DNA of 64,000 nucleotides from Yuukianura sp. NJ FZ-2021 (Eukaryota): contig CM102285.1 of assembly GCA_046563655.1 (NCBI GenBank), positions 1-64,000 on the forward strand, written 5' to 3'. Shown here piece after piece: positions 1 through 64,000 of the stretch (positions within the stretch are counted from its first letter, which is position 1; each line of letters opens with the position of its first letter). The notes below the pieces were generated by a model that had not been told where the DNA came from, made no database searches, and saw nothing but the letters and a program-made list of their open reading frames with translations. Made by a program: the position numbers and the translations under genes.

Positions 1-600
1 GTCTTCCGGTCTTCCGGTCTTCCGGCTTCCGTCTTCCAGAGAATTTTTTGTCTTCCGGTCTTCCGGCTTCCGTCTTCCAGAGAACTTTTTGTCTTCCGGT
101 CTTCCGTCTTCCGTCTTCCAGAGAATTTTCCGTCTTCCAGTCTTCCAGAGGGTGTTTTGTCATATAGTCTTCCGACTTCCATAGGCTGTTTTGTCTTCCA
201 CTCTTCCGTCTTCCAGAGAATATTTTGTCTTCCGGTCTTCCATCTTCCGTCTTCCAGAGGATATTTTGTCTTCCGGTCTTCCATCTTCCGTCTTCCAGAG
301 GATATTTTGTCTTCCGGTCTTCCATCTTCCGTCTTCCACAGAACTTTTCGTCTTCCGGTCTTCCGGCTTCCGTCTTCCAGAGAAATTTTCGTCTTCCAGT
401 CTTCCGGCTTCCGTCTTCCAGAGAATTTTTCGTCTTCCAATCTTCCGGCTTCCGTCTTCCAGAGAATTTTTCGTCTTCCAATCTTCCGGCTTCCGTCTTC
501 CAGAGAATTTTTCGTCTTCCAGTCTTCCGTCTTCAAATCTTCCGGAAGTCGGAAGAATGAAGCCGGAAGACGTCTTCCATGGAAGAATCTTCCGGAAGAC
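1..600. repeat. Minisatellite of ~41-42 bp units built from GTCTTCC subunits
   Basis: Repeated gtcttccggtcttcc(a/gg)cttccgtcttccagaga...tttt units from base 1 to ~535, then inverted ggaagac copies to ~600. The three overlapping ORFs at 157-648 are repeat artefacts. Confidence 0.95.
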
Positions 601-612
601 AGTACATCACTG
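1..612. mobile_element. Possible right end of a non-autonomous DNA transposon carrying the minisatellite
   Basis: The repeat ends abruptly at ...AGTACATCACTG (reverse complement CAGTGATGTACT), a CAGTG-type terminus seen in hAT-like elements. The other end is outside the window. Confidence 0.3.
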
Positions 613-2061
613 TTAGGCAGCACGAAATTTCAAATTTGTATTTTGTGAATTTTCAGGAAGCACGGTATTTTGTGAAATTTTTGGAAACACGAAATTTGAT
701 TTTTTTTTTGAAATTTGTGTAACAAAGTTAGTTAATCTGATGTGCAGCACTGTACAAATTACGTTACGTTTTTTAAGTTTTTGAGTTTGTTAACTGCTCA
801 ATTTTTAAAAGTTATGGAGGCATGAATGATTTAGGTTTTAAATTTTTAGTTTTTGCCAAAACCTAAAATTTAAGTATGGATTTTTTTGTCTTTTGGACAT
901 TTTTTTTTAACAAAAACTTCTCAGACAATTTGAAGCCTTTTTAATTATTTTTTTCAGTTAACTTCTTGACTTTCTGAACCATTTTTGTAAAAACTTTTTT
1001 GTTGAAAAGGGAGTATTTTTAAACCTCCCTCTTTTTTATTGAATTTGGATAATTAAGTTGAGACTGAGAGCAGAAAGTGGAGTGGGTCCTCCACCCTTCC
1101 ATTCACTTTCCCTAATGATCACATTTTCATTAAATTCAGTTCACATTCTCAACATAGGACTTTCCAATCATAAATTCAATTTTTTGTTTCTCAAAGTTAC
1201 AAAAAAAAACGAATTTTTTGTGTTACATGCCCATGCTTTTATTTGGAAGCTTTGATTTAAAAAATCTCATTTCCGCTCTCGTTCCTTGAGTATTTTTTAT
1301 GGCATTGCTTCAATTTTGTTTTTCTGTTAGAAAACATTCTGCTTTTCCCTTTCATTTATTCAGCTTCACCAAATTTCAATTTCACAACTGACAGAATCCC
1401 AAAATTTTGGTAACATTTTGGAAGGAGAGTTTTCATTTTTTGTAATTTTTAAATTGGATGGGCGGATGTTAGTTGTGGTCAGCAGAAAGGAAAAGGCGCG
1501 CTTTTTTTCAAAAAAAAAAATCTAATTTGACTTGATTGCGACGAAAATCTGGAAAACGAGTTTTTGGAATGAAAAAAATTTCCAAAAACTCCACATTTTT
1601 AACAAAACTATAATAAAGTTTTGAAATTAAGTAAAAAAGAAATTGAATCGAGTACATTATATAACATACTGAAGGTAATATGCGACTCCCTAGAAGGGGT
1701 AAATTGTGGATTGCGTAATTTCTGTGTTCTGGGAAGCCAGTTTCTGCATTGGGATAAAAATTCACTAAAAATTGAACGATTTTAACAAAAAAGAGATAAA
1801 AATTTGAAACATGAGAGGAAATTACATAAAATAGTGAACGCAATAAACTTGCCCCCTCAAAAAGGGTGAGTTGTGGATAGCGTAATTTGTGAAAGATGTA
1901 AAATTGGTGGGTAGAGATTGGTAGATTGTGGTGTGTTCTGGTAAGTGTGGGAATTTGGAGATGACATTTGGAGTTAGTGTTGTTAATTGGTTAATCAGGC
2001 GTTAATTGGAGTTCAGGTGAGGTTAATTAAGTAATCACTTAAGTTGTAACTTCTCTTTTAG

Positions 2062-4619
2062 GTGGTTGGCGTGTCGGAGGGTGGGTTCATGCCGCGGGAA
2101 GTGGTGGATGCGGAGACGGAGAGGAGGAGCGCGCGAGAGGCGCGACTTGTGGCCAAGGCCCTTGCGGTGGAGCAAGATCGGCAAATTCGGCTCAATTCCG
2201 TGGCTCGGGACTTGGAGTTGGGGCTTCCGATCAGCATCCAGCAGCCAGACGGAGAGGAGTTCCCTAGGAAGTGCCCCATGCAGTTACGCTCTTACGATCA
2301 GGTACCACTTCCGATCATACAAAATTCCAACACTTCCGATCACAAAAAATAGCACAAAAAATAGTTAGAACTTTCGATCACAAAAAAAATCAATCAGAAA
2401 ATAGTTGGGACTTCCGATCACAAAAAAATCAATCAGAAAATAGTTAGGACTTCCGATCACAAAAAAATCAATCAGAAAATAGTTAGGACTTCCGATCACA
2501 AAAAAAATCCCACAGAAAATCTCCATTTTTTATGTACGTTTTCGGCACATGAAAATCTAACTAAAAATTCATGGGCAATTTTCTGTTAGCATTTTTCCCC
2601 TTTTTGCCGAATTTTTATCAAAGCGGATGAGTTTCTTGCAGAAGGTTTTTGTAGTTGCAAATTGCGTTGAAATTTTACAGCAGAGAGTCTGGGTTTTTTG
2701 AAAATGAAAAATTTTGAAAGAATTCTTTCTGCTCCAGTCCACTCCATTCGAGAATTTTTCCAAAAATCTTTTTGTAATCACCGAATCATGAAAAGTAAAA
2801 AATGAAAATCTGTGAACCGATTTAGACAAATGTACAAGAATTTGCTGAAACTTGGAGTGTGGAAAGCAGACTTCTTTTTTTGAATTTTAACTTTCGAATT
2901 TTTTTGTTTCAAAAAACTTATCGAAGCGTGGATATTTTTTTTAACATCTAAGCATGAAAAGCAAGGTTGAATATGTGGAGATTTCGTTTGTGAAAATCTA
3001 CTATTCCCGCCCCGCTCTGACGGAATGCCAAGAGATTATTTGCCAAAATTTGAGTGTCATTTTTCTAAAACAGAAAAGTTTAGAAAAAAAAAATTCAAAA
3101 CTGTTTTGAACATCACTCTGAGTGGAGCTGTGTTTGGAAAACCGGAAATTGGAATGACGTCTTCTTTAAAACTCCGACTTTTGGAAATGCATCAAGAATT
3201 TTCCAAAGTTTTTTTTCTAAACAAGAATCTTGTAACCTGATTTTCAAATAGAAATAAAACAATAAAAATTTAAAAACACGGTTCACTACATTTGGTTTCA
3301 ACTTTCTAAAATTTGTGCTGTCAAATTTTTTGAAATAATTTTCAAAAAATCGTCACACGCGGACGCACAAACTCCAGCAGATTTCTTTAGTATTGTAAAA
3401 CTTGATTTTCTATTATTACCAATTTCCGTTTTTTTATGTATTTTTTTTTTGTTCGAAATAATACACTTTCGTATTCCAAAAATCGGCACACACGGACGCA
3501 CAAACTCCAGCAGATTTCGTTAGTATTGCAAAACTTTTTTTTTAAACTAATTTTCGTTTTTTTTTATTTCAGCAAGCTGAGATTGTGAAGGGGTTCATTC
3601 AAGGGCCCCCTAATAAAACAATATGCAACTCCTCCGACTGGGGGAGCAGCGGAAGTGGCCTCGAGGTCAAAGGTCAAGGTCGCTCAGCCTCCAAGCAGAC
3701 TGCCTGCAGTTGCCCGCTGCCCGCCCAACTTCAAGGGCCCTTCCTCCCTTTCCGCAAGCCTTCTTCAGTTTCAGGGAAGTCATCCCCACCTCACTCAAGG
3801 GCCCCCACTTGCTACATCCACTCGCGCCCTTCGTCGGCCAAGGGCCCCTCCAAGGGCAAGGACAGCAAAGGGGGGAGCCCTTCAGGCTCCACGCACTCGT
3901 CTACAACCTCCCTCTCATCCTCCGCCTCCAGTCAGCCGCACAAACCCACTTTTGCAGAGAAAATACTGTCGAGTATGTTTTCGGACAGGAGCAATCAGCC
4001 GAATAACAATTCGAGTCCGGGAGGAGGAGGAGGAGGGTGCCTCCTCCCGGACGAGACCAAATCCAAATCCTCCTCCAAGAGTTCCAAGGTCAAGAGTCAG
4101 TCATCATCTGCTTTTGGCAAGATTAAGGATTTTAAAAAGTTTTCAAATTTGCCGCCAACGGAGGCCCAAGTCTATGCCGTCACGATTCGGTCCGAACATG
4201 GATCGGGAAACGGGAAAATTGGTGCTGGAAAAGTGGAGTCAGTTTCGGACAGACCATCGACAGACCATGCAGACCGACCACCCACAGACCATTCAGACCA
4301 CCTCGGTCGCTTTCAATCTGAGCAGTTTGAGCCGCGCATGCGCAGTGATGAGTCTAGTGATCGAAATGGGAATGAGCGGGAACGAGCCTACAGCGATTCA
4401 ATGGTGCGCAATAGTCAACAGTCCTCTCTGCCCGAATCCAGTTCTGACTTGAGTGAGAGTCGGATGAGTTTGTGTTACGAAGGGGAGGAGTGGACAGGGG
4501 GCCCTGCGACTGAGCCTCAAGGGCCCCCTTCGTCCCTGATGAGTGAACATGACCCGACGTCTTTCCTCTACCAACATATTCACCAGTCCCCCCCACCCCC
4601 TCCCCCACCCATCGCCTAG
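2062..4619 (+). CDS. 3' end (last two coding exons) of an unidentified protein with a long Ser/Pro-rich disordered tail
   Basis: Exon 2062-2301 (tttag|...CAG|gtacc, phase 0) splices in frame to exon 3573-4619 (tttcag|CAA GCT GAG ATT GTG AAG..., stop TAG). GC-rich, codon-like composition. Upstream exons lie before the window. Confidence 0.75.
2326..2520. repeat. Intronic tandem repeat, ~39 bp unit ACTTCCGATCACAAAAAAATCAATCAGAAAATAGTTAGG, about 5 copies
   Basis: Directly visible. The same core (ctttccgatcacaaaaaaat) recurs inverted at ~47459-47480. Confidence 0.9.
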
Positions 4620-5691
4620 ACCCCCCCCTCTAACGTCAAGGCCCCTCCCCCTCTTTTTCTAAAAAGTAGACTTTTTGTGGAGTGTGAGTGAAACCAAGAG
4701 TTGCCTCTCAACGCAGAAGGGAAACTGTCGATATAAATTGTGGATACCAAAACTTGAAAACTTTGAATCCAAAGATTAATTAATCTCAACAAAAGTGAAA
4801 AGTAATTAAGACGGTTGAAGGTTTAGAACTTTGAAGTCCCCCTCTCAAATTATTTATTATTGGAAACGACAATGTTTGCATGTGATGACGCCGTCCGTTT
4901 CAAAAATCTTTCAAGAATGGTCGACTAAACCACTGAAAAGGCGGAAAAGCGGAGCCTGTCTACTGGTCGCTGTTTTTTGCATTTTGGATCTTCGTATGTT
5001 CAGCAGAAGTTGAAACTTTGAACAGTTTTTGGGTTGAGGAAGAAGCCAGTCTGGAACTTCCTTCTTAAAAATGGAAAGTGTTTCGGAAAAAGTACAAAGA
5101 GCAAAATGTGAAAACTGGAATGCAGATGAAACAGAAAAAGTAGTCAAACAATTTACTACGACCGGAAATAAGGAGTTGAAACAAGACGCGGGAAGGTGAG
5201 AAAACGAATTTTTTTAAAACTTTTTTTCCCAACATTTTCGTTTAAACTTTTGTTTCTTTTGCTTTGTAAATTTGTAGATTCGTAAATGTAAATATGTAAA
5301 TTAAAAATTTAAAGTGTGAATATCTTGTAATTGATGGTATTTTTGATGTTTTTAGTGATGTGATGATGATGGTGCCATGTTTGTGGAAAGAGTAGAGAAT
5401 GCGCCGGCGCAGTTTGGAACGGACTTGATGGAAACAAAATGGATTCGACACAAGACTGAAGCAACAACAAAACATAAACAATGGACAGAAATTCATTGAA
5501 GGGGGAACGGACTACAAGTTCTCATTTTAAGGACGATTTTATTCTTTAGACCAAGTTCTGTTTTTTAACTTTTAAAATTTTAACCAAATTCGGTTGTTTT
5601 CCCAAAAACAGAATTTTGTTTTTGTACCTGGGACTAATTTGAGCCTAATTGTCAAAAAGTGAAGTTTTAAAAAGTTTATACTCCTTTTGAT

Positions 5692-5871
5692 TCAAGTGTG
5701 GGCTAAGGTTGAAGTAAGGCAGAGCAACACCAATGCGTCTAACCAATAAACCTAATGTAAACGTCATCCTATTCATACAATAATTGGATTACATTAACCT
5801 AAATGTGTACACTGGAACGTGTCCGCCTTACTTCAACCGAGTAATTCCTGCTGGAAAAAGCCCACACTTGA
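5692..5871. mobile_element. MITE-like element with bipartite inverted repeats
   Basis: TCAAGTGTGGGCT (5692-5704) pairs with AGCCCACACTTGA (5859-5871). GGTTGAAGTAAGGC (5707-5720) pairs with GCCTTACTTCAACC (5825-5838). Related GGTTG(A/G)AGTAAG motifs occur at ~9141, ~53952 and ~55046. Confidence 0.55.
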
Positions 5872-7052
5872 GTGAATCGAGTAGAAACTGGAGGTTTAGA
5901 GAAATAATAGAAAGGAAAACTTTTGGAGGGAATTTCAATTGAAATTTTAAATTTCAAATGATTTAAATTTTTCTATTCCCGGGTTTATGTTTTAATTTAG
6001 ACTAACTTTAACTGTGAGCTCACTTTTTCTAATTGTACAATTGTAGTCAGTCCTCTGTTTTAAAACTTTCAAAATTTCAAAAATTTATGGTAGCCACGCT
6101 TTTTCCAAACCTCCCGCAAACTCTTGTAGCCAAAGAAAATCAACAACTTTGTTTAATTGTACCAAAAATTTCAAAAACATTGGAAAAGGCGATGGGAAAT
6201 TTGAGAATTTGAGAAATTTTTCCAGGTTTCCGGTTCAGTTTTTTTTCTTTGTTTGAAGTTTTTCTGTTTTAAAAAAGCTTACAGAAGACTCGTCTTATGT
6301 TTAATGTTTACTATGTTTATGTTTACTTTTTAACACTAACTTTTAACAGGAGAGAGACAAGGGTTGAATGGTTTGAAATCTGTGGTAGGGACTTACATGT
6401 TGACGAGAATTATTGTTGGGGATAATTGGGCGTCAGCAGTTCCAAAACAAAGTGCTGAGATTTGGTTCGTTTTTAGAAAAGAAGGTCAAAGGTCAAGTTT
6501 TGTTTGTTGCAGGATTCAGACTGAACAAAAGTAAAAAAAACTTCAAAAGAAATGTTGAGTGGGGGAAGGATTGGACTTTTTGACAAAATTTTGTACTAAT
6601 TTTAATTTAAGTAAAAGTTAAAAGTTATGGAGTTTATGAGTTGAAAGTCTATGATTTGTTAAAGTAAGAGGAGACAGAAAGTGACACGACTGCCAGTGAA
6701 GTCTTTCAAAGTCAATGCGCTTTGAGCTTGTTCTAAAAAGCAAATGGGCTTTTGGATACAAGCAGGAAGTTGAACGAGTGGAGGATGCTGTGCAAAAACA
6801 AAAAGTTTTTGAAAGTGGAATTTTTTAAATAAGAGATTTTAAATTTCAAAATTTGTAAAGGTGTGTTGACTCACTCATTTAAAAAAAAAGTGTAAGAAAA
6901 GCTCTCTGATTTGAGCAAAGATTTTCTGTTCATTGTTTTGCACAATTTGAGGTCAAAATTTTTCATTTGATTGTTTTCAAAAAATTTGTGCAGTAACAAG
7001 GTAAATAGAATACTACAGGTAGTGCGAACAGAAACTTGGTTGGGTTGCCACG

Positions 7053-7213
7053 GCATTTTTTTTATGACGTCACTCGTTGAAAAATACCGTAATCGTCAGC
7101 TTATTATCCGAGGCGCGTATCTAATCATCAAACGGTATATGGGTTTCTATAGGATACCATCATTATTCCCCGAATTCCGGTATTTTTCAACGAGTGACGT
7201 CACAAACAAAAGC
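7053..7213. mobile_element. Inverted-repeat (MITE/foldback) element
   Basis: Perfect 25-bp arms TGACGTCACTCGTTGAAAAATACCG / CGGTATTTTTCAACGAGTGACGTCA within ~43-bp imperfect arms. Confidence 0.6.
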
Positions 7214-8314
7214 TGGCGTTGGTTGCTAAGGGGGCTGAACGCAGGGGGCTGGTGCAGTAATGATTCTGTTGATTGAAGTTATTGGTTTGAAGGTGATTCA
7301 AAAACTAAAATACGAAACTGAAAAAGTATTACAAGCGATTGAAACTTTCAGAAACTAAATTTGAAAAGTTTAGGAGAATCACCATTGGTCCTTTCCGTTC
7401 TCTATTTAGAAGTTAAGTAAAAAAGAATAACTTTTAAGAACAACATTTTTACGAACTTCGTCGTCGGAGAGTCGTGAAATTTCGGCACAAAAACTTTCCA
7501 AGTTTGTTAAATTTTCCAACCTTGAGAAATTTCCAAGTGGAGTGCAGGAAGTGATGGAACTGACAGTCCAAAACCAATTGAATTTCAAAGTTAACCCAGA
7601 GGGTTATTAACCTATTAGGTCAAATTAACCCATGAAGTTGACCTGTGAGGTCAAATTAACCCATGAGTCATGGCGGAAGTGTTAAAAAGTGTTGATTGTT
7701 CTCCTTAGGGACCCTACATGTACTCCAACTCCTCCTACAACTAATTAAGACTAATAATTAGTTAATTGTGGTCAGTTTTTAATGTAAGAAGTTTTAAAAA
7801 GAATCGGGGGGTCCTCTCAACATTTTAAAAGGAAAAACTAAGTTTAAGGGAAGTTTAAGTTTAAGAGCGGAGAAAAAAGATGAACACTGAACTGAAATAA
7901 ACCTTTGACAAAAAGGAACTTCTGTAAAACGTCAAGAAATGTAATTTATACTCAAAATAATAAAATATAAGAACCAAAACTAACAACAAAACTCAGTTTT
8001 TCAAAAGTTTATTAATTTCCTGCTTTTTAGTTTTTATCATTTATTGCTTATTTCAAAAAAACATAACAGCCCGGGGCACTTTTGGAAGTTTTACGGTATC
8101 GATGCTCATTTTTGGAAACATTACACATCATACGCATCTTTGGGGTCATCAGGGTCACGTGCCATATCCTCACTAAAAATTTTAAAACTTTTAAGTAAAT
8201 TTTAGTAGTTAATTCAAAAATGAAAGTTAGAGTGTGAAATATTAAAAAGTGGTAGAAATACCGTAAAGAGTCTGTTAGTTGGAAGCGTTTTAAAAGGTGA
8301 GCAGCAGAAAGAGG

Positions 8315-8884
8315 TCAAAGTTCAAGTAGAAATGTTCGATCGGTTCTAAGATACCTGGCCACGTATGGAAGGTTGTGTGGTCCAGCGGAGCTGTATGACT
8401 TCAAGTGCGGTAAATCCAAGGTGTGTTGACCAAATTTACAGAACAGGTAAGTCCATGCGCTAACTTGACCTTGACCTTGACCTTGAGGAATGTCCAACCG
8501 GATGACCTCTTCACGGCGATGGTATACATTTGGATGCTCTTCCAGCATGTCCAGGTTCTTCAACATCTCCTCATCCACGTCATACACTTCTCCCTCAACT
8601 TCCTGAATGAATTTATACATCCAACTGGTTAAAATATTTCAACTTTGAACAACTCAACTTTTAACTTTTAACAATTTAACTTTTGAATTTTAACAATGAA
8701 GTACCTGTCCAGTTCCAGGGACGTCAAGAAGAAAAGGAACGTTGTACCTCGATGCAATGACGAGAGGGTACTTGGTTGCCATGGTACCCGTGGACACGAA
8801 GCGGGCGTTGCCATGGGACGCAGTCGTGAGCCAATGGTGATTCGGCTCTCCACTCTTCAGAGTTCCATACACAAAGACGTACAT
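8315..8884 (-). CDS. GGACT: Gamma-glutamylamine cyclotransferase (AIG2-like/GGACT family), 155 aa
   Basis: Exons 8884-8705 and 8602-8315 with GT-AG ends. Contains the VFVYGTLK motif, YPLVIASRYNVPFLL, and EVEGEVYDVD...LDMLEEHP with the catalytic Glu region. Confidence 0.9.
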
Positions 8885-9412
8885 AGTTCAAAGGTCAAAG
8901 GTCAACTGTGGATTTTGCCGTTAAGTGTTGGTTCCAGGTCAATGCTACTCGTAACTGAACCTAAAAGAACAATGTCAAATGAACAGATTTTAAAAGTGAG
9001 ACACATCACACATTACCGCACGTTTTTAGATAAATTGATAAATTTTAAATGTTGAGATAAATTTTCCTCTTTGCCCAGCTTCTTATCGCTTCTTATCTTC
9101 GGTAACGGTGGTACTAGAAATGACGTGTAGGCAAAAATTTGGTTGGAGTAAGGCTTAAGCACCATCATTGTATACCTTTTTACGTAAATTTTGAATTGTT
9201 TTGAAATTTGGAAAATACCAAATTGGAGAAAAATTCAACTAAAATCTGATTTTTTGATGTACCTGAGAAAAATTCAACTGAAGAATCTATTCCCACATGT
9301 CAAATCCAACTCATTTAATTATAATTTTTTAACTTCATTTTACACTTGATTATGTTTAACTCTTGTTATAAAGATATTTCTAGCCCTTCGGGCGGAAAGC
9401 CCAACACAAAAG

Positions 9413-9509
9413 TTGGAATAAATATTTTTTTGTGCCCTACTGTGTAAGTTACACAGTAGGGCACAAAAAAATATTTATTCCAATATTGAGGTTACACAGT
9501 GTAACCTCA
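9413..9509. repeat. Perfect palindrome (35-bp arms, 1-nt loop) followed by an 11-bp-arm palindrome
   Basis: 9413-9447 is the exact reverse complement of 9449-9483. TGAGGTTACAC-A-GTGTAACCTCA follows at 9487-9509. Confidence 0.95.
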
Positions 9510-9630
9510 CCTGCTGTTGTTTACTTTTGGATTGTTTCAGTTTGTGTGTGTTTTTCTGTCAGTTAATTGATTAGTTTACTAATTACTTTGCCCTTTGACC
9601 TCACTTAATCCTGTTTCTGTAGATCTTTAG

Positions 9631-10281
9631 ATGATGTCTCCTGATCCCCCTCAGAATCGCGATGAGTTGACACGTAGTCCAGGGCTGGAGATATCAGCTG
9701 ACATGGGCCTGATAGAGGACTACCCAGATGACATCATGGGTGAGGGTGACCATGACCTGGACTACTCCAGTCAACCAGAGTCATGGACAAGTGACGAAGA
9801 ACAAGGTCAAGGGCACTATGGCACGCAAGACGACGTGGACGAAGCGGGCAACGTCAGAGTCCGAACGCAGTATCGAATGCTCATTCCTTTTCAAATTGAT
9901 ACTGCCCAGGATTCGGGCGATGAAGATACTGCCCAAGTCACTCCAGCACTACCGACAGTAGATGGAACACATGAACACAAAAACGTAAATAATTTCGTTT
10001 CACAATTAATCACAAAAACGTAAACATTTCGTTTCACAATTAATCTTTGTCTTTGCTTTATTAATTTTCAGTTTGTTTTTTAGTCGACAGATCCAGTTGA
10101 ATCCGATTCCCGCGAAATAGCCTTAACTGATGACAGTATTGAGAAAATCAAGGCAGCCATGCAGTCCTTTACACTTCCAGAAACAGCCATTCCGCCATGG
10201 GCAAAGGACATCACTGAAGATGGATGGAAGCAGGAACTCAAGGCACTTAAGGGGTCCGGACCCTTTAAGATGCCCCCTTGA
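9631..10281 (+). CDS. MEA1: Male-enhanced antigen 1 homolog
   Basis: Exons 9631-9984 and 10084-10281 (phase 0). Acidic N-terminus starting MSPDP and the conserved C-terminal block IEKIKAAMQSFTLPETAIPPWAKDITEDGWK. Confidence 0.85.
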
Positions 10282-10518
10282 CTCAAGGAGGCCCTTCAAC
10301 TTTTCATTTTCAATAATTATCATGTTAGGTACCCTTAACATACCCTACACTTAAAGCTTTATTCTGATTCTACAAAGTAAAGGATTGCTTCGGAGTCTGC
10401 GTCATCTTAATTTCATACTGATTGACAAAACTTTTTGTTTCACTTTTCAATGCCGAGGCGGTGGACAGTTTCAGCAGAGTTTTAAAAAAATTGAACTTTT
10501 TTGAAAAGTTTGAAAAGA

Positions 10519-11261
10519 ATGGCATCTGCAGTTAGCACCGTGTCAGGCACACAAAGCAAGAAGAAAGGTCAAAGTTCACGCGGGGAACGGAACAACTTTG
10601 AGATGTGCCACTCTGCTTGGTAAACTTTAGTTTTAATTTTCAGTTGTTAAATACTAAATTAGTAAGTTGTTAAATGTTTAGGAAGGACTTTCTGCTGCAT
10701 GAAAAGCGGCTCATCAATAAGCGGACTTTGAACTGGGACTTTATCCACCAATTAACACCACGGACACACACAGTAAATGTATTTTTCATTAGTATATAAA
10801 ACTAAAATAAAACGTTTTACTACGCTTTTATTGAACTGAACAAAGCTACAATTTCAATTCTCATTTCATTTAGAAACAGAATGGAATTGTTGCAAATTCA
10901 GACCATGGAAAAGTGTTAGGAAAGTCTTCAGGTTATATCGTTGAACTAAAATTTTAGTTTTTAGTTTTCAAATCAATTTTTCAAAATTTTGTTACAATTT
11001 TCAGAAGTGATTGGATCTAGATGGAGAGAGTCATTTGACCTTTACGTGACACAGAGTGACCTTCGTCTTCCCAAAATTCGGTTTCAGCAGGAACAAACTG
11101 GGTTCTACAGACAACTCAAAATTAAAAAGGAAATTTCAGCACAACTGGAAAGTCGAAAGGAAATTCCAGCGAAATTGGAAAGTCAAAAGGAAATTGGAAA
11201 TTCTCAGACGCTTCTTCCTACGAAACGAATTTCCTATTTGCCAAACCCCATTGTTTGTTAA
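10519..11261 (+). CDS. Small 4-exon protein resembling C20orf85/LLC1 (CIMIP1, ciliary microtubule inner protein)
   Basis: Exons 10519-10619, 10682-10772, 10874-10931, 11005-11261 join in consistent phases. NF..HSAWKDFLLHE...NWDFI and SSEVIGSRW...FDLY resemble the two motifs I recall for the LLC1 family. Confidence 0.5.
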
Positions 11262-11441
11262 ACTTAATTGTTAGTTGTTACATTCAAAGCCAAAAGGACT
11301 TGAACAATTCAAAATTTCCAGTTGAAATTGCCAATTTGTCCGAAATTTTCAAAATTTGTGGAGTCAAGAAGCCTCAGAGCATAGCATAGCAGTTACAGAT
11401 GAAAGGGAAAACCCAGAAAAAGCGGACAGAAAGCAACAACT

Positions 11442-11515
11442 GCCCGATTAACTCAGTCGGTTAGAGTGTCGTGCTAATAACGCGAAAGTCGCAGGTTCGA
11501 CCCCTGCATCGGGCA
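11442..11515 (+). tRNA. tRNA-Ile, anticodon AAT
   Basis: Full cloverleaf: acceptor GCCCGAT/ATCGGGC+A, D stem ACTC/GAGT, anticodon arm TCGTG-CTAATAA-CGCGA, T arm GCAGG-TTCGACC-CCTGC. Followed by an oligo-T Pol III terminator. Confidence 0.93.
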
Positions 11516-11776
11516 AATTTTTTTTTCTCATTTCATTACTGACAAAATTCATTGTTACCAATTTCATAAAGAGTTTAGCATTAAAATTTAGTATCATTGG
11601 AATCAATATTTCGTTTTTTTTATTAACTAAATATTTATTGATTTTCCCATGTCCTTAATATTAATTAAATATTTTAAGGTTTTTGATAAAGAAAATATTT
11701 AACATGTATTATCTATTATGTAATTTATGTAATCTAATATGTAATTTATGTAAGTTAATGTAAACTTCACTACATT

Positions 11777-14700
11777 CTACATTCCGAATCGTTTCTTGGC
11801 AAATGCGGGCGGGAGTTTAGAAATTAAACTGTTCGGTTTGACTTCTACCACAATCAGTTCTCCTTTATCGTTAAAATTAGCGTAAGAAATGAACTTGTAG
11901 TTACTCCCTCCACTCTGAATTTCAAATTCCACTTTCTCTTCCTCCATTTCCTTGCCCTTGCGCACTCTTTTCCCGCCACGCCCACTTAAATCCTCCATTT
12001 TCATCAAGTACATTTTGTCTACTTGATGCACAACACACATCTCTCCGTCAGACGACCAGCAAGAGCCAATGAGCGGCTGGAGTTCAGCCTGTCTCGTCAC
12101 TCTGTCTAAATATACAGTCTGATGCTTGTCATAATTCCACAATTGTACAGTGTGGTCCACAAGAGTCGTCAGGAGAAGGGTTCTGATTGGATGAAAAGCC
12201 AGTGACGTCACTGGGTATTGACTCCGGGGCGGTCTGCTCCAAACTTCTACGTTGTTTTGGTCAAAGTTGACCTTGAGCACAAGTTGACCTCCCGTGGGGT
12301 TCGTCAGTGCTAAATATTTCCCACACGCAGAAAGAGCGGAGAGGCAGATGGAGCCGAATTCTTGAAAACAAGTTTTTAAATTCCGGTCTTTGATTTTGAT
12401 TAACTTTGAGTTGACGGAACTTGTGCCGGTATCGACATGACAGAAGAGTGCGTGTGACCCGGTGACAGAGAGGCCAATGACTTTGGATTCCTCTACAAAG
12501 TGCAACAGACGAAATGTCGGAGTTTCTGAAGTGTCAACTGAAGAGGTCAACTTCGATAGCTCCGGTTTTCGGTTTTTGAGGTCACGAGGAACGGATAACC
12601 GGAAGAAATTGATTGCAGAACGAGTTGAGTAGGCAAAGAGGGTTCCGGAAGGCGACTGGCAACATGTCTCCACTTCCTCGTCTTTCCTACACTTCAGTTT
12701 CAACAGTTTCACCAATCTACAAAACAAAGAACATAAAAAATCAAATTCAAAATTTCCTTCAAGGTTTAGAAAAAATGTCTTTTTTGAAAATTGAGTTGTC
12801 CCAGTTCTGATTGAGGTAAAGAACTTTTTAGAAAAACACAAAATGTTCGAATTCTGAACCACACCCAAAACTGGCTTTTGCTTTTCCATCATTTCGACAA
12901 CCTGAAGCACAACAGGAAAGTGCTGCAACAGGCGCTTTTTAGATGGCGGCAGTTTTCGAAATTTGAATTTCAAATTCAAAATTTTGAATTTCAAATTCAC
13001 TTACTCTTCAGTTTCATCGTGAGGCAACTTCCAAATGTCCACTCCCTTTGAATTCTGAACCAGCATTTGATTCCTGTTTGACTTTGCTACAGAAATCCAA
13101 GTTGGTTTTGGAATTGGCGGGTACTTTGTCACAATTTTAGGCGGGAAACTGCTTACGACCAAATCTGCATCAATTCCTGAAATTTCACAAAAATAAAGCA
13201 AAATGTTAAGTTTTCAAAAATTTTCAAAAAATTGCAAAGCTCAAAGGTCACCTCCGGAAAATAGCTTGTTTCCATGCGTCGTCAAGGCCATGACATCGTT
13301 CGTGTGCATCACCCTCTGATGTGACTTGACCCACCAATCATTTCCGCGCCCCGTACGCGCCAAAAGCACAACAGTAGGATCCACACCTAAAATATCATCA
13401 ATCACGACTCGAATTAGTAATTCATTCATCCTAAGTAATTACAATGTAATTAGTAATTACGAAGTAATTAACAATGCAATTAGTAATTACCAGCAGCATA
13501 AATGGCAGTCTTGTCTTGAGAAAGTTCGAGTTTGAGGATGTCGGCCTTGTGCGTGTTGATTTTATTCCGAAGTACACCGATTCGACCGTCCCAAAATGAA
13601 ATTATCCCTCTAGAAGAATTAAACAAACTTGGTTTTAGATTTCATCGCATCAAATTTCATCAAAGTAATTCTTAATTGCAAGTAATTACTAGAGTAATTC
13701 AGTGAATTACTAAAGTAATTCATCTGTACTAGTTTCGATTGAGGTGGAAATCAATTGAATTTGAGTTATTCACCACACCCAAAACTACTTTTCATTTAAT
13801 TTCCCTTCATTTCGACGACCGGAAGCACAATTTGAATTTGCAGCAAACGGCGCTTTTTGAAGGGGCTAAATTTAAAAACCACCAAACAGTTAACGCTAAT
13901 CACAATTAATTGTTCAAAGTACTAAGCATATGGATCGATATTCACAGTGACATCATGTCAATTCTTCCAAATTGAAACTCCACAATTAAGCATTTCTCAA
14001 TTACTTTCAACTGGGTTACGCTGCGGTTTGGTGCGAAACCTTAAAAGTTCAAACCTTTCGTGCCCTAATCTTCATTTCTCTTTTCAGTGACTTTGAAAAA
14101 CGAAAATGGCGGGAAAAGGTCAAAGGTCAATTTTGTTTGTGCTATTTCTAGGCACCCTGCTTGGGGTCAACGCCAAAGGAGTTATCAGAGGCGGATTCTA
14201 CAAAGTGGAGAGTCTCAGCGACCACTCCGTATGATTTACAAAAATCGTTCAAAAATCGTTTTCAAAAAACGAAACGTTTGTTTAAAAAATGGAAATATTT
14301 TGAAAAAGGTGTTGACAACTACTTGGACCGGACAGCCAAGACAAGTGATCACAGATGAATGGGCGGAAACTGGAACACAGGAATGGAGAGTCCGATCAAC
14401 AATTAACAGTAATCAAAAGTTAATTAACTTAAGAATCTAAGTTAATCAATTAATGATTGTAGATGGAGAGGTTCTGCACATTTTGAGAAATGAGTTTGTG
14501 AAGGACAACGAAGTGAACAAGGAGCCAGTGCCAGGGACAGAGGGACTCGGCAAAAATGGACGGGCTGAACTTGTGGTAAGTGAATGGACATTTAGTCCAG
14601 TACCAGGCAAGGAGCACACATTCACGCTACAAACTTCGAGAGGATGTCTCCAGAACAATGGGTAAGCTTAAGTAATCGATTACTAATCGACGATTACTAT

Positions 14701-15926
14701 TACACGATTGCTTAACATTGACCGCATCTCTAATTTCATTTTTGAAACGCTTTTTTTGTAGAAGGGGGACCAGAATTTCCTATGCAGCGTGCAATCCGTC
14801 TGCTTTGAATCAACAGTGGAACTTTGAATTCTTGTTTGAAAAACAAGAATAAAAATAAACGTTGAAACCCAATAAAAAACATTTTTTAAAATGAAAAGTC
14901 GTTTTTTGATCTTGTACTGACCTTGAATCCCCTGAGACGATGAGGAAGTTGTCTAGCATGAGAATGGACCATACGATGGTTTCTGTCTGTTTGGTTCTTC
15001 CTGTCATGAGGCGCTGGAGAGCATGCCCTTTGTCAACGTCCCACAAACGAATGGAGTCCACTGACCCAGTCGCAATGTACTTTCCACAAGGAGACCAACT
15101 CAAACACATCACACGACCTAGGGGTGCATTAATCGATTAAAACCAATTAAAATCACCGATTTAAACATTAACTTCCAACGCCGCTGACGTTCATTTGACG
15201 TCAAATCAGCTGATTATCCCAACTGTACCTTCCTGCCGGTCCAGCACTTTGACGTAGCTCAGTCCGTCCTCCAGTACTTCAAAAATGTTCACAAATCCGT
15301 CCTCTGTTCCTGCCTAAACAAAATTCAAAAGTGAGAACTCATAAGTCACCAATTAAGGTCATGTTGTCAGTTGAAACAATTGAAATTAATTACTGCAAGA
15401 TGTGTGTCTGTTGGATTAGCACTGAAACACCAGACAGGACCGGACGTCGCAGCAGTTCTGCCCTGGAAAAATGGAAACAAGCTTTAGGAACCAATTGACA
15501 TGACTAATTTGGATCTTAATAAATTTTGATGTTAGCTAACGATTAGTTTTCGTTAACTTACTCTGATGTTGAGATTGACGGTGTCATGTTCGAGGATGAA
15601 GCCATGGAGACCACAGGAGAAGAGCCTATTGTTGGACCAGAGCAGACTCTCCACTGACACTTGTCCATCCACCTTGTCCAGGTCAGTGAGGATCCTCTCC
15701 ATGAAGGGGATATGGGACACATCCCACAATTCTATCGCAGGATACTTCCCTCCCCTAACACAAATCAACATCAATTGGATTATCAATTACTTCCAATTTA
15801 AAGTAATTAACAATTTAGTTACCTGAACAAGGCTAACTTGAGTGTGTTTTGATTGAGAGTGAGACATCTGATTTGACCTGGCTCCACTTCCAGGACGTTA
15901 GCCACGTTGATTTTTATAGAGGTCAT
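11777..15926 (-). CDS. UTP4: U3 snoRNA-associated protein 4 (cirhin), WD40 repeat SSU processome factor
   Basis: Multi-exon gene. Start MTSIKINV... at 15926. WD40 segments SVESLLWSNNRLFSCGLHG, IATGSVDSIRLWDV, TIVWSILML..IVSGDSRG..SFWDG, HKADIL, AGVDPTVV, HTNDVMAL. Typical C-terminus ELIVVEVKP..LPPAFAKKRFGM. Confidence 0.92.
14106..14852 (+). CDS. Secreted ricin-B (beta-trefoil, QxW) lectin-like protein, 170 aa, nested in a UTP4 intron
   Basis: Exons 14106-14228, 14309-14408, 14463-14661, 14762-14852, all GT-AG and phase-consistent. Signal peptide MAGKGQRSILFVLFLGTLLGVNA. Repeats end TQEWRV, VSEWTF and GCLQNNGRGTRISYAACNPSALNQQWNF. AATAAA just after the stop. Confidence 0.8.
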
Positions 15927-16189
15927 GGTTCACCCCCTGACCATGAACAGCGAACCGATTAACCCAAAGACCTAATTGCCTAACTTTCTGAACTTTGACG
16001 GTATGTTAAATGGCATGAGTACATACTAAGCAAGCACATTTCATGAAACACGCGGTACTCCAAATTAATACGGTCGGACTATAAGTTAAACACACAACAA
16101 CCTGTCACCCGGCTCACCCATTATGGGCATTCGTACGTCTTATGAATTCTAAAATTATTTTAACAATTTGAAACGGAAGATAAATGTAC

Positions 16190-16322
16190 TATGTTACATT
16201 ACCATATTACTGTATTACCATAGTATATTACTATATTACCATAGTATATTACTATATTACCATAGTATATTATTATATTACCATAGTACATTACTATATT
16301 ACCATAGCATATTATTGTATTA
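16190..16322. repeat. 21-bp tandem repeat CATAGTATATTACTATATTAC
   Basis: About 5-6 copies directly visible. Confidence 0.9.
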
Positions 16323-16465
16323 TGCTAGGGTATATTTAGTATAAATTGTTGCATCGGGTCGTATTGACGGTAAATTTAGGTATACTCTGATGTGAAAAGG
16401 TTGTATGATTAAAACGTGGTATAAATGGAGTAAAAGTGATTAAACCGTGGTTGACCCCTTGACCT

Positions 16466-16625
16466 GCCTGTGCTTTGCATCCTAGAGAATGTTCCTTTTA
16501 ATTTCTGTGTGGATGTGATCTTTTGTGAGAAGTGTTCTCAGGGATGCAGACTTCTTGTTCCCTTGACGTTTTGACCTACATTGGAGGTCTATACATAGTA
16601 CATGCTCCCATCAACGTCCAAGGGA
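16466..16625. ncRNA. Candidate two-hairpin structured RNA (H/ACA-like on - strand, or a miRNA-like pair on +)
   Basis: Hairpins at 16476-16548 and 16559-16625. On the minus strand the hinge is ACAAGA (ANANNA) and an ACA follows the second hairpin. Confidence 0.3.
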
Positions 16626-18089
16626 GAGATGGGGGTGAAATTGAAATGGGGGATGAAAAATTCAAAATTTCCCTCAATCAGACGCTCTCTACTGTGCCTA
16701 GACAGTGAGTCAGTTGATGTTTAGCCAGTGGTCAACAGGTACAGTTATGTACGCAATCTCAGAAAAACCAAATTTAATCAACTAAATTTCATCAGCAGTA
16801 CATTAGCAAAAGTTAGCTCATCCACATCTGAACACAACTACAGAAAAAATTGGATCCAAATTTAAAAAGTAAGGACATTTTGCACCCTAATTAACAATTT
16901 TTTTTCAAACTTACAAATTAAGCAATATTTGCAGAAATTTCAGAATTTGAAAACTTTAAACCAAAACTGAAAGTGACGTTTTCAAAAAAAGTTTTGAGTA
17001 GGTTGTTATGCTAAGCAGGATGTTAAATCAGTGTTTGGTTGCAGGGTACAAATTTGAGCGCGACATTCAAAATTTGTTCCATTTTTTGATGTTTTCATGC
17101 ACTGATTAACTAACTGTTGAAAGGCAACAACACACTGCACAAACAAGGAACAAAAGAGTTAATTTTTTAATAAAAATGCACAAAACTGGCTTATCTTGTG
17201 CCGTAAATTTGCACATTTTTGCAACTTTAGTTGCGAAAAAAAAACATCTTCTAAGGAGACACACGATTTCCTTGGAAGATGTTTGTAAACTTCTAGGCAA
17301 GGCAATTGTCAATGTTAATTTTAAGGAAAATTAAATTAATTGAAGAATAACAGCAAAAATTAATAGCTTCATTGCATTGCAACTACAATTAGGTTGTTAA
17401 CCTAATCCCTCACTAACCTAATTTCCCTAACACAACCGTTTACTATTCTCAACCTACTCAAATTTCATAAAAATGGTTCAAATCGTAAAGAACAAATATG
17501 GAAATGGAAATGTTTAAAAAGTATAAGAGTTGTATATTTGAAGAGGTTAGGCTAACTAAGTTTTTGATTGTGTTAGGTTGGTTAGGCTAACTGTGTGATT
17601 GGAAGTTAGGTTAATGAGTTATGGTGTGAGTTGTGAAGGTTACTGTTTAGTAGAGGCTTTCTACTGTTCATAGTCTATTTTTCCTTGGCTTCCTTCCAAA
17701 GGTTGGTCCCTCCATTATCACTTCATTGTCATCTCCAACTCCAAATTTCAAAGTTTCCCACATTTTTCAAACTTCCCTAACATTCAACTCATTTCAAAAA
17801 ATTTCCAAATTCCGAAAATGTTAAAAAAAAAATGCTATACTAATGAGAAGTGAGAGGCGAGACGTAATTCCGGAATCGCATATTTTCTAATTCATTTGGT
17901 TAGTCTAATGTGAAGCTGCCTAGGCCAAACTGGAGTGAATATGTATAAAATAAGTTTAATATATTTATTTAATATATCTAAACAAGTTTAATATATTTAA
18001 TATATCTAAATAAGTTTAATGTTTAAAGTTTAAAATGAAATATGGTAAATATTTGTTGCTCAAACGTTGATGTTGTGGGATGTTAGATG

Positions 18090-18335
18090 TTAGGAGGCGC
18101 AAATGTCTCCAAATGCTCCTTGACATCTGAATTCACATTGTTGGTTGACCCATTGACAGGAACCGCCATTAGAAATCGGTAGGCCCAAAGGACCCCGTTG
18201 ACTGCATGTGTTAGGGTCTGAGCTGTTGCACTTTGGAGAAGCGCAGAGGCATATAATTGCTGTCTCCACTTGGCACAAGTGGAAAGTAGCCACCACCACC
18301 ACCGCAATAGCCACAATTGTTGCCATCTTCATCAT
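18090..18335 (-). CDS. Secreted 8-cysteine peptide precursor, copy A (81 aa)
   Basis: Signal peptide MMKMATIVAIAVVVVATFHLCQVETA plus IICLCASPKCNSSDPNTC...CQWVNQQCEFRCQGAFGDICAS. 5'UTR intron (acceptor at 18349-50, donor GTGAGT ~19143). Paralogue at 20704. Confidence 0.85.
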   Translation of the reverse strand: MMKMATIVAIAVVVVATFHLCQVETAIICLCASPKCNSSDPNTCSQRGPLGLPISNGGSCQWVNQQCEFRCQGAFGDICAS

Positions 18336-18720
18336 TCTCAGGTTTAGGCTAAAGTGGAGCAGTAGAGACAAAATTGTAATTAAGGAGAGACTGGAGGTCA
18401 ATAAAAATAACGCCAAAAAACGTTTCGTAGACATGGCAACGACTGAGAATTTAGAATTTACACACCACGTAATCATGCAAAACCCGAACGGATGGATTCT
18501 TTACGACTGAAATTTCGCACAACCCATGATAACTCGCCAATCGCTGTCTAACTGACAACTGACTGACGAGAGAGTGAATAAAAGAACAAAGAACAAAACT
18601 GCCTTCTTTTGAATTTTCAAAATCAAAATTCCCACTAGATTCTCAACTCGCCCCAGCTTACAGTTACACACTCTGTGAACAATAAACTGTAAACAAGAAA
18701 GTCATGAACTTTGACCCAAT

Positions 18721-19036
18721 CTTATGGTGCACTTCCTACGTGATTGGTACGACGCTCAGAAAACTACGACCACACTTTTCGCATTAGCATAAGCTGCTAA
18801 TTAATGCAGCGGACAGCTTTTTTACGAATTTTCACTTGCTTTTTTATAGGAGGCAAAGTAAGGCAAAAATTCGATGATTTCTGAAATTCTCCCAGAAATC
18901 CTTTGATTTCTGGAGGTAAAGTTAAGTTTTCGGGAAAAAGGTGTCCCCTGTCCCAGTTAGCAGCGTCTGCTACTACGAAAAGTGTGGTCGTAGTTTTCTG
19001 AGCGTCGTACCAATCACGCAGGAAGTGCACCAAAAG
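18721..19036. mobile_element. MITE with ~60-75 bp terminal inverted repeats, inside the 5'UTR intron of peptide copy A
   Basis: TGGTGCACTTCCT(A/G)CGTGATTGGTACGACGCTCAGAAAACTACGACCACACTTTTCG is near-identical at both ends in inverted orientation. Absent from the paralogous intron of copy B. Confidence 0.8.
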
Positions 19037-20509
19037 CCCTACAGAAAATCGAATCTAAACGAATTTGTCCATCCAGACATTAAAAAACGAAACACTATTT
19101 AAATTTCTTACTTTTCATCAGTATTTGGACAAAAAAGACTCACCGAGCAAACAAAGTTATGTTTAGAGCTTTGTGTTTTTGTAAATTTTTGAAATTTTTG
19201 AAATTTGGACAGTTAACCCGTGGAGTGTAACTCGGAAGCAATTTTTGAACGGCGATTTGGAAAGAGCTGACGCTAAAAATATTCGTGTTTTAGTATATAA
19301 GGATAAAATAATCATATGGAATTTATTCCAGATCACTCCATTGCCGTACTTTCATAACAAATTCTTAAAAGTGATTGACTTTAATTATAAATTTTTGTGC
19401 GTCTGGATCCGTCTGGATGTTTTTTTGGGTCCAAGGTTTTTAAAAACTGGCTCCCACTAGTCACTGCTCCTTTTCAAACTTAGATCCGTTGACACGTAAA
19501 CACAAAAACAAAATTTTCATGTGGAGAATAACGTTCAAAAATTTAAAGTCAAGATTTAAAAGTCGACAGAAAAAATTAGTAGGTAATGGTGGAAAAATTT
19601 CAGAATTTTTATAACCATCACATTTACACTCTTCTCTCAAAATTTTTATTATTTAAAACTTATTTCATTGTCATAAATTTCAAGTTTGACTTGAATCTTT
19701 GTATTTTTTTTTGAAACTGGAATATGATTGCATCCTATTTCTTTTAAAAGTTACCTTTAAAATCTACAGAGAAAAGACGTGTTTTTTTTACATTGCAATT
19801 TTTGAAATTTCAAAAATCAAAGCCAAAGAAAATAAGTAGCTCGGAAAATTTTTTTGAATCGGGGTTTGAATGGGCCTAGCGCTGGACATACTGCAAAACA
19901 CAAAAGCTGGACAAACACAAAAACAAAATTTGAATGTTGAGAGTCACCTCCAAAAATTTTAAATCAAAATTTAAAAATCGGAAAAGAAAATCAGTATTTG
20001 TGGAAACATTTCCGAATTTTTCTGTCAAACATATTAATGCTTGTGTCTTAATAATTTTTCAAAGTTCCCTAACATTCCTTCAAAAATGTCTCCAAATTTT
20101 GAACAGGATTAAAAAATGTATGATTTACTAATGAGAAGTTACAGTTACGAGGTAATTCCGGAATTGGTTGTTTGGTAATTGACTTGTTTAGTTTCAATAA
20201 ATTCACAGTTCTCGTTTAAAAGTCTCTAAAATTTGATTTCCTCAGTGACGAGAAATTCAAATTTTCCGAAACATCGTTTTTGAAATAGATTAATTTAGTT
20301 AATACATTAAACAATTAATTACATACTAACTTTCCAGCGTACTATGTATGTACTAGAAGGTTATAGTTACGCCAAAAATTTAGCATGATTACAGGGGACT
20401 CGGGCGAGGTCCCAGCACGCATGGTAAGCATTCTGGTTATTTATTGAATGAAAATCCAGCTTTCTTTGTCGTTCTAATGCGGAACTGTATAGACTTGGTT
20501 CGAATGAAT

Positions 20510-20672
20510 AGTTTAATATGTTTACAATCTGTTTAATATGTTTAGACCTGTTTAATATGTTTAAAATTTGTTTAATATGTTTAAACCTGTTTAATATGTT
20601 TAAAATCTGTTTAATATGTTTAAACCTGTTTAATATGCTTAAAATGCGATTAATATGTTTAAAACATGTTTG
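20510..20672. repeat. 20-bp tandem repeat TGTTTAATATGTTTAAA(A/C)(T/C)(C/T)
   Basis: About 7-8 copies just 3' of peptide copy B. A related degenerate array lies at ~17950-18030 behind copy A. Confidence 0.9.
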
Positions 20673-20703
20673 AAGTGTTCATGCTAAAACTGTTTTCGGT
20701 ATG

Positions 20704-20937
20704 TTAGACTGAGGCACAAATGTCCCCAAAACCACTTTGACACCTGTATCCGCATTGTGCGTTGACGTATTGACAAGAAACATTAGATTCAAAACTGCCA
20801 AAAGGACCCGTACGACATGGGTTAGTGGCATTGCACTTTGGAGCAATGCAGGCGCAGACGACAGTAGTTTCCACTTGGCTCATGTGCAAAGTAGCCACCA
20901 TCACCACCACAGTAGCCACAATTGTTGCCATCTTCAT
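20704..20937 (-). CDS. Secreted 8-cysteine peptide precursor, copy B (77 aa)
   Basis: MKMATIVATVVVMVATLHMSQVETT plus VVCACIAPKCNATNPC...CQYVNAQCGYRCQSGFGDICASV. Same Cys frame, intron and upstream sequence as copy A. Confidence 0.85.
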   Translation of the reverse strand: MKMATIVATVVVMVATLHMSQVETTVVCACIAPKCNATNPCRTGPFGSFESNVSCQYVNAQCGYRCQSGFGDICASV

Positions 20938-22673
20938 CCTGCTAAGGTTTAGGCTAAAGTGGAGCAGTCGAGACAAAATTTTAATTAACAAGCCAAAAAT
21001 TGTTTAAATTTCTCATTTTTCGTCACTATTTGGACAAAATAGACTCACCGAACAAAGATATTTTTTTTTGAATTTTGTGATTATTGAAATTGTTGAGATT
21101 TTTGAAATTTAAACGTAGAGTGTAACTCGGAAGCAGTTTTTGAACGGCGGTTTGAAGAGAACTGACGCTGGAAGAACTGAGTGTTTTCGTATATAATATA
21201 AAAAATAATCTCATGAAATTTATTCCACATCACTACACTTGCCTACTTTCATATCAAATTCTAAAAAGTGATTCACTTTAATTATGAACTTTTGTGCGTC
21301 CAAATGCTCGTGTGGGTTCAAAGTTTTTGAAAACTGGATTCCACTAGTCTCTGCTTTGTTTTTCAGATTCGTTGAAACGTATACGCAAAAACAAAATCTT
21401 AATGCGAAGACACGTTCAAAAACTTTAAGTCAAAACGAAAAATTAGTAATTGTGGAAAAATTTCAGAATTTTTATAACCAACACATTTATAGTTTTATCC
21501 CAAAAGTTTTATTGTTTAAAACTTATTTCATTTTCATAAATTTCAAGTATGACATGAATCTTTTAATTTGTTAAACTGAAATGTGATTGCATCCTACTTC
21601 ATGTTTACCTTGAAACAGTAAATGTAAAATTAAGGCGTGGTTACTCATTTTTTGATTAAAAAATTCGTTCTAGTTTATAGGATTTCATATTAATTTTTAT
21701 TTATTTTTTTTCAAATTCTCATTCTACAATCACTTTTTAAGTACGTATTTTCCAAATTGCGTGTTTTGTTTTTTTTTGAAAATTCTTATGTTTACCGCGT
21801 TTGCTAAAAATTTGTGACTGACGAAACCGCTTGTGTGTTTGTTCTTAATGACAGGATTGTGAAATTTGGTAACAAGTGACGAAGTGGTTGATATCCACCT
21901 TGGTGGCTTTCGTCTAAACTAAATAGTTGGCATGTTTCATGATTCGATGACTCTGATACAACAATTGACTATTCAAATTTGAGCGCCCTTTTTAAACCGC
22001 CCCCGCCTAAAGGCTCACTCAATTCAAAGTCTAGACATGCGCAGAGCAAAGGAAACTTAAATATACATTCAAGCTTCATGCTCAAAAAGTTAAGAAAATT
22101 TGAACTAATTGAGAGAGGGAGTGTATTTAGTAGCATTGTTTGTTCAATTTCAATCCAAATTTGGCACTTGAATATTTGCAATAACTACATTTGTGGTATG
22201 CAACTCAACAATACTTGCACCCCACTCTCTACCTTAACTATTTAGCGTCAAGTAACTGAAAGTTAGCATCTAACCTAACCTTAACTTCCGCGTCATGATC
22301 ACAATCACGATCTGTAGCACAATTTAGTCACAAAACCTTGGAATCAAGGTGTGGTTCAGGATGCGGAAAACCTCTGCGCATGCACATTCAGTTTTGGGTG
22401 AATTTTGAGGCTTTAAGGTAAAATGCAAAAGTTAAACTAAAAAAGCGAAAACAAGGAACAAGCGAAGTTGTAAGAATTCAACAAAAATTACAACCAAAAT
22501 TTTTCGTCAGTAAGTTCAAGGTGAACTACCAAAAATTTCTCTTTTTGTGTATGTATTCTACAAGTTCTATTTTTAGTGTGCTACAAAAACTCTGTATTTT
22601 ACAAATGTAACTTTTTGAAATTTCATTTAGTTTTTGTTATTTTTTTCATAAAATTTCCTTTTTTTTTTCAGAA

Positions 22674-25600
22674 ATGAAGCTTTTGTTTCATTTTGTGACG
22701 CTGTGTCTCCTGGTGTCCTCTGTGTTACCAGACAATGAAACTTCAAATCCTCGCACGCGATTGCGTAGGCCAAGCAAACGCTTTCCCGTATCCACCACTT
22801 CTGCACCAAAATCAGCCGAAAAGTCACCCCCCACTACGCGATCTCGCTTTCGGCTGAAAACGACAACCACGGCCAAGAGTGCGACCAAGGCAGCTGTGTT
22901 GGACCTAGCTGACCAAGAACCAGCTGGATCCATCGCAGCTAGCCGCACTGTACAAAGTAGGGTCAAACCGGCTGGGAAATTGCGTGACCCCACGCCATCT
23001 AGCGGCGGAAGTGGAAAAGACTACAAGCTGGTTTGCTACTACACGAACTGGTCGCAGTATCGCCCTAAAATCGGCAAGTTTTTGCCGGAGGACATTCCAG
23101 CTGACCTCTGCACTCATGTCATCTTTGCGTTCGGCTGGATGAAGAAGGGCAAACTAAGTTCGTTTGAGGGAGGAGACGAAACGAAAGACGGAAAACCCGG
23201 GTTTTATGAGCGGGTCAACAACCTCAAGAAGGTCAACCCCAAGCTCAAAACTCTCCTGGCCATCGGTAACTTTTAAGTTTTAGCGGTTTTTTGAACAAAT
23301 TGTCTCTTAAATTTTGTTAAATACTTGTTTTTTTTAAATTAACATTTTTTTTTGGAAATTTCAAGGTGGCTGGTCTTTCGGAACTGCTAAATTCAAAGAA
23401 ATGGCGGCAACACGCTACACGCGTCAAACTTTTATTTTTTCCGCCATTCCGTACCTGAGAGAACGGAACTTCGATGGGCTGGACATGGACTGGGAGTATC
23501 CCAAGGGAGTAGACGACAAGAAAAACTTTGCTTTACTCCTCAAAGGTAATAGTTTAAAATATTTCATTTTTAATTAAATATATATAAAATATTACATTTT
23601 TAATTAAAATGTATAAAATATTATATTTTTTCTTGTAGAACTAATGGAAGCATTCACGGCTGAAGCAGAAGAGACGAATCAACCACGCCTTTTGCTCACC
23701 GCCGCGGTGCCTGTTGGTCCAGATTCCATTCGCGGTGGGTACGACGTTCCAGCCGTCAGCGACAACCTCGATTTCATCAACCTCATGGCTTACGATTTCC
23801 ACGGAAAATGGGAGTCACAGGCCGTAAAGTTCAAACTTTCAAAAAGAACATAAAATTTTGAAATTGAATTTGTGGAAATTCTTTGAAATTTTTGGAAATT
23901 TTCTGTTCCCAGGGTCACAACGCCCCGCTGTTCGCTCCCTCTTCCGACTCGGAGTGGCGAAAACAGCTGAGTGTTGAGAACGCGGCTAAAACTTGGGTTA
24001 AGCTTGGTGCAGACAAGAGTAAACTTGTGATCGGAATGCCGACGTATGGAAGATCCTTCCAGCTGAGCGACAAGTCCAACTACAGTGTGAATGTTGCCAC
24101 CAAAGGCGGTGGTACTGCTGGAATCTACACAAAGGAGGGTGGGTTCTTGGCCTATTACGAGATCTGCGAAATACTGGAGTCGGACGGGGCTATTTACGTG
24201 TGGGACGATGAGATGAAGGTGCCTTACTTGGTCTCAGATGACCAGTGGGTGGGGTTTGACGACGAGAGAGCCATCAGGAACAAGATGAGGTGGCTCAAGG
24301 GAGAGGGCTACGCAGGCGCCATGGTGTGGTCCATTGACATGGACGACTTCAAGGGAGCAGCTTGTCCGGGCAAGGTCAAGTACCCACTCATAGGAGCCAT
24401 GAGGTACGTCTAAGTCATTAGGGAAAAAAATTCCCGCCAAAAATTTTCAAAAAAAGTGGAGTAAACTATTTATGTGACTTTGTCCGTCTGTCTGTCTGTA
24501 TTTTCATGAATAGTGACATAATTTGTGAACATCACTGAACTTTATTTTATTTGACTTATTTTTGTATATAAATATATTTTATTATGTAAATTAATATATT
24601 TTTATTCCTTAGAGAAGAACTGCATGGAGTTAAGCGTAGTGGGAATGACGTGGACTGGTCGCAAGTAGCTGCGACGCCAGATGACTTAGAGGAGGAGGAG
24701 TCTCCATCTAAACCAGAGCCACAAAGTATTGATCCACTGGAACTCCTAGCAGCAGCCAAGAAAAAGAAGAAAACACCTATCAAACTACTCGTTCCACAAG
24801 AAACCAAAAGTACATGACCTACTTAACATGTTGAACCATTGAGGTCATTGACCTTTGACCTTTCAATTTTGACCGTTGACCTCTATTCATTTACAGCTCG
24901 ACCTCCAGCTGTCATGTGCTTCATTTCACATGCTGCTGGAAAACGCAGAGGAAAGGGAAAGTTTGACATCCAGTCAGTAGATGCCAAGAAATGCACCCAT
25001 ATTGTCTATGCCTCTGCTTATTTAAAAGTAATTACAAGTAATTCAAAGTAATTACTGGTAGTAATTAGTGTAATTTTTAAAATACTTTGTTCCAGGGTAA
25101 TAAGTTAACCCCTATTGACCCGAGTGACCTTGATGAAGACACGGGTACGTATGCTCTACTGCAGAAATTGAGAGATGTGAACCCAGAGGTCAAACTGATT
25201 TTGAGTTTGAGCGGAGAGGGCAAGGGGTCAAAAGCATTTCAAACTTTGACCTCCAATGTCTACCGAATGAACAACTTTGTATACGCAACGACAGAATTCC
25301 TAAGAGAACACAACTTTGATGGAATAGACATTGACTGGGAGTTTCCGAAGTAATAACTCTTTAATTTACAATTACTGGAAGTAATTAGGTAATTACAGTT
25401 ACTTTGAACTTTTAATTTTAGAGGAACTAATGAAAAAGAGGCTCATCTGAATTTAGTCAAAGAACTTCGACTTTCTTTTGAAGGCGAAACAAAAACTAGC
25501 AAACTGAGTCGACTTCTGCTCACACTCAGAGTTCCAGCTATGGAGGACGCCATTTTGAATGGGTATGAACTACATGAGTAATTATCTAATTACTTGTAAT

Positions 25601-27123
25601 TACTATAAACTACTTTAATCATGTAATTACTTGTAATTACCATGAACTACTTTGTAATTACGTGCGAATTACTTCTTCTAGATACGAACCAGCAGAACTA
25701 GCTCAGTTTGTGGACTACTTTAACATTATGACCTTTGACCTACACGGTGGGTGGGAGTCAGAGATTGGGCACAACTCACCGCTTCATCCAATTGAATCAG
25801 CATCTCCAGATTTAAAAAAACAGACAGTTTCACATGGAGCGAACGTTTGGATGAGCGAAGGAGTTCCCGCCGAAAAAGTGGTCATTGGAATGCCCACCTA
25901 CGGAAGAACGTTTACGCTGGAAAATGAAGAGAAGTTTGACATTGGTGCTGGAGCCAAGGGGCCTGGAACGCAAGGACGCTGGACTCTGCAAGAAGGTTTT
26001 CTGGCCTACTACGAAGTAAGAGCTTCGCTTTTCCTTTTTCTCACGTTTTCTGCAGAAAACAAAAACGTTTTCTAATTTTTATGCAGGAAAAAACCATTTT
26101 ATAATTTTTATGAAGGAAAAAAACCATTTTATAATTTTTATGAAGGAAAAAACCATTTTATAATTTTTATGCAGAAAAAAATGTTTCTGATTTCTCTGTT
26201 TTCTGATTTCTCTGGAGAAAAAACGAATTCTGAATTTCTGAGTTTTCCGCTGAAAAAAAAAACGTTTTCTGATTTTCATGCACCACAAAATAACGTTTTC
26301 TGATTCTTCTGCAGAAACAACGTTTTGTGTTGTGTTATTGCGTCGTTGCAGAGAAACGTTTCTTGGGTTTTCATGTTCTGTTTCGACGTTTCTCTGTCGA
26401 TTTTTTTTGTTTCTGCAACGTTTCTTCAACGTTTTCAAGACTTTTAATATTGCATGTCGTAGGTTTGTGACTTCCTGCAACTGCCTAACTCCACGTTGGT
26501 GTGGGACAACGAACAGAGCGTTCCCTTTGCATACAACGGAGATCAGTGGGTTGGATTCGACGATGAACGATCACTCAAAGCAAAGGTTTGAACTTTGACC
26601 TCAAAATTCAAAATTCGAAATTTTGGAAAAGTTTTTGAAAACTATTTTTTAGACTGAATGGCTGAAATCAGAGTCCTTAGGAGGTGTGATGCTGTGGTCA
26701 CTGGACACTGACGACTTTCCCAACGCCTGCGGCAATGGAAATTTCCCGCTTCTGGCTTCTGTTGTTGAAGAACTGGGTGATTACAAGGTCAAGCTGGAGT
26801 ATAAGGGCCCCTATGAGGGCTCAGGCGCTGGGGGGTCAAAGGGCAAGAAAGATCGTGAGTTTTCGAAATTTCGAAACTATTTTTGACTTTTTTCAAAATT
26901 TTGACCTTTGACCTTAGCTAACGAAGTGACGTGTGAGGAGGAGGATGGTCACATTTCGTATCACCCTGACAAGGGCGACTGCTCGAAGTACTTCATGTGT
27001 GAGGGAGAAAGGAAGCATCACATGCCTTGTCCAGCCAATCTCGTCTTCAATCCAGACCAAAACGTTTGTGATTGGCTGGAAAACGTCGAGAGTTGTAAAG
27101 ATTCTGCTGCTGCCAAGACGTAG
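22674..27123 (+). CDS. Cht7: Group III (Cht7-type) chitinase: signal peptide, two GH18 domains, C-terminal CBM14
   Basis: About 12 coding exons. Domain 1: VCYYTNWSQYR, LAIGGW, FDGLDMDWEYP, MAYDFHG, GAMVWSIDMDDF. Domain 2: FDGIDIDWEFP, MTFDLHG, WSLDTDDF. CBM14: CEEEDGHISYHPDKGDCSKYFMCEGERKHHMPCPANLVFNPDQNVCDW. Confidence 0.93.
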
Positions 27124-29423
27124 ACCGTAATCCATTAGGTTTAGGCTAAACTTTAGTTTTTTTTAGGCTAAAGTGAGGTTTTTAGAAAAACTAAGCAACT
27201 CGTGCGAAAAGTATTGTAAATAACAGCCGTTTTGAATTTTTTTAAATTTTAAATTTTCCCAATGCTGGAATTTCTGGCGCTCCGAGAGCGTAACTCCACG
27301 TATTTAATTTTGTGATACTCTGTACTTTCCAGCCACTCAAAAGGCTCTTCAGCCATTTCGTGTAAATAAAATCAAATTACGAAAAATTTTCGGGGGTGAA
27401 ATTTAAACTCCTAAAGGTCGAATATGTTCATAACTTTTGTGATTTGGCGCTTTTTTGAGTTTGAGATGGTAATCTGAGTAAGATTAAGGCTGATTAACGT
27501 TGATTAAAATGTGAAGTGGATTACAGTCATGAAAAGAAAAAGCGGGAGGAGGGAGGTGATTTCAGTTTGTAAATTTGTGTTTTGTGACAAGGAGAAAGTG
27601 AGTGGGCTTCATTTCCTTCGGTTACAAGCAACTTCTTTCCTCTAAAAGCCAACTTTAGAAGTACAACATTAGCAACAATTTTCAAAAACGTAAAACAAAA
27701 AGTTCTTACTTCCAAATTTTTTTTATTCCGGTCAACCCCTGTCTGCCTTCTCTTTCCAAAGCGGAAAAAACGTTGAAAAATCGTCGATTTCCTACCGTTT
27801 TCTAACAAATAAGCAAAAAAATTGTTGATTTCACCTCTTTTTCATATAAAACGATGAAAAAACGTCGACTTCTTTTCCTTTTCTACCAAAACGTTGAAAA
27901 ATCGTAATCGGAAGTATATGTTTCTCTAACAAAATATAAGAAATGGTCGAAAATTGAACTTTCGCTATGTTTCAAAAGCTGTGTGTGACTCTGTACTTTG
28001 ACAGAACGACTAAAGAGTTTTTTTTGTGGAGAAAGTGGAGGATGGATTTGGTGGGAGTCTTTTGTTCGTAAGTTTGTGATTTCTGGACGGTGGGGCGCCG
28101 TGGGTTGATCGACCAGAAGGAGAGTCTTAGGCCGCATGCTTTCTACTTTCACTCTCCGCAACACAAAACTTCACAAGCATCCAACAAAATACTTGAGCTG
28201 ATGCTGGAGAAAGCAGCTTGGCTTCAACAGGAGCTAGGGAGGTTAGTGGAGAAATGGAAATAGCCAAATTTAGAACACAACCAAACATGGCTTCAAAAAA
28301 AACACTTTTCAAAAACTAAAAAAAAAACGAAAATTTGACAGGAAAGTTATACTGTTCCAATTTGTGAAAAATGAATTTGGAAAATAGGGTTTACATACTT
28401 GGCATGAATGGCGCTTGAATAGATTTTTTTAAACAGAATTTGAAATGTTTTTGATTAAAATTATTTTCTATATAGTTTTCTAAACTTTCTGCTCTTAAGT
28501 CCACCCACCCCGCCCCCAAACGGAAGTCCCCCACTTCCCTTTATTGACTCGAGGGGTGGGTTGGGGTGGGTGGGGGTGTGATTTGTGTAATTAGCCACGG
28601 TGGGTAATGGGTGGGACTTTGGTGGGTGTAAGCCACCAAGGAAAGAGAGACAAGCCACTCATTAACAATTATTTCACTCAAGTCTTTGACTTTCTCCGTC
28701 TCAAAAGTCAGCACAAAGAAAACTTTAAACTTTCCCTCCACTTTCACTCTTCTTCCTTCACTTTTCAGTTTCCAAAAAACTTTCTCACTTCAAAAACAAA
28801 AATAAAATTTGAAACTCCGTCTTCAAATTTCTAGTTATAAAAGTCAAAAGCATGCTCTCTCAAAAATTGACTTTTCAAAACTCAGAATCCACGAAAAGAA
28901 AACGAAAAATAAAAAAAATGAAAAATCGTAGCAAGATTTTGAAACAGAAATAAAAAAGTTCTAAAATTTTGAAACTCTGAAGTGGATTAACACTGCGGTG
29001 AATCTTGATAGGCAAAATGAGGCTGAGTGAGCAGAATTTGAAAAAGTGGAAAACTGCAACGCAATTTCAACTTGTTTTTTGAAAACTTTTGGATTTAGGA
29101 AGCGAATGAGTTTTGAAAAGCCAAAAAGTTTGAAATTCAAATGAGCCTGCGGGAATGAAAGTCCGAGTTCCAATTCTGAAAGACAAAGATCAAAAGAAAG
29201 TGTGAAAACAGTTCTCAAAATAATTTTCTCATGACACCTCGAGAGATGGAACTTTTGAAAAAGATGAGGCGGCAACATTTAAATCGTCCACATGCACAAA
29301 CTTATGCCGCAATTCATGAAACCTCAAACATTTGGAACAAGTTGAGATTTGAATAATTCTGGACAGGTTTGTAATTCCGTCCTCTGGGAAGAAAAGTGAT
29401 GAATTAATCACTTTCTTCACACC

Positions 29424-29628
29424 TATAAAACCCACTTCCCACCCTCCCTCTTCCACCATTCAGCGTTCAACTAACAATTTCAGCGCCAAAAAGCCTCAAA
29501 TCTTGAAATTTTCAATTTTCAAAACAACAGGCAATTTGCAGAACCAATCAGAATCAAGCACAGCTCCAGCCGGCCAATCAGAAGCGATTTCAGGTCCAGT
29601 CAGCCAATCAGAGTAAAGCGCGCCAAAA
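29424..29628 (+). promoter_or_regulatory. TATA box plus three CCAAT boxes upstream of the ACP ATG
   Basis: TATAAAA at 29424-29430. CCAATCAGA at 29544, 29574 and 29604 (exact 30-bp period). GCGCGCCAAAA at 29618-29628. Confidence 0.5.
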
Positions 29629-29639
29629 ACGTTTTAAAA

Positions 29640-30174
29640 ATGAACCGATTTCTTCTGCTCCTGTTTATTTTCCAAACGTCGCTGGTCGTAGCATTGGCAC
29701 AGGTTAGTCAATAGAAATTTACAACTGAAAACTTAAAATGCAAAAAATTAAGTGATTTAATAGTGAATTTTAAATTTTTTCTTTTTTTACATTTTGGTGT
29801 TCAAAGATTACGTTCACACGAGAGTGGGTAACCGGAAAGAGAGCAGCGGCAACCAACGCTATTTTCCATCGCAGAGAACCCTGCGTTAGTTTCATGCCAA
29901 CAATCGAACTGTTGATGGACGTAAGCGAAAACTAAAATTTAGCTATTAAAATGTTTATATTTTATTGCTTTTTAAGTTTTTACATTTTAATTAATAAAAT
30001 GTATGAAATTATATAAAATTTTTTCAGATTGAGGAAATGCAACGTCGCGAGTGTGGCGGTGGAGTAAAATTTGCTGTTATCAAACCGTTCCAGAATGGCC
30101 ACTCTTCCGACGGTGTTGCCGATTTGCATGTCAAAGTTGAAGATGAACCGGGCACTTTTGCCTCCAAAATTTAG
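29640..30174 (+). CDS. ACP: AKH/corazonin-related peptide (ACP) preprohormone, 107 aa
   Basis: Exons 29640-29702, 29807-29920, 30028-30174 (all phase 0). Signal peptide MNRFLLLLFIFQTSLVVALA, then QITFTREWVT-G-KR, then an associated peptide with two Cys. Matches the Q-x-T-F-x-R-x-W pattern of ACP. Confidence 0.88.
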
Positions 30175-33100
30175 ATTTTCAAAATTTCAATTCTATTCAT
30201 TTCTGCTTTCGATTTCCCAAGAACAACATCACAAAAAGAAAACAATCTGAAATAAAATATACTAATAATAACAGAATTTCGAAATCCCCCCCCCCGTCAT
30301 CATGTGACGTAACTTGTGAACCTAAATCATAATTTATTGCTAAAAAAAATCATTGAAGGTTGTGAAAAAAGTTGTGACTGGGCAAATTAGCGCCAATTTG
30401 AAATCACAACTTACTTAGCACTTTTATAATGGATTGCGGTTTAGTTCATGACCTGCCACCACACACGACATGACGCAAAGTACGCCTCCAAAAACAAAGT
30501 GTCAGGCGCAGTCGCACACGCCTTACGTAACTCCTTGGCTAATTTTCGCGCCTCTCTTGCGAAATTTCAAATTTCATTGTTGAGAGGAGGGAAAATTCAA
30601 AATGATTAATTTTGAAGTTAGGAGAGAAAGGGGGAGATACGGAAGAAGAAGGAGGTCTTTGCTCCTCATGCCCTAATTACTCCCAACAATGAGCCCATGG
30701 GCACCCCCCCCCCCCACCCAGAGGGGGGGGGTCTCTTGAAGTGGAGGACAACAATGGAGACTCAAAAACTGAGAAGAGACTCATCCACTTGGTATAATTA
30801 GACCCATCAAGACGTCTTCTCCTTCCGTCATCCCCCCCCCCATCAAATGACATTTGAAAAACTTCCCGCGGCGGGAAAATTCAAAAGTTAAAGCGAGGGT
30901 CAGTGACCTCTGTTGTCGATGAGTGCAAGTATCTCTGTCCGTTTAGTCTAGAAAAAGGAACAAGAGCATAAATTCCAATTTCAAAAATGAAGAATGAGGA
31001 GAGGAAGAAGTTGAAAAAACGAGTTTTTTTTTGTTTTTGAAAAAGTTGATACCTGATGCCGTGGAAGTAGAGAGGACCGTTGCCATTGTTCTGTCTGTTG
31101 CATATTTGTTTCTCTGCGTGTCGGAGGCGTGGTCAGGGCGGTCACGGTCTGGACTTTTCACATTTTTCTGCAAACAGAATTGTGAATAACAATTAGACTC
31201 CTAACCATTTTCATCACCCATGTAATTTAAGGAGTACCTCAACTTTTCAAGTGACAAAAGTTCCCACGATACGCCATTTTCAAATTTCTCAAAATTCAAA
31301 TTCTCCCGCACTCCCAAAATCCAAAATCACACCTTCCACATATCTCTAAACACAAAAGTATAAAATTTTAAACCCAGTTTCACAAAGCACAAAGCAGAAA
31401 CCATAAAATCACCAAAAAAATCTTAAACGTTCACAAATTACGCCACCAAAATGGGGGTGGTGGAGAGGGGTGATAAACATTGTTAATCTTTTGCATTGCT
31501 GTTAAGCCTGTTGCTGTTGCATGTGATCGTTTTCTACTTGACATCTGCTCTTCCCCACACGTCATACACTTAACTTTTTTTGAGGTGAGTAGGTGGAAGG
31601 GTGAATTTTGTTGACGTAATTTGCACCAAACCGCGTACAAAAGCGTTAAAATACAATTTTTTGTGCTTTGTAGATACTACTTAACCTTGTCCTTTCGATA
31701 TCCTTTTCTGTTGGTTCAGAAGCATTTGTACCCCAGTAACTAAAAGTGTAGCTGCTGGTTCGAATCCCCTTCTGCCTCTTTTTTCTTTGAGAGTTGAGAG
31801 GCCCAATTCCATGATTTGAGACAAAGTAGAAGTTGTTGCTAAATATACAAATAGGTTAGATTTTGGTAAGTCATAAGTCATGAAGGTGACACTCGACAGA
31901 GTTGCTGAGGTACCAACAAGCGGAATGACGCGTGATATGCCTCGTCATGATTCCGATGCTTAATTTGGCAAGAGTGACGAAGGATCCATCGGAAGGTGTC
32001 CTGAACTACCGATGTCAATTGCCAAGTTTGAAGTGCTTAAGATGGCCAGGGTCCCACTTTCCATTCGTATCCTGGAGGGGACTTAAGGACAGACGGACTT
32101 CTGGACGCATTCCACTCGCAGTTTCCTCGGCATGTGGTTCAATCCCAGGTCATGTTCCTTTCGTGAGTGTTGAGAGTCCTATGGTCTGCCGTTCCTTGTC
32201 ATGTGAGTGCTGGATATCCTTGTTCGGGATGTTGGAGAGATGAGAGAGGAGGCGGGTAGCAGTGGCCATCATCACCCGAACAACATCCCGTGTCCCAAAG
32301 TATATCCGACTCTTCCCATCCCATCATCATAACTCAAACTCCATTTCACGAGCTACTCACTCGATCTCAACCCCGCCTGCCCAAATCTCCAACCTATCCA
32401 CAACACAACCAAAATAAACCTTTACAACCAGAGACACATATACACAAACAGGGCCGGATTCATAACATTCTATAACTTACGATTAATCCATTACTAAACA
32501 GAAGGAATCACAGATCATACGGTGTGAAGCGATTACCCTTATTTCTTCCCAGAAAGCCACCTTTTCATGCCTGCAAATCCAAAAACAAAGTTATTCCAGA
32601 ATTTGTTAATTGTTAATTAGTGCCAGAATGTCAATTAATTGATAATTCACTTACTAATTTAACTGCTTAATTTAATTTTTAATTAAATCTGCAATCAGTG
32701 TCAAATCAAAACAAAAGTTTGACATTTGAGGAATGCAAAATGGATTTTGGGTTTTGAATTTCGCCAATGACAAAACCAATTAACTCCATTTGGCAAAATG
32801 CAAAACGGCAAATACAATCCTAGGCAAAACAATGTTTTTCTAATGTATTTAGAAATAGTAAACCATTTTAAATTGTAATTCAATTATTTTTACTTAATTT
32901 TAATTGTTACTCATTTGCTTTGCACAGTTAGAAATCTGCGGTATTTTTAGAAGAACATTTAAAGCTGAATTTTAATTTGCAGTTTTGCAATTTCTACATC
33001 CATATTTGCAGTTTTGGAAGAAAAATCTATCAATGGCAATTGCAATTGCCATTCATTTTGCCTTTGTTTACATTTTTGAATTTCGCGGTTCTACAGTCAC

Positions 33101-36100
33101 GTGACTTCCTGTCATTTGCTTTGTTTTTGCCGTCCATTCTCTGCATTCATTGTTCGTTCAACTTTAGTCATCAATCAAGTATTAATGGTCCGATTAATTG
33201 ATTGGTCATAAATTAATCTATTAATTGATGCATGTAGAAGCGGTAAGTACATCTCATTTCTCTCCTTAACAATCATATGTTAAAGCTTACTTTGCGTTTC
33301 TTGGTTAGGTACGTGTCAAGAAGTGGGACGTTGGATCTGTACCGTATCAAGAATTTAACGTCGTCCGTCTGTCGTTTTCATATTCATCTTGTAACGTTGC
33401 CGGCCCTGCTCCTTTGCTTCGTCACCGTAAGCCCGGTGTATCATCGTTTCCTTTTTGTGGCTCATGTACCCGTACACTTCCATCCTCAATCTATTCTTCC
33501 CGTAAACCTCTTCATACTTTTTTGTTATACAGGAACGGAAGAATAGGATAACGGGGACTATACTTCCCAGAGACTTCGGCACATTCATCGCGGGACATTC
33601 ATCGCACAGGATTCCACCAACCACCCACCATCCTCTGAGCCACCCTCTCCCACCATTGAACATACTTCAAACATATACTGCCAACACATAGCCCATTCCA
33701 ACATAACCTATGAACAAGAACTCAACTGGGCAGGAGGGATAGCAAGTCACATTAGGGAGGAAGATTCCGTCGACAGGCCCCGAGTAGAAGTCATAGCCTC
33801 CTTGTGCCAAATGCTGCCAAGTACATACTAGTAGTGAGGTTGGATGTAAAAAACGTGAGAGTGAGGAGTATGCCCAGAAGAGACACGCGGAGAGCTATAG
33901 AGTTGAGAGTGGGACGAGGGCTTAGGTCGGTGGTTCATTCGACGGGACAAGTTGGACCAGAGTCCTCGTCATACTCTTGGCTCCTCCACTGTTTAGGGAA
34001 ATAGTCACACTCTCACTTGTTTACATCTTCTCATAAACTCAAATCACTTTTTAATCAACACTCTTCTTCAGGTTCTTGGTGACATTGGACCAGTGACTCC
34101 TCCACAACACTCTGACCAAGTCACAATTCCACTCGGACCATCAAAATTAAACTTCAGTCAGGCGTGAAAGTGAGACAAAAGAAGGCTAATCTGACAGTCA
34201 AACGTTTATTTGTGCAAATTTTCGTTTTTTTTACACTTCCAGTGCGTGAGAAAAACTCATGTCGGGATTAACTCTCTTGTCACCTTCCACAAAATCCAAA
34301 TCTTCATCATCAAACTACGTTAACCTCCAATTAATCAAATTCTTCAATTAATCAGATTCTTCAATTAATCGGCATCTTCGACTAATCGGACTCTTCAATT
34401 AATCTAAGTCTTGGACAAGTAAGCTCAACAGTTACTTTTTGTAATCATCATTTTTATTGACATTTATGACTAATCATGAGATGTGTCACGCAGCAACACA
34501 GTTTTTGCTAAACAGTGTGCGCATGCGTAGAAAGTAGTGGACAATCACGGCGTTAGTGAAACTGCGCATGTGCAAGCAACCCCATCATGCGCAGAAGCAG
34601 TAACGTCGTGATTTTATGGCAGTCGACGCCAGCTTTTCCAAAGTACAAGTGCATTTTTTAAACTTTGGTTTGTGAATTGAGAAACTTTTGAACTTTGTGG
34701 TTTCGTAGATTTGTCGCAAGTGCGGTTATTTTGTAAGTTTTTTATGAAAGTTTTTTTTTTGATTTTTTTTTTTTGAAAATTGTGAGCATGAGTGAATGGT
34801 TTGTTACTTTTGGTGGAGGAAAAAGCCACAAGTTGGCCATAAACAGTTAATTTTGTGCATAACGCTCCTCTTCCGTTCCTTCTGCTTAGATGCTGTTGAA
34901 TTTTTGACATTTGGAGGGAGAGTTTAAAAAGCGAAAGTTATGGACACAAAAAACGGGAGTAACTATTGAGAAGCATAAGGTTGGCTGAGGTGATTGGAAC
35001 CTTGAAGTTATGATTTCTATGTGGTCGTGTTGAGCTCAAAATATAAACCAAAATTTCATTTCATTTTTCATTTTCATTTTACAACTTTACTACCAAAAGT
35101 CTAGAATTTCTGACAAGCCTTAATCTTAATCCGAAAGCTTTAGAAATCCAACCTTATTTTTGAAGATTTACTCAAAATCTTTGGAACATTTTAAAAAGTT
35201 AACATTTTGTTGTATGACTTTGTTTGAATTACATGAAATACCTTTCAAATTCTGAAATTTTTAATTTTTTAAAAGTTTTTAGCGAATGTAATGAAATATT
35301 TTTTATTGTAGTTTGAGCAAGCAAACAAATATTTTTGCGTTGGTTGAAACTGAGATGGCGTCTTTGTATGTAAAAACGTTCGTGCTGCGCGTGCTCACCT
35401 TTACTATGCATGGATAATATTTGAACTCGTGCGCAGAATTAAGTTAATATGCACATACGTTATGGTTTACATTTGTTTTTATGTAGATCTCACTCCTTTC
35501 TGTTCAGTTTGTGTAGTGTCACTTCACTTGGCGTCCCGTTTCTACGTTTACATTCCCTCAAAGTGTGCCCTCCCGATGAAGCACAACCAATGAAAGCTCT
35601 TTGTTTTCTGGTCTATGCAATTACCGTAAAACTTCTCATGAAGGCCAGCCTCCAACAAAGTGCCGCAATTATTAGGAAAATTCCCAAAAAGCTAGAAATT
35701 TAAAATGAAATTTAGAGTATAGTATAAGGAAAATTCCAAATTTCCAAAAGCTAGAAATTTAATATAAAATTTAGAGTAAGCTATAAATTTAGTAGGAAAT
35801 TTAGAGTATAATCTAGAGTACTACGACGGGGCTTAAAGTTGTGATGTTTAAAAACGCCCGGGGGTTTATTAGAAGTTTCACGGTAACGTGAGCCCACGAT
35901 GGAATCGAAAAGAGTCTAAACTTTAGAGTTTCGTTTGACACTGAGGAATGTTCGGATGGCGATGGATCTGGGACCAGTTTCACTCCTCTGATTTAGTCCT
36001 GATAATCACCCAAACACATTCCTCCATTCACCATCTCCTCGTTCGGGACACTTCACTTTAAACCAGAAGGAGACTTGGACGTTTTGTTTCCTTTTAAAGG

Positions 36101-38265
36101 ACTCCCAAGGTTTCTCTCTTTCACTCCTCAAATACTTTTCAACTTGCAACAAAAAAGTGAACCTGGAGGTTACGTCTTCTCCAAAATCTTCTTCTTCTGT
36201 CTTTTCTAATAAAGTTTTTGGGTTTTTAGTTTGTCCGTTCGTGTTCCGTCCAGAATCTTCTGAGAACTGGCGACAGACGGAGAGACAGTAAATGCAAACT
36301 AGGCTGCTGGAGAAGTTCTCCAGAAAAGAGATTTCTCCAGAATTGTCCACCATTTCTCAAGAGCTTCCCAGAAATCCATTCATTATGAAAACGCATAAGC
36401 ACACGACTTACTTTTAGTAGTCACCAGAAAATTCAAATTATAACGCCAAAAAACGCACAATACTTTATACATTTTCAAAAAAAAACCCTTTTTATTTTTA
36501 GTTTAACAAAAAAGTTTTTATATTTTACTTTTTAGAAATTTCGCAGAAAGTAAGCATGAGTAGAATCAACGTTTCACAAATTACGCGATCCATTTTCCGG
36601 GGGGTTTAGGGGGAAATTTTTAGGGTGGAGGAAATTTTTGCAGATTTTTTTTTGCGAACTTTTTTTTTGTATGATTCCATTTTGAATTTTTAGTTGTAAT
36701 GATTCTCTGATGACGGAAATCTTTTTGCGGAATGAAACGAACTTGGATCGGTTTCAGTTTACCGGTTTGCGTTTCGGAAGTTGGAAGGTTGCTTTTGTTC
36801 AGTGTTGATATTTTCCTGGTGATTTTTAGTTAGTTAGAGAAAAAAAAGGAAGCTTATTGGAACTAATACGGTGGTATACTAGAAGTAAGTGGAGGGGAAG
36901 GAGAGCGGATGAATAGAAATAGAATTCGTTTTTTTGGTGGCGGTACAGCGGGAAATTCGGACTGGAAGGGAAACCAGGCTCTCTTCTCTTTTTTCCGGTG
37001 GAGATGGTGAACTGGAGAGTTTGTTCCAGGAGGGAGATGAGAATGAGAGAACAGAACTTCAGAGATCAGAGGAAATACCAAAAAACTTTTTAAGTATGGA
37101 AACTTTTTCTGCCAATTTCAAAAGACAAGAAGAGAGAGAGAAGTCTCTGCTTCAAATTCTGGACAAAAAAGGAAAAAATCGAAGACGAGTTTCAGGTTTT
37201 TTTTTTGAACGACGCAAAACTATAAAATTTTCGACTTGGCAACAACGAAAAATTCCAAACTCAAAACTTTTGAGGTTCACGTATTACGCAAACTTTGTAA
37301 AAGAGGGGGGGAGGAGGGTAATTTTACAGAAAACTTCCTTCAATACCTTAATTCCTAACGTAAATCGTAAAAGCGTAAAAACGCGAAAAAAAACCTTTGA
37401 AAAACCTTTTTTTAAGTTGTTTTATTGTACCCACCGAAAATTGGGTATGTTCGTGATTACGTAATTTGTGAACAGCATTATTTTTTTTAATTTTTAAAAA
37501 TAGTGTAAGGGTTTAGAAAATAGAAGAATTCAAGGTTTACTGCAACATTTTGTGTACATTTGTTGTTTTCTTTTCAGCTGAAGGTTTTTAAATTTTTGTG
37601 TTTTTGTACTTTGGAAATTATTTTGGGCAAATTTTTTCCCTTTTGAAAAATTAGAAAAAACGGAAGTTGGATTCTGTTTTGTACGGGAGAGTAAATGTGG
37701 CTTATAAGTTGGTTTGGGCGAGTGCCAGTGCGTGAGATTTTCTGTTTTCCGGAGGATGGATGGATGGATTGGGGTGAAGTGAAACTCTGTTTTACTGTCT
37801 CACAAAAATAGAAGGAGTAACTATTTCACTTTTTTCAAAAAAGAGAAAAGTTTAGTCCATTTTGGAAAAAAAAATTGATTTTTTATGGTTGGTATTTGGT
37901 GTGGTTGATGATTGATGTTGTGTATTTTGTTTGACATTTTTCCAGGTCGTGGACATCGAACACTTCACGCGACCATTTTAAGAACTGGCGACCGTTTTAA
38001 GGTCTGGCGACCATCTTAACGTCTGGCGACCATTTTGGGGTCGTGGACATTGACTCTGGGCATGGACTGCCTGTTTTGTGTGTAAATGAAGATCGATACT
38101 GGCAGGAGAGGATCAATTGGGTTTGTGGTGCCATTGACAAAAAGTACACACGGGAGAGTGTGAGTGAGCCACGAAGAGTACTTTTTTTTGTTCCCTCCAG
38201 GAGGGGGACTTGAACCCGTGACTCTCTCCGGCATCTCACTTGACTCTCTCCCTCTCGCTGCCTAA

Positions 38266-41200
38266 ATGGACGACGGAGGTGGAGGGGAGAGAGGGAATGT
38301 GAATGAGGCCACAACTCTCAACAGCGCGAGGGGGAGCGGAGATGAAGGTTTTTCCCGCCAAACTCAAAACGTTCCTGTCCAAATGGAAGATCCGCCAAAT
38401 TCAAACAATCTCCTAGGCAACAATCATGATCATTCTCCACAAGGAAGTGATAGCCACTTTGATCTCATCTCTCTCTCTACTCAATCTCAACATCCTCATT
38501 CTAAGAACAGGAAATTTGAAGATGGCGCCAAAACTCAAACTGCTGCCACTCAACAACTTAGCATGGCGCCACCACTTTTGGAAAATGAAGTGGAGCCACC
38601 CAAATTTGAACATTTGGAAGCAACAGGATCCAATTTTGAAAATAGCCAACAGGAAATCACCATAGACCCAGTTCTGAAAAGGGATTTAGAACACAGCACT
38701 GAACAGCACAAAAATGCTGGCGAAGTACTTGAAAGTGGGGCTGAACAGCACAAAAATGCTGGCGATGTACTTGAAAGTACTGCCCAGGAACTAGAAAACG
38801 GAGACAAACTTGAGCAAACGTTGGAGCATGTGCATGAGAACGTTTTTGTTGAAGGGAAAAACGTTTTGATTGAAGACAAAAACGTTTTAGCGAAGCACGA
38901 AAACGTTTTGACGGAAGAGAAAGGATACTCAGCCGAAACGGAAGAATTTCGCCGAAATGGCGCGAAAGAAGAAGAGAAAAGCGCGGAATCCGAAGTTCTA
39001 AATGAAATACGTACAGAACACGGCAGTTCCGAAGATCTGAACCAAACAAGTTTAGAAGTGGAGCCGAATTCAATTGAAATTAGCACCAAACCGGAAATTG
39101 AACTTTTAAAACTGCCGGAATCTCAAAATCCGAACTCCGAAACGGAACTAACCGGGAACGAAACGGTACAAAATGGGTCCGATTCGTACGAAATCCTTCG
39201 CTCCCCCACCCCACCCCCTTACGAACCGCTCTCCCCACCGACCAAGGACTCCTGTGCAGTTGAAGACCAAACAGAGCATGCGCAGACCAGTTTTTTTGGT
39301 GACTGCTTAGCGTCTGGTTCTGTTGTTCGGCGGGGCAGCGCCCTCAAGCGGCGTGGTGGAGACGAGGATGGTGGGGCAGGTCCACCGAAGAAGAAGCGGT
39401 CGATCACATTTGACGGCGTGACTGTGTTCTACTTTCCACGCGCTCAGGGCTTTACATGTGTTCCCTCACAGGTAACACTTTCACTTTGCTTTCTCTTTCT
39501 CTAACCTAAAACCTAACGTAATCCCGCGTCTTAACTTAAAACCTCCCCTCTTCCCTTGCTCTCTTCAAGTTGAACCCATTGACTCACCCTGGTCACACTG
39601 AGCCACCACAACCCAAATCAAACACTGTCAACTCAAGTCTCTCCACTCACTTCATGACTCCTCAACTTATGCATTTCTAATAGAAAAAAAACTTCAATCC
39701 ATCATTTTCAATCTATCACAACTCATTTTTCAATTTTAGGAATAATTTTTGGAATTTTCGAGCCAGAGTAGCTGCTGGGATTAAGATTTTTAAAGATTTC
39801 TGGGGGAAGTCCCAGTACGCTTTGCACAGCAGAGCTTACATTACGTAAATTTAAATCAACTAAAAACAAATTTAAATTTAAAATTTAATCTTAATCCCCC
39901 AACTAATCAAATTTCAAGTTTTCTAATTTTTTCACGTTTTCTAATTTAACTCAAAACTTAAAAAACGACGCTATTTACTATTTGAAAGTGATTTTAAAAA
40001 ATGCGTTCGGCGACGTCCCAGTGGACTTTGCGTAGCAGAGCTTCTTATACCCCAACGTAAATTAAACTCAGGAACGGTTTAAATTTTTTTAAAACATTTT
40101 TCGTTTTTTGTTTGAAAATTTTTTAGATTTTGAAGTAAAAAATTATCGAATGCGAATAGGGGTAAGCTTAATACTATAATTTGTTAACGACGTGACGATG
40201 GGGAAGTTTTGTTTTAATTTGCTCTACGTTTCCCTCCTAAAGCAAAGTATTTGAACAGCAAGGCTTTGTCTATTTTTTAAAACAAACTTGATTTTTAAAA
40301 AAGAATGTTTGTAAGTTCGCTGTTTTAAAATGTAATGTAGAAGTACAGTGAACATGAGTGTGTAGGTGTGTGGTGGTTTGTAAGTACAAGTGCATGAGAG
40401 ACACAAATCCAAGTTTATTTCCAGTGGGAGTCCAAAAAAGAGAAAGTGGAGGTTGTTTCAAACTTTTTGAAAATGGGATTTTGTTTCGCTTTTTGAAATA
40501 ATTGTGAAACACGCTTTTCTCCCATCCGCTCCTCCCCGACAGAAAGAGCGGGTGAATTCGTCCAAATCCCACTTCGCTTCATTTTCAAAATTAGCGCCTC
40601 TCGGGGCCAAGGTTTGGGCGCCACTTTTCTTCTTTTCAAAATGGAAGTTTGTGCAGTAGAAGTCTCAGGAAATCCAGTTGATGAGAAAAGGTGAAAGTCT
40701 CAAAGTTTTCAGTTTCTGAAATCAATACTTTTACTTGGGTGGGCACATGAATACAGAGAAAGCAAAAGACCCCCCCCTCTTTTGGAAGGGGGGGGGGCGG
40801 GTCTCCCTCGAACTTTCTCTTGTGGAGTTTGTGGATGACGCCAAGCACATGCTACTTACTTGACTCGGGACTCTGAGCCAGAAAGTAGCATGTTGCGCCG
40901 CATTTTCAAATGCTTCAATCCGCCTTCGACACCTTTCTCCCTCTTGTACAGTCACAAATTACATTGAAAAGTGGTGGGAAATAACAAAATTGCTTTGGAT
41001 TTTGATTTTTCCCTCGCTAGATTTCTGTTAGCTCAGAGTTTAGCGTTGTGAAAATTTCCCTTACAGATTTCCCCAAAAATTTCCCCTCCCAAAATTTCCC
41101 TAGCAATTTTTTTTTGGAATTTCCCTCCGGAATTTTTCCAAACATTTCCCCCCGAGATTTCTTCCAAAATTTTCCCTAGAAATTTTTTCTCGCCCTTCGG

Positions 41201-44200
41201 AATTTCCCCTCGAAATTTCTCTCAAAATTTCCCCAAAAATTTCACCTAGAATTTTTTCATTCCAAAATTCTCCCCCAAGTTTTTCCCCTCCCAAGACTTC
41301 TCCCGCGTTTTTTTTCAATGATTTTTCTTTTTTTTTCTCTGAAAATTGCCTCCCGAATTTTCTTGAATTTCCTTGCGCATGCGTATTGTAAGTTTTGTTT
41401 ACGGCCTCACCTTGAGTGTTTTTTTCTGGTTGAAGTTATTTGTTCAACTTTTTTTCTGTTATACATGATTTGTGTAATTAATGTAAGAGGGTGTTGGGAA
41501 TTTTCGTTTTGATGAGGCTCAAAAGTAAGTTGTGGGTGAAAGGGAAAGTGAAAGTCCGTGGAAAGTTGTGTGGACCAGCATGTATTTGGAGGAAGTGCCG
41601 TCGCGGTGGGGAAGTTGTGTTTTTGAATTTCCAACTTTTACATTTTCATTTGAGAAAGTTTTTCAAATCAATACGGAGAAAGTTTCCTTGGAAAAGGAAA
41701 CTCCACTCTCTTCCAACTTTCTCTTATCCAGTCCCCTCACTCCAAACACTTCCCCTCATCTAAATCTCACCCACCCCTCCGAATACCCCTCAGAGGGGGT
41801 CACGTAATATGTGCATGAGTATAAACTGGTTCCGAGGTCAAAGGTCACTGTGCTTTACAACAGGCCACTCTAGCTATGATAGAATAGTACACGTTGGAGT
41901 CAATGACCTTGTTAGCTCCACCCCCGAAAGTGATGACGTAATACGTAGCCCCGAGGAAATTTTGGTTTTGCAGGAAATTCTATACAAAAATCTGTAATTA
42001 GTTTTTTTTTTCTAAAATTTGAATTTGGAGAAAGTTGACCTCCCCCCCCCCCTTGCGTTGTGGTGACGTAGTATGTTGGGTGGTGTACGTGGTTGACCTT
42101 TTGTAGCTCATTACAAGAGAGAGGAAGGACGGAAGGAAGGGAGTGTTTTTATTTGAATTTCCCACTTTTCATTTCCATTCCCTCGCTCCAGAATGTACTT
42201 TGTGGAGAGTGTAGCATGTAAAAATCGATCTGTGTTTCTGACTTTGGTTTGTGTGCTTTCCAGGGCGGCTCAACTCTGGGCATGGCGTCAACCCACTCCT
42301 TCTGTCGTACATTCACACTGCAAGAGCATGGACAGGAGCAGAGGAGGGTCCACAGGCAGATGCTCCTCAGACTCCGTCAGGAACAACAAGCCCCACCGTC
42401 TCCCGGTGGCTCAAATGGAGCCACGAATGACCCGGAGGATGACCTCACTCCCTTGATGCTCATTCGGCCAGACCCTCCGGGAGGAAGTGAGTCGGAGGAG
42501 GAGGAGGAGGAGAGTGACTCCGACCTTGACCTGGACAACTACTACTTCCTCCAGCCAGTTCCCACGAAGCAGAGGAGGATGCTGCTGCGGGAGGCGGGAG
42601 TGAGGAAGATCGACTCCATGGAGAGGGATGAGTGTCGCGACATTCGGAGTTCCCGGGAGTTTTGTGGATGCAACTGCAAGTCCTACTGTGACCCCGACTC
42701 TTGTTCCTGCGCACAAGCCGGCATCAAGTGTCAAGTGAGCCAAAAAAATAAAAAGCAACACTGTTTTTTGAAACAAAAAAAAACGTTTTCCAACAAAAAC
42801 GAAAACGATTTTATCACACGTTTAAAGTTTTTGAACTAAAGCGAAAACGTCTCTGAAAGAAGAGAAAACGTTTTCATCATTCAATTAAACGTTTTTGAAA
42901 GAAAACGTTTTTATCACAGAATTTAACGTTTTTGGAAGAAGGCGAAAACGCTTTTATCACACAATTTAACCTTCTTGTAAGAAGCAAAAACGTTTTGAAA
43001 GAAAACGTTTTGAAAAGTGAAAACGTTTTTGCAACGTTTTGAACGAAAGGTTTTGAATTTTCCTCTGGTTGAGGAAGGCAGGAAGGTTTCTGCGTCAGTA
43101 AAACTTTTATTTTATCGAAAAATGACAAACTGGTGAGAGTTTTGATTTGAAAAAATGATGAATGTATTTTCAAATGTTTTTCTTGTGTATAAATCTTATG
43201 TATTTTTTGAATTTTGATTGTGATGCATTGGATAATTTTTGTTTTGGTTTTGACAGGTTGATCGGTTGAGTTTTCCTTGCGGGTGCACGCGAGATGGTTG
43301 TGGAAATCAAAATGGAAGAGTAGAGTTTAACCCGATTCGAGTTCGGACTCATTTCATCCACACGCTCATGCGCATTGACTTGGAGAAGAAGAGCGAACAG
43401 GTGATTGAACCTCCTAATCCACCTCCCTCTGCGCAGACCCAAGTCTCAGCTCCTGCGCAGCCACAAATTCCACCTCCTGCGCAGACCACTCCCCCCACTT
43501 CTGCGCAGAGTCCAACTGTTAGAGTAGTCCACAAGTTCGTGACATTTCCGAAGTTGATTAAGATTGTGACGACGACAGCCTCTGATTTGGACACCAAAAT
43601 TAACAAATAAGCTTCTCTCATTGAGTGTTATTTGAGATTTTCAGAACAATAAATTTATTGTAATCAAGTTAAAATCAAGACAAACTTAGAAGAATTATTT
43701 GAATCAAGTGCGGGAAGAGTAATTCGTTTTTGAAAGTTTTATAGCTTACCGCCTCTCAAGAAATCCGTTTGTGAGAAAGATAAATTTAGAAGCAATAGAC
43801 ATACATTCTCTCTCAGACTGTCATTCACGTCCAATTTAATCTCCTTCAGAGGTGTGCACCACTTGGGCACTCGGTCAACAACAATCTGATCAACTGAAAA
43901 AACATCAACAATATTACGATTTAAATATTTAATAGTTCAACTACAATTTCACATCACTTCCAATTTTATCTCCTTCAGAGGTATGCAACTTTCATCAAAC
44001 CATAAAAAATCAAGATCAGCTTAACATTTTAAAAAATGTGTATAAAGTACTTAAAAATAATAATATAATTTAGCTAAAATTTAGGATGGTGTAAAAAGTA
44101 TATTATGAAATTTGATGTTGATCGAATTGTTGTATACCAAATAACAAGTTTTGTGGAGCTATCACCAGATTTTTCAAAAACAAACCACGTGATTTTTCTT

Positions 44201-45684
44201 GTGTTTTTGGTAAAGTTTTTTAAAATTGGTACTTAAGTGTGGTTTTCATTTTGTGTTTTTTTAAGCAGAATGGACACCATTTGCATCAGCTGAGTCATTC
44301 CATGATGCTTCCTCTGACAGCTCGACATGCCACAACTCAGCCGCACCTCTCTCAAATCAATTCAAACTTGGCGGCTCTCAACTCCATGAGCACCATGTAT
44401 GGTGGCCTCTCGCCCCACCACAAGCCACTTTGCACCATCCAGCAACCTCTGACCCACCACTGGAATGGGGCGGGGCAGGACTACTTCAAGGCCCACGAAC
44501 ACCATCCATGCATGGCAGAAGTCAACGGAGTCAATGTCCATGGCAACGGATCTCCTCATCTCCATGGCAACGGATCTGCTCATCTCCATGGCAACGGAGC
44601 TGCTCATATCCATGGCAACGGATCTGCTCATATGCAAGAGTACAAGTACAACAATGCACCACTTTTACGTGACATTTCGTTTAGTGCCACGATGGAACTG
44701 GAGTCTTGTGTCAATGCTGGCAACTACACCAACGTTCACTTTGACAATCAACGAATTGACCCGCCCGAACTTTCTTTTCAAAATTCAAATCCCGCCGGGA
44801 TTCCCGCCATGACCGCGGCGGGCATGACCCCGGCGGGTATGGGAATCCAACTCTTACATCACCACCAACCAATGACAGGCCTCGAACTGCGCGTGCGCGA
44901 TGACCCGCTTGACCTCTACTCCACATTTAGAGAGGATTCTTATTCTGAGACGAGTGACGACTTCAGCAACGAAAGTGGCGACAACCGATTTCAGCCAACT
45001 CAAAACAGCGACAACCGATTTCAGCCAAACGGTCAAAACGGCGACAATCGATTTCAGCCAAACAGTCAAAATGGAACGCCGGGAATTTCAAATTTAAATT
45101 CAAATAATGGCGGGATGGATTATGGACCAGGAGAGTATTATGCCAACCCCTACCAATATGCAGCTGAGCAAGGGCCATACCAGTCTACTGCGCATGAGCA
45201 CAACGGTGATGGTCAACTTTACTCCAACCCAGCACAATATTCCAGTATTTCCAGTATTGGCAGTATTTCCAGCATTTCTACTATTGGCAGTATTTCCAGC
45301 ATTTCCAACGGATGCAGTTACTCTGCTTCTTCTTCAACAACTTCTGCCCTCTGCACTTACACAACGGAAATGCCTCTGCGCATGCCAGAAGAGGCGACGA
45401 TGCTCCACTCTGCGCAGCCTCAAGTCGTTAGTTCGTACACTGACCTCAGTTTGACCTCTTATACCAAGTTGGAGCCATTCTCTGACCTGCTTCACAATGG
45501 AATCCAGGCAGCCAATGGGATTGATGCGTCCTACGCATGCGCAGTTGACGAAGAGGAGTTAGGCCGAACCAGCAGCGAGGCAGAAACGGAGACGAGCAGC
45601 TCTCGCTCTTCCGAAGACGAACGAATCGGCGACAACTTCGGAGAGATCATCAAGAAAACCATGGTCGAAACCGTGTCGGCTTAA
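38266..45684 (+). CDS. CSRNP: Cysteine/serine-rich nuclear protein (Axud1)
   Basis: Exons 38266-39471, 42264-42734, 43257-43400, 44269-45684. Motifs [121 protein letters not shown], and the end [16 protein letters not shown]. Confidence 0.95.
41050..41320. repeat. Low-complexity AAAATTTCCC-like intronic array
   Basis: Many degenerate (a)aaatttccc(c) units. Confidence 0.8.
42770..43050. repeat. Degenerate AAAACGTTTT array in a CSRNP intron
   Basis: Repeated aaaacgtttt. Similar arrays at ~26060-26440 and within exon 1 at 38838-38910. Confidence 0.8.
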
Positions 45685-48383
45685 AACCGGGTTCGGTTCG
45701 GAAAAAGTTCGTTTTGTCTTGGAAAAGTTCGTTTCGTTTCGGAAAAGTTCGTTTCTATCTCGACCGCAGAACCAATCAGAGCAGAGGAACCAATTTTGGA
45801 AAAATGGTGCAAAAAGTCAAAAGCGAAAATCACTTTACACAAAATAGGGCTAATTGAAGTCGTTTTTAAGAGGGGGAAGTTCAAATCCTGGAAAAAGGTT
45901 TTGAATGTTCAAAATTTTGAGTTTTAGTCTTCATTTTTTGAAAAAGTGAAGACGGTTCTTGTCTTTCATTTAAAAAACACAAAGAACCTTTTTTAAAAAT
46001 TTCGTGATGTAAAAAAGGACTTTTTTGAAAAGCCCGCCATCTTTTCCCTGCTAAATCTTGTGAACTTTTCACGTTAGTTTTCGGTTTTGTACTTTTGTTA
46101 TTTTTTTGTCTTGATTATTTTAGAAACGAAATTCAAAAGTTCGTTTTTTTTTTTGAATTTTTAATTTGGCGCTTGTAAAAATTAAAGTTGCCGCCTATTT
46201 GCCATGTGGTTAGCAATAGAAATGTAGCAATAGTGGAGTGGTAGTACTACGCACGCGCGAGGATTTAAAATTCCAGACTCCATAATAAAACTTAACAAAT
46301 GGTGCAATTAAATTGTAACTTCGTAGCCTAAACATATTGTTAGTTTTACAGTTAAAACTTAGGAATTTAGTTAATGTAATTAGTAGTAATTACAAATAGT
46401 TCATAAGGTAATTACAAGTAATTCATAAAGTAATTAAAGTAGTTCGGATCTTCTTATAGTCTTTACATGTTAGAATTAATATTGGTTTTTGACAATTTTG
46501 AAAAAGACGTACAAAAATTTCAAATTTGGAAGACGCTAAAGAGGCCATGCATTTTATTGAAATTACCAACCATGAAATTGTCAAAGTAATTAAATTTGTG
46601 AAGCTTAGCTAATTAGCAAAATTGCTAAATTTGCTTTTAGCTAAAATTGTCTTAGCCAAATTTGCAACAACTTGCTAAAAACGCTAAAAGTAAGAAAAAA
46701 AAGTAAACGAACGCCATTTACTACTAAAAGTAGGCCGGCCACGCCCAAAAAACACGCCTAACAACGCCTCTCTGCTTTCAAAATTTCGTAAAATTTTTCA
46801 AAACAAATTTTGGCGCCAAGCATTCTATTGGTGAAAAATTTTCAATACTTGCAAATCTTTTCTGCTTAAAACAAATGAAACTTTTAGCGCTTCCGAGCGG
46901 TACCATTTAAAAAAAATTAATCAATCGCTGAGGAAGCGATCGACGAGCTCTTCTACAAAAAGTAATGTGTCTCCCACTTTTAAATGAGAAGCTTTAAGAC
47001 ACGAAATTGTTAAATGACATAAAATTAATTACAACTAATTAGAAGTAATTATAGTTAAGTAATTCAAGTAATTAGTTACCTAGAAGTATAATTCTTGTCA
47101 GTATAGCAAGGAAGCAACAATTTTGCACAAGAAGAGAGAACATTTTGGTTTGTGAGAAGTTGAGAGTGAGAGGTCAAGAGAGGTCACAACAATTTCATTT
47201 GTGAGAACACAGTATTTCCGATTGGTTTTTAGTGAAAACCAATGCAACTTAAGTTTTTTGTCAAGTTAATTCTAAAGTTAAGAGTTAACTAAATTATTTA
47301 AGATTTAAAAACAAATGCTCCCGAATTGAATAAAAGTTACAAATACAAAGTGCAGTCGAATGCATGTTTTTTAGTAGAGATTAAAAAAGAAGCAAAATTT
47401 TAAATGAGTAAAAGTTTTAAAATCCAGTGAGATTTTTGAGTCAAGCGTTTAAAGTTAGATTTTTTTGTGATCGGAAAGTGCCGATGTGTGAACGGAGAGA
47501 AGCTGAGTGATTGACATTTGACAAAACAGCTGAGTGGCTGTTGAACAATATTGTTGCTCAGTAATTAGTTAATCAATTGGTTGTGCTTCAAGGTCAAGGG
47601 TCTCTAAACTCCATTCGTCCAACAGTGACCAAGTAAGTGTATTTTGTAACAACATTTTTCTAATTGTACATTTGTAATTTTGTAACGTCGTTATCTTTCC
47701 ATATGTAAATATATGTGAAACGTTTGATTTACGTTATGTTGGGGTGGTACGGTAAGGCATTTTGTATATGTTTCCACTGTAGGGACCAATTGAATGTCCA
47801 ACACCAAAGTCACTTCCTGTTGTGGTAGGGTGGTCCACTTCGTCACGATCATTATGAGATCATACGATCGAGAGAAAGTGGACATCCACTGTAACACTCT
47901 CAAGATTGTTCCTGTAGGAATTCTGTTAATTTTAGTTACATGGTTGCATTCCATAGTTAGTGCCGATGATCGGTTATCAGTTCGTGTTTGTGGAAAAAGG
48001 TTAAGATAATTTAGCTAACGAGTACGTGCTTTTCTAACACTTTTTTTACTTATTTCTTTTTTTAATGGAAAACCTAATTTGAGAACTTTTTATTTTCAAC
48101 AGGCACTTGAAGTTGGTGAAATCAGTGCTGAAGGTCATCCAAACATCGTCATTAACTTCACTCTTACTCTGGATGCGAACGTAAAGAGAGAAGTGACGAC
48201 GGGATACTGAAACATTTATGGAATTCGTGTTCCGAGTTCCCACGACGTGTTGTCCAATTCCATTGTTGCCTCAATTCCTTCTGAAAACGTCAAATTTGTT
48301 GTGAAAACGTCGAAAGTGGAAGAAACAAGGAAGTGAATTAACTAAATCAATCAATTAGTTTGAACTCTTGAAGTGTGACCGAC

Positions 48384-49515
48384 ATGGATACTCATATTGA
48401 CCCAGCAGCAGCAGCAGATATTGACTGGGTGCCGTTTGCCTTGACCCATGTCGAATTCCCTCGTGGTGAGTCAAAGTTAATCTTATCGTTAGTTAACTTT
48501 TAATACTAACTTAACTTTGTACTAATTAAATTAAGTTAATTAAACTGAATATGTTTCAGGTGATCTGGTTGGGAAAATCCTTGCGATTGCCAGCTTGACT
48601 CCGATGGCAGTCATCGCTGGATTTATAACGCTCATTCTATTCCGGAGAGATCTCCACACGGTAAGTGACAAGAAAACGCAAATAAGTTTAACTTTTTCAA
48701 CGTCAAAGTTCATTTGTTTTGTTTTCAGATAACTTTTTTCCTTGGGTTCCTGTTAAACGAACTGCTGAACATGATTCTGAAGTACACAATTCGCGAGTCG
48801 AGGCCGATGCAGAGAAATGTGCAGTACACAGAGTTCGGCATGCCTTCGTCACATTCCCAGAACATGTGGTTCTTTGCCATCTACTCAGTCTTCTTTGTCG
48901 TCTTTAGGTAAGCACTTTAAGCAAAAACATCATTGACCTTTGACCTTTCCGGAAGAATTACAGTCTCTTTTTGATATTTAACAGGCAACACCGCTACCCA
49001 ACCAAGTCCAACATGCTGAATTTGGTCCATAAGCTAGGAATCATTCTCATCGTCATCTCCGTCGCCACTTGTGTCGCATACAGCAGGTAAGTGTAATCTG
49101 ATGGGTAGAAAACTAAAACGTTTTCAATTCGTAATCGACACGGTAACGTTGTTTCTTAGAATCTACTTGATGTACCACACTTGGTCACAGATCTTGTGGG
49201 GCGGTGTGATGGGTACGATTTTTGCCACTGTGTGGTTCGGTATTACTCAACACTTCTTGGCTCCACGCTTCCACGAAATTGTCACTTGGTAAGATGCTAT
49301 GACCGGGATTTCAAATTTTCAAAAATGAAGACTCCAAATTTCGAAATTTTGAAATGCTAATGTGGATTGTTGATTTGAATTGCAGGCCGATATCCGAGTA
49401 CCTCCTGCTGCGAGATACGAGTCTCATTCCGAATATCCTGTGGTTTGAGTACACCACCACTCGGCAGGAAGTACGCAACCGATCACGCAAACTAATCTCT
49501 ATGAAATCCCAATGA
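48384..49515 (+). CDS. DOLPP1: Dolichyldiphosphatase 1 (PAP2 family)
   Basis: Six short exons. [79 protein letters not shown]...[11 protein letters not shown]. Confidence 0.95.
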
Positions 49516-50075
49516 CCCTTGTACAGCCTCTACAGTTGCAGAAAGAGAAGTGTTGATCTGGAGATGCTCCACTCATGGAGGTCAAGGTCATGCAGAACCA
49601 ATACACCACAATAGCAACACTTCTTAATTGACTAATTCCCACTTTCTTACTCTTCGATTTATACACGCTACTTAAGGCATCTTCTACAAGTGGACTAGAC
49701 TTCAGTTAAGTAGTTAATTACTTAATTACGATTGACGAAGGTGATGGCCGCATTTTATGAACTTTGTTATTAAATATTTAATAAAATCACTTTCGTTTCA
49801 TCCTACTTTATTTTAACAATCTTCCTATTGTAAAGTTTTCAAAACATATTCAGTGGATTCCGAGGATTAGTATGTCCCGTTCTTTTTCAAAACTTTTTGG
49901 CGGGAATCTTGTATGGTTTTTTAAGTGATTTGAATTTACGGTTGTTAACCAAAACAAGCGTGTTTTCTTTGGTTTTTGCTTTTCGTAAACCTTGCTGCTG
50001 ATTAATCAATTAATTAATTAGCTAATCTTATTGGATTGGTACTAAGTTTACAACAGTTGAAGAATTGGGATTGAG

Positions 50076-52601
50076 ATGCAAAAACATTGTGAAAATGAAG
50101 GTGAGAAAAATAAGTTTTCAATTTACTGTCACTACGAACTGAAACTCCTTCATTTTACAACTGAATTACGTTTTTAGATGACCGCGACGGAAGTGACAAT
50201 GTTGGTGCTGATACTGCTACTGTCGTTGATGTTGGTGTAGTACTGGGTGGAGATGGAAAACGTGATCGTTGTGGTTCCGACAGTGAAGATGTTCCTTCTA
50301 GTAAAAGAGTTCGGACGGGAGATGCTGAAGAAGATTCAATTGATTGTGTTGATTCAACTGGACAACTAGAAACTGCTCAGAATGAAGCTCATGATGGTGA
50401 CAACGCAGATGTGGAAGACGAGTTGCCAACTTCCGAACAACCGGGATTCATTTCCTCAGAATTCTTCAAGATTGAAATCTCCAACCTCCCTACACCGATG
50501 GAATTTCCAGTAAAATTTAGCATACATCAGCAATCATACTAAGCATAACAGCAATTAATCAACTGTTTAACAGTATTATCACTAACTTCAGTTATTTGGT
50601 GATTTTCAGGAAGCTCGGAAACTTGTACAACAAAAGCTTAAGCTGGGAGCTCGAAAAGTGAAACTGTCCAACAACAAATCTGAACCACCCTGTATTTTTG
50701 CTACGTTCCCTAACGAGGAGGCGAAGCAACTCGCTTTGAAACTGACAGACGGATTCGAGTATCGGCAGCACAAGTTAGTGGCCAAGGTACAGCATCCAAG
50801 TATTCTCAAATACTTTCACAGCATTTTCTGAAATTTTCTAACTGTAGCCTGCAAGACAAAATCGGTTGAAAGACAAAGAAGCAAAGCAGCCGAAGGAAGT
50901 CGAGTACAAACCGAACATGACCGACCAAGAACTAGAAGAATTCGACCAAATCGTCATCAATTCAGTTGCTCCACTCCAGCATTTACCTTATCCAGAACAG
51001 GTACGCAATCAATTACTAATTGAGTAACTTAATTGATTTGACCTTGATTTCCATTTTTTAGTTGAAATTCAAACACAAGGAGGTGATTCGTATCATGAAC
51101 GGCATGACCAAGGCCATCATGTCCACCAACTCTGACTTGAAAAAACGAAACAGCAAGTGGACCCTTCAAGTCCCCCCACCTCTTCCTTCCACTCACATCG
51201 ACGGATATCGCAACAAAAACGAATTCACAATCGGTGAGTCTAAAATTTGAACTTAAAATACACACAAATTGTCACTCCAGGAACATTTTGGTCACTTTTT
51301 ATTTCGCAGGAAAACAACCGAACGGTGACACAGTCGTTGGCTTTCGAGTGTCATCTTCTCTCAAAGGAAGTGTCCATGTTGGATCTCCGTGTAACATCAA
51401 GACAGTTGGTTGCCATGTCCAGTCAGCTGTTGCCACCTTTGAGCAGTTCCTCAGAAGTGACACGGTGGCAACCAAGTATGACCCGCATGACCCTGTCATT
51501 GGCAAAGGAGTCTACAGAACACTAATAGCACGAGATTGCAACCAAACACGACAGTTGATGTTTCTTCTAACCATTTCAGGAGGGGTCAGTTAAAAACTAA
51601 GCTTCAAAGATTCTAGGATTTCAAATATTACCTAAACATTTGAAAAATTCAAAAAATAAGCCCGAAATACTTTTCTTTTAGATTCTGAGTACGAAAGAAG
51701 TGAAAGAATTGAGCGACGCTATCAAAACGTTTTACGAATCGCAGCAAGAGAAATCAGTGATTTCGTTTTTTCTAAAAGTTGGTGAACTGCAAGGACAAAA
51801 AGACAAGAATCAGTTCCAGTGGATCTTCGGATCACAAAAAATTCTGATGGAAGTGGACACCATGAAGTTCGAAATTTCACCCGACGCTTTCTTCCAAGTC
51901 AATACACAATCTGCTCATGTAAGTTCAAAAATTGATTTGAACTTTATAGTTCAATGGTTAGAGCTTTTCCCAGAGTGAAGACTTGTGGGTTCCAGTTCCA
52001 CTCGGTACTTTATTTTTTTCTCGGTCCATCCTATTCTAACTTTCTCTTGTTTTTTGAACAGACTTTGTTCAAGAAGATAATTGAGCTTGGATCAATCGAC
52101 AGCGAAACGTCTGTGATCGACGTGTGTTGTGGCACAGGGACGATTGGAATCGCTTCCGTGCTTTTGGGCAATGCAAAAGAAGTGATTGGGATTGAACTTG
52201 TGGAGTCAGCCATAGAAAACGCCAAGAGAAACGTTTTGCTCAACTTTGAGCAAACAGAGATGCAAGAAAGATTTAAATTTTATGCCGGGAGAGCAGAGGA
52301 TTTGGTTGAGGCTGCTGGAAATACTGCTCAGGGGAGAAGGATTGTGGCTATAGTGGATCCACCGAGGTCAGGATTGGGGTCAACCGTCATTGCTGCTCTG
52401 AGGAGGAATCCTAGGATCAAAAATATTGTTTATGTCGCTTGCAAACTGGAAGCATGTAAAGACAATTTCATCTCCCTTGCTCGGCCACATTCCAAAAAGT
52501 ACGTTGGAGTTCCGTTTGTTCCGGAAAAGATTGAATCCGTCGACATGTTCCCACATACCAAAGATATCGAATGTATCGTTCTGTTCAAACGATGTGACTA
52601 A
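50076..52601 (+). CDS. TRMT2A: tRNA (uracil-5-)-methyltransferase homolog A
   Basis: Multi-exon. RRM-like FSSEFFKIEISNLP region, PLQHLPYPEQLKFK, GYRNKNEFTIG, FEISPDAFFQVNT, DVCCGTGTIG, AIVDPPRSGL, IVYVAC, VDMFPHT..IE. Confidence 0.92.
51940..52012 (+). pseudogene. Degenerate tRNA-like / SINE-head sequence within a TRMT2A intron
   Basis: A-box-like TAGTTCAATGGTTAGAGC and B-box-like GGGTTCCAGTTCC at tRNA spacing, followed by a T-run. Acceptor and anticodon stems do not pair well. Confidence 0.45.
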
Positions 52602-52713
52602 TTTCAAAAAAAAAGTTTTAGAAATTATGTTTTGAATAATATACCTTTAATAAAAATAAGTATACATTACTTAAACTCATATGCACACTTACTGATTTCT
52701 GTTGCTTCAGTCT

Positions 52714-53835
52714 TCAGTTTGTCACAGAATTGGTAAATCGGTGTGAAAACTTCAGTTCTTCGGAGGAACGAAGTGGAAAAGTGTAGATTTTGTTTCCAGT
52801 TCGGAATTCAATCGATTTGACCTCGGATATCCTCAGAGAAGGCTCCTCTTCACAAACAGCTTTCCAGTGAGAACAGAGTTCTGGAAGGAGGACGTTCCTG
52901 GCCCACTGTTCTTGGTCTCCTAGCAACCAGGCAAATGTGACATGGAAAGACGGTGGATCGTAGTATGGTAGAAGATCATACTCGTGAAGGCACTTGTCAC
53001 TCATTCTGACCAATTGAAAAAGAGAATCGGATGGAAATGCATCTAAACTGAGGAATGTCCTACTCCTCTCCTCGTTGACATAAACATTTACACTGTCCAG
53101 GACAACTTCAAACCTAAAACGAAGAACGATATTCTAAAAAGTTTGAGTTTTGAAATTTGATTGTAAGATTGTGTTACCCGTTGAAGTTTTTGAGCTTGGA
53201 AGACAATGAGTTAACAAAGGGTTGTATCCAGTGGTGTCTAAAAACCTGTGTCTTGGACAGAGACAAATGAAAGTTCGTTTCGGTGTTGAGCTTCGCTGGA
53301 AATTTCAGCCACTCCTGACCCGTTAAGGACAACTCCTTGACATGGTCCACGATCCATTTTAAGCCTTGATTCTCAGAATCTGGAAATACAAAACTCAGGA
53401 TAAACCCAAAACGGTTTCATACAGAAAAATAGCGACATTCTTACAATTGATGTACAGAAAGGAGGCCCAGTTTCCTCTGAGATGCGGAAATGACCTCTGC
53501 CGACCATCGTGCTCGTCCGGGTTGTCTTCAATCGTTTGACACGAAGCTGAGAACATGTCCAGCAGCACTCCTGGAACTGGAAGCTTCATTTCTTCAATAG
53601 TCACCCGTCTAGGGAGCAAGAACATGTCCATTTGGTGACATTTATCTTTTTCATATCGAATTTTATCCAAGATTTCTTACGATAATTTATCCCGCGCACC
53701 AGGATCACTGCGAAGCATACCGACAGTGTTATTTGAATGATAGTTTCGGTTGTCTTGCTCGGTGTCACTGGGTTCGTCCATGTCGTCGTCAGCATAAGCC
53801 GAAAGTAGAGACAGTCCCGTTGACATCCCATCCAT
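52714..53835 (-). CDS. USB1: U6 snRNA phosphodiesterase (2H family)
   Basis: Start MDGMSTGLSLLSAY. EDNPDEHDGRQRSFPHLRGNWASFLYI, FHLSLSKT..RHHWIQPF, YVNEERSRTFL, YDPPSFHVTFAW (both HxS/T motifs), FRTGNKIYTFPL. Confidence 0.93.
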
Positions 53836-54753
53836 TCTAAACTGCGAAATTTTATGCAAACTTCATTTTAGATTTCCAATTAAATTAAACGATTGCTTTT
53901 AATGATTTATGGTAATCTTAAAATTAAAGTAAAATTAACTGGGTACTTTTCGGTTGAAGTAAGGTTTGCTAACCCTACTTTTGGTACAGTGTAGCCTGCG
54001 ATTACAAAAGGTAGCGAAGCAACACAATGTGACAACTGATGTTGCCACTTTAGATTGGGTTCCAAGTTATGTAGACAAAATAAACTGAATCTAATTTAAT
54101 GTAAGTTGCCACTCTGGAGTTGCCATCCATTGTAGCCACTGGCTATGGCTGTTGCGGTTACAAATCCGGTTGTAAAAATTACTTGAACCATGCTTCCTTT
54201 TAAAACAACATATAAAAGCGCCAAAATTGAAGAGTTGCACTAAAAGACACGTCACACAAAAGTCAACCTACGTCATAGTTGGGCATATTTTAAAAATAAT
54301 AATAATTATTATTATTATCATTTTAATTAATTCCTACCTTATGATTTCTGTTATTAATTGTGCTTTAATGGCAGTTAACCAATTAATTGTTTTACAAATG
54401 GGTTTATGTTTTATGTATTCAAGCACTTGGCAGTGGTGTTAACAAGCTAGAAATTGGATTCAGGAGAACAAAGAAAGAAATATATAGCTATGATGGGTAC
54501 AAACCGACATACGCGCCTTACTGCAATTTCGGTATTTCAACGTCAAAAATTCCAACTTTAAGTGTCAACAAAATGAAAATGTCAATCGTTTTCTATTGAA
54601 CTATAACACACTTTATGATGAGTTATAAAATGTCACCTCTGAAACGAAGCAATCCATTTTTATGAATTCCTTTTAGCGTTTAGTGTCCGAATGCATCAAC
54701 TACATCCATGTCTTTTAGTGTTTTAGTTGTTGCGGAAACAAAAACCAAGAACG

Positions 54754-55470
54754 ATGTCTATTTCAGTTCCATTCTACGGACTACTTTTCATATTTGTCTT
54801 CGCAGGTTTGATTTACTTCAATTAAACTTCCGCCGATACCAAATTATTTTCTTGAATTTGATCAACTATTTTTTTTTCAAAACCTTTTTAAAAAACTGTC
54901 CCTGTTTTTTTTAATTTAGGATTGAGTCATTTCTGTAAACCAAGAGCAGTAGGTGACCTCGTACGCGTAAAGCGCGATGACAATGAAACATCAGCAGCAC
55001 CAAAAAGGAAGCCAAGAACCAGAGGTAAATAACTTTGCCCATTCGGGTTGAAGTAAGCTTGAGTCCCCTGCGTGTACTCACCCGTTCAAATTTTTGAATT
55101 GTACCCACCACAACTCAAAGCAATACGTCCACCTAACAGTAATAAAGCAGTATGGCAATTCTCTTTACTGTTTAATTCAATGAATCTATTTTATAGTTTT
55201 ATTTCGCATTTCGAAAACTTGTTTTAAATTTTAATTGTATTTATAATTAAAAGTGAGTTTTTGAATCAAAATTTAGGATGGGATTATGAACGGAACTTGT
55301 CGAAATGCACAAAACCAAGAGATCCACCCAGAGGACCGTGGCCGGTGACCAAAGAGAAGGTAGGAAAGCACAAGAAATGTAACCGCGGAATCAACTACCG
55401 AGATGAGCGAAAGGGCGCGAAGGAATACTTGGAGCGAAAGATTGAAGAACACAACAAAGGGAAAGGTTAA
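54754..55470 (+). CDS. Unidentified basic secreted prepropeptide, 116 aa
   Basis: Exons 54754-54805, 54920-55024, 55277-55470 (phase 1/1). Signal-like MSISVPFYGLLFIFVFAGLSHFC, RVKR convertase site, Lys/Arg-rich region with two Cys ending ...HNKGKG*. TATAAAA at ~54624 and AATAAA at ~55554. Confidence 0.65.
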
Positions 55471-57026
55471 ATAACGTTGTGCTCTTCCTATACTTTTGGA
55501 CCGTCGTGTTTTTAACTACTTTCATTTAACTATTCACCCGAAACTAACTATGAAATAAACAACAATTAAGTACCAAAGCACTAAAAGTTAAGTAATGAGT
55601 ACTTCCTTGCGGATTTCCCCGAACTTCACAACAAACTTGACCTCAAAACAGTTATTTAATGAAGTTCGAAAGGTCAATTCTAGTTACTTATAACCATTCT
55701 ACATTTATCTTCTGTGTGGACGAAATGAACGAAACTATTAGCGGATGGAAGAAATTAAAAAAGGGCGTTTAAAAAAATCAAATTAAAAAGTATAAAACAA
55801 TACTATCAAAAAGCTTTTCTTTCACCACTAAAATTAATTATTTTTTTAAAACTTATTTGAAAACGAAATTTATTCGTGTTTGTACTGCATTTTAAGGTGC
55901 TTCGTATTCAAGTCAAGCCCCGCAGTGGAAGCTCCGCCCCCTTGTAAACGTTTACGTCAATGTATGCATAGGTGCGTTACTGTTTCTTTGTAAAGGAAGA
56001 TTAAAACTGTTCAAGTACTGATTGCCTTCTGACTCTTCAGTTGTTGTGGATTATGTTTTAATTGAGGTCATCACACAATGGACAACCAACGATAAGCTCA
56101 GCACAAAGCGGATAAGCACAAGAACTTAAAAACCATTGCAGAACATTAACCACGCAACTTACGAGGACACGAGTCACACTAACGCTATTTTTAACATATA
56201 CAAATACAAAGGGAAAATACACTGAAACAACTGATGATAGTCGAACACCAACTTCATTCCAGTCCAGTTGTACACCACATTGACGCAGCGTCATCGCATC
56301 CTCATTGGCATCGCATCGTCATCGTCATCGTAACGTCATTTGGTCATACGTCAAAGTGACAGTCAACGACAGTTGGACAACTGAAAGTGTTCTACTAAAA
56401 AGCTGTCTCTCCATTAAAACATTCCAGGTTGGCATAAATTCTGTTTTTAAATTTTTAAATCAGCTATTTAAACTAACTTTTTATGCTTCGCAATTTGCGA
56501 AAATCACGTGCCTTAGGGGAGGATTTTGAAATTGCACGATGAAATCGCGTGTGAAACACAAAAAAGTTAATTAGCGTTGTTTTTTTTTGTAGATACGTGT
56601 GGATGAGCATAAGCTAAACTTTATTTGAGATTGAAGGTCAGTCTTCCAGTAATTTGCATGTCTAATTCCCAATTGTGTTTTTGCTCAAATTGCTTCTCCA
56701 GAATTACTGTTTTCATTCATTTCCAGTAGTCTGACTCAGGAACGTCGTCACTCAATCCAGAGCTGAATAAGCAGCTTGTGTCAGAAAAGAATTTTTGTGT
56801 CATTTTGTGAAGTTTGTGTTTTGAAGTTTGGACTATCCAATCTTATACTGCGACCTTCGTGTTTTCCCTCAGGCGTTTAGTATATTTTGGAACACGAGAA
56901 GGGAAGACCAAGTTTTCCTAGAAAAGCTATCCAAATCATTTTGTATTCTGAACACAAAAGTTCACATTTTGAACTTTCTGATACTTTTTTTTGGAAAAGA
57001 AGTTTAAATTTTAGTAAGTTGTGGAA

Positions 57027-60000
57027 ATGTCGCCTGTGAAGACATCTTCTAATCCAGTGCTTCAGAGACAGATGAAGCACAGAAAGTGGTTCAAGTGGAT
57101 GAGCATTTGTTGTTTCCGGAGTGTGTACGGAAATGAAAATGGAGTTGTCATTGAAGAAAAGTCGACACAAATTACTCACACTGTCGTCTCATTCCCTCCA
57201 GAGCGCACAGTTTCCAGGACGCCATTTGACGTAAGTTCAAAATTTGACGTAAAAGGACTTCAAAGTTAAACGGCGTCAATGACTCATTTGATTGCTTAAA
57301 ATTTGTGTAGTTTGATGTAATTTCTCATTTCACGTCAAATGTCTGGTTTTATGTCATTTTAAGTAAAAGTCTGGTGGGTTGACGCCTTTTGACGTATAAT
57401 TTGCGTGGTTTGACGTCGCTTGACGTATTTTGTGTATTACAGAAAGACGTGTTTCCACACAGTCAAGTGGCGTCCCAGTACTTGTGGAATTTCTTTACCC
57501 GCTATGAAGAAACGCAAGACGAACTTGGTCAGGGACTAATCCAAATCAATTCAATGGAAATGACTGAACGGGCTGACAAAATTTATGCTCAAATTACAGA
57601 CAAGGAGCAAATCCTATTTTATGTCAAGGTAAATTCACATTTTATTCAACTCCTTTCAAAATTACTTCAATTTTTGCAATTTTACCGAAATTCTGCAAGT
57701 TTACAGTTGATCCTCTCAAATTGCAACTCGCTGATTACCGAGTACCGTAAAGTTTCTTTTACTAGGCATCAAATTTATAGGGCCACGAAAGCATCAAGAG
57801 TTGCTTTGCTTAGAATTTTGTTCCCTCCAAAAACTGTTGGTTTTACGGTGTTCCGCCCCGAAATGCAATTTATGTTTCAATTTCAAAGTGTATTGCAATT
57901 TGAGGGGGTTTACTGTATTGAAATTTTAAAATTTTGATCTTCGTTTCATATCTAGATCTTTGCCAATGGAAAAATGTCAATCTCGAGAGATTCCTTCTGC
58001 GATCTTTTGCTTTGTACGCATGACCTGTCAGCGGTGGTCCAAGCCATGACTGAAGCCACTGCGCATGGCAATGTGTCAACTGCAATTAGGTCAACAGACA
58101 TTGGCTCAACAACTGAAAACGAAACGAATTCCTTGGAAGTGACGGGAAACGAGTGGATCCAAGCAGCAGTTTACTCTTGCGTAATCTCATATTTTTTATT
58201 TGCATTTCCTGAATTATTCATTTAGTAATTAACAGAGTCATTAATTGACTTAAGCTGTCATTACAGCGACCTTCACGAAAAAATGCACTTGCCCAAAGTG
58301 CCAATTTGCCAATTACGTTGCAAATTTTATTGACTTCCATGACTCTTCAACTGTTTTTAAAGAAATTTTTACAGTTTTGTTTTTTTTTTCTGTCACGTCC
58401 GCATGCATCATAAATTGAGGAAGGAATTGCGAAAAGTCAGATGATTTTTAAAGTGCTTGACTTTTCTTGACGTTGACTTTGTTGAAGCTGCTGATGGATT
58501 TGTTGTTGATTTATTTTTTGTTGATCTTTTTGTAGTTTCACCAGAAGGAAGAGATGTCAGTTGCGTTTGTATGCAATTGGATACAACTTCATCTGCCAAG
58601 GGCTTTGGGTTTTCTGCACAAATACGTCATCTATCAACTCGCAGCTTACAAAGCGCAGGCGCAGACCGAAGCCCACTCTCGTCATGATCTCACTTTCTCT
58701 CAAGATCTGACAGATTCAAAACCGCAACTTCCTTCATCAGAATCAGAACCTGCAGGTGCTGATGAAAATACTGCTGATGGAAATATTGCTGATGAAAGTA
58801 CTGCTAAAGCACATTCTTCCCGTATCACCGTGGAAGGAATCAATCCCTACTTGCTTTGGCTGCTAGAAGTGTCACTCCCACCTCTATATGCAGCGCCGCT
58901 GGAGAAAAAAGTAGGAGCCCTCAACTGTCCGTTCACAAAAAGACTCACGTCACAAGAACTTTTGCAACAACTGGTACAAAATTTGTTAAAAAATTCAATG
59001 AATTTTTTGAAAAACATGATTTTTCAGTTTGAAAGTGTGTCATTTTTAAATTTTGAACTGTATTTTTCCAGAGAAACGAAGGAGTAAAGACTGAGCCTTG
59101 GTGTCGGTTGTACGACAGCACAGAAGAGGGTACGAGTGTGAATCGGTTCATGTTGCATCTCTACCACTACAAAGGACCCACACTCATCTTCATCTTTGCT
59201 CAAAACAATTACACTTTGTGTGTTGGATCAGACGAAGAGTGGCACGAAAGTTCAAAATTCTGGGGCGGGGAAGACTCCTTTCTACTCCAACTTCAACCCG
59301 AGTTCAGATTTATTGAAAGTAATTAACAAAAAATTTATAACAAAACTTCTACTAGTCACCGAAATCTCAGGCGGGCGTGATGGGTACCCACCCACCCGCC
59401 GGGACATGGGCGGGTGGGTACCCAAAAAAATCCCTTTTCAGAATTTTTCGGAGAATTTTAGAATTTCAGAGAATTTTTTTTTCGAAATTGAGGCAATGGG
59501 TGGAACCTAGCCTTGTAAAACTATACCGGGTTTCAGTGACTGCTTATACGAGGCTCAAAGCTTGTTTAAAATGAACATTTCAATTTTTAAAATTTTGAAA
59601 TTTTTTAAAATTTCCATTTTTTTTATATTTTACAGGAGGTCCAAAATTTCTGTACACGAACTTCTCAATTCGTGGGTACCCAATGGGTATCCAGGCGGGG
59701 AAAGACACAAAGGATTTAGCCCTGGAAATCAAACCAGATTTTCAGTTGGTCTCCTTCAAAGGAATTCCGCTCAGAATCAACCGAATTCTGGCTTTCGGTT
59801 GTGGCCCAAAGGAAATCAAGTAACTTCCAAAATTCAATTTTTCAGTTTCTAGTTTCCAAATTTGGAAAATGTTTCTAAAAATGTTGTTTTTTTTAAGGAA
59901 TCACCAGGCAGAGTACAAGAAGTGGGAGAACAAGCAGTGTGAGATTCAGCGTAGCGTTCCAAAGCGCAGTCGCTCTGAGTGGAGCGAAGACCCTGACAAT

Positions 60001-60126
60001 TACTTGCTCGGTTTAAGTGGCGTCCATGTTAGTTACGTCACTGCACCACCAGCAGACTCTTATGCTAAAGCGCAAGTCAAAACAGCTCCTACTGGACTCC
60101 TCAGAACAGAACTTGTACCAATTTGA
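57027..60126 (+). CDS. TLDc-domain protein (Rtc5/MEAK7-like)
   Basis: About 7 exons. WCRLYDSTEEGTSVNRFMLHLYHYKGPTLIFI, EEWHESSKFWGG, LYTNFSIRGYPMGI, AFGCG, WSEDPDNYLL. The N-terminal exon assignment is less certain. Confidence 0.8.
59353..59542. mobile_element. Small intronic MITE with short TIRs and an internal GC hairpin
   Basis: TAGTCACCGAAA...TTTCAGTGACTG ends, flanked by CTTCTAC / CTTATAC (possible 7-bp TSD, one mismatch). Internal TACCCACCC..GCC / GGCGGGTGGGTACCCA hairpin. Confidence 0.55.
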
Positions 60127-60478
60127 ACATTTTCAACTTTCAAGTTCTAAAAAAACTTTCAAAAAACACTTTTTTCAAAATTTTTTACTTCAAAAACATT
60201 GTTTTTTTATGCAACATGACCCCAACGATTAGTTGTTTCTTTTAATATGCTCTTGACCGGCCTCCACTTTTTGTGCCTTTGCTCTAATGTGTCTAATTTC
60301 AGATTTTGAAATTTCGGATTTTCAGATTTTGGAATTTTAAATTTTCGGATTTCGCAGATGATTTGTATTTTGATATTTTTGTAATAACTTAAGCTATGAA
60401 TCGCCGGATGTACAAAAAAACGAGATTTTGAATAAATATTGATAAGTTTATGCATGAATTTTCGATTTTTCGGTTTCC

Positions 60479-60492
60479 GTCACCATGGCAAC
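60479..60492. promoter_or_regulatory. RFX X-box
   Basis: GTCACCATGGCAAC, about 160 bp upstream of the ATG at 60653. Confidence 0.65.
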
Positions 60493-60652
60493 TAATTTTA
60501 GTTTGGTTTTGTTGATTTTGTTGTTGTTATTGTGAGAAAAATTTCTTACTTGGTTTTGAAAAAAACTGCGGCGTCACTTTTTCAAAATTTTCGGAGGAGA
60601 GAGGAGGTCAGCAGCAGCTTTTTGGAGTTTCTAAATTTTTTGGATTGTGGTC

Positions 60653-61313
60653 ATGTCAGATTGGAGTAACTCGGTAAGTGACTTCTGCAATTAAATGTAA
60701 TTACAATTAATTCAAATGTAATTAGAAGTAATTCAGCTGTAATTACAGTTAATTCAAATGTAATTCAATTGATACTGTTTTGCAGGGATGCAGCAAAGGC
60801 TGTTTTCCGATTCCACCGAATCGCAGATTTCCAGAAGGTCCTTGTTGGTAAAAGTTTCAAAAAATTTGCTTTGTTCAGTTTTTGTTACATTTAAATCAGT
60901 GTCGAATTCTTCAAAATTTTGAAATTTTTTCTTCTTTTTTTTTAGTCCTGCTCCGTGCTGTAACCCTTATCCTCCATGTTGCTTCAGAATTGTGCCTGTC
61001 AAAGGTTGTTGTCCCGACTTGCGCTGCAGTAAGTTTCAAAATGTTGAAAATTCCATCAAAAATGTTTTCATTTTAATGAAATTTTGTAAAAATGTGTTTA
61101 TAATTGGCAGGTAAACCTCCGTTCAGATGTCCAGATCCGTGCTGTCCAGAGCGAGATCCACGGTGCTGTCCACAGCCACAGTGCTACACCGTGTCCTGTC
61201 CACAGTGCCCCCCTCCGCCCAAGTGCCCCCCACCGTGTCCGCGGTGGTACTTCAAGGACGAAGACATTGGACCCCTCCGCGGAGTCCAGTATCCAGCACC
61301 ACCCAAGTACTGA
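60653..61313 (+). CDS. Cys/Pro-rich small protein 1 (122 aa), no signal peptide
   Basis: Exons 60653-60673, 60786-60847, 60946-61028, 61111-61313 are phase-consistent. MSDWSNSGCSKGCFPIPPNRRFPEGPCCPAPCCNPYPPCC...CPQCPPPPKCPPPCPRW. AATAAA at ~61396. Confidence 0.8.
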
Positions 61314-61572
61314 CCGTGACCACCTCACTTCTGCGCAGAAACAACTCTGCTACAGATTACAGGATCTGAATCTTGTTCCAAATTTTGAGTACGAAAATAA
61401 ACGGTGTTTGCATAACTGAAATCCATCTTGCCTAAATTTTCCAAAATTTGAAAAGAACAGAACTTTTTTTAATTCCTATCTATTATACATAAATTTGAAA
61501 TTTGGGTGATTTTCCCAGAATGCGAAGCATTCTGGTTTTATTTAATTTCACTATTTTCAATTTCAGTAATTA

Positions 61573-61586
61573 GTTGCCATGGAGAT
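61573..61586. promoter_or_regulatory. RFX X-box
   Basis: GTTGCCATGGAGAT, about 155 bp upstream of the ATG at 61742. Confidence 0.6.
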
Positions 61587-61741
61587 TTACAGATTCAAGT
61601 TTTTGTTTGCATAGATGTTGTCTAGTAATAAATCAAAAATGTTGAGTTGAAGGAGGAACTGAAATTTCCAAATTCAAAATCAGTCGGGAGCGGGTACAAA
61701 ATTTTTAAATTTTTTGTTCTCCAAATTCCAAATTTTGAAAA

Positions 61742-62321
61742 ATGTGTGGTGGGTGTGGAACTGGATTCTGCGGAGATTCTAGTCGCTCAAATTCAATCCC
61801 TCTTGTTTCAAATCGCTGCGTAAAGTCAAATTTGACAATTTTAAACAAAATTCTGCCTTTTCAAACAAATCTTTCCGTTTGACATGTTCAAATTTTTGAT
61901 TTTTTTTTTGAAATTTTAGAGTTTAGGCGGTTGCTATATCCGTCGGAGTGAGCCCCACCGTTGCTGTCGTCCACCAAACCCCAGCTGCCCCCTGCCCTGC
62001 CCCCCACCACCCCCTCGCTGCAGTTCCACTTTGCCCCCCGTCATTCTCCCTTTGAGCATCTACAAACCAATGGGAGAAGCAGTTGCACAGGAGTTCATCA
62101 TCCACGCAATTAGAACAGCATGCAGGCCCAAGGTCCGTTTTTCAAAAAAAGTTCAAAATTTCAAATTTTCAAAATTTTCGAAATTCCCGCTCTTCTCTTT
62201 TCAGCCTCAGTGTTGCTCAGATGCTCCGTGTGGACCGAAGGGAACAATCATCAACTTTGTAGTTCCGAATAAATATCTTCCACGACTGCCAGCATACGGC
62301 TGTCCAGAACAGTTGCGATGA
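61742..62321 (+). CDS. Cys/Pro-rich small protein 2 (135 aa)
   Basis: Exons 61742-61819, 61920-62132, 62205-62321 (phase 0). MCGGCGTGFCG...HRCCRPPNPSCPLPCPPPPPRC...PQCCSDAPCGPKG. Confidence 0.75.
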
Positions 62322-62548
62322 ACTACTGCACAGAAGAAGTGAAATTCAACTGCGAAGGAGCACAATCTAAACACAAAGTTTTGTTTTAAAGTGAATTTTT
62401 CAATGACTTCGACACAGTAAATACCTTTTTGGTTTCAAGTCACAAATCTTTTTACTCCAAAACTTTACGAATTTACAATTTACGTATAAATTTACTTCAA
62501 AATTTACATGTATTTTTACGTTTTTACTTCAACGTTTACTTTTACACT

Positions 62549-64000
62549 TTAATCGTTAACAATAAGTTTTGGTTGCAAATATTCAAATTCTGGCGAGTGA
62601 ACAAGCATCATAAGCTGGGCATCAAAAACGTCTTGAACAATTTCCAAATATCCAGCCAAATTCTTGTCCAGCGGATAACATTTTTCCAGTTTTCGAATCA
62701 TGACCTGGAGATCATTGAGTTGATCTTTGAGGTCATTGACCCTGGATTCCATGGCAGCTTCCAGAATTGACCTAGAGGTCATTGACCCAGAGGTCATTGA
62801 CCCAGAGGTCATTGACCCAGAGGTCAACTCCAGTTGAGCTGCTCTTCTAAGAATTGTGTTGAATTTGTCTCGTTCACAATCCGTGTCATCTTGGAGAGTC
62901 ATGATGTTCATTACACCGCGGACTGCTAAAGTAACTCTGTTCAAAACTCGTTGAAACAAAAAGGATTTCCGAATTTTGTCATCGATTTTGAAATTTCGAA
63001 GTCCCGCTAAAATTTCAATCATCAAAGTAGGTGTGGTGGACATGCTTTGAATTTCTTCTAAAGTACTTTCGGAGTAGTCGTCTGAGTCCAAACTCATAAA
63101 AATTGCAGCAGCTCCAACCATCCCAGCACTATGACATTCGTCCAGCATCCCCTTTAAGCTTGGATTTGAATCCTGAAAATCCAACAAAAATTTAAACACT
63201 TTATTCAAATTCCCGCCAGTTGAAAAATTTACTTTTCCCGCCAGAATTCAAACTTTAGTTTAAGGTTTCCCAAAAAATTCAAAAATTTTGCTCAACTTTT
63301 CCCCCCATAGTTCAAAAAGTAAGTTTTCCCGCCGGAATTTCACCGTTATCTCCAGTTTTTCCCCAAAATTTAAGCGCTAGTTTAAGTTTTCCCACCAAAA
63401 TAGAAAACTTTTGCTCAATTTTTCCCCCCATAGTTCAAAAAGTAAGTTTTCCCGCCAAAATTGAAACTTTTAAGTTTTGACACGAAGTTACCTCTAGTCG
63501 TTGCCGTGCCTCTTTGCCCATAGTGTAATGACCTAATGCTTCCGGAAAGAAGTCTTGCACATGCTGAGCATCCGAACTTTTCATGGCCGTTTGAATTTCA
63601 GTTTCAGTGACGCGGTTTTCCATGTACTTTTCAATCTGTGGAAATCTTTGGACAAATTGTTCATAGCCAACTTCGACTCCAACGTGCTCCTTGATGTCAC
63701 TCACTTCATCTGTGTAGTTGCCCAGAATGTGACTGCAGTTCACTTGAAACACAAAGTCCAGTTCGGCACTCCCCGGAATCAGCGATCGGTCGACAAACGC
63801 TGTTTGGACAAAGCGCGAGTACATTTTGCACAACAGAGTTTCGTCATCTTGATCTTCCGACATTTTCCGCATGTCGCTCAACTTGGAATTTAAAAAAGAA
63901 TCGACGAATGATTTGTCACGTAGAATCGGCGGGAACTTTAAATTTTCTGAACGAAGCACCGGAATTTGAATTTTCAAATTTCGAATTGAGCCGTACTCGT
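62549..64000 (-). CDS. 3' part of an unidentified, largely helical protein (two exons, 5' end off window)
   Basis: Frame open from the window end to a donor at 63492 (GAG|gtaact). Last exon 63172-62549 (ttcag|GAT). Contains a 15-bp coding repeat (TSGSM)x3-4. Confidence 0.7.

Follow-up and report, generated by a model that had tools for sequence, protein, structure and literature searches.

Inspection of the window, by which we mean the whole 64-kb stretch of DNA that was analyzed, points to a three-exon ACP precursor gene in a hexapod host with pQITFTREWVT-amide as its product, and this is the explanation that we consider likely. The locus is a real, apparently unannotated ACP precursor gene that belongs, without being exceptional, to a hormone family already known, and the picture of that family is unchanged by it. 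What the locus provides is a correct gene model, which automatic annotation apparently lacks, and, from a basal hexapod, the exon structure, the promoter region and the exact peptide. Among the three GnRH-related hormones of arthropods, ACP is the one that is least understood, and a study in a crab is said to tie it to ovarian development. In the locust, ACP has been tied to the use of lipids by flight muscle (PMC8324298).

Gene model of the ACP locus

The gene is composed of three short exons on the plus strand, joined by GT..AG introns that are all in phase 0, and the spliced reading of these exons yields a 107-aa preprohormone. The exons, introns and flanking candidate elements are as follows.

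29424-29429, plus strand: TATAAA, candidate TATA box about 210 bp upstream of the ATG (pattern match, weak evidence)
29544-29619, plus strand: three CCAATCAGA boxes, at 29544, 29574 and 29604; candidate promoter elements by presumed function
29640-29702, plus strand: exon 1, signal peptide and Gln21; translation MNRFLLLLFIFQTSLVVALAQ
29703-29806, plus strand: intron 1, 104 bp, phase 0, GTTAGT...TTCAAAG, 20% GC
29807-29920, plus strand: exon 2, peptide residues 2-10, Gly, Lys-Arg and start of the associated peptide; translation ITFTREWVTGKRAAATNAIFHRREPCVSFMPTIELLMD
29921-30027, plus strand: intron 2, 107 bp, phase 0, GTAAGC...TTTTCAG, 15% GC
30028-30174, plus strand: exon 3, remainder of the associated peptide; translation IEEMQRRECGGG...ASKI, stop codon at 30172-30174
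30251-30256, plus strand: AATAAA, candidate polyadenylation signal 77 bp past the stop codon (pattern match, presumed role)

The initial annotation had proposed a signal peptide, QITFTREWVT, GKR and a two-Cys peptide encoded on three phase-0 exons, and its coordinates and translations proved to be exact. Exon 1 starts at the first ATG in its open frame and ends at the donor boundary CAG/GTTAGT. Intron 1 lies immediately 3' of the Gln codon, a position that had likewise been claimed and is borne out by the sequence. Exon 2 encodes residues 2-10 of the peptide at 29807-29833, the amidation Gly at 29834-29836, Lys-Arg at 29837-29842 and Cys47 at 29882-29884, and it ends at the donor boundary GAC/GTAAGC. 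Exon 3 encodes Cys68 at 30052-30054, with intron 2 separating the two Cys codons.

This three-exon locus is more than chance. A search for the motif [ILVMF][TN]F[ST]..W.{0,3}G[KR][KR] in the six-frame translation of the 64-kb window returned one occurrence, compared with none in 200 block shuffles, and a looser form of the motif was found once in the window versus 0.015 times per shuffle. Exon 2 alone matches Pfam family PF06377 (adipokinetic hormone, Adipokin_hormo) with 28.1 bits (E = 3e-6; cut-off 22.9 bits), where the alignment spans profile positions 2-32 of 51 and position 1 is left unmatched because the Gln comes from exon 1. Composition follows the same boundaries, with GC contents of 0.46, 0.49 and 0.47 for the exons and of 0.20 and 0.15 for the introns. 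The open frames that contain exons 2 and 3 extend only over 29774-29935 and 30007-30174, and the exons nearly fill both. In size and AT-richness, the introns match those of a neighboring chitinase gene (~85-100 bp, AT-rich).

An intact-looking locus could in principle be a silent relic or a chance arrangement that is neither expressed nor processed. Neither of the two protein collections searched contains the gene product, ACP has been described as lost in several lineages (PMC5024129), and the springtail Bourletiella hortensis appears without an ACP transcript in the supplement of PMC4770511. Short multi-exon neuropeptide genes are, however, often missed by annotation, as exemplified by nlp-47 (PMC8764417). 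The locus also retains three intact exons, canonical splice sites, a start codon, a signal peptide, an amidation signal and an AATAAA, and every receptor-critical residue is kept in its peptide, all of which makes a relic very unlikely in our estimation.

The putative exon 3 is the exon held with the least certainty, and its placement derives solely from the splice signals, the base composition and the presence of a second Cys. When analyzed alone, exon 3 gave no family match in Pfam, and a word search against longer proteins returned two candidates, neither of which scored. This absence of relatives would fit a real gene with a different exon 3, or one that retains intron 2, where the in-frame read-through ends after 4 codons and would give a precursor of 63 aa that carries a single Cys and yields an unchanged mature peptide. 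Four observations argue against such an error at the 3' end: the signals of intron 2 are strong (donor GTAAGC, acceptor TTTTCAG), GC rises from 0.15 to 0.47 exactly at 30028, the exon 3 frame opens just 21 bases upstream of the acceptor, and exon 3 supplies the second Cys that is expected for the family (PMC5024129, Fig. 6 legend). We regard a wrong 3' model as rather unlikely and retain the three-exon reading in what follows.

Precursor, predicted peptide and the choice between ACP and AKH

The precursor maps as a signal peptide (residues 1-20), the peptide (21-30), Gly31, Lys32-Arg33, Cys47 and Cys68. This is the layout of the family, namely a signal peptide, a Gln-initial peptide that continues as ITFTREWVT, a Gly with a dibasic site (GKR) and a Cys-bearing associated peptide. 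The predicted 20-residue signal peptide consists of MNR, a hydrophobic core and an ALA end, with a Kyte-Doolittle mean of 2.51 over residues 4-20; it was assessed by eye and by hydropathy, and cleavage after Ala20 was assigned from the -3/-1 rule. The associated peptide comprises 74 residues with two Cys and two Arg-Arg sites. These sites read HRRE (29867-29875) and QRRE (30040-30051), and each lies shortly upstream of a Cys. Cleavage at both would leave two chains joined by a disulfide, a suggestion that is speculative.

We infer the expression, every processing step, the disulfide, the receptor and the physiology of the ACP peptide from sequence, and maturation would proceed in five steps. 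Splicing of the three exons would produce an mRNA for the 107-aa preprohormone, signal peptidase would cut after Ala20, and the exposed N-terminal Gln would be converted to pyroglutamate. A prohormone convertase would cleave after Lys32-Arg33, with both basic residues removed by a carboxypeptidase, and Thr30 would be amidated from Gly31 by peptidylglycine alpha-amidating monooxygenase. The mature peptide would then read pQITFTREWVT-amide. Its monoisotopic [M+H]+ was calculated as 1262.65, a predicted mass that is usable in peptidomics. The target of the peptide would be an ACP receptor, a GPCR of the rhodopsin type that belongs to the GnRH-receptor superfamily and is encoded outside the window in the same genome. 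A Pfam scan of 246 stop-to-stop ORFs of at least 70 aa in the 64-kb window returned no 7TM/GPCR family.

The Pfam match does not by itself assign the peptide to ACP, as PF06377 is named for AKH and its profile does not separate AKH from ACP. The hallmarks of AKHs are a length of 8-10 residues, pGlu1, an aliphatic or aromatic residue 2, FS, FT or YS at positions 4-5 and Trp8, and true AKHs end in a W-, WG- or WGX-amide (PMC5024129). ACPs otherwise pass these hallmarks and are marked by RD at positions 6-7, which is described as absent in AKHs (PMC5024129). AKHs are further described as lacking any basic residue (PMC6838013).

When these hallmarks are applied to the window peptide, five of the six are found (length 10, pGlu1, aliphatic residue 2, FT at positions 4-5 and Trp8; PMC5024129), and Thr5 is itself common in AKHs, for example in Table 1 of PMC6838013. 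AKH/RPCH peptides fall into the same Pfam family as the window peptide, come from precursors of the same layout and likewise have pGlu1, F[ST] at positions 4-5 and Trp8. A gene of the AKH or 'AKH-like' type, with a peptide that acts on the AKH receptor to mobilize energy stores, would account for these features. The sixth hallmark decides differently, where the C-terminus is WVT-amide and fails the W/WG/WGX-amide rule (PMC5024129). Arg6 likewise breaks the AKH rule, being a residue of a type that AKHs do not carry (PMC6838013). Springtails, moreover, have a distinct AKH transcript alongside ACP, with contigs of both in Podura and Orchesella cincta (PMC4770511 supplement). An AKH gene is thus unlikely, and we return to ACP as the preferred assignment.

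Inspection of positions 6-7 reveals RE, that is, Arg6 is present and residue 7 is an acidic Glu, where the ACP hallmark is Asp. Position 5 is Thr, versus Ser in the ACPs printed in the literature, and an ACP with Thr5 was not found in the searchable texts of papers. Receptor work places these residues in context. In an alanine scan of the Aedes ACP receptor, pGlu1, Thr3, Phe4, Trp8, the amide and the decapeptide length were critical, whereas changes at positions 2, 5, 6 and 7 cost just 16- to 70-fold (PMC6838013). An Ala5 analogue lost only ~45-fold in activity, and a natural Ile2 ACP was 14-fold weaker (PMC6838013). All of the critical residues are encoded in pQITFTREWVT-amide, with pGlu and the amide predicted from Gln1 and GKR, and the substitutions in the window peptide fall at receptor-tolerant positions. 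With its five substitutions, the peptide is also a naturally occurring analogue for structure-activity studies of the receptor.

Collectively, the assignment of the window gene as an ACP-type member of the GnRH/AKH/corazonin superfamily is supported, with the choice of ACP over AKH depending on about four residues. The proposal of an ACP-type gene in the initial annotation holds on the basis of the PF06377 match above its cut-off, Arg6 with an acidic residue 7, a C-terminus that is not of the AKH type and a hexapod host. That the ACP is functional, as the initial annotation also proposed, is a prediction from sequence.

Neighboring genes and the affinity of the host

Two neighboring genes were used to address the identity of the host.

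22611-27120, plus strand: chitinase, group III (Cht7/OfChtIII-type), GH18A-GH18B-CBM14, ending ~2.5 kb upstream of the ACP gene
38266-45681, plus strand: CSRNP/Axud1-type gene, the exons of which are very long (open codons: 412, 205, 118 and 486)

The first domain of the chitinase matches PDB 5wup/5wv8 with 273.9 bits (identity at 117 of 165 aligned columns, counted by hand), compared with 126 bits to PDB 6ldu ('Probable endochitinase'), which we take to be a chitinase of C. elegans. The best match of the second domain is PDB 5wus with 138 bits, and the order of the domains is that of OfChtIII. Entries 5wup, 5wv8 and 5wus represent GH18A and GH18B of OfChtIII from the moth Ostrinia, an 'arthropod-conserved' group III chitinase (PMC5786006).

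Comparisons of the CSRNP gene place the host further. Of 1414 candidates, 447 match the CSRNP_N exon (42222-42836) at E <= 1e-10, and all organism-named rows in the best 120 of these 447 are hexapods. The top match within the best 120 of 447 is the springtail Orchesella dallaii at 58% identity, where identity over the domain is ~55-60% to all matches listed. A sharper difference is observed for the poorly conserved exon at 44224-45681, which aligns to Orchesella with 50% identity over 121 residues (96 bits, E = 6e-23) and to the other 119 of the best 120 proteins with at most 55 bits. A tree was built from 25 rows, comprising the window and 24 organism-named sequences; the other 96 of the 120, which are unnamed or from further insects, were left out. 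The window and Orchesella are paired in this tree versus 23 insects with support of 95/93, in a comparison that has no crustacean outgroup. The window branch is very long at 1.66 changes per column. Three tandem repeats within the CSRNP gene, at 44537-44631, 44977-45071 and 45240-45318, are in frame and have periods of 24, 33 and 27 bp, respectively.

From these comparisons we take the host, with reasonable confidence, to be a hexapod and probably a springtail distant from Orchesella, where the springtail placement comes from one gene and one springtail sequence. The ACP system is described as restricted to Arthropoda (PMC5024129), and an arthropod host is indicated here by the group III chitinase neighbor and the hexapod CSRNP matches. 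Other parts of the window add little. A search with an exon of its WD40-repeat gene gave 3 matches among 3496 candidates with a best identity of 50%, which is uninformative for taxonomy. None of the listed WD40-exon and CSRNP-exon matches in the protein collections searched reaches 100% identity, which indicates that these collections lack the proteins of the host, and the Pfam scan of 246 ORFs of at least 70 aa in the window returned no lineage-specific family.

In a protein-atlas look-up, the cluster nearest to the CSRNP exon 42222-42836 was nematode-dominated with a score of 0.88, which is under the trusted level, as scores < 0.9 can mislead on taxonomy.

A nematode origin was considered in the form of an NLP-47 (AKH/GnRH-like) gene. 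TTTTCAG, found at the end of intron 2, is the consensus intron acceptor of nematodes, and it was this acceptor together with the likeness of an Ascaris peptide that prompted the comparison. The Ascaris NLP-47 peptide is pQITFTDQWT (PMC8764417, supplementary files), and the related pQMTFTDQWT of C. elegans is the GNRR-1 ligand (PMC3527849). NLP-47 precursors have the same layout of a signal peptide, Q[ILM]TF[ST]..W, a basic site and a two-Cys associated peptide (PMC8764417), with GKR present in some of them (PMC8764417, supplementary file 1). The window peptide thus shares with NLP-47 the QITFT start (Ascaris), Trp8 and a two-Cys associated peptide, and the atlas cluster noted above would point the same way. 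In contrast, NLP-47 peptides come from nematode hosts, carry Asp6 where the window peptide has Arg6 and are mostly nine residues without an amide; Arg6 occurs in 0 of the 11 NLP-47 rows of the nematode alignment in PMC8764417. The neighboring genes indicate otherwise. The chitinase scores far higher against insect OfChtIII than against 6ldu, its intron acceptors are CAAG, GTAG and CCAG, unlike the uniform TTTTCAG of nematodes, and every organism-named CSRNP row in the best 120 of 447 is hexapod. The NLP-47 candidate was rejected on these chitinase and CSRNP comparisons, and we assign it a negligible probability.

Probable lineage pattern, flanking elements and other features of the window

To place the ACP peptide among known systems, it was compared with published ACPs. 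The Aedes aegypti ACP, pQVTFSRDWNA-amide (PMC6838013), shares with the window peptide its decapeptide length, pGlu1, Thr3, Phe4, Arg6, an acidic residue 7 and Trp8. Insect ACPs also share the GKR amidation and cleavage signal and the position of the peptide directly after the signal peptide. Relative to pQVTFSRDWNA-amide, the window peptide has exactly five differences, at positions 2, 5, 7, 9 and 10, where it carries Ile2, Thr5, Glu7, Val9 and Thr10. The initial annotation had highlighted Thr5 and Glu7, and both substitutions are present, although they are two of five. The ACP of decapods and Daphnia, pQITFSRSWVPQ-amide, has Ile2 and Val9 in common with the window peptide (QITF..R.WV) and differs in its 11 residues, Ser5, Ser7 and Pro-Gln end.

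The five differences acquire meaning from a transcriptome survey of wingless hexapods by Derst et al. 2016 (PMC4770511). In the text of that survey, the ACPs of Protura, Diplura, Archaeognatha and Zygentoma are described as differing at the penultimate residue only, in contrast to eight collembolan species that have a common ACP pattern with five residues, the penultimate included, unlike those of other wingless hexapods (PMC4770511). The window peptide likewise has five differences that include the penultimate residue, which is in keeping with a springtail host. Thr5 and Glu7 would then represent a pattern of the lineage, the outline of which has already been published. The collembolan ACPs of Derst et al. 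(PMC4770511) are probably of the same kind as the window peptide, as judged by the described pattern and not letter by letter. That is to say, the residues that had appeared unusual are probably typical for springtails, and the suggestion of an unusual, possibly undescribed isoform is probably overstated given the eight-species pattern (PMC4770511). The window gene is probably an orthologue with a lineage-typical sequence, for which the label of isoform is not apt. The string pQITFTREWVT, its sub-strings and near variants were absent from the searchable main texts of papers, a search that did not cover supplements.

The structure of the gene is in keeping with known members of the family. Like the window gene, the Locusta ACP gene is divided into three exons and encodes the peptide region in the second (PMC8324298, Fig. 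2C legend). A phase-0 intron is common to the genes of the family, and their associated peptides contain paired cysteines (PMC5024129, text and Fig. 6 legend). For the associated peptide of the window gene, neither the word search (exon 3) nor the phmmer search (exon 2) detected any similar protein. The latter search of exon 2 against 1,835,955,588 representatives returned 0 matches at E <= 0.001, where a 38-aa query with ~12 conserved residues cannot reach significance and the outcome is thus hardly informative about relatives, and a protein-atlas look-up of exon 2 gave just bacterial 'hypothetical' clusters at 0.86-0.87, which are meaningless scores. Queries with the precursor were made exon by exon, which limits their sensitivity.

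Upstream of the gene, the CCAATCAGA boxes are spaced exactly 30 bp apart, and the array ends 28 bp upstream of the ACP ATG. The window contains 5 copies of CCAATCAGA (4 on the plus strand and 1 on the minus strand), three of which are located in the array before the ACP gene. TRF describes the array with a period of 30, 2.5 copies and 69% matches. The box resembles a CCAAT box, and the triple array may be a promoter module for the ACP gene.

A bolder combination of these observations can be drawn, which we offer tentatively and regard as doubtful. In this scenario, the decapeptide would be absent from the 2016 list of springtail ACPs, the host would belong to a fast-evolving, long-branch entognath lineage, the five ligand substitutions (2, 5, 7, 9 and 10) would imply a co-evolved ACP receptor, and the CCAATCAGA array would be a neuron-specific promoter module. 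A co-evolved receptor, if true, would make the locus a natural test case for the co-evolution of ligands and receptors between the systems of ACP and AKH. The lineage-typical springtail orthologue described above remains our preferred reading.

Several further features were observed elsewhere in the window. A 41-bp satellite at 9-534 (12.5 copies, 84% matches) is built of GTCTTCCG-like octamers, and the several open frames that it contains on both strands are an artefact of the repeat. Rfam and ARAGORN scans of the window returned nothing beyond one tRNA-Ile (anticodon AAT; 11441-11516, plus strand), which lies ~260 bp from the end of the opposite-strand WD40-repeat gene (11780-15136). Finally, an exon of a TRM2-like tRNA (uracil-5) methyltransferase gene (51936-52598, plus strand) converges tail to tail with a USB1/HVSL gene (52717-53676, minus strand), with ~120 bp between the last open frames of the pair.
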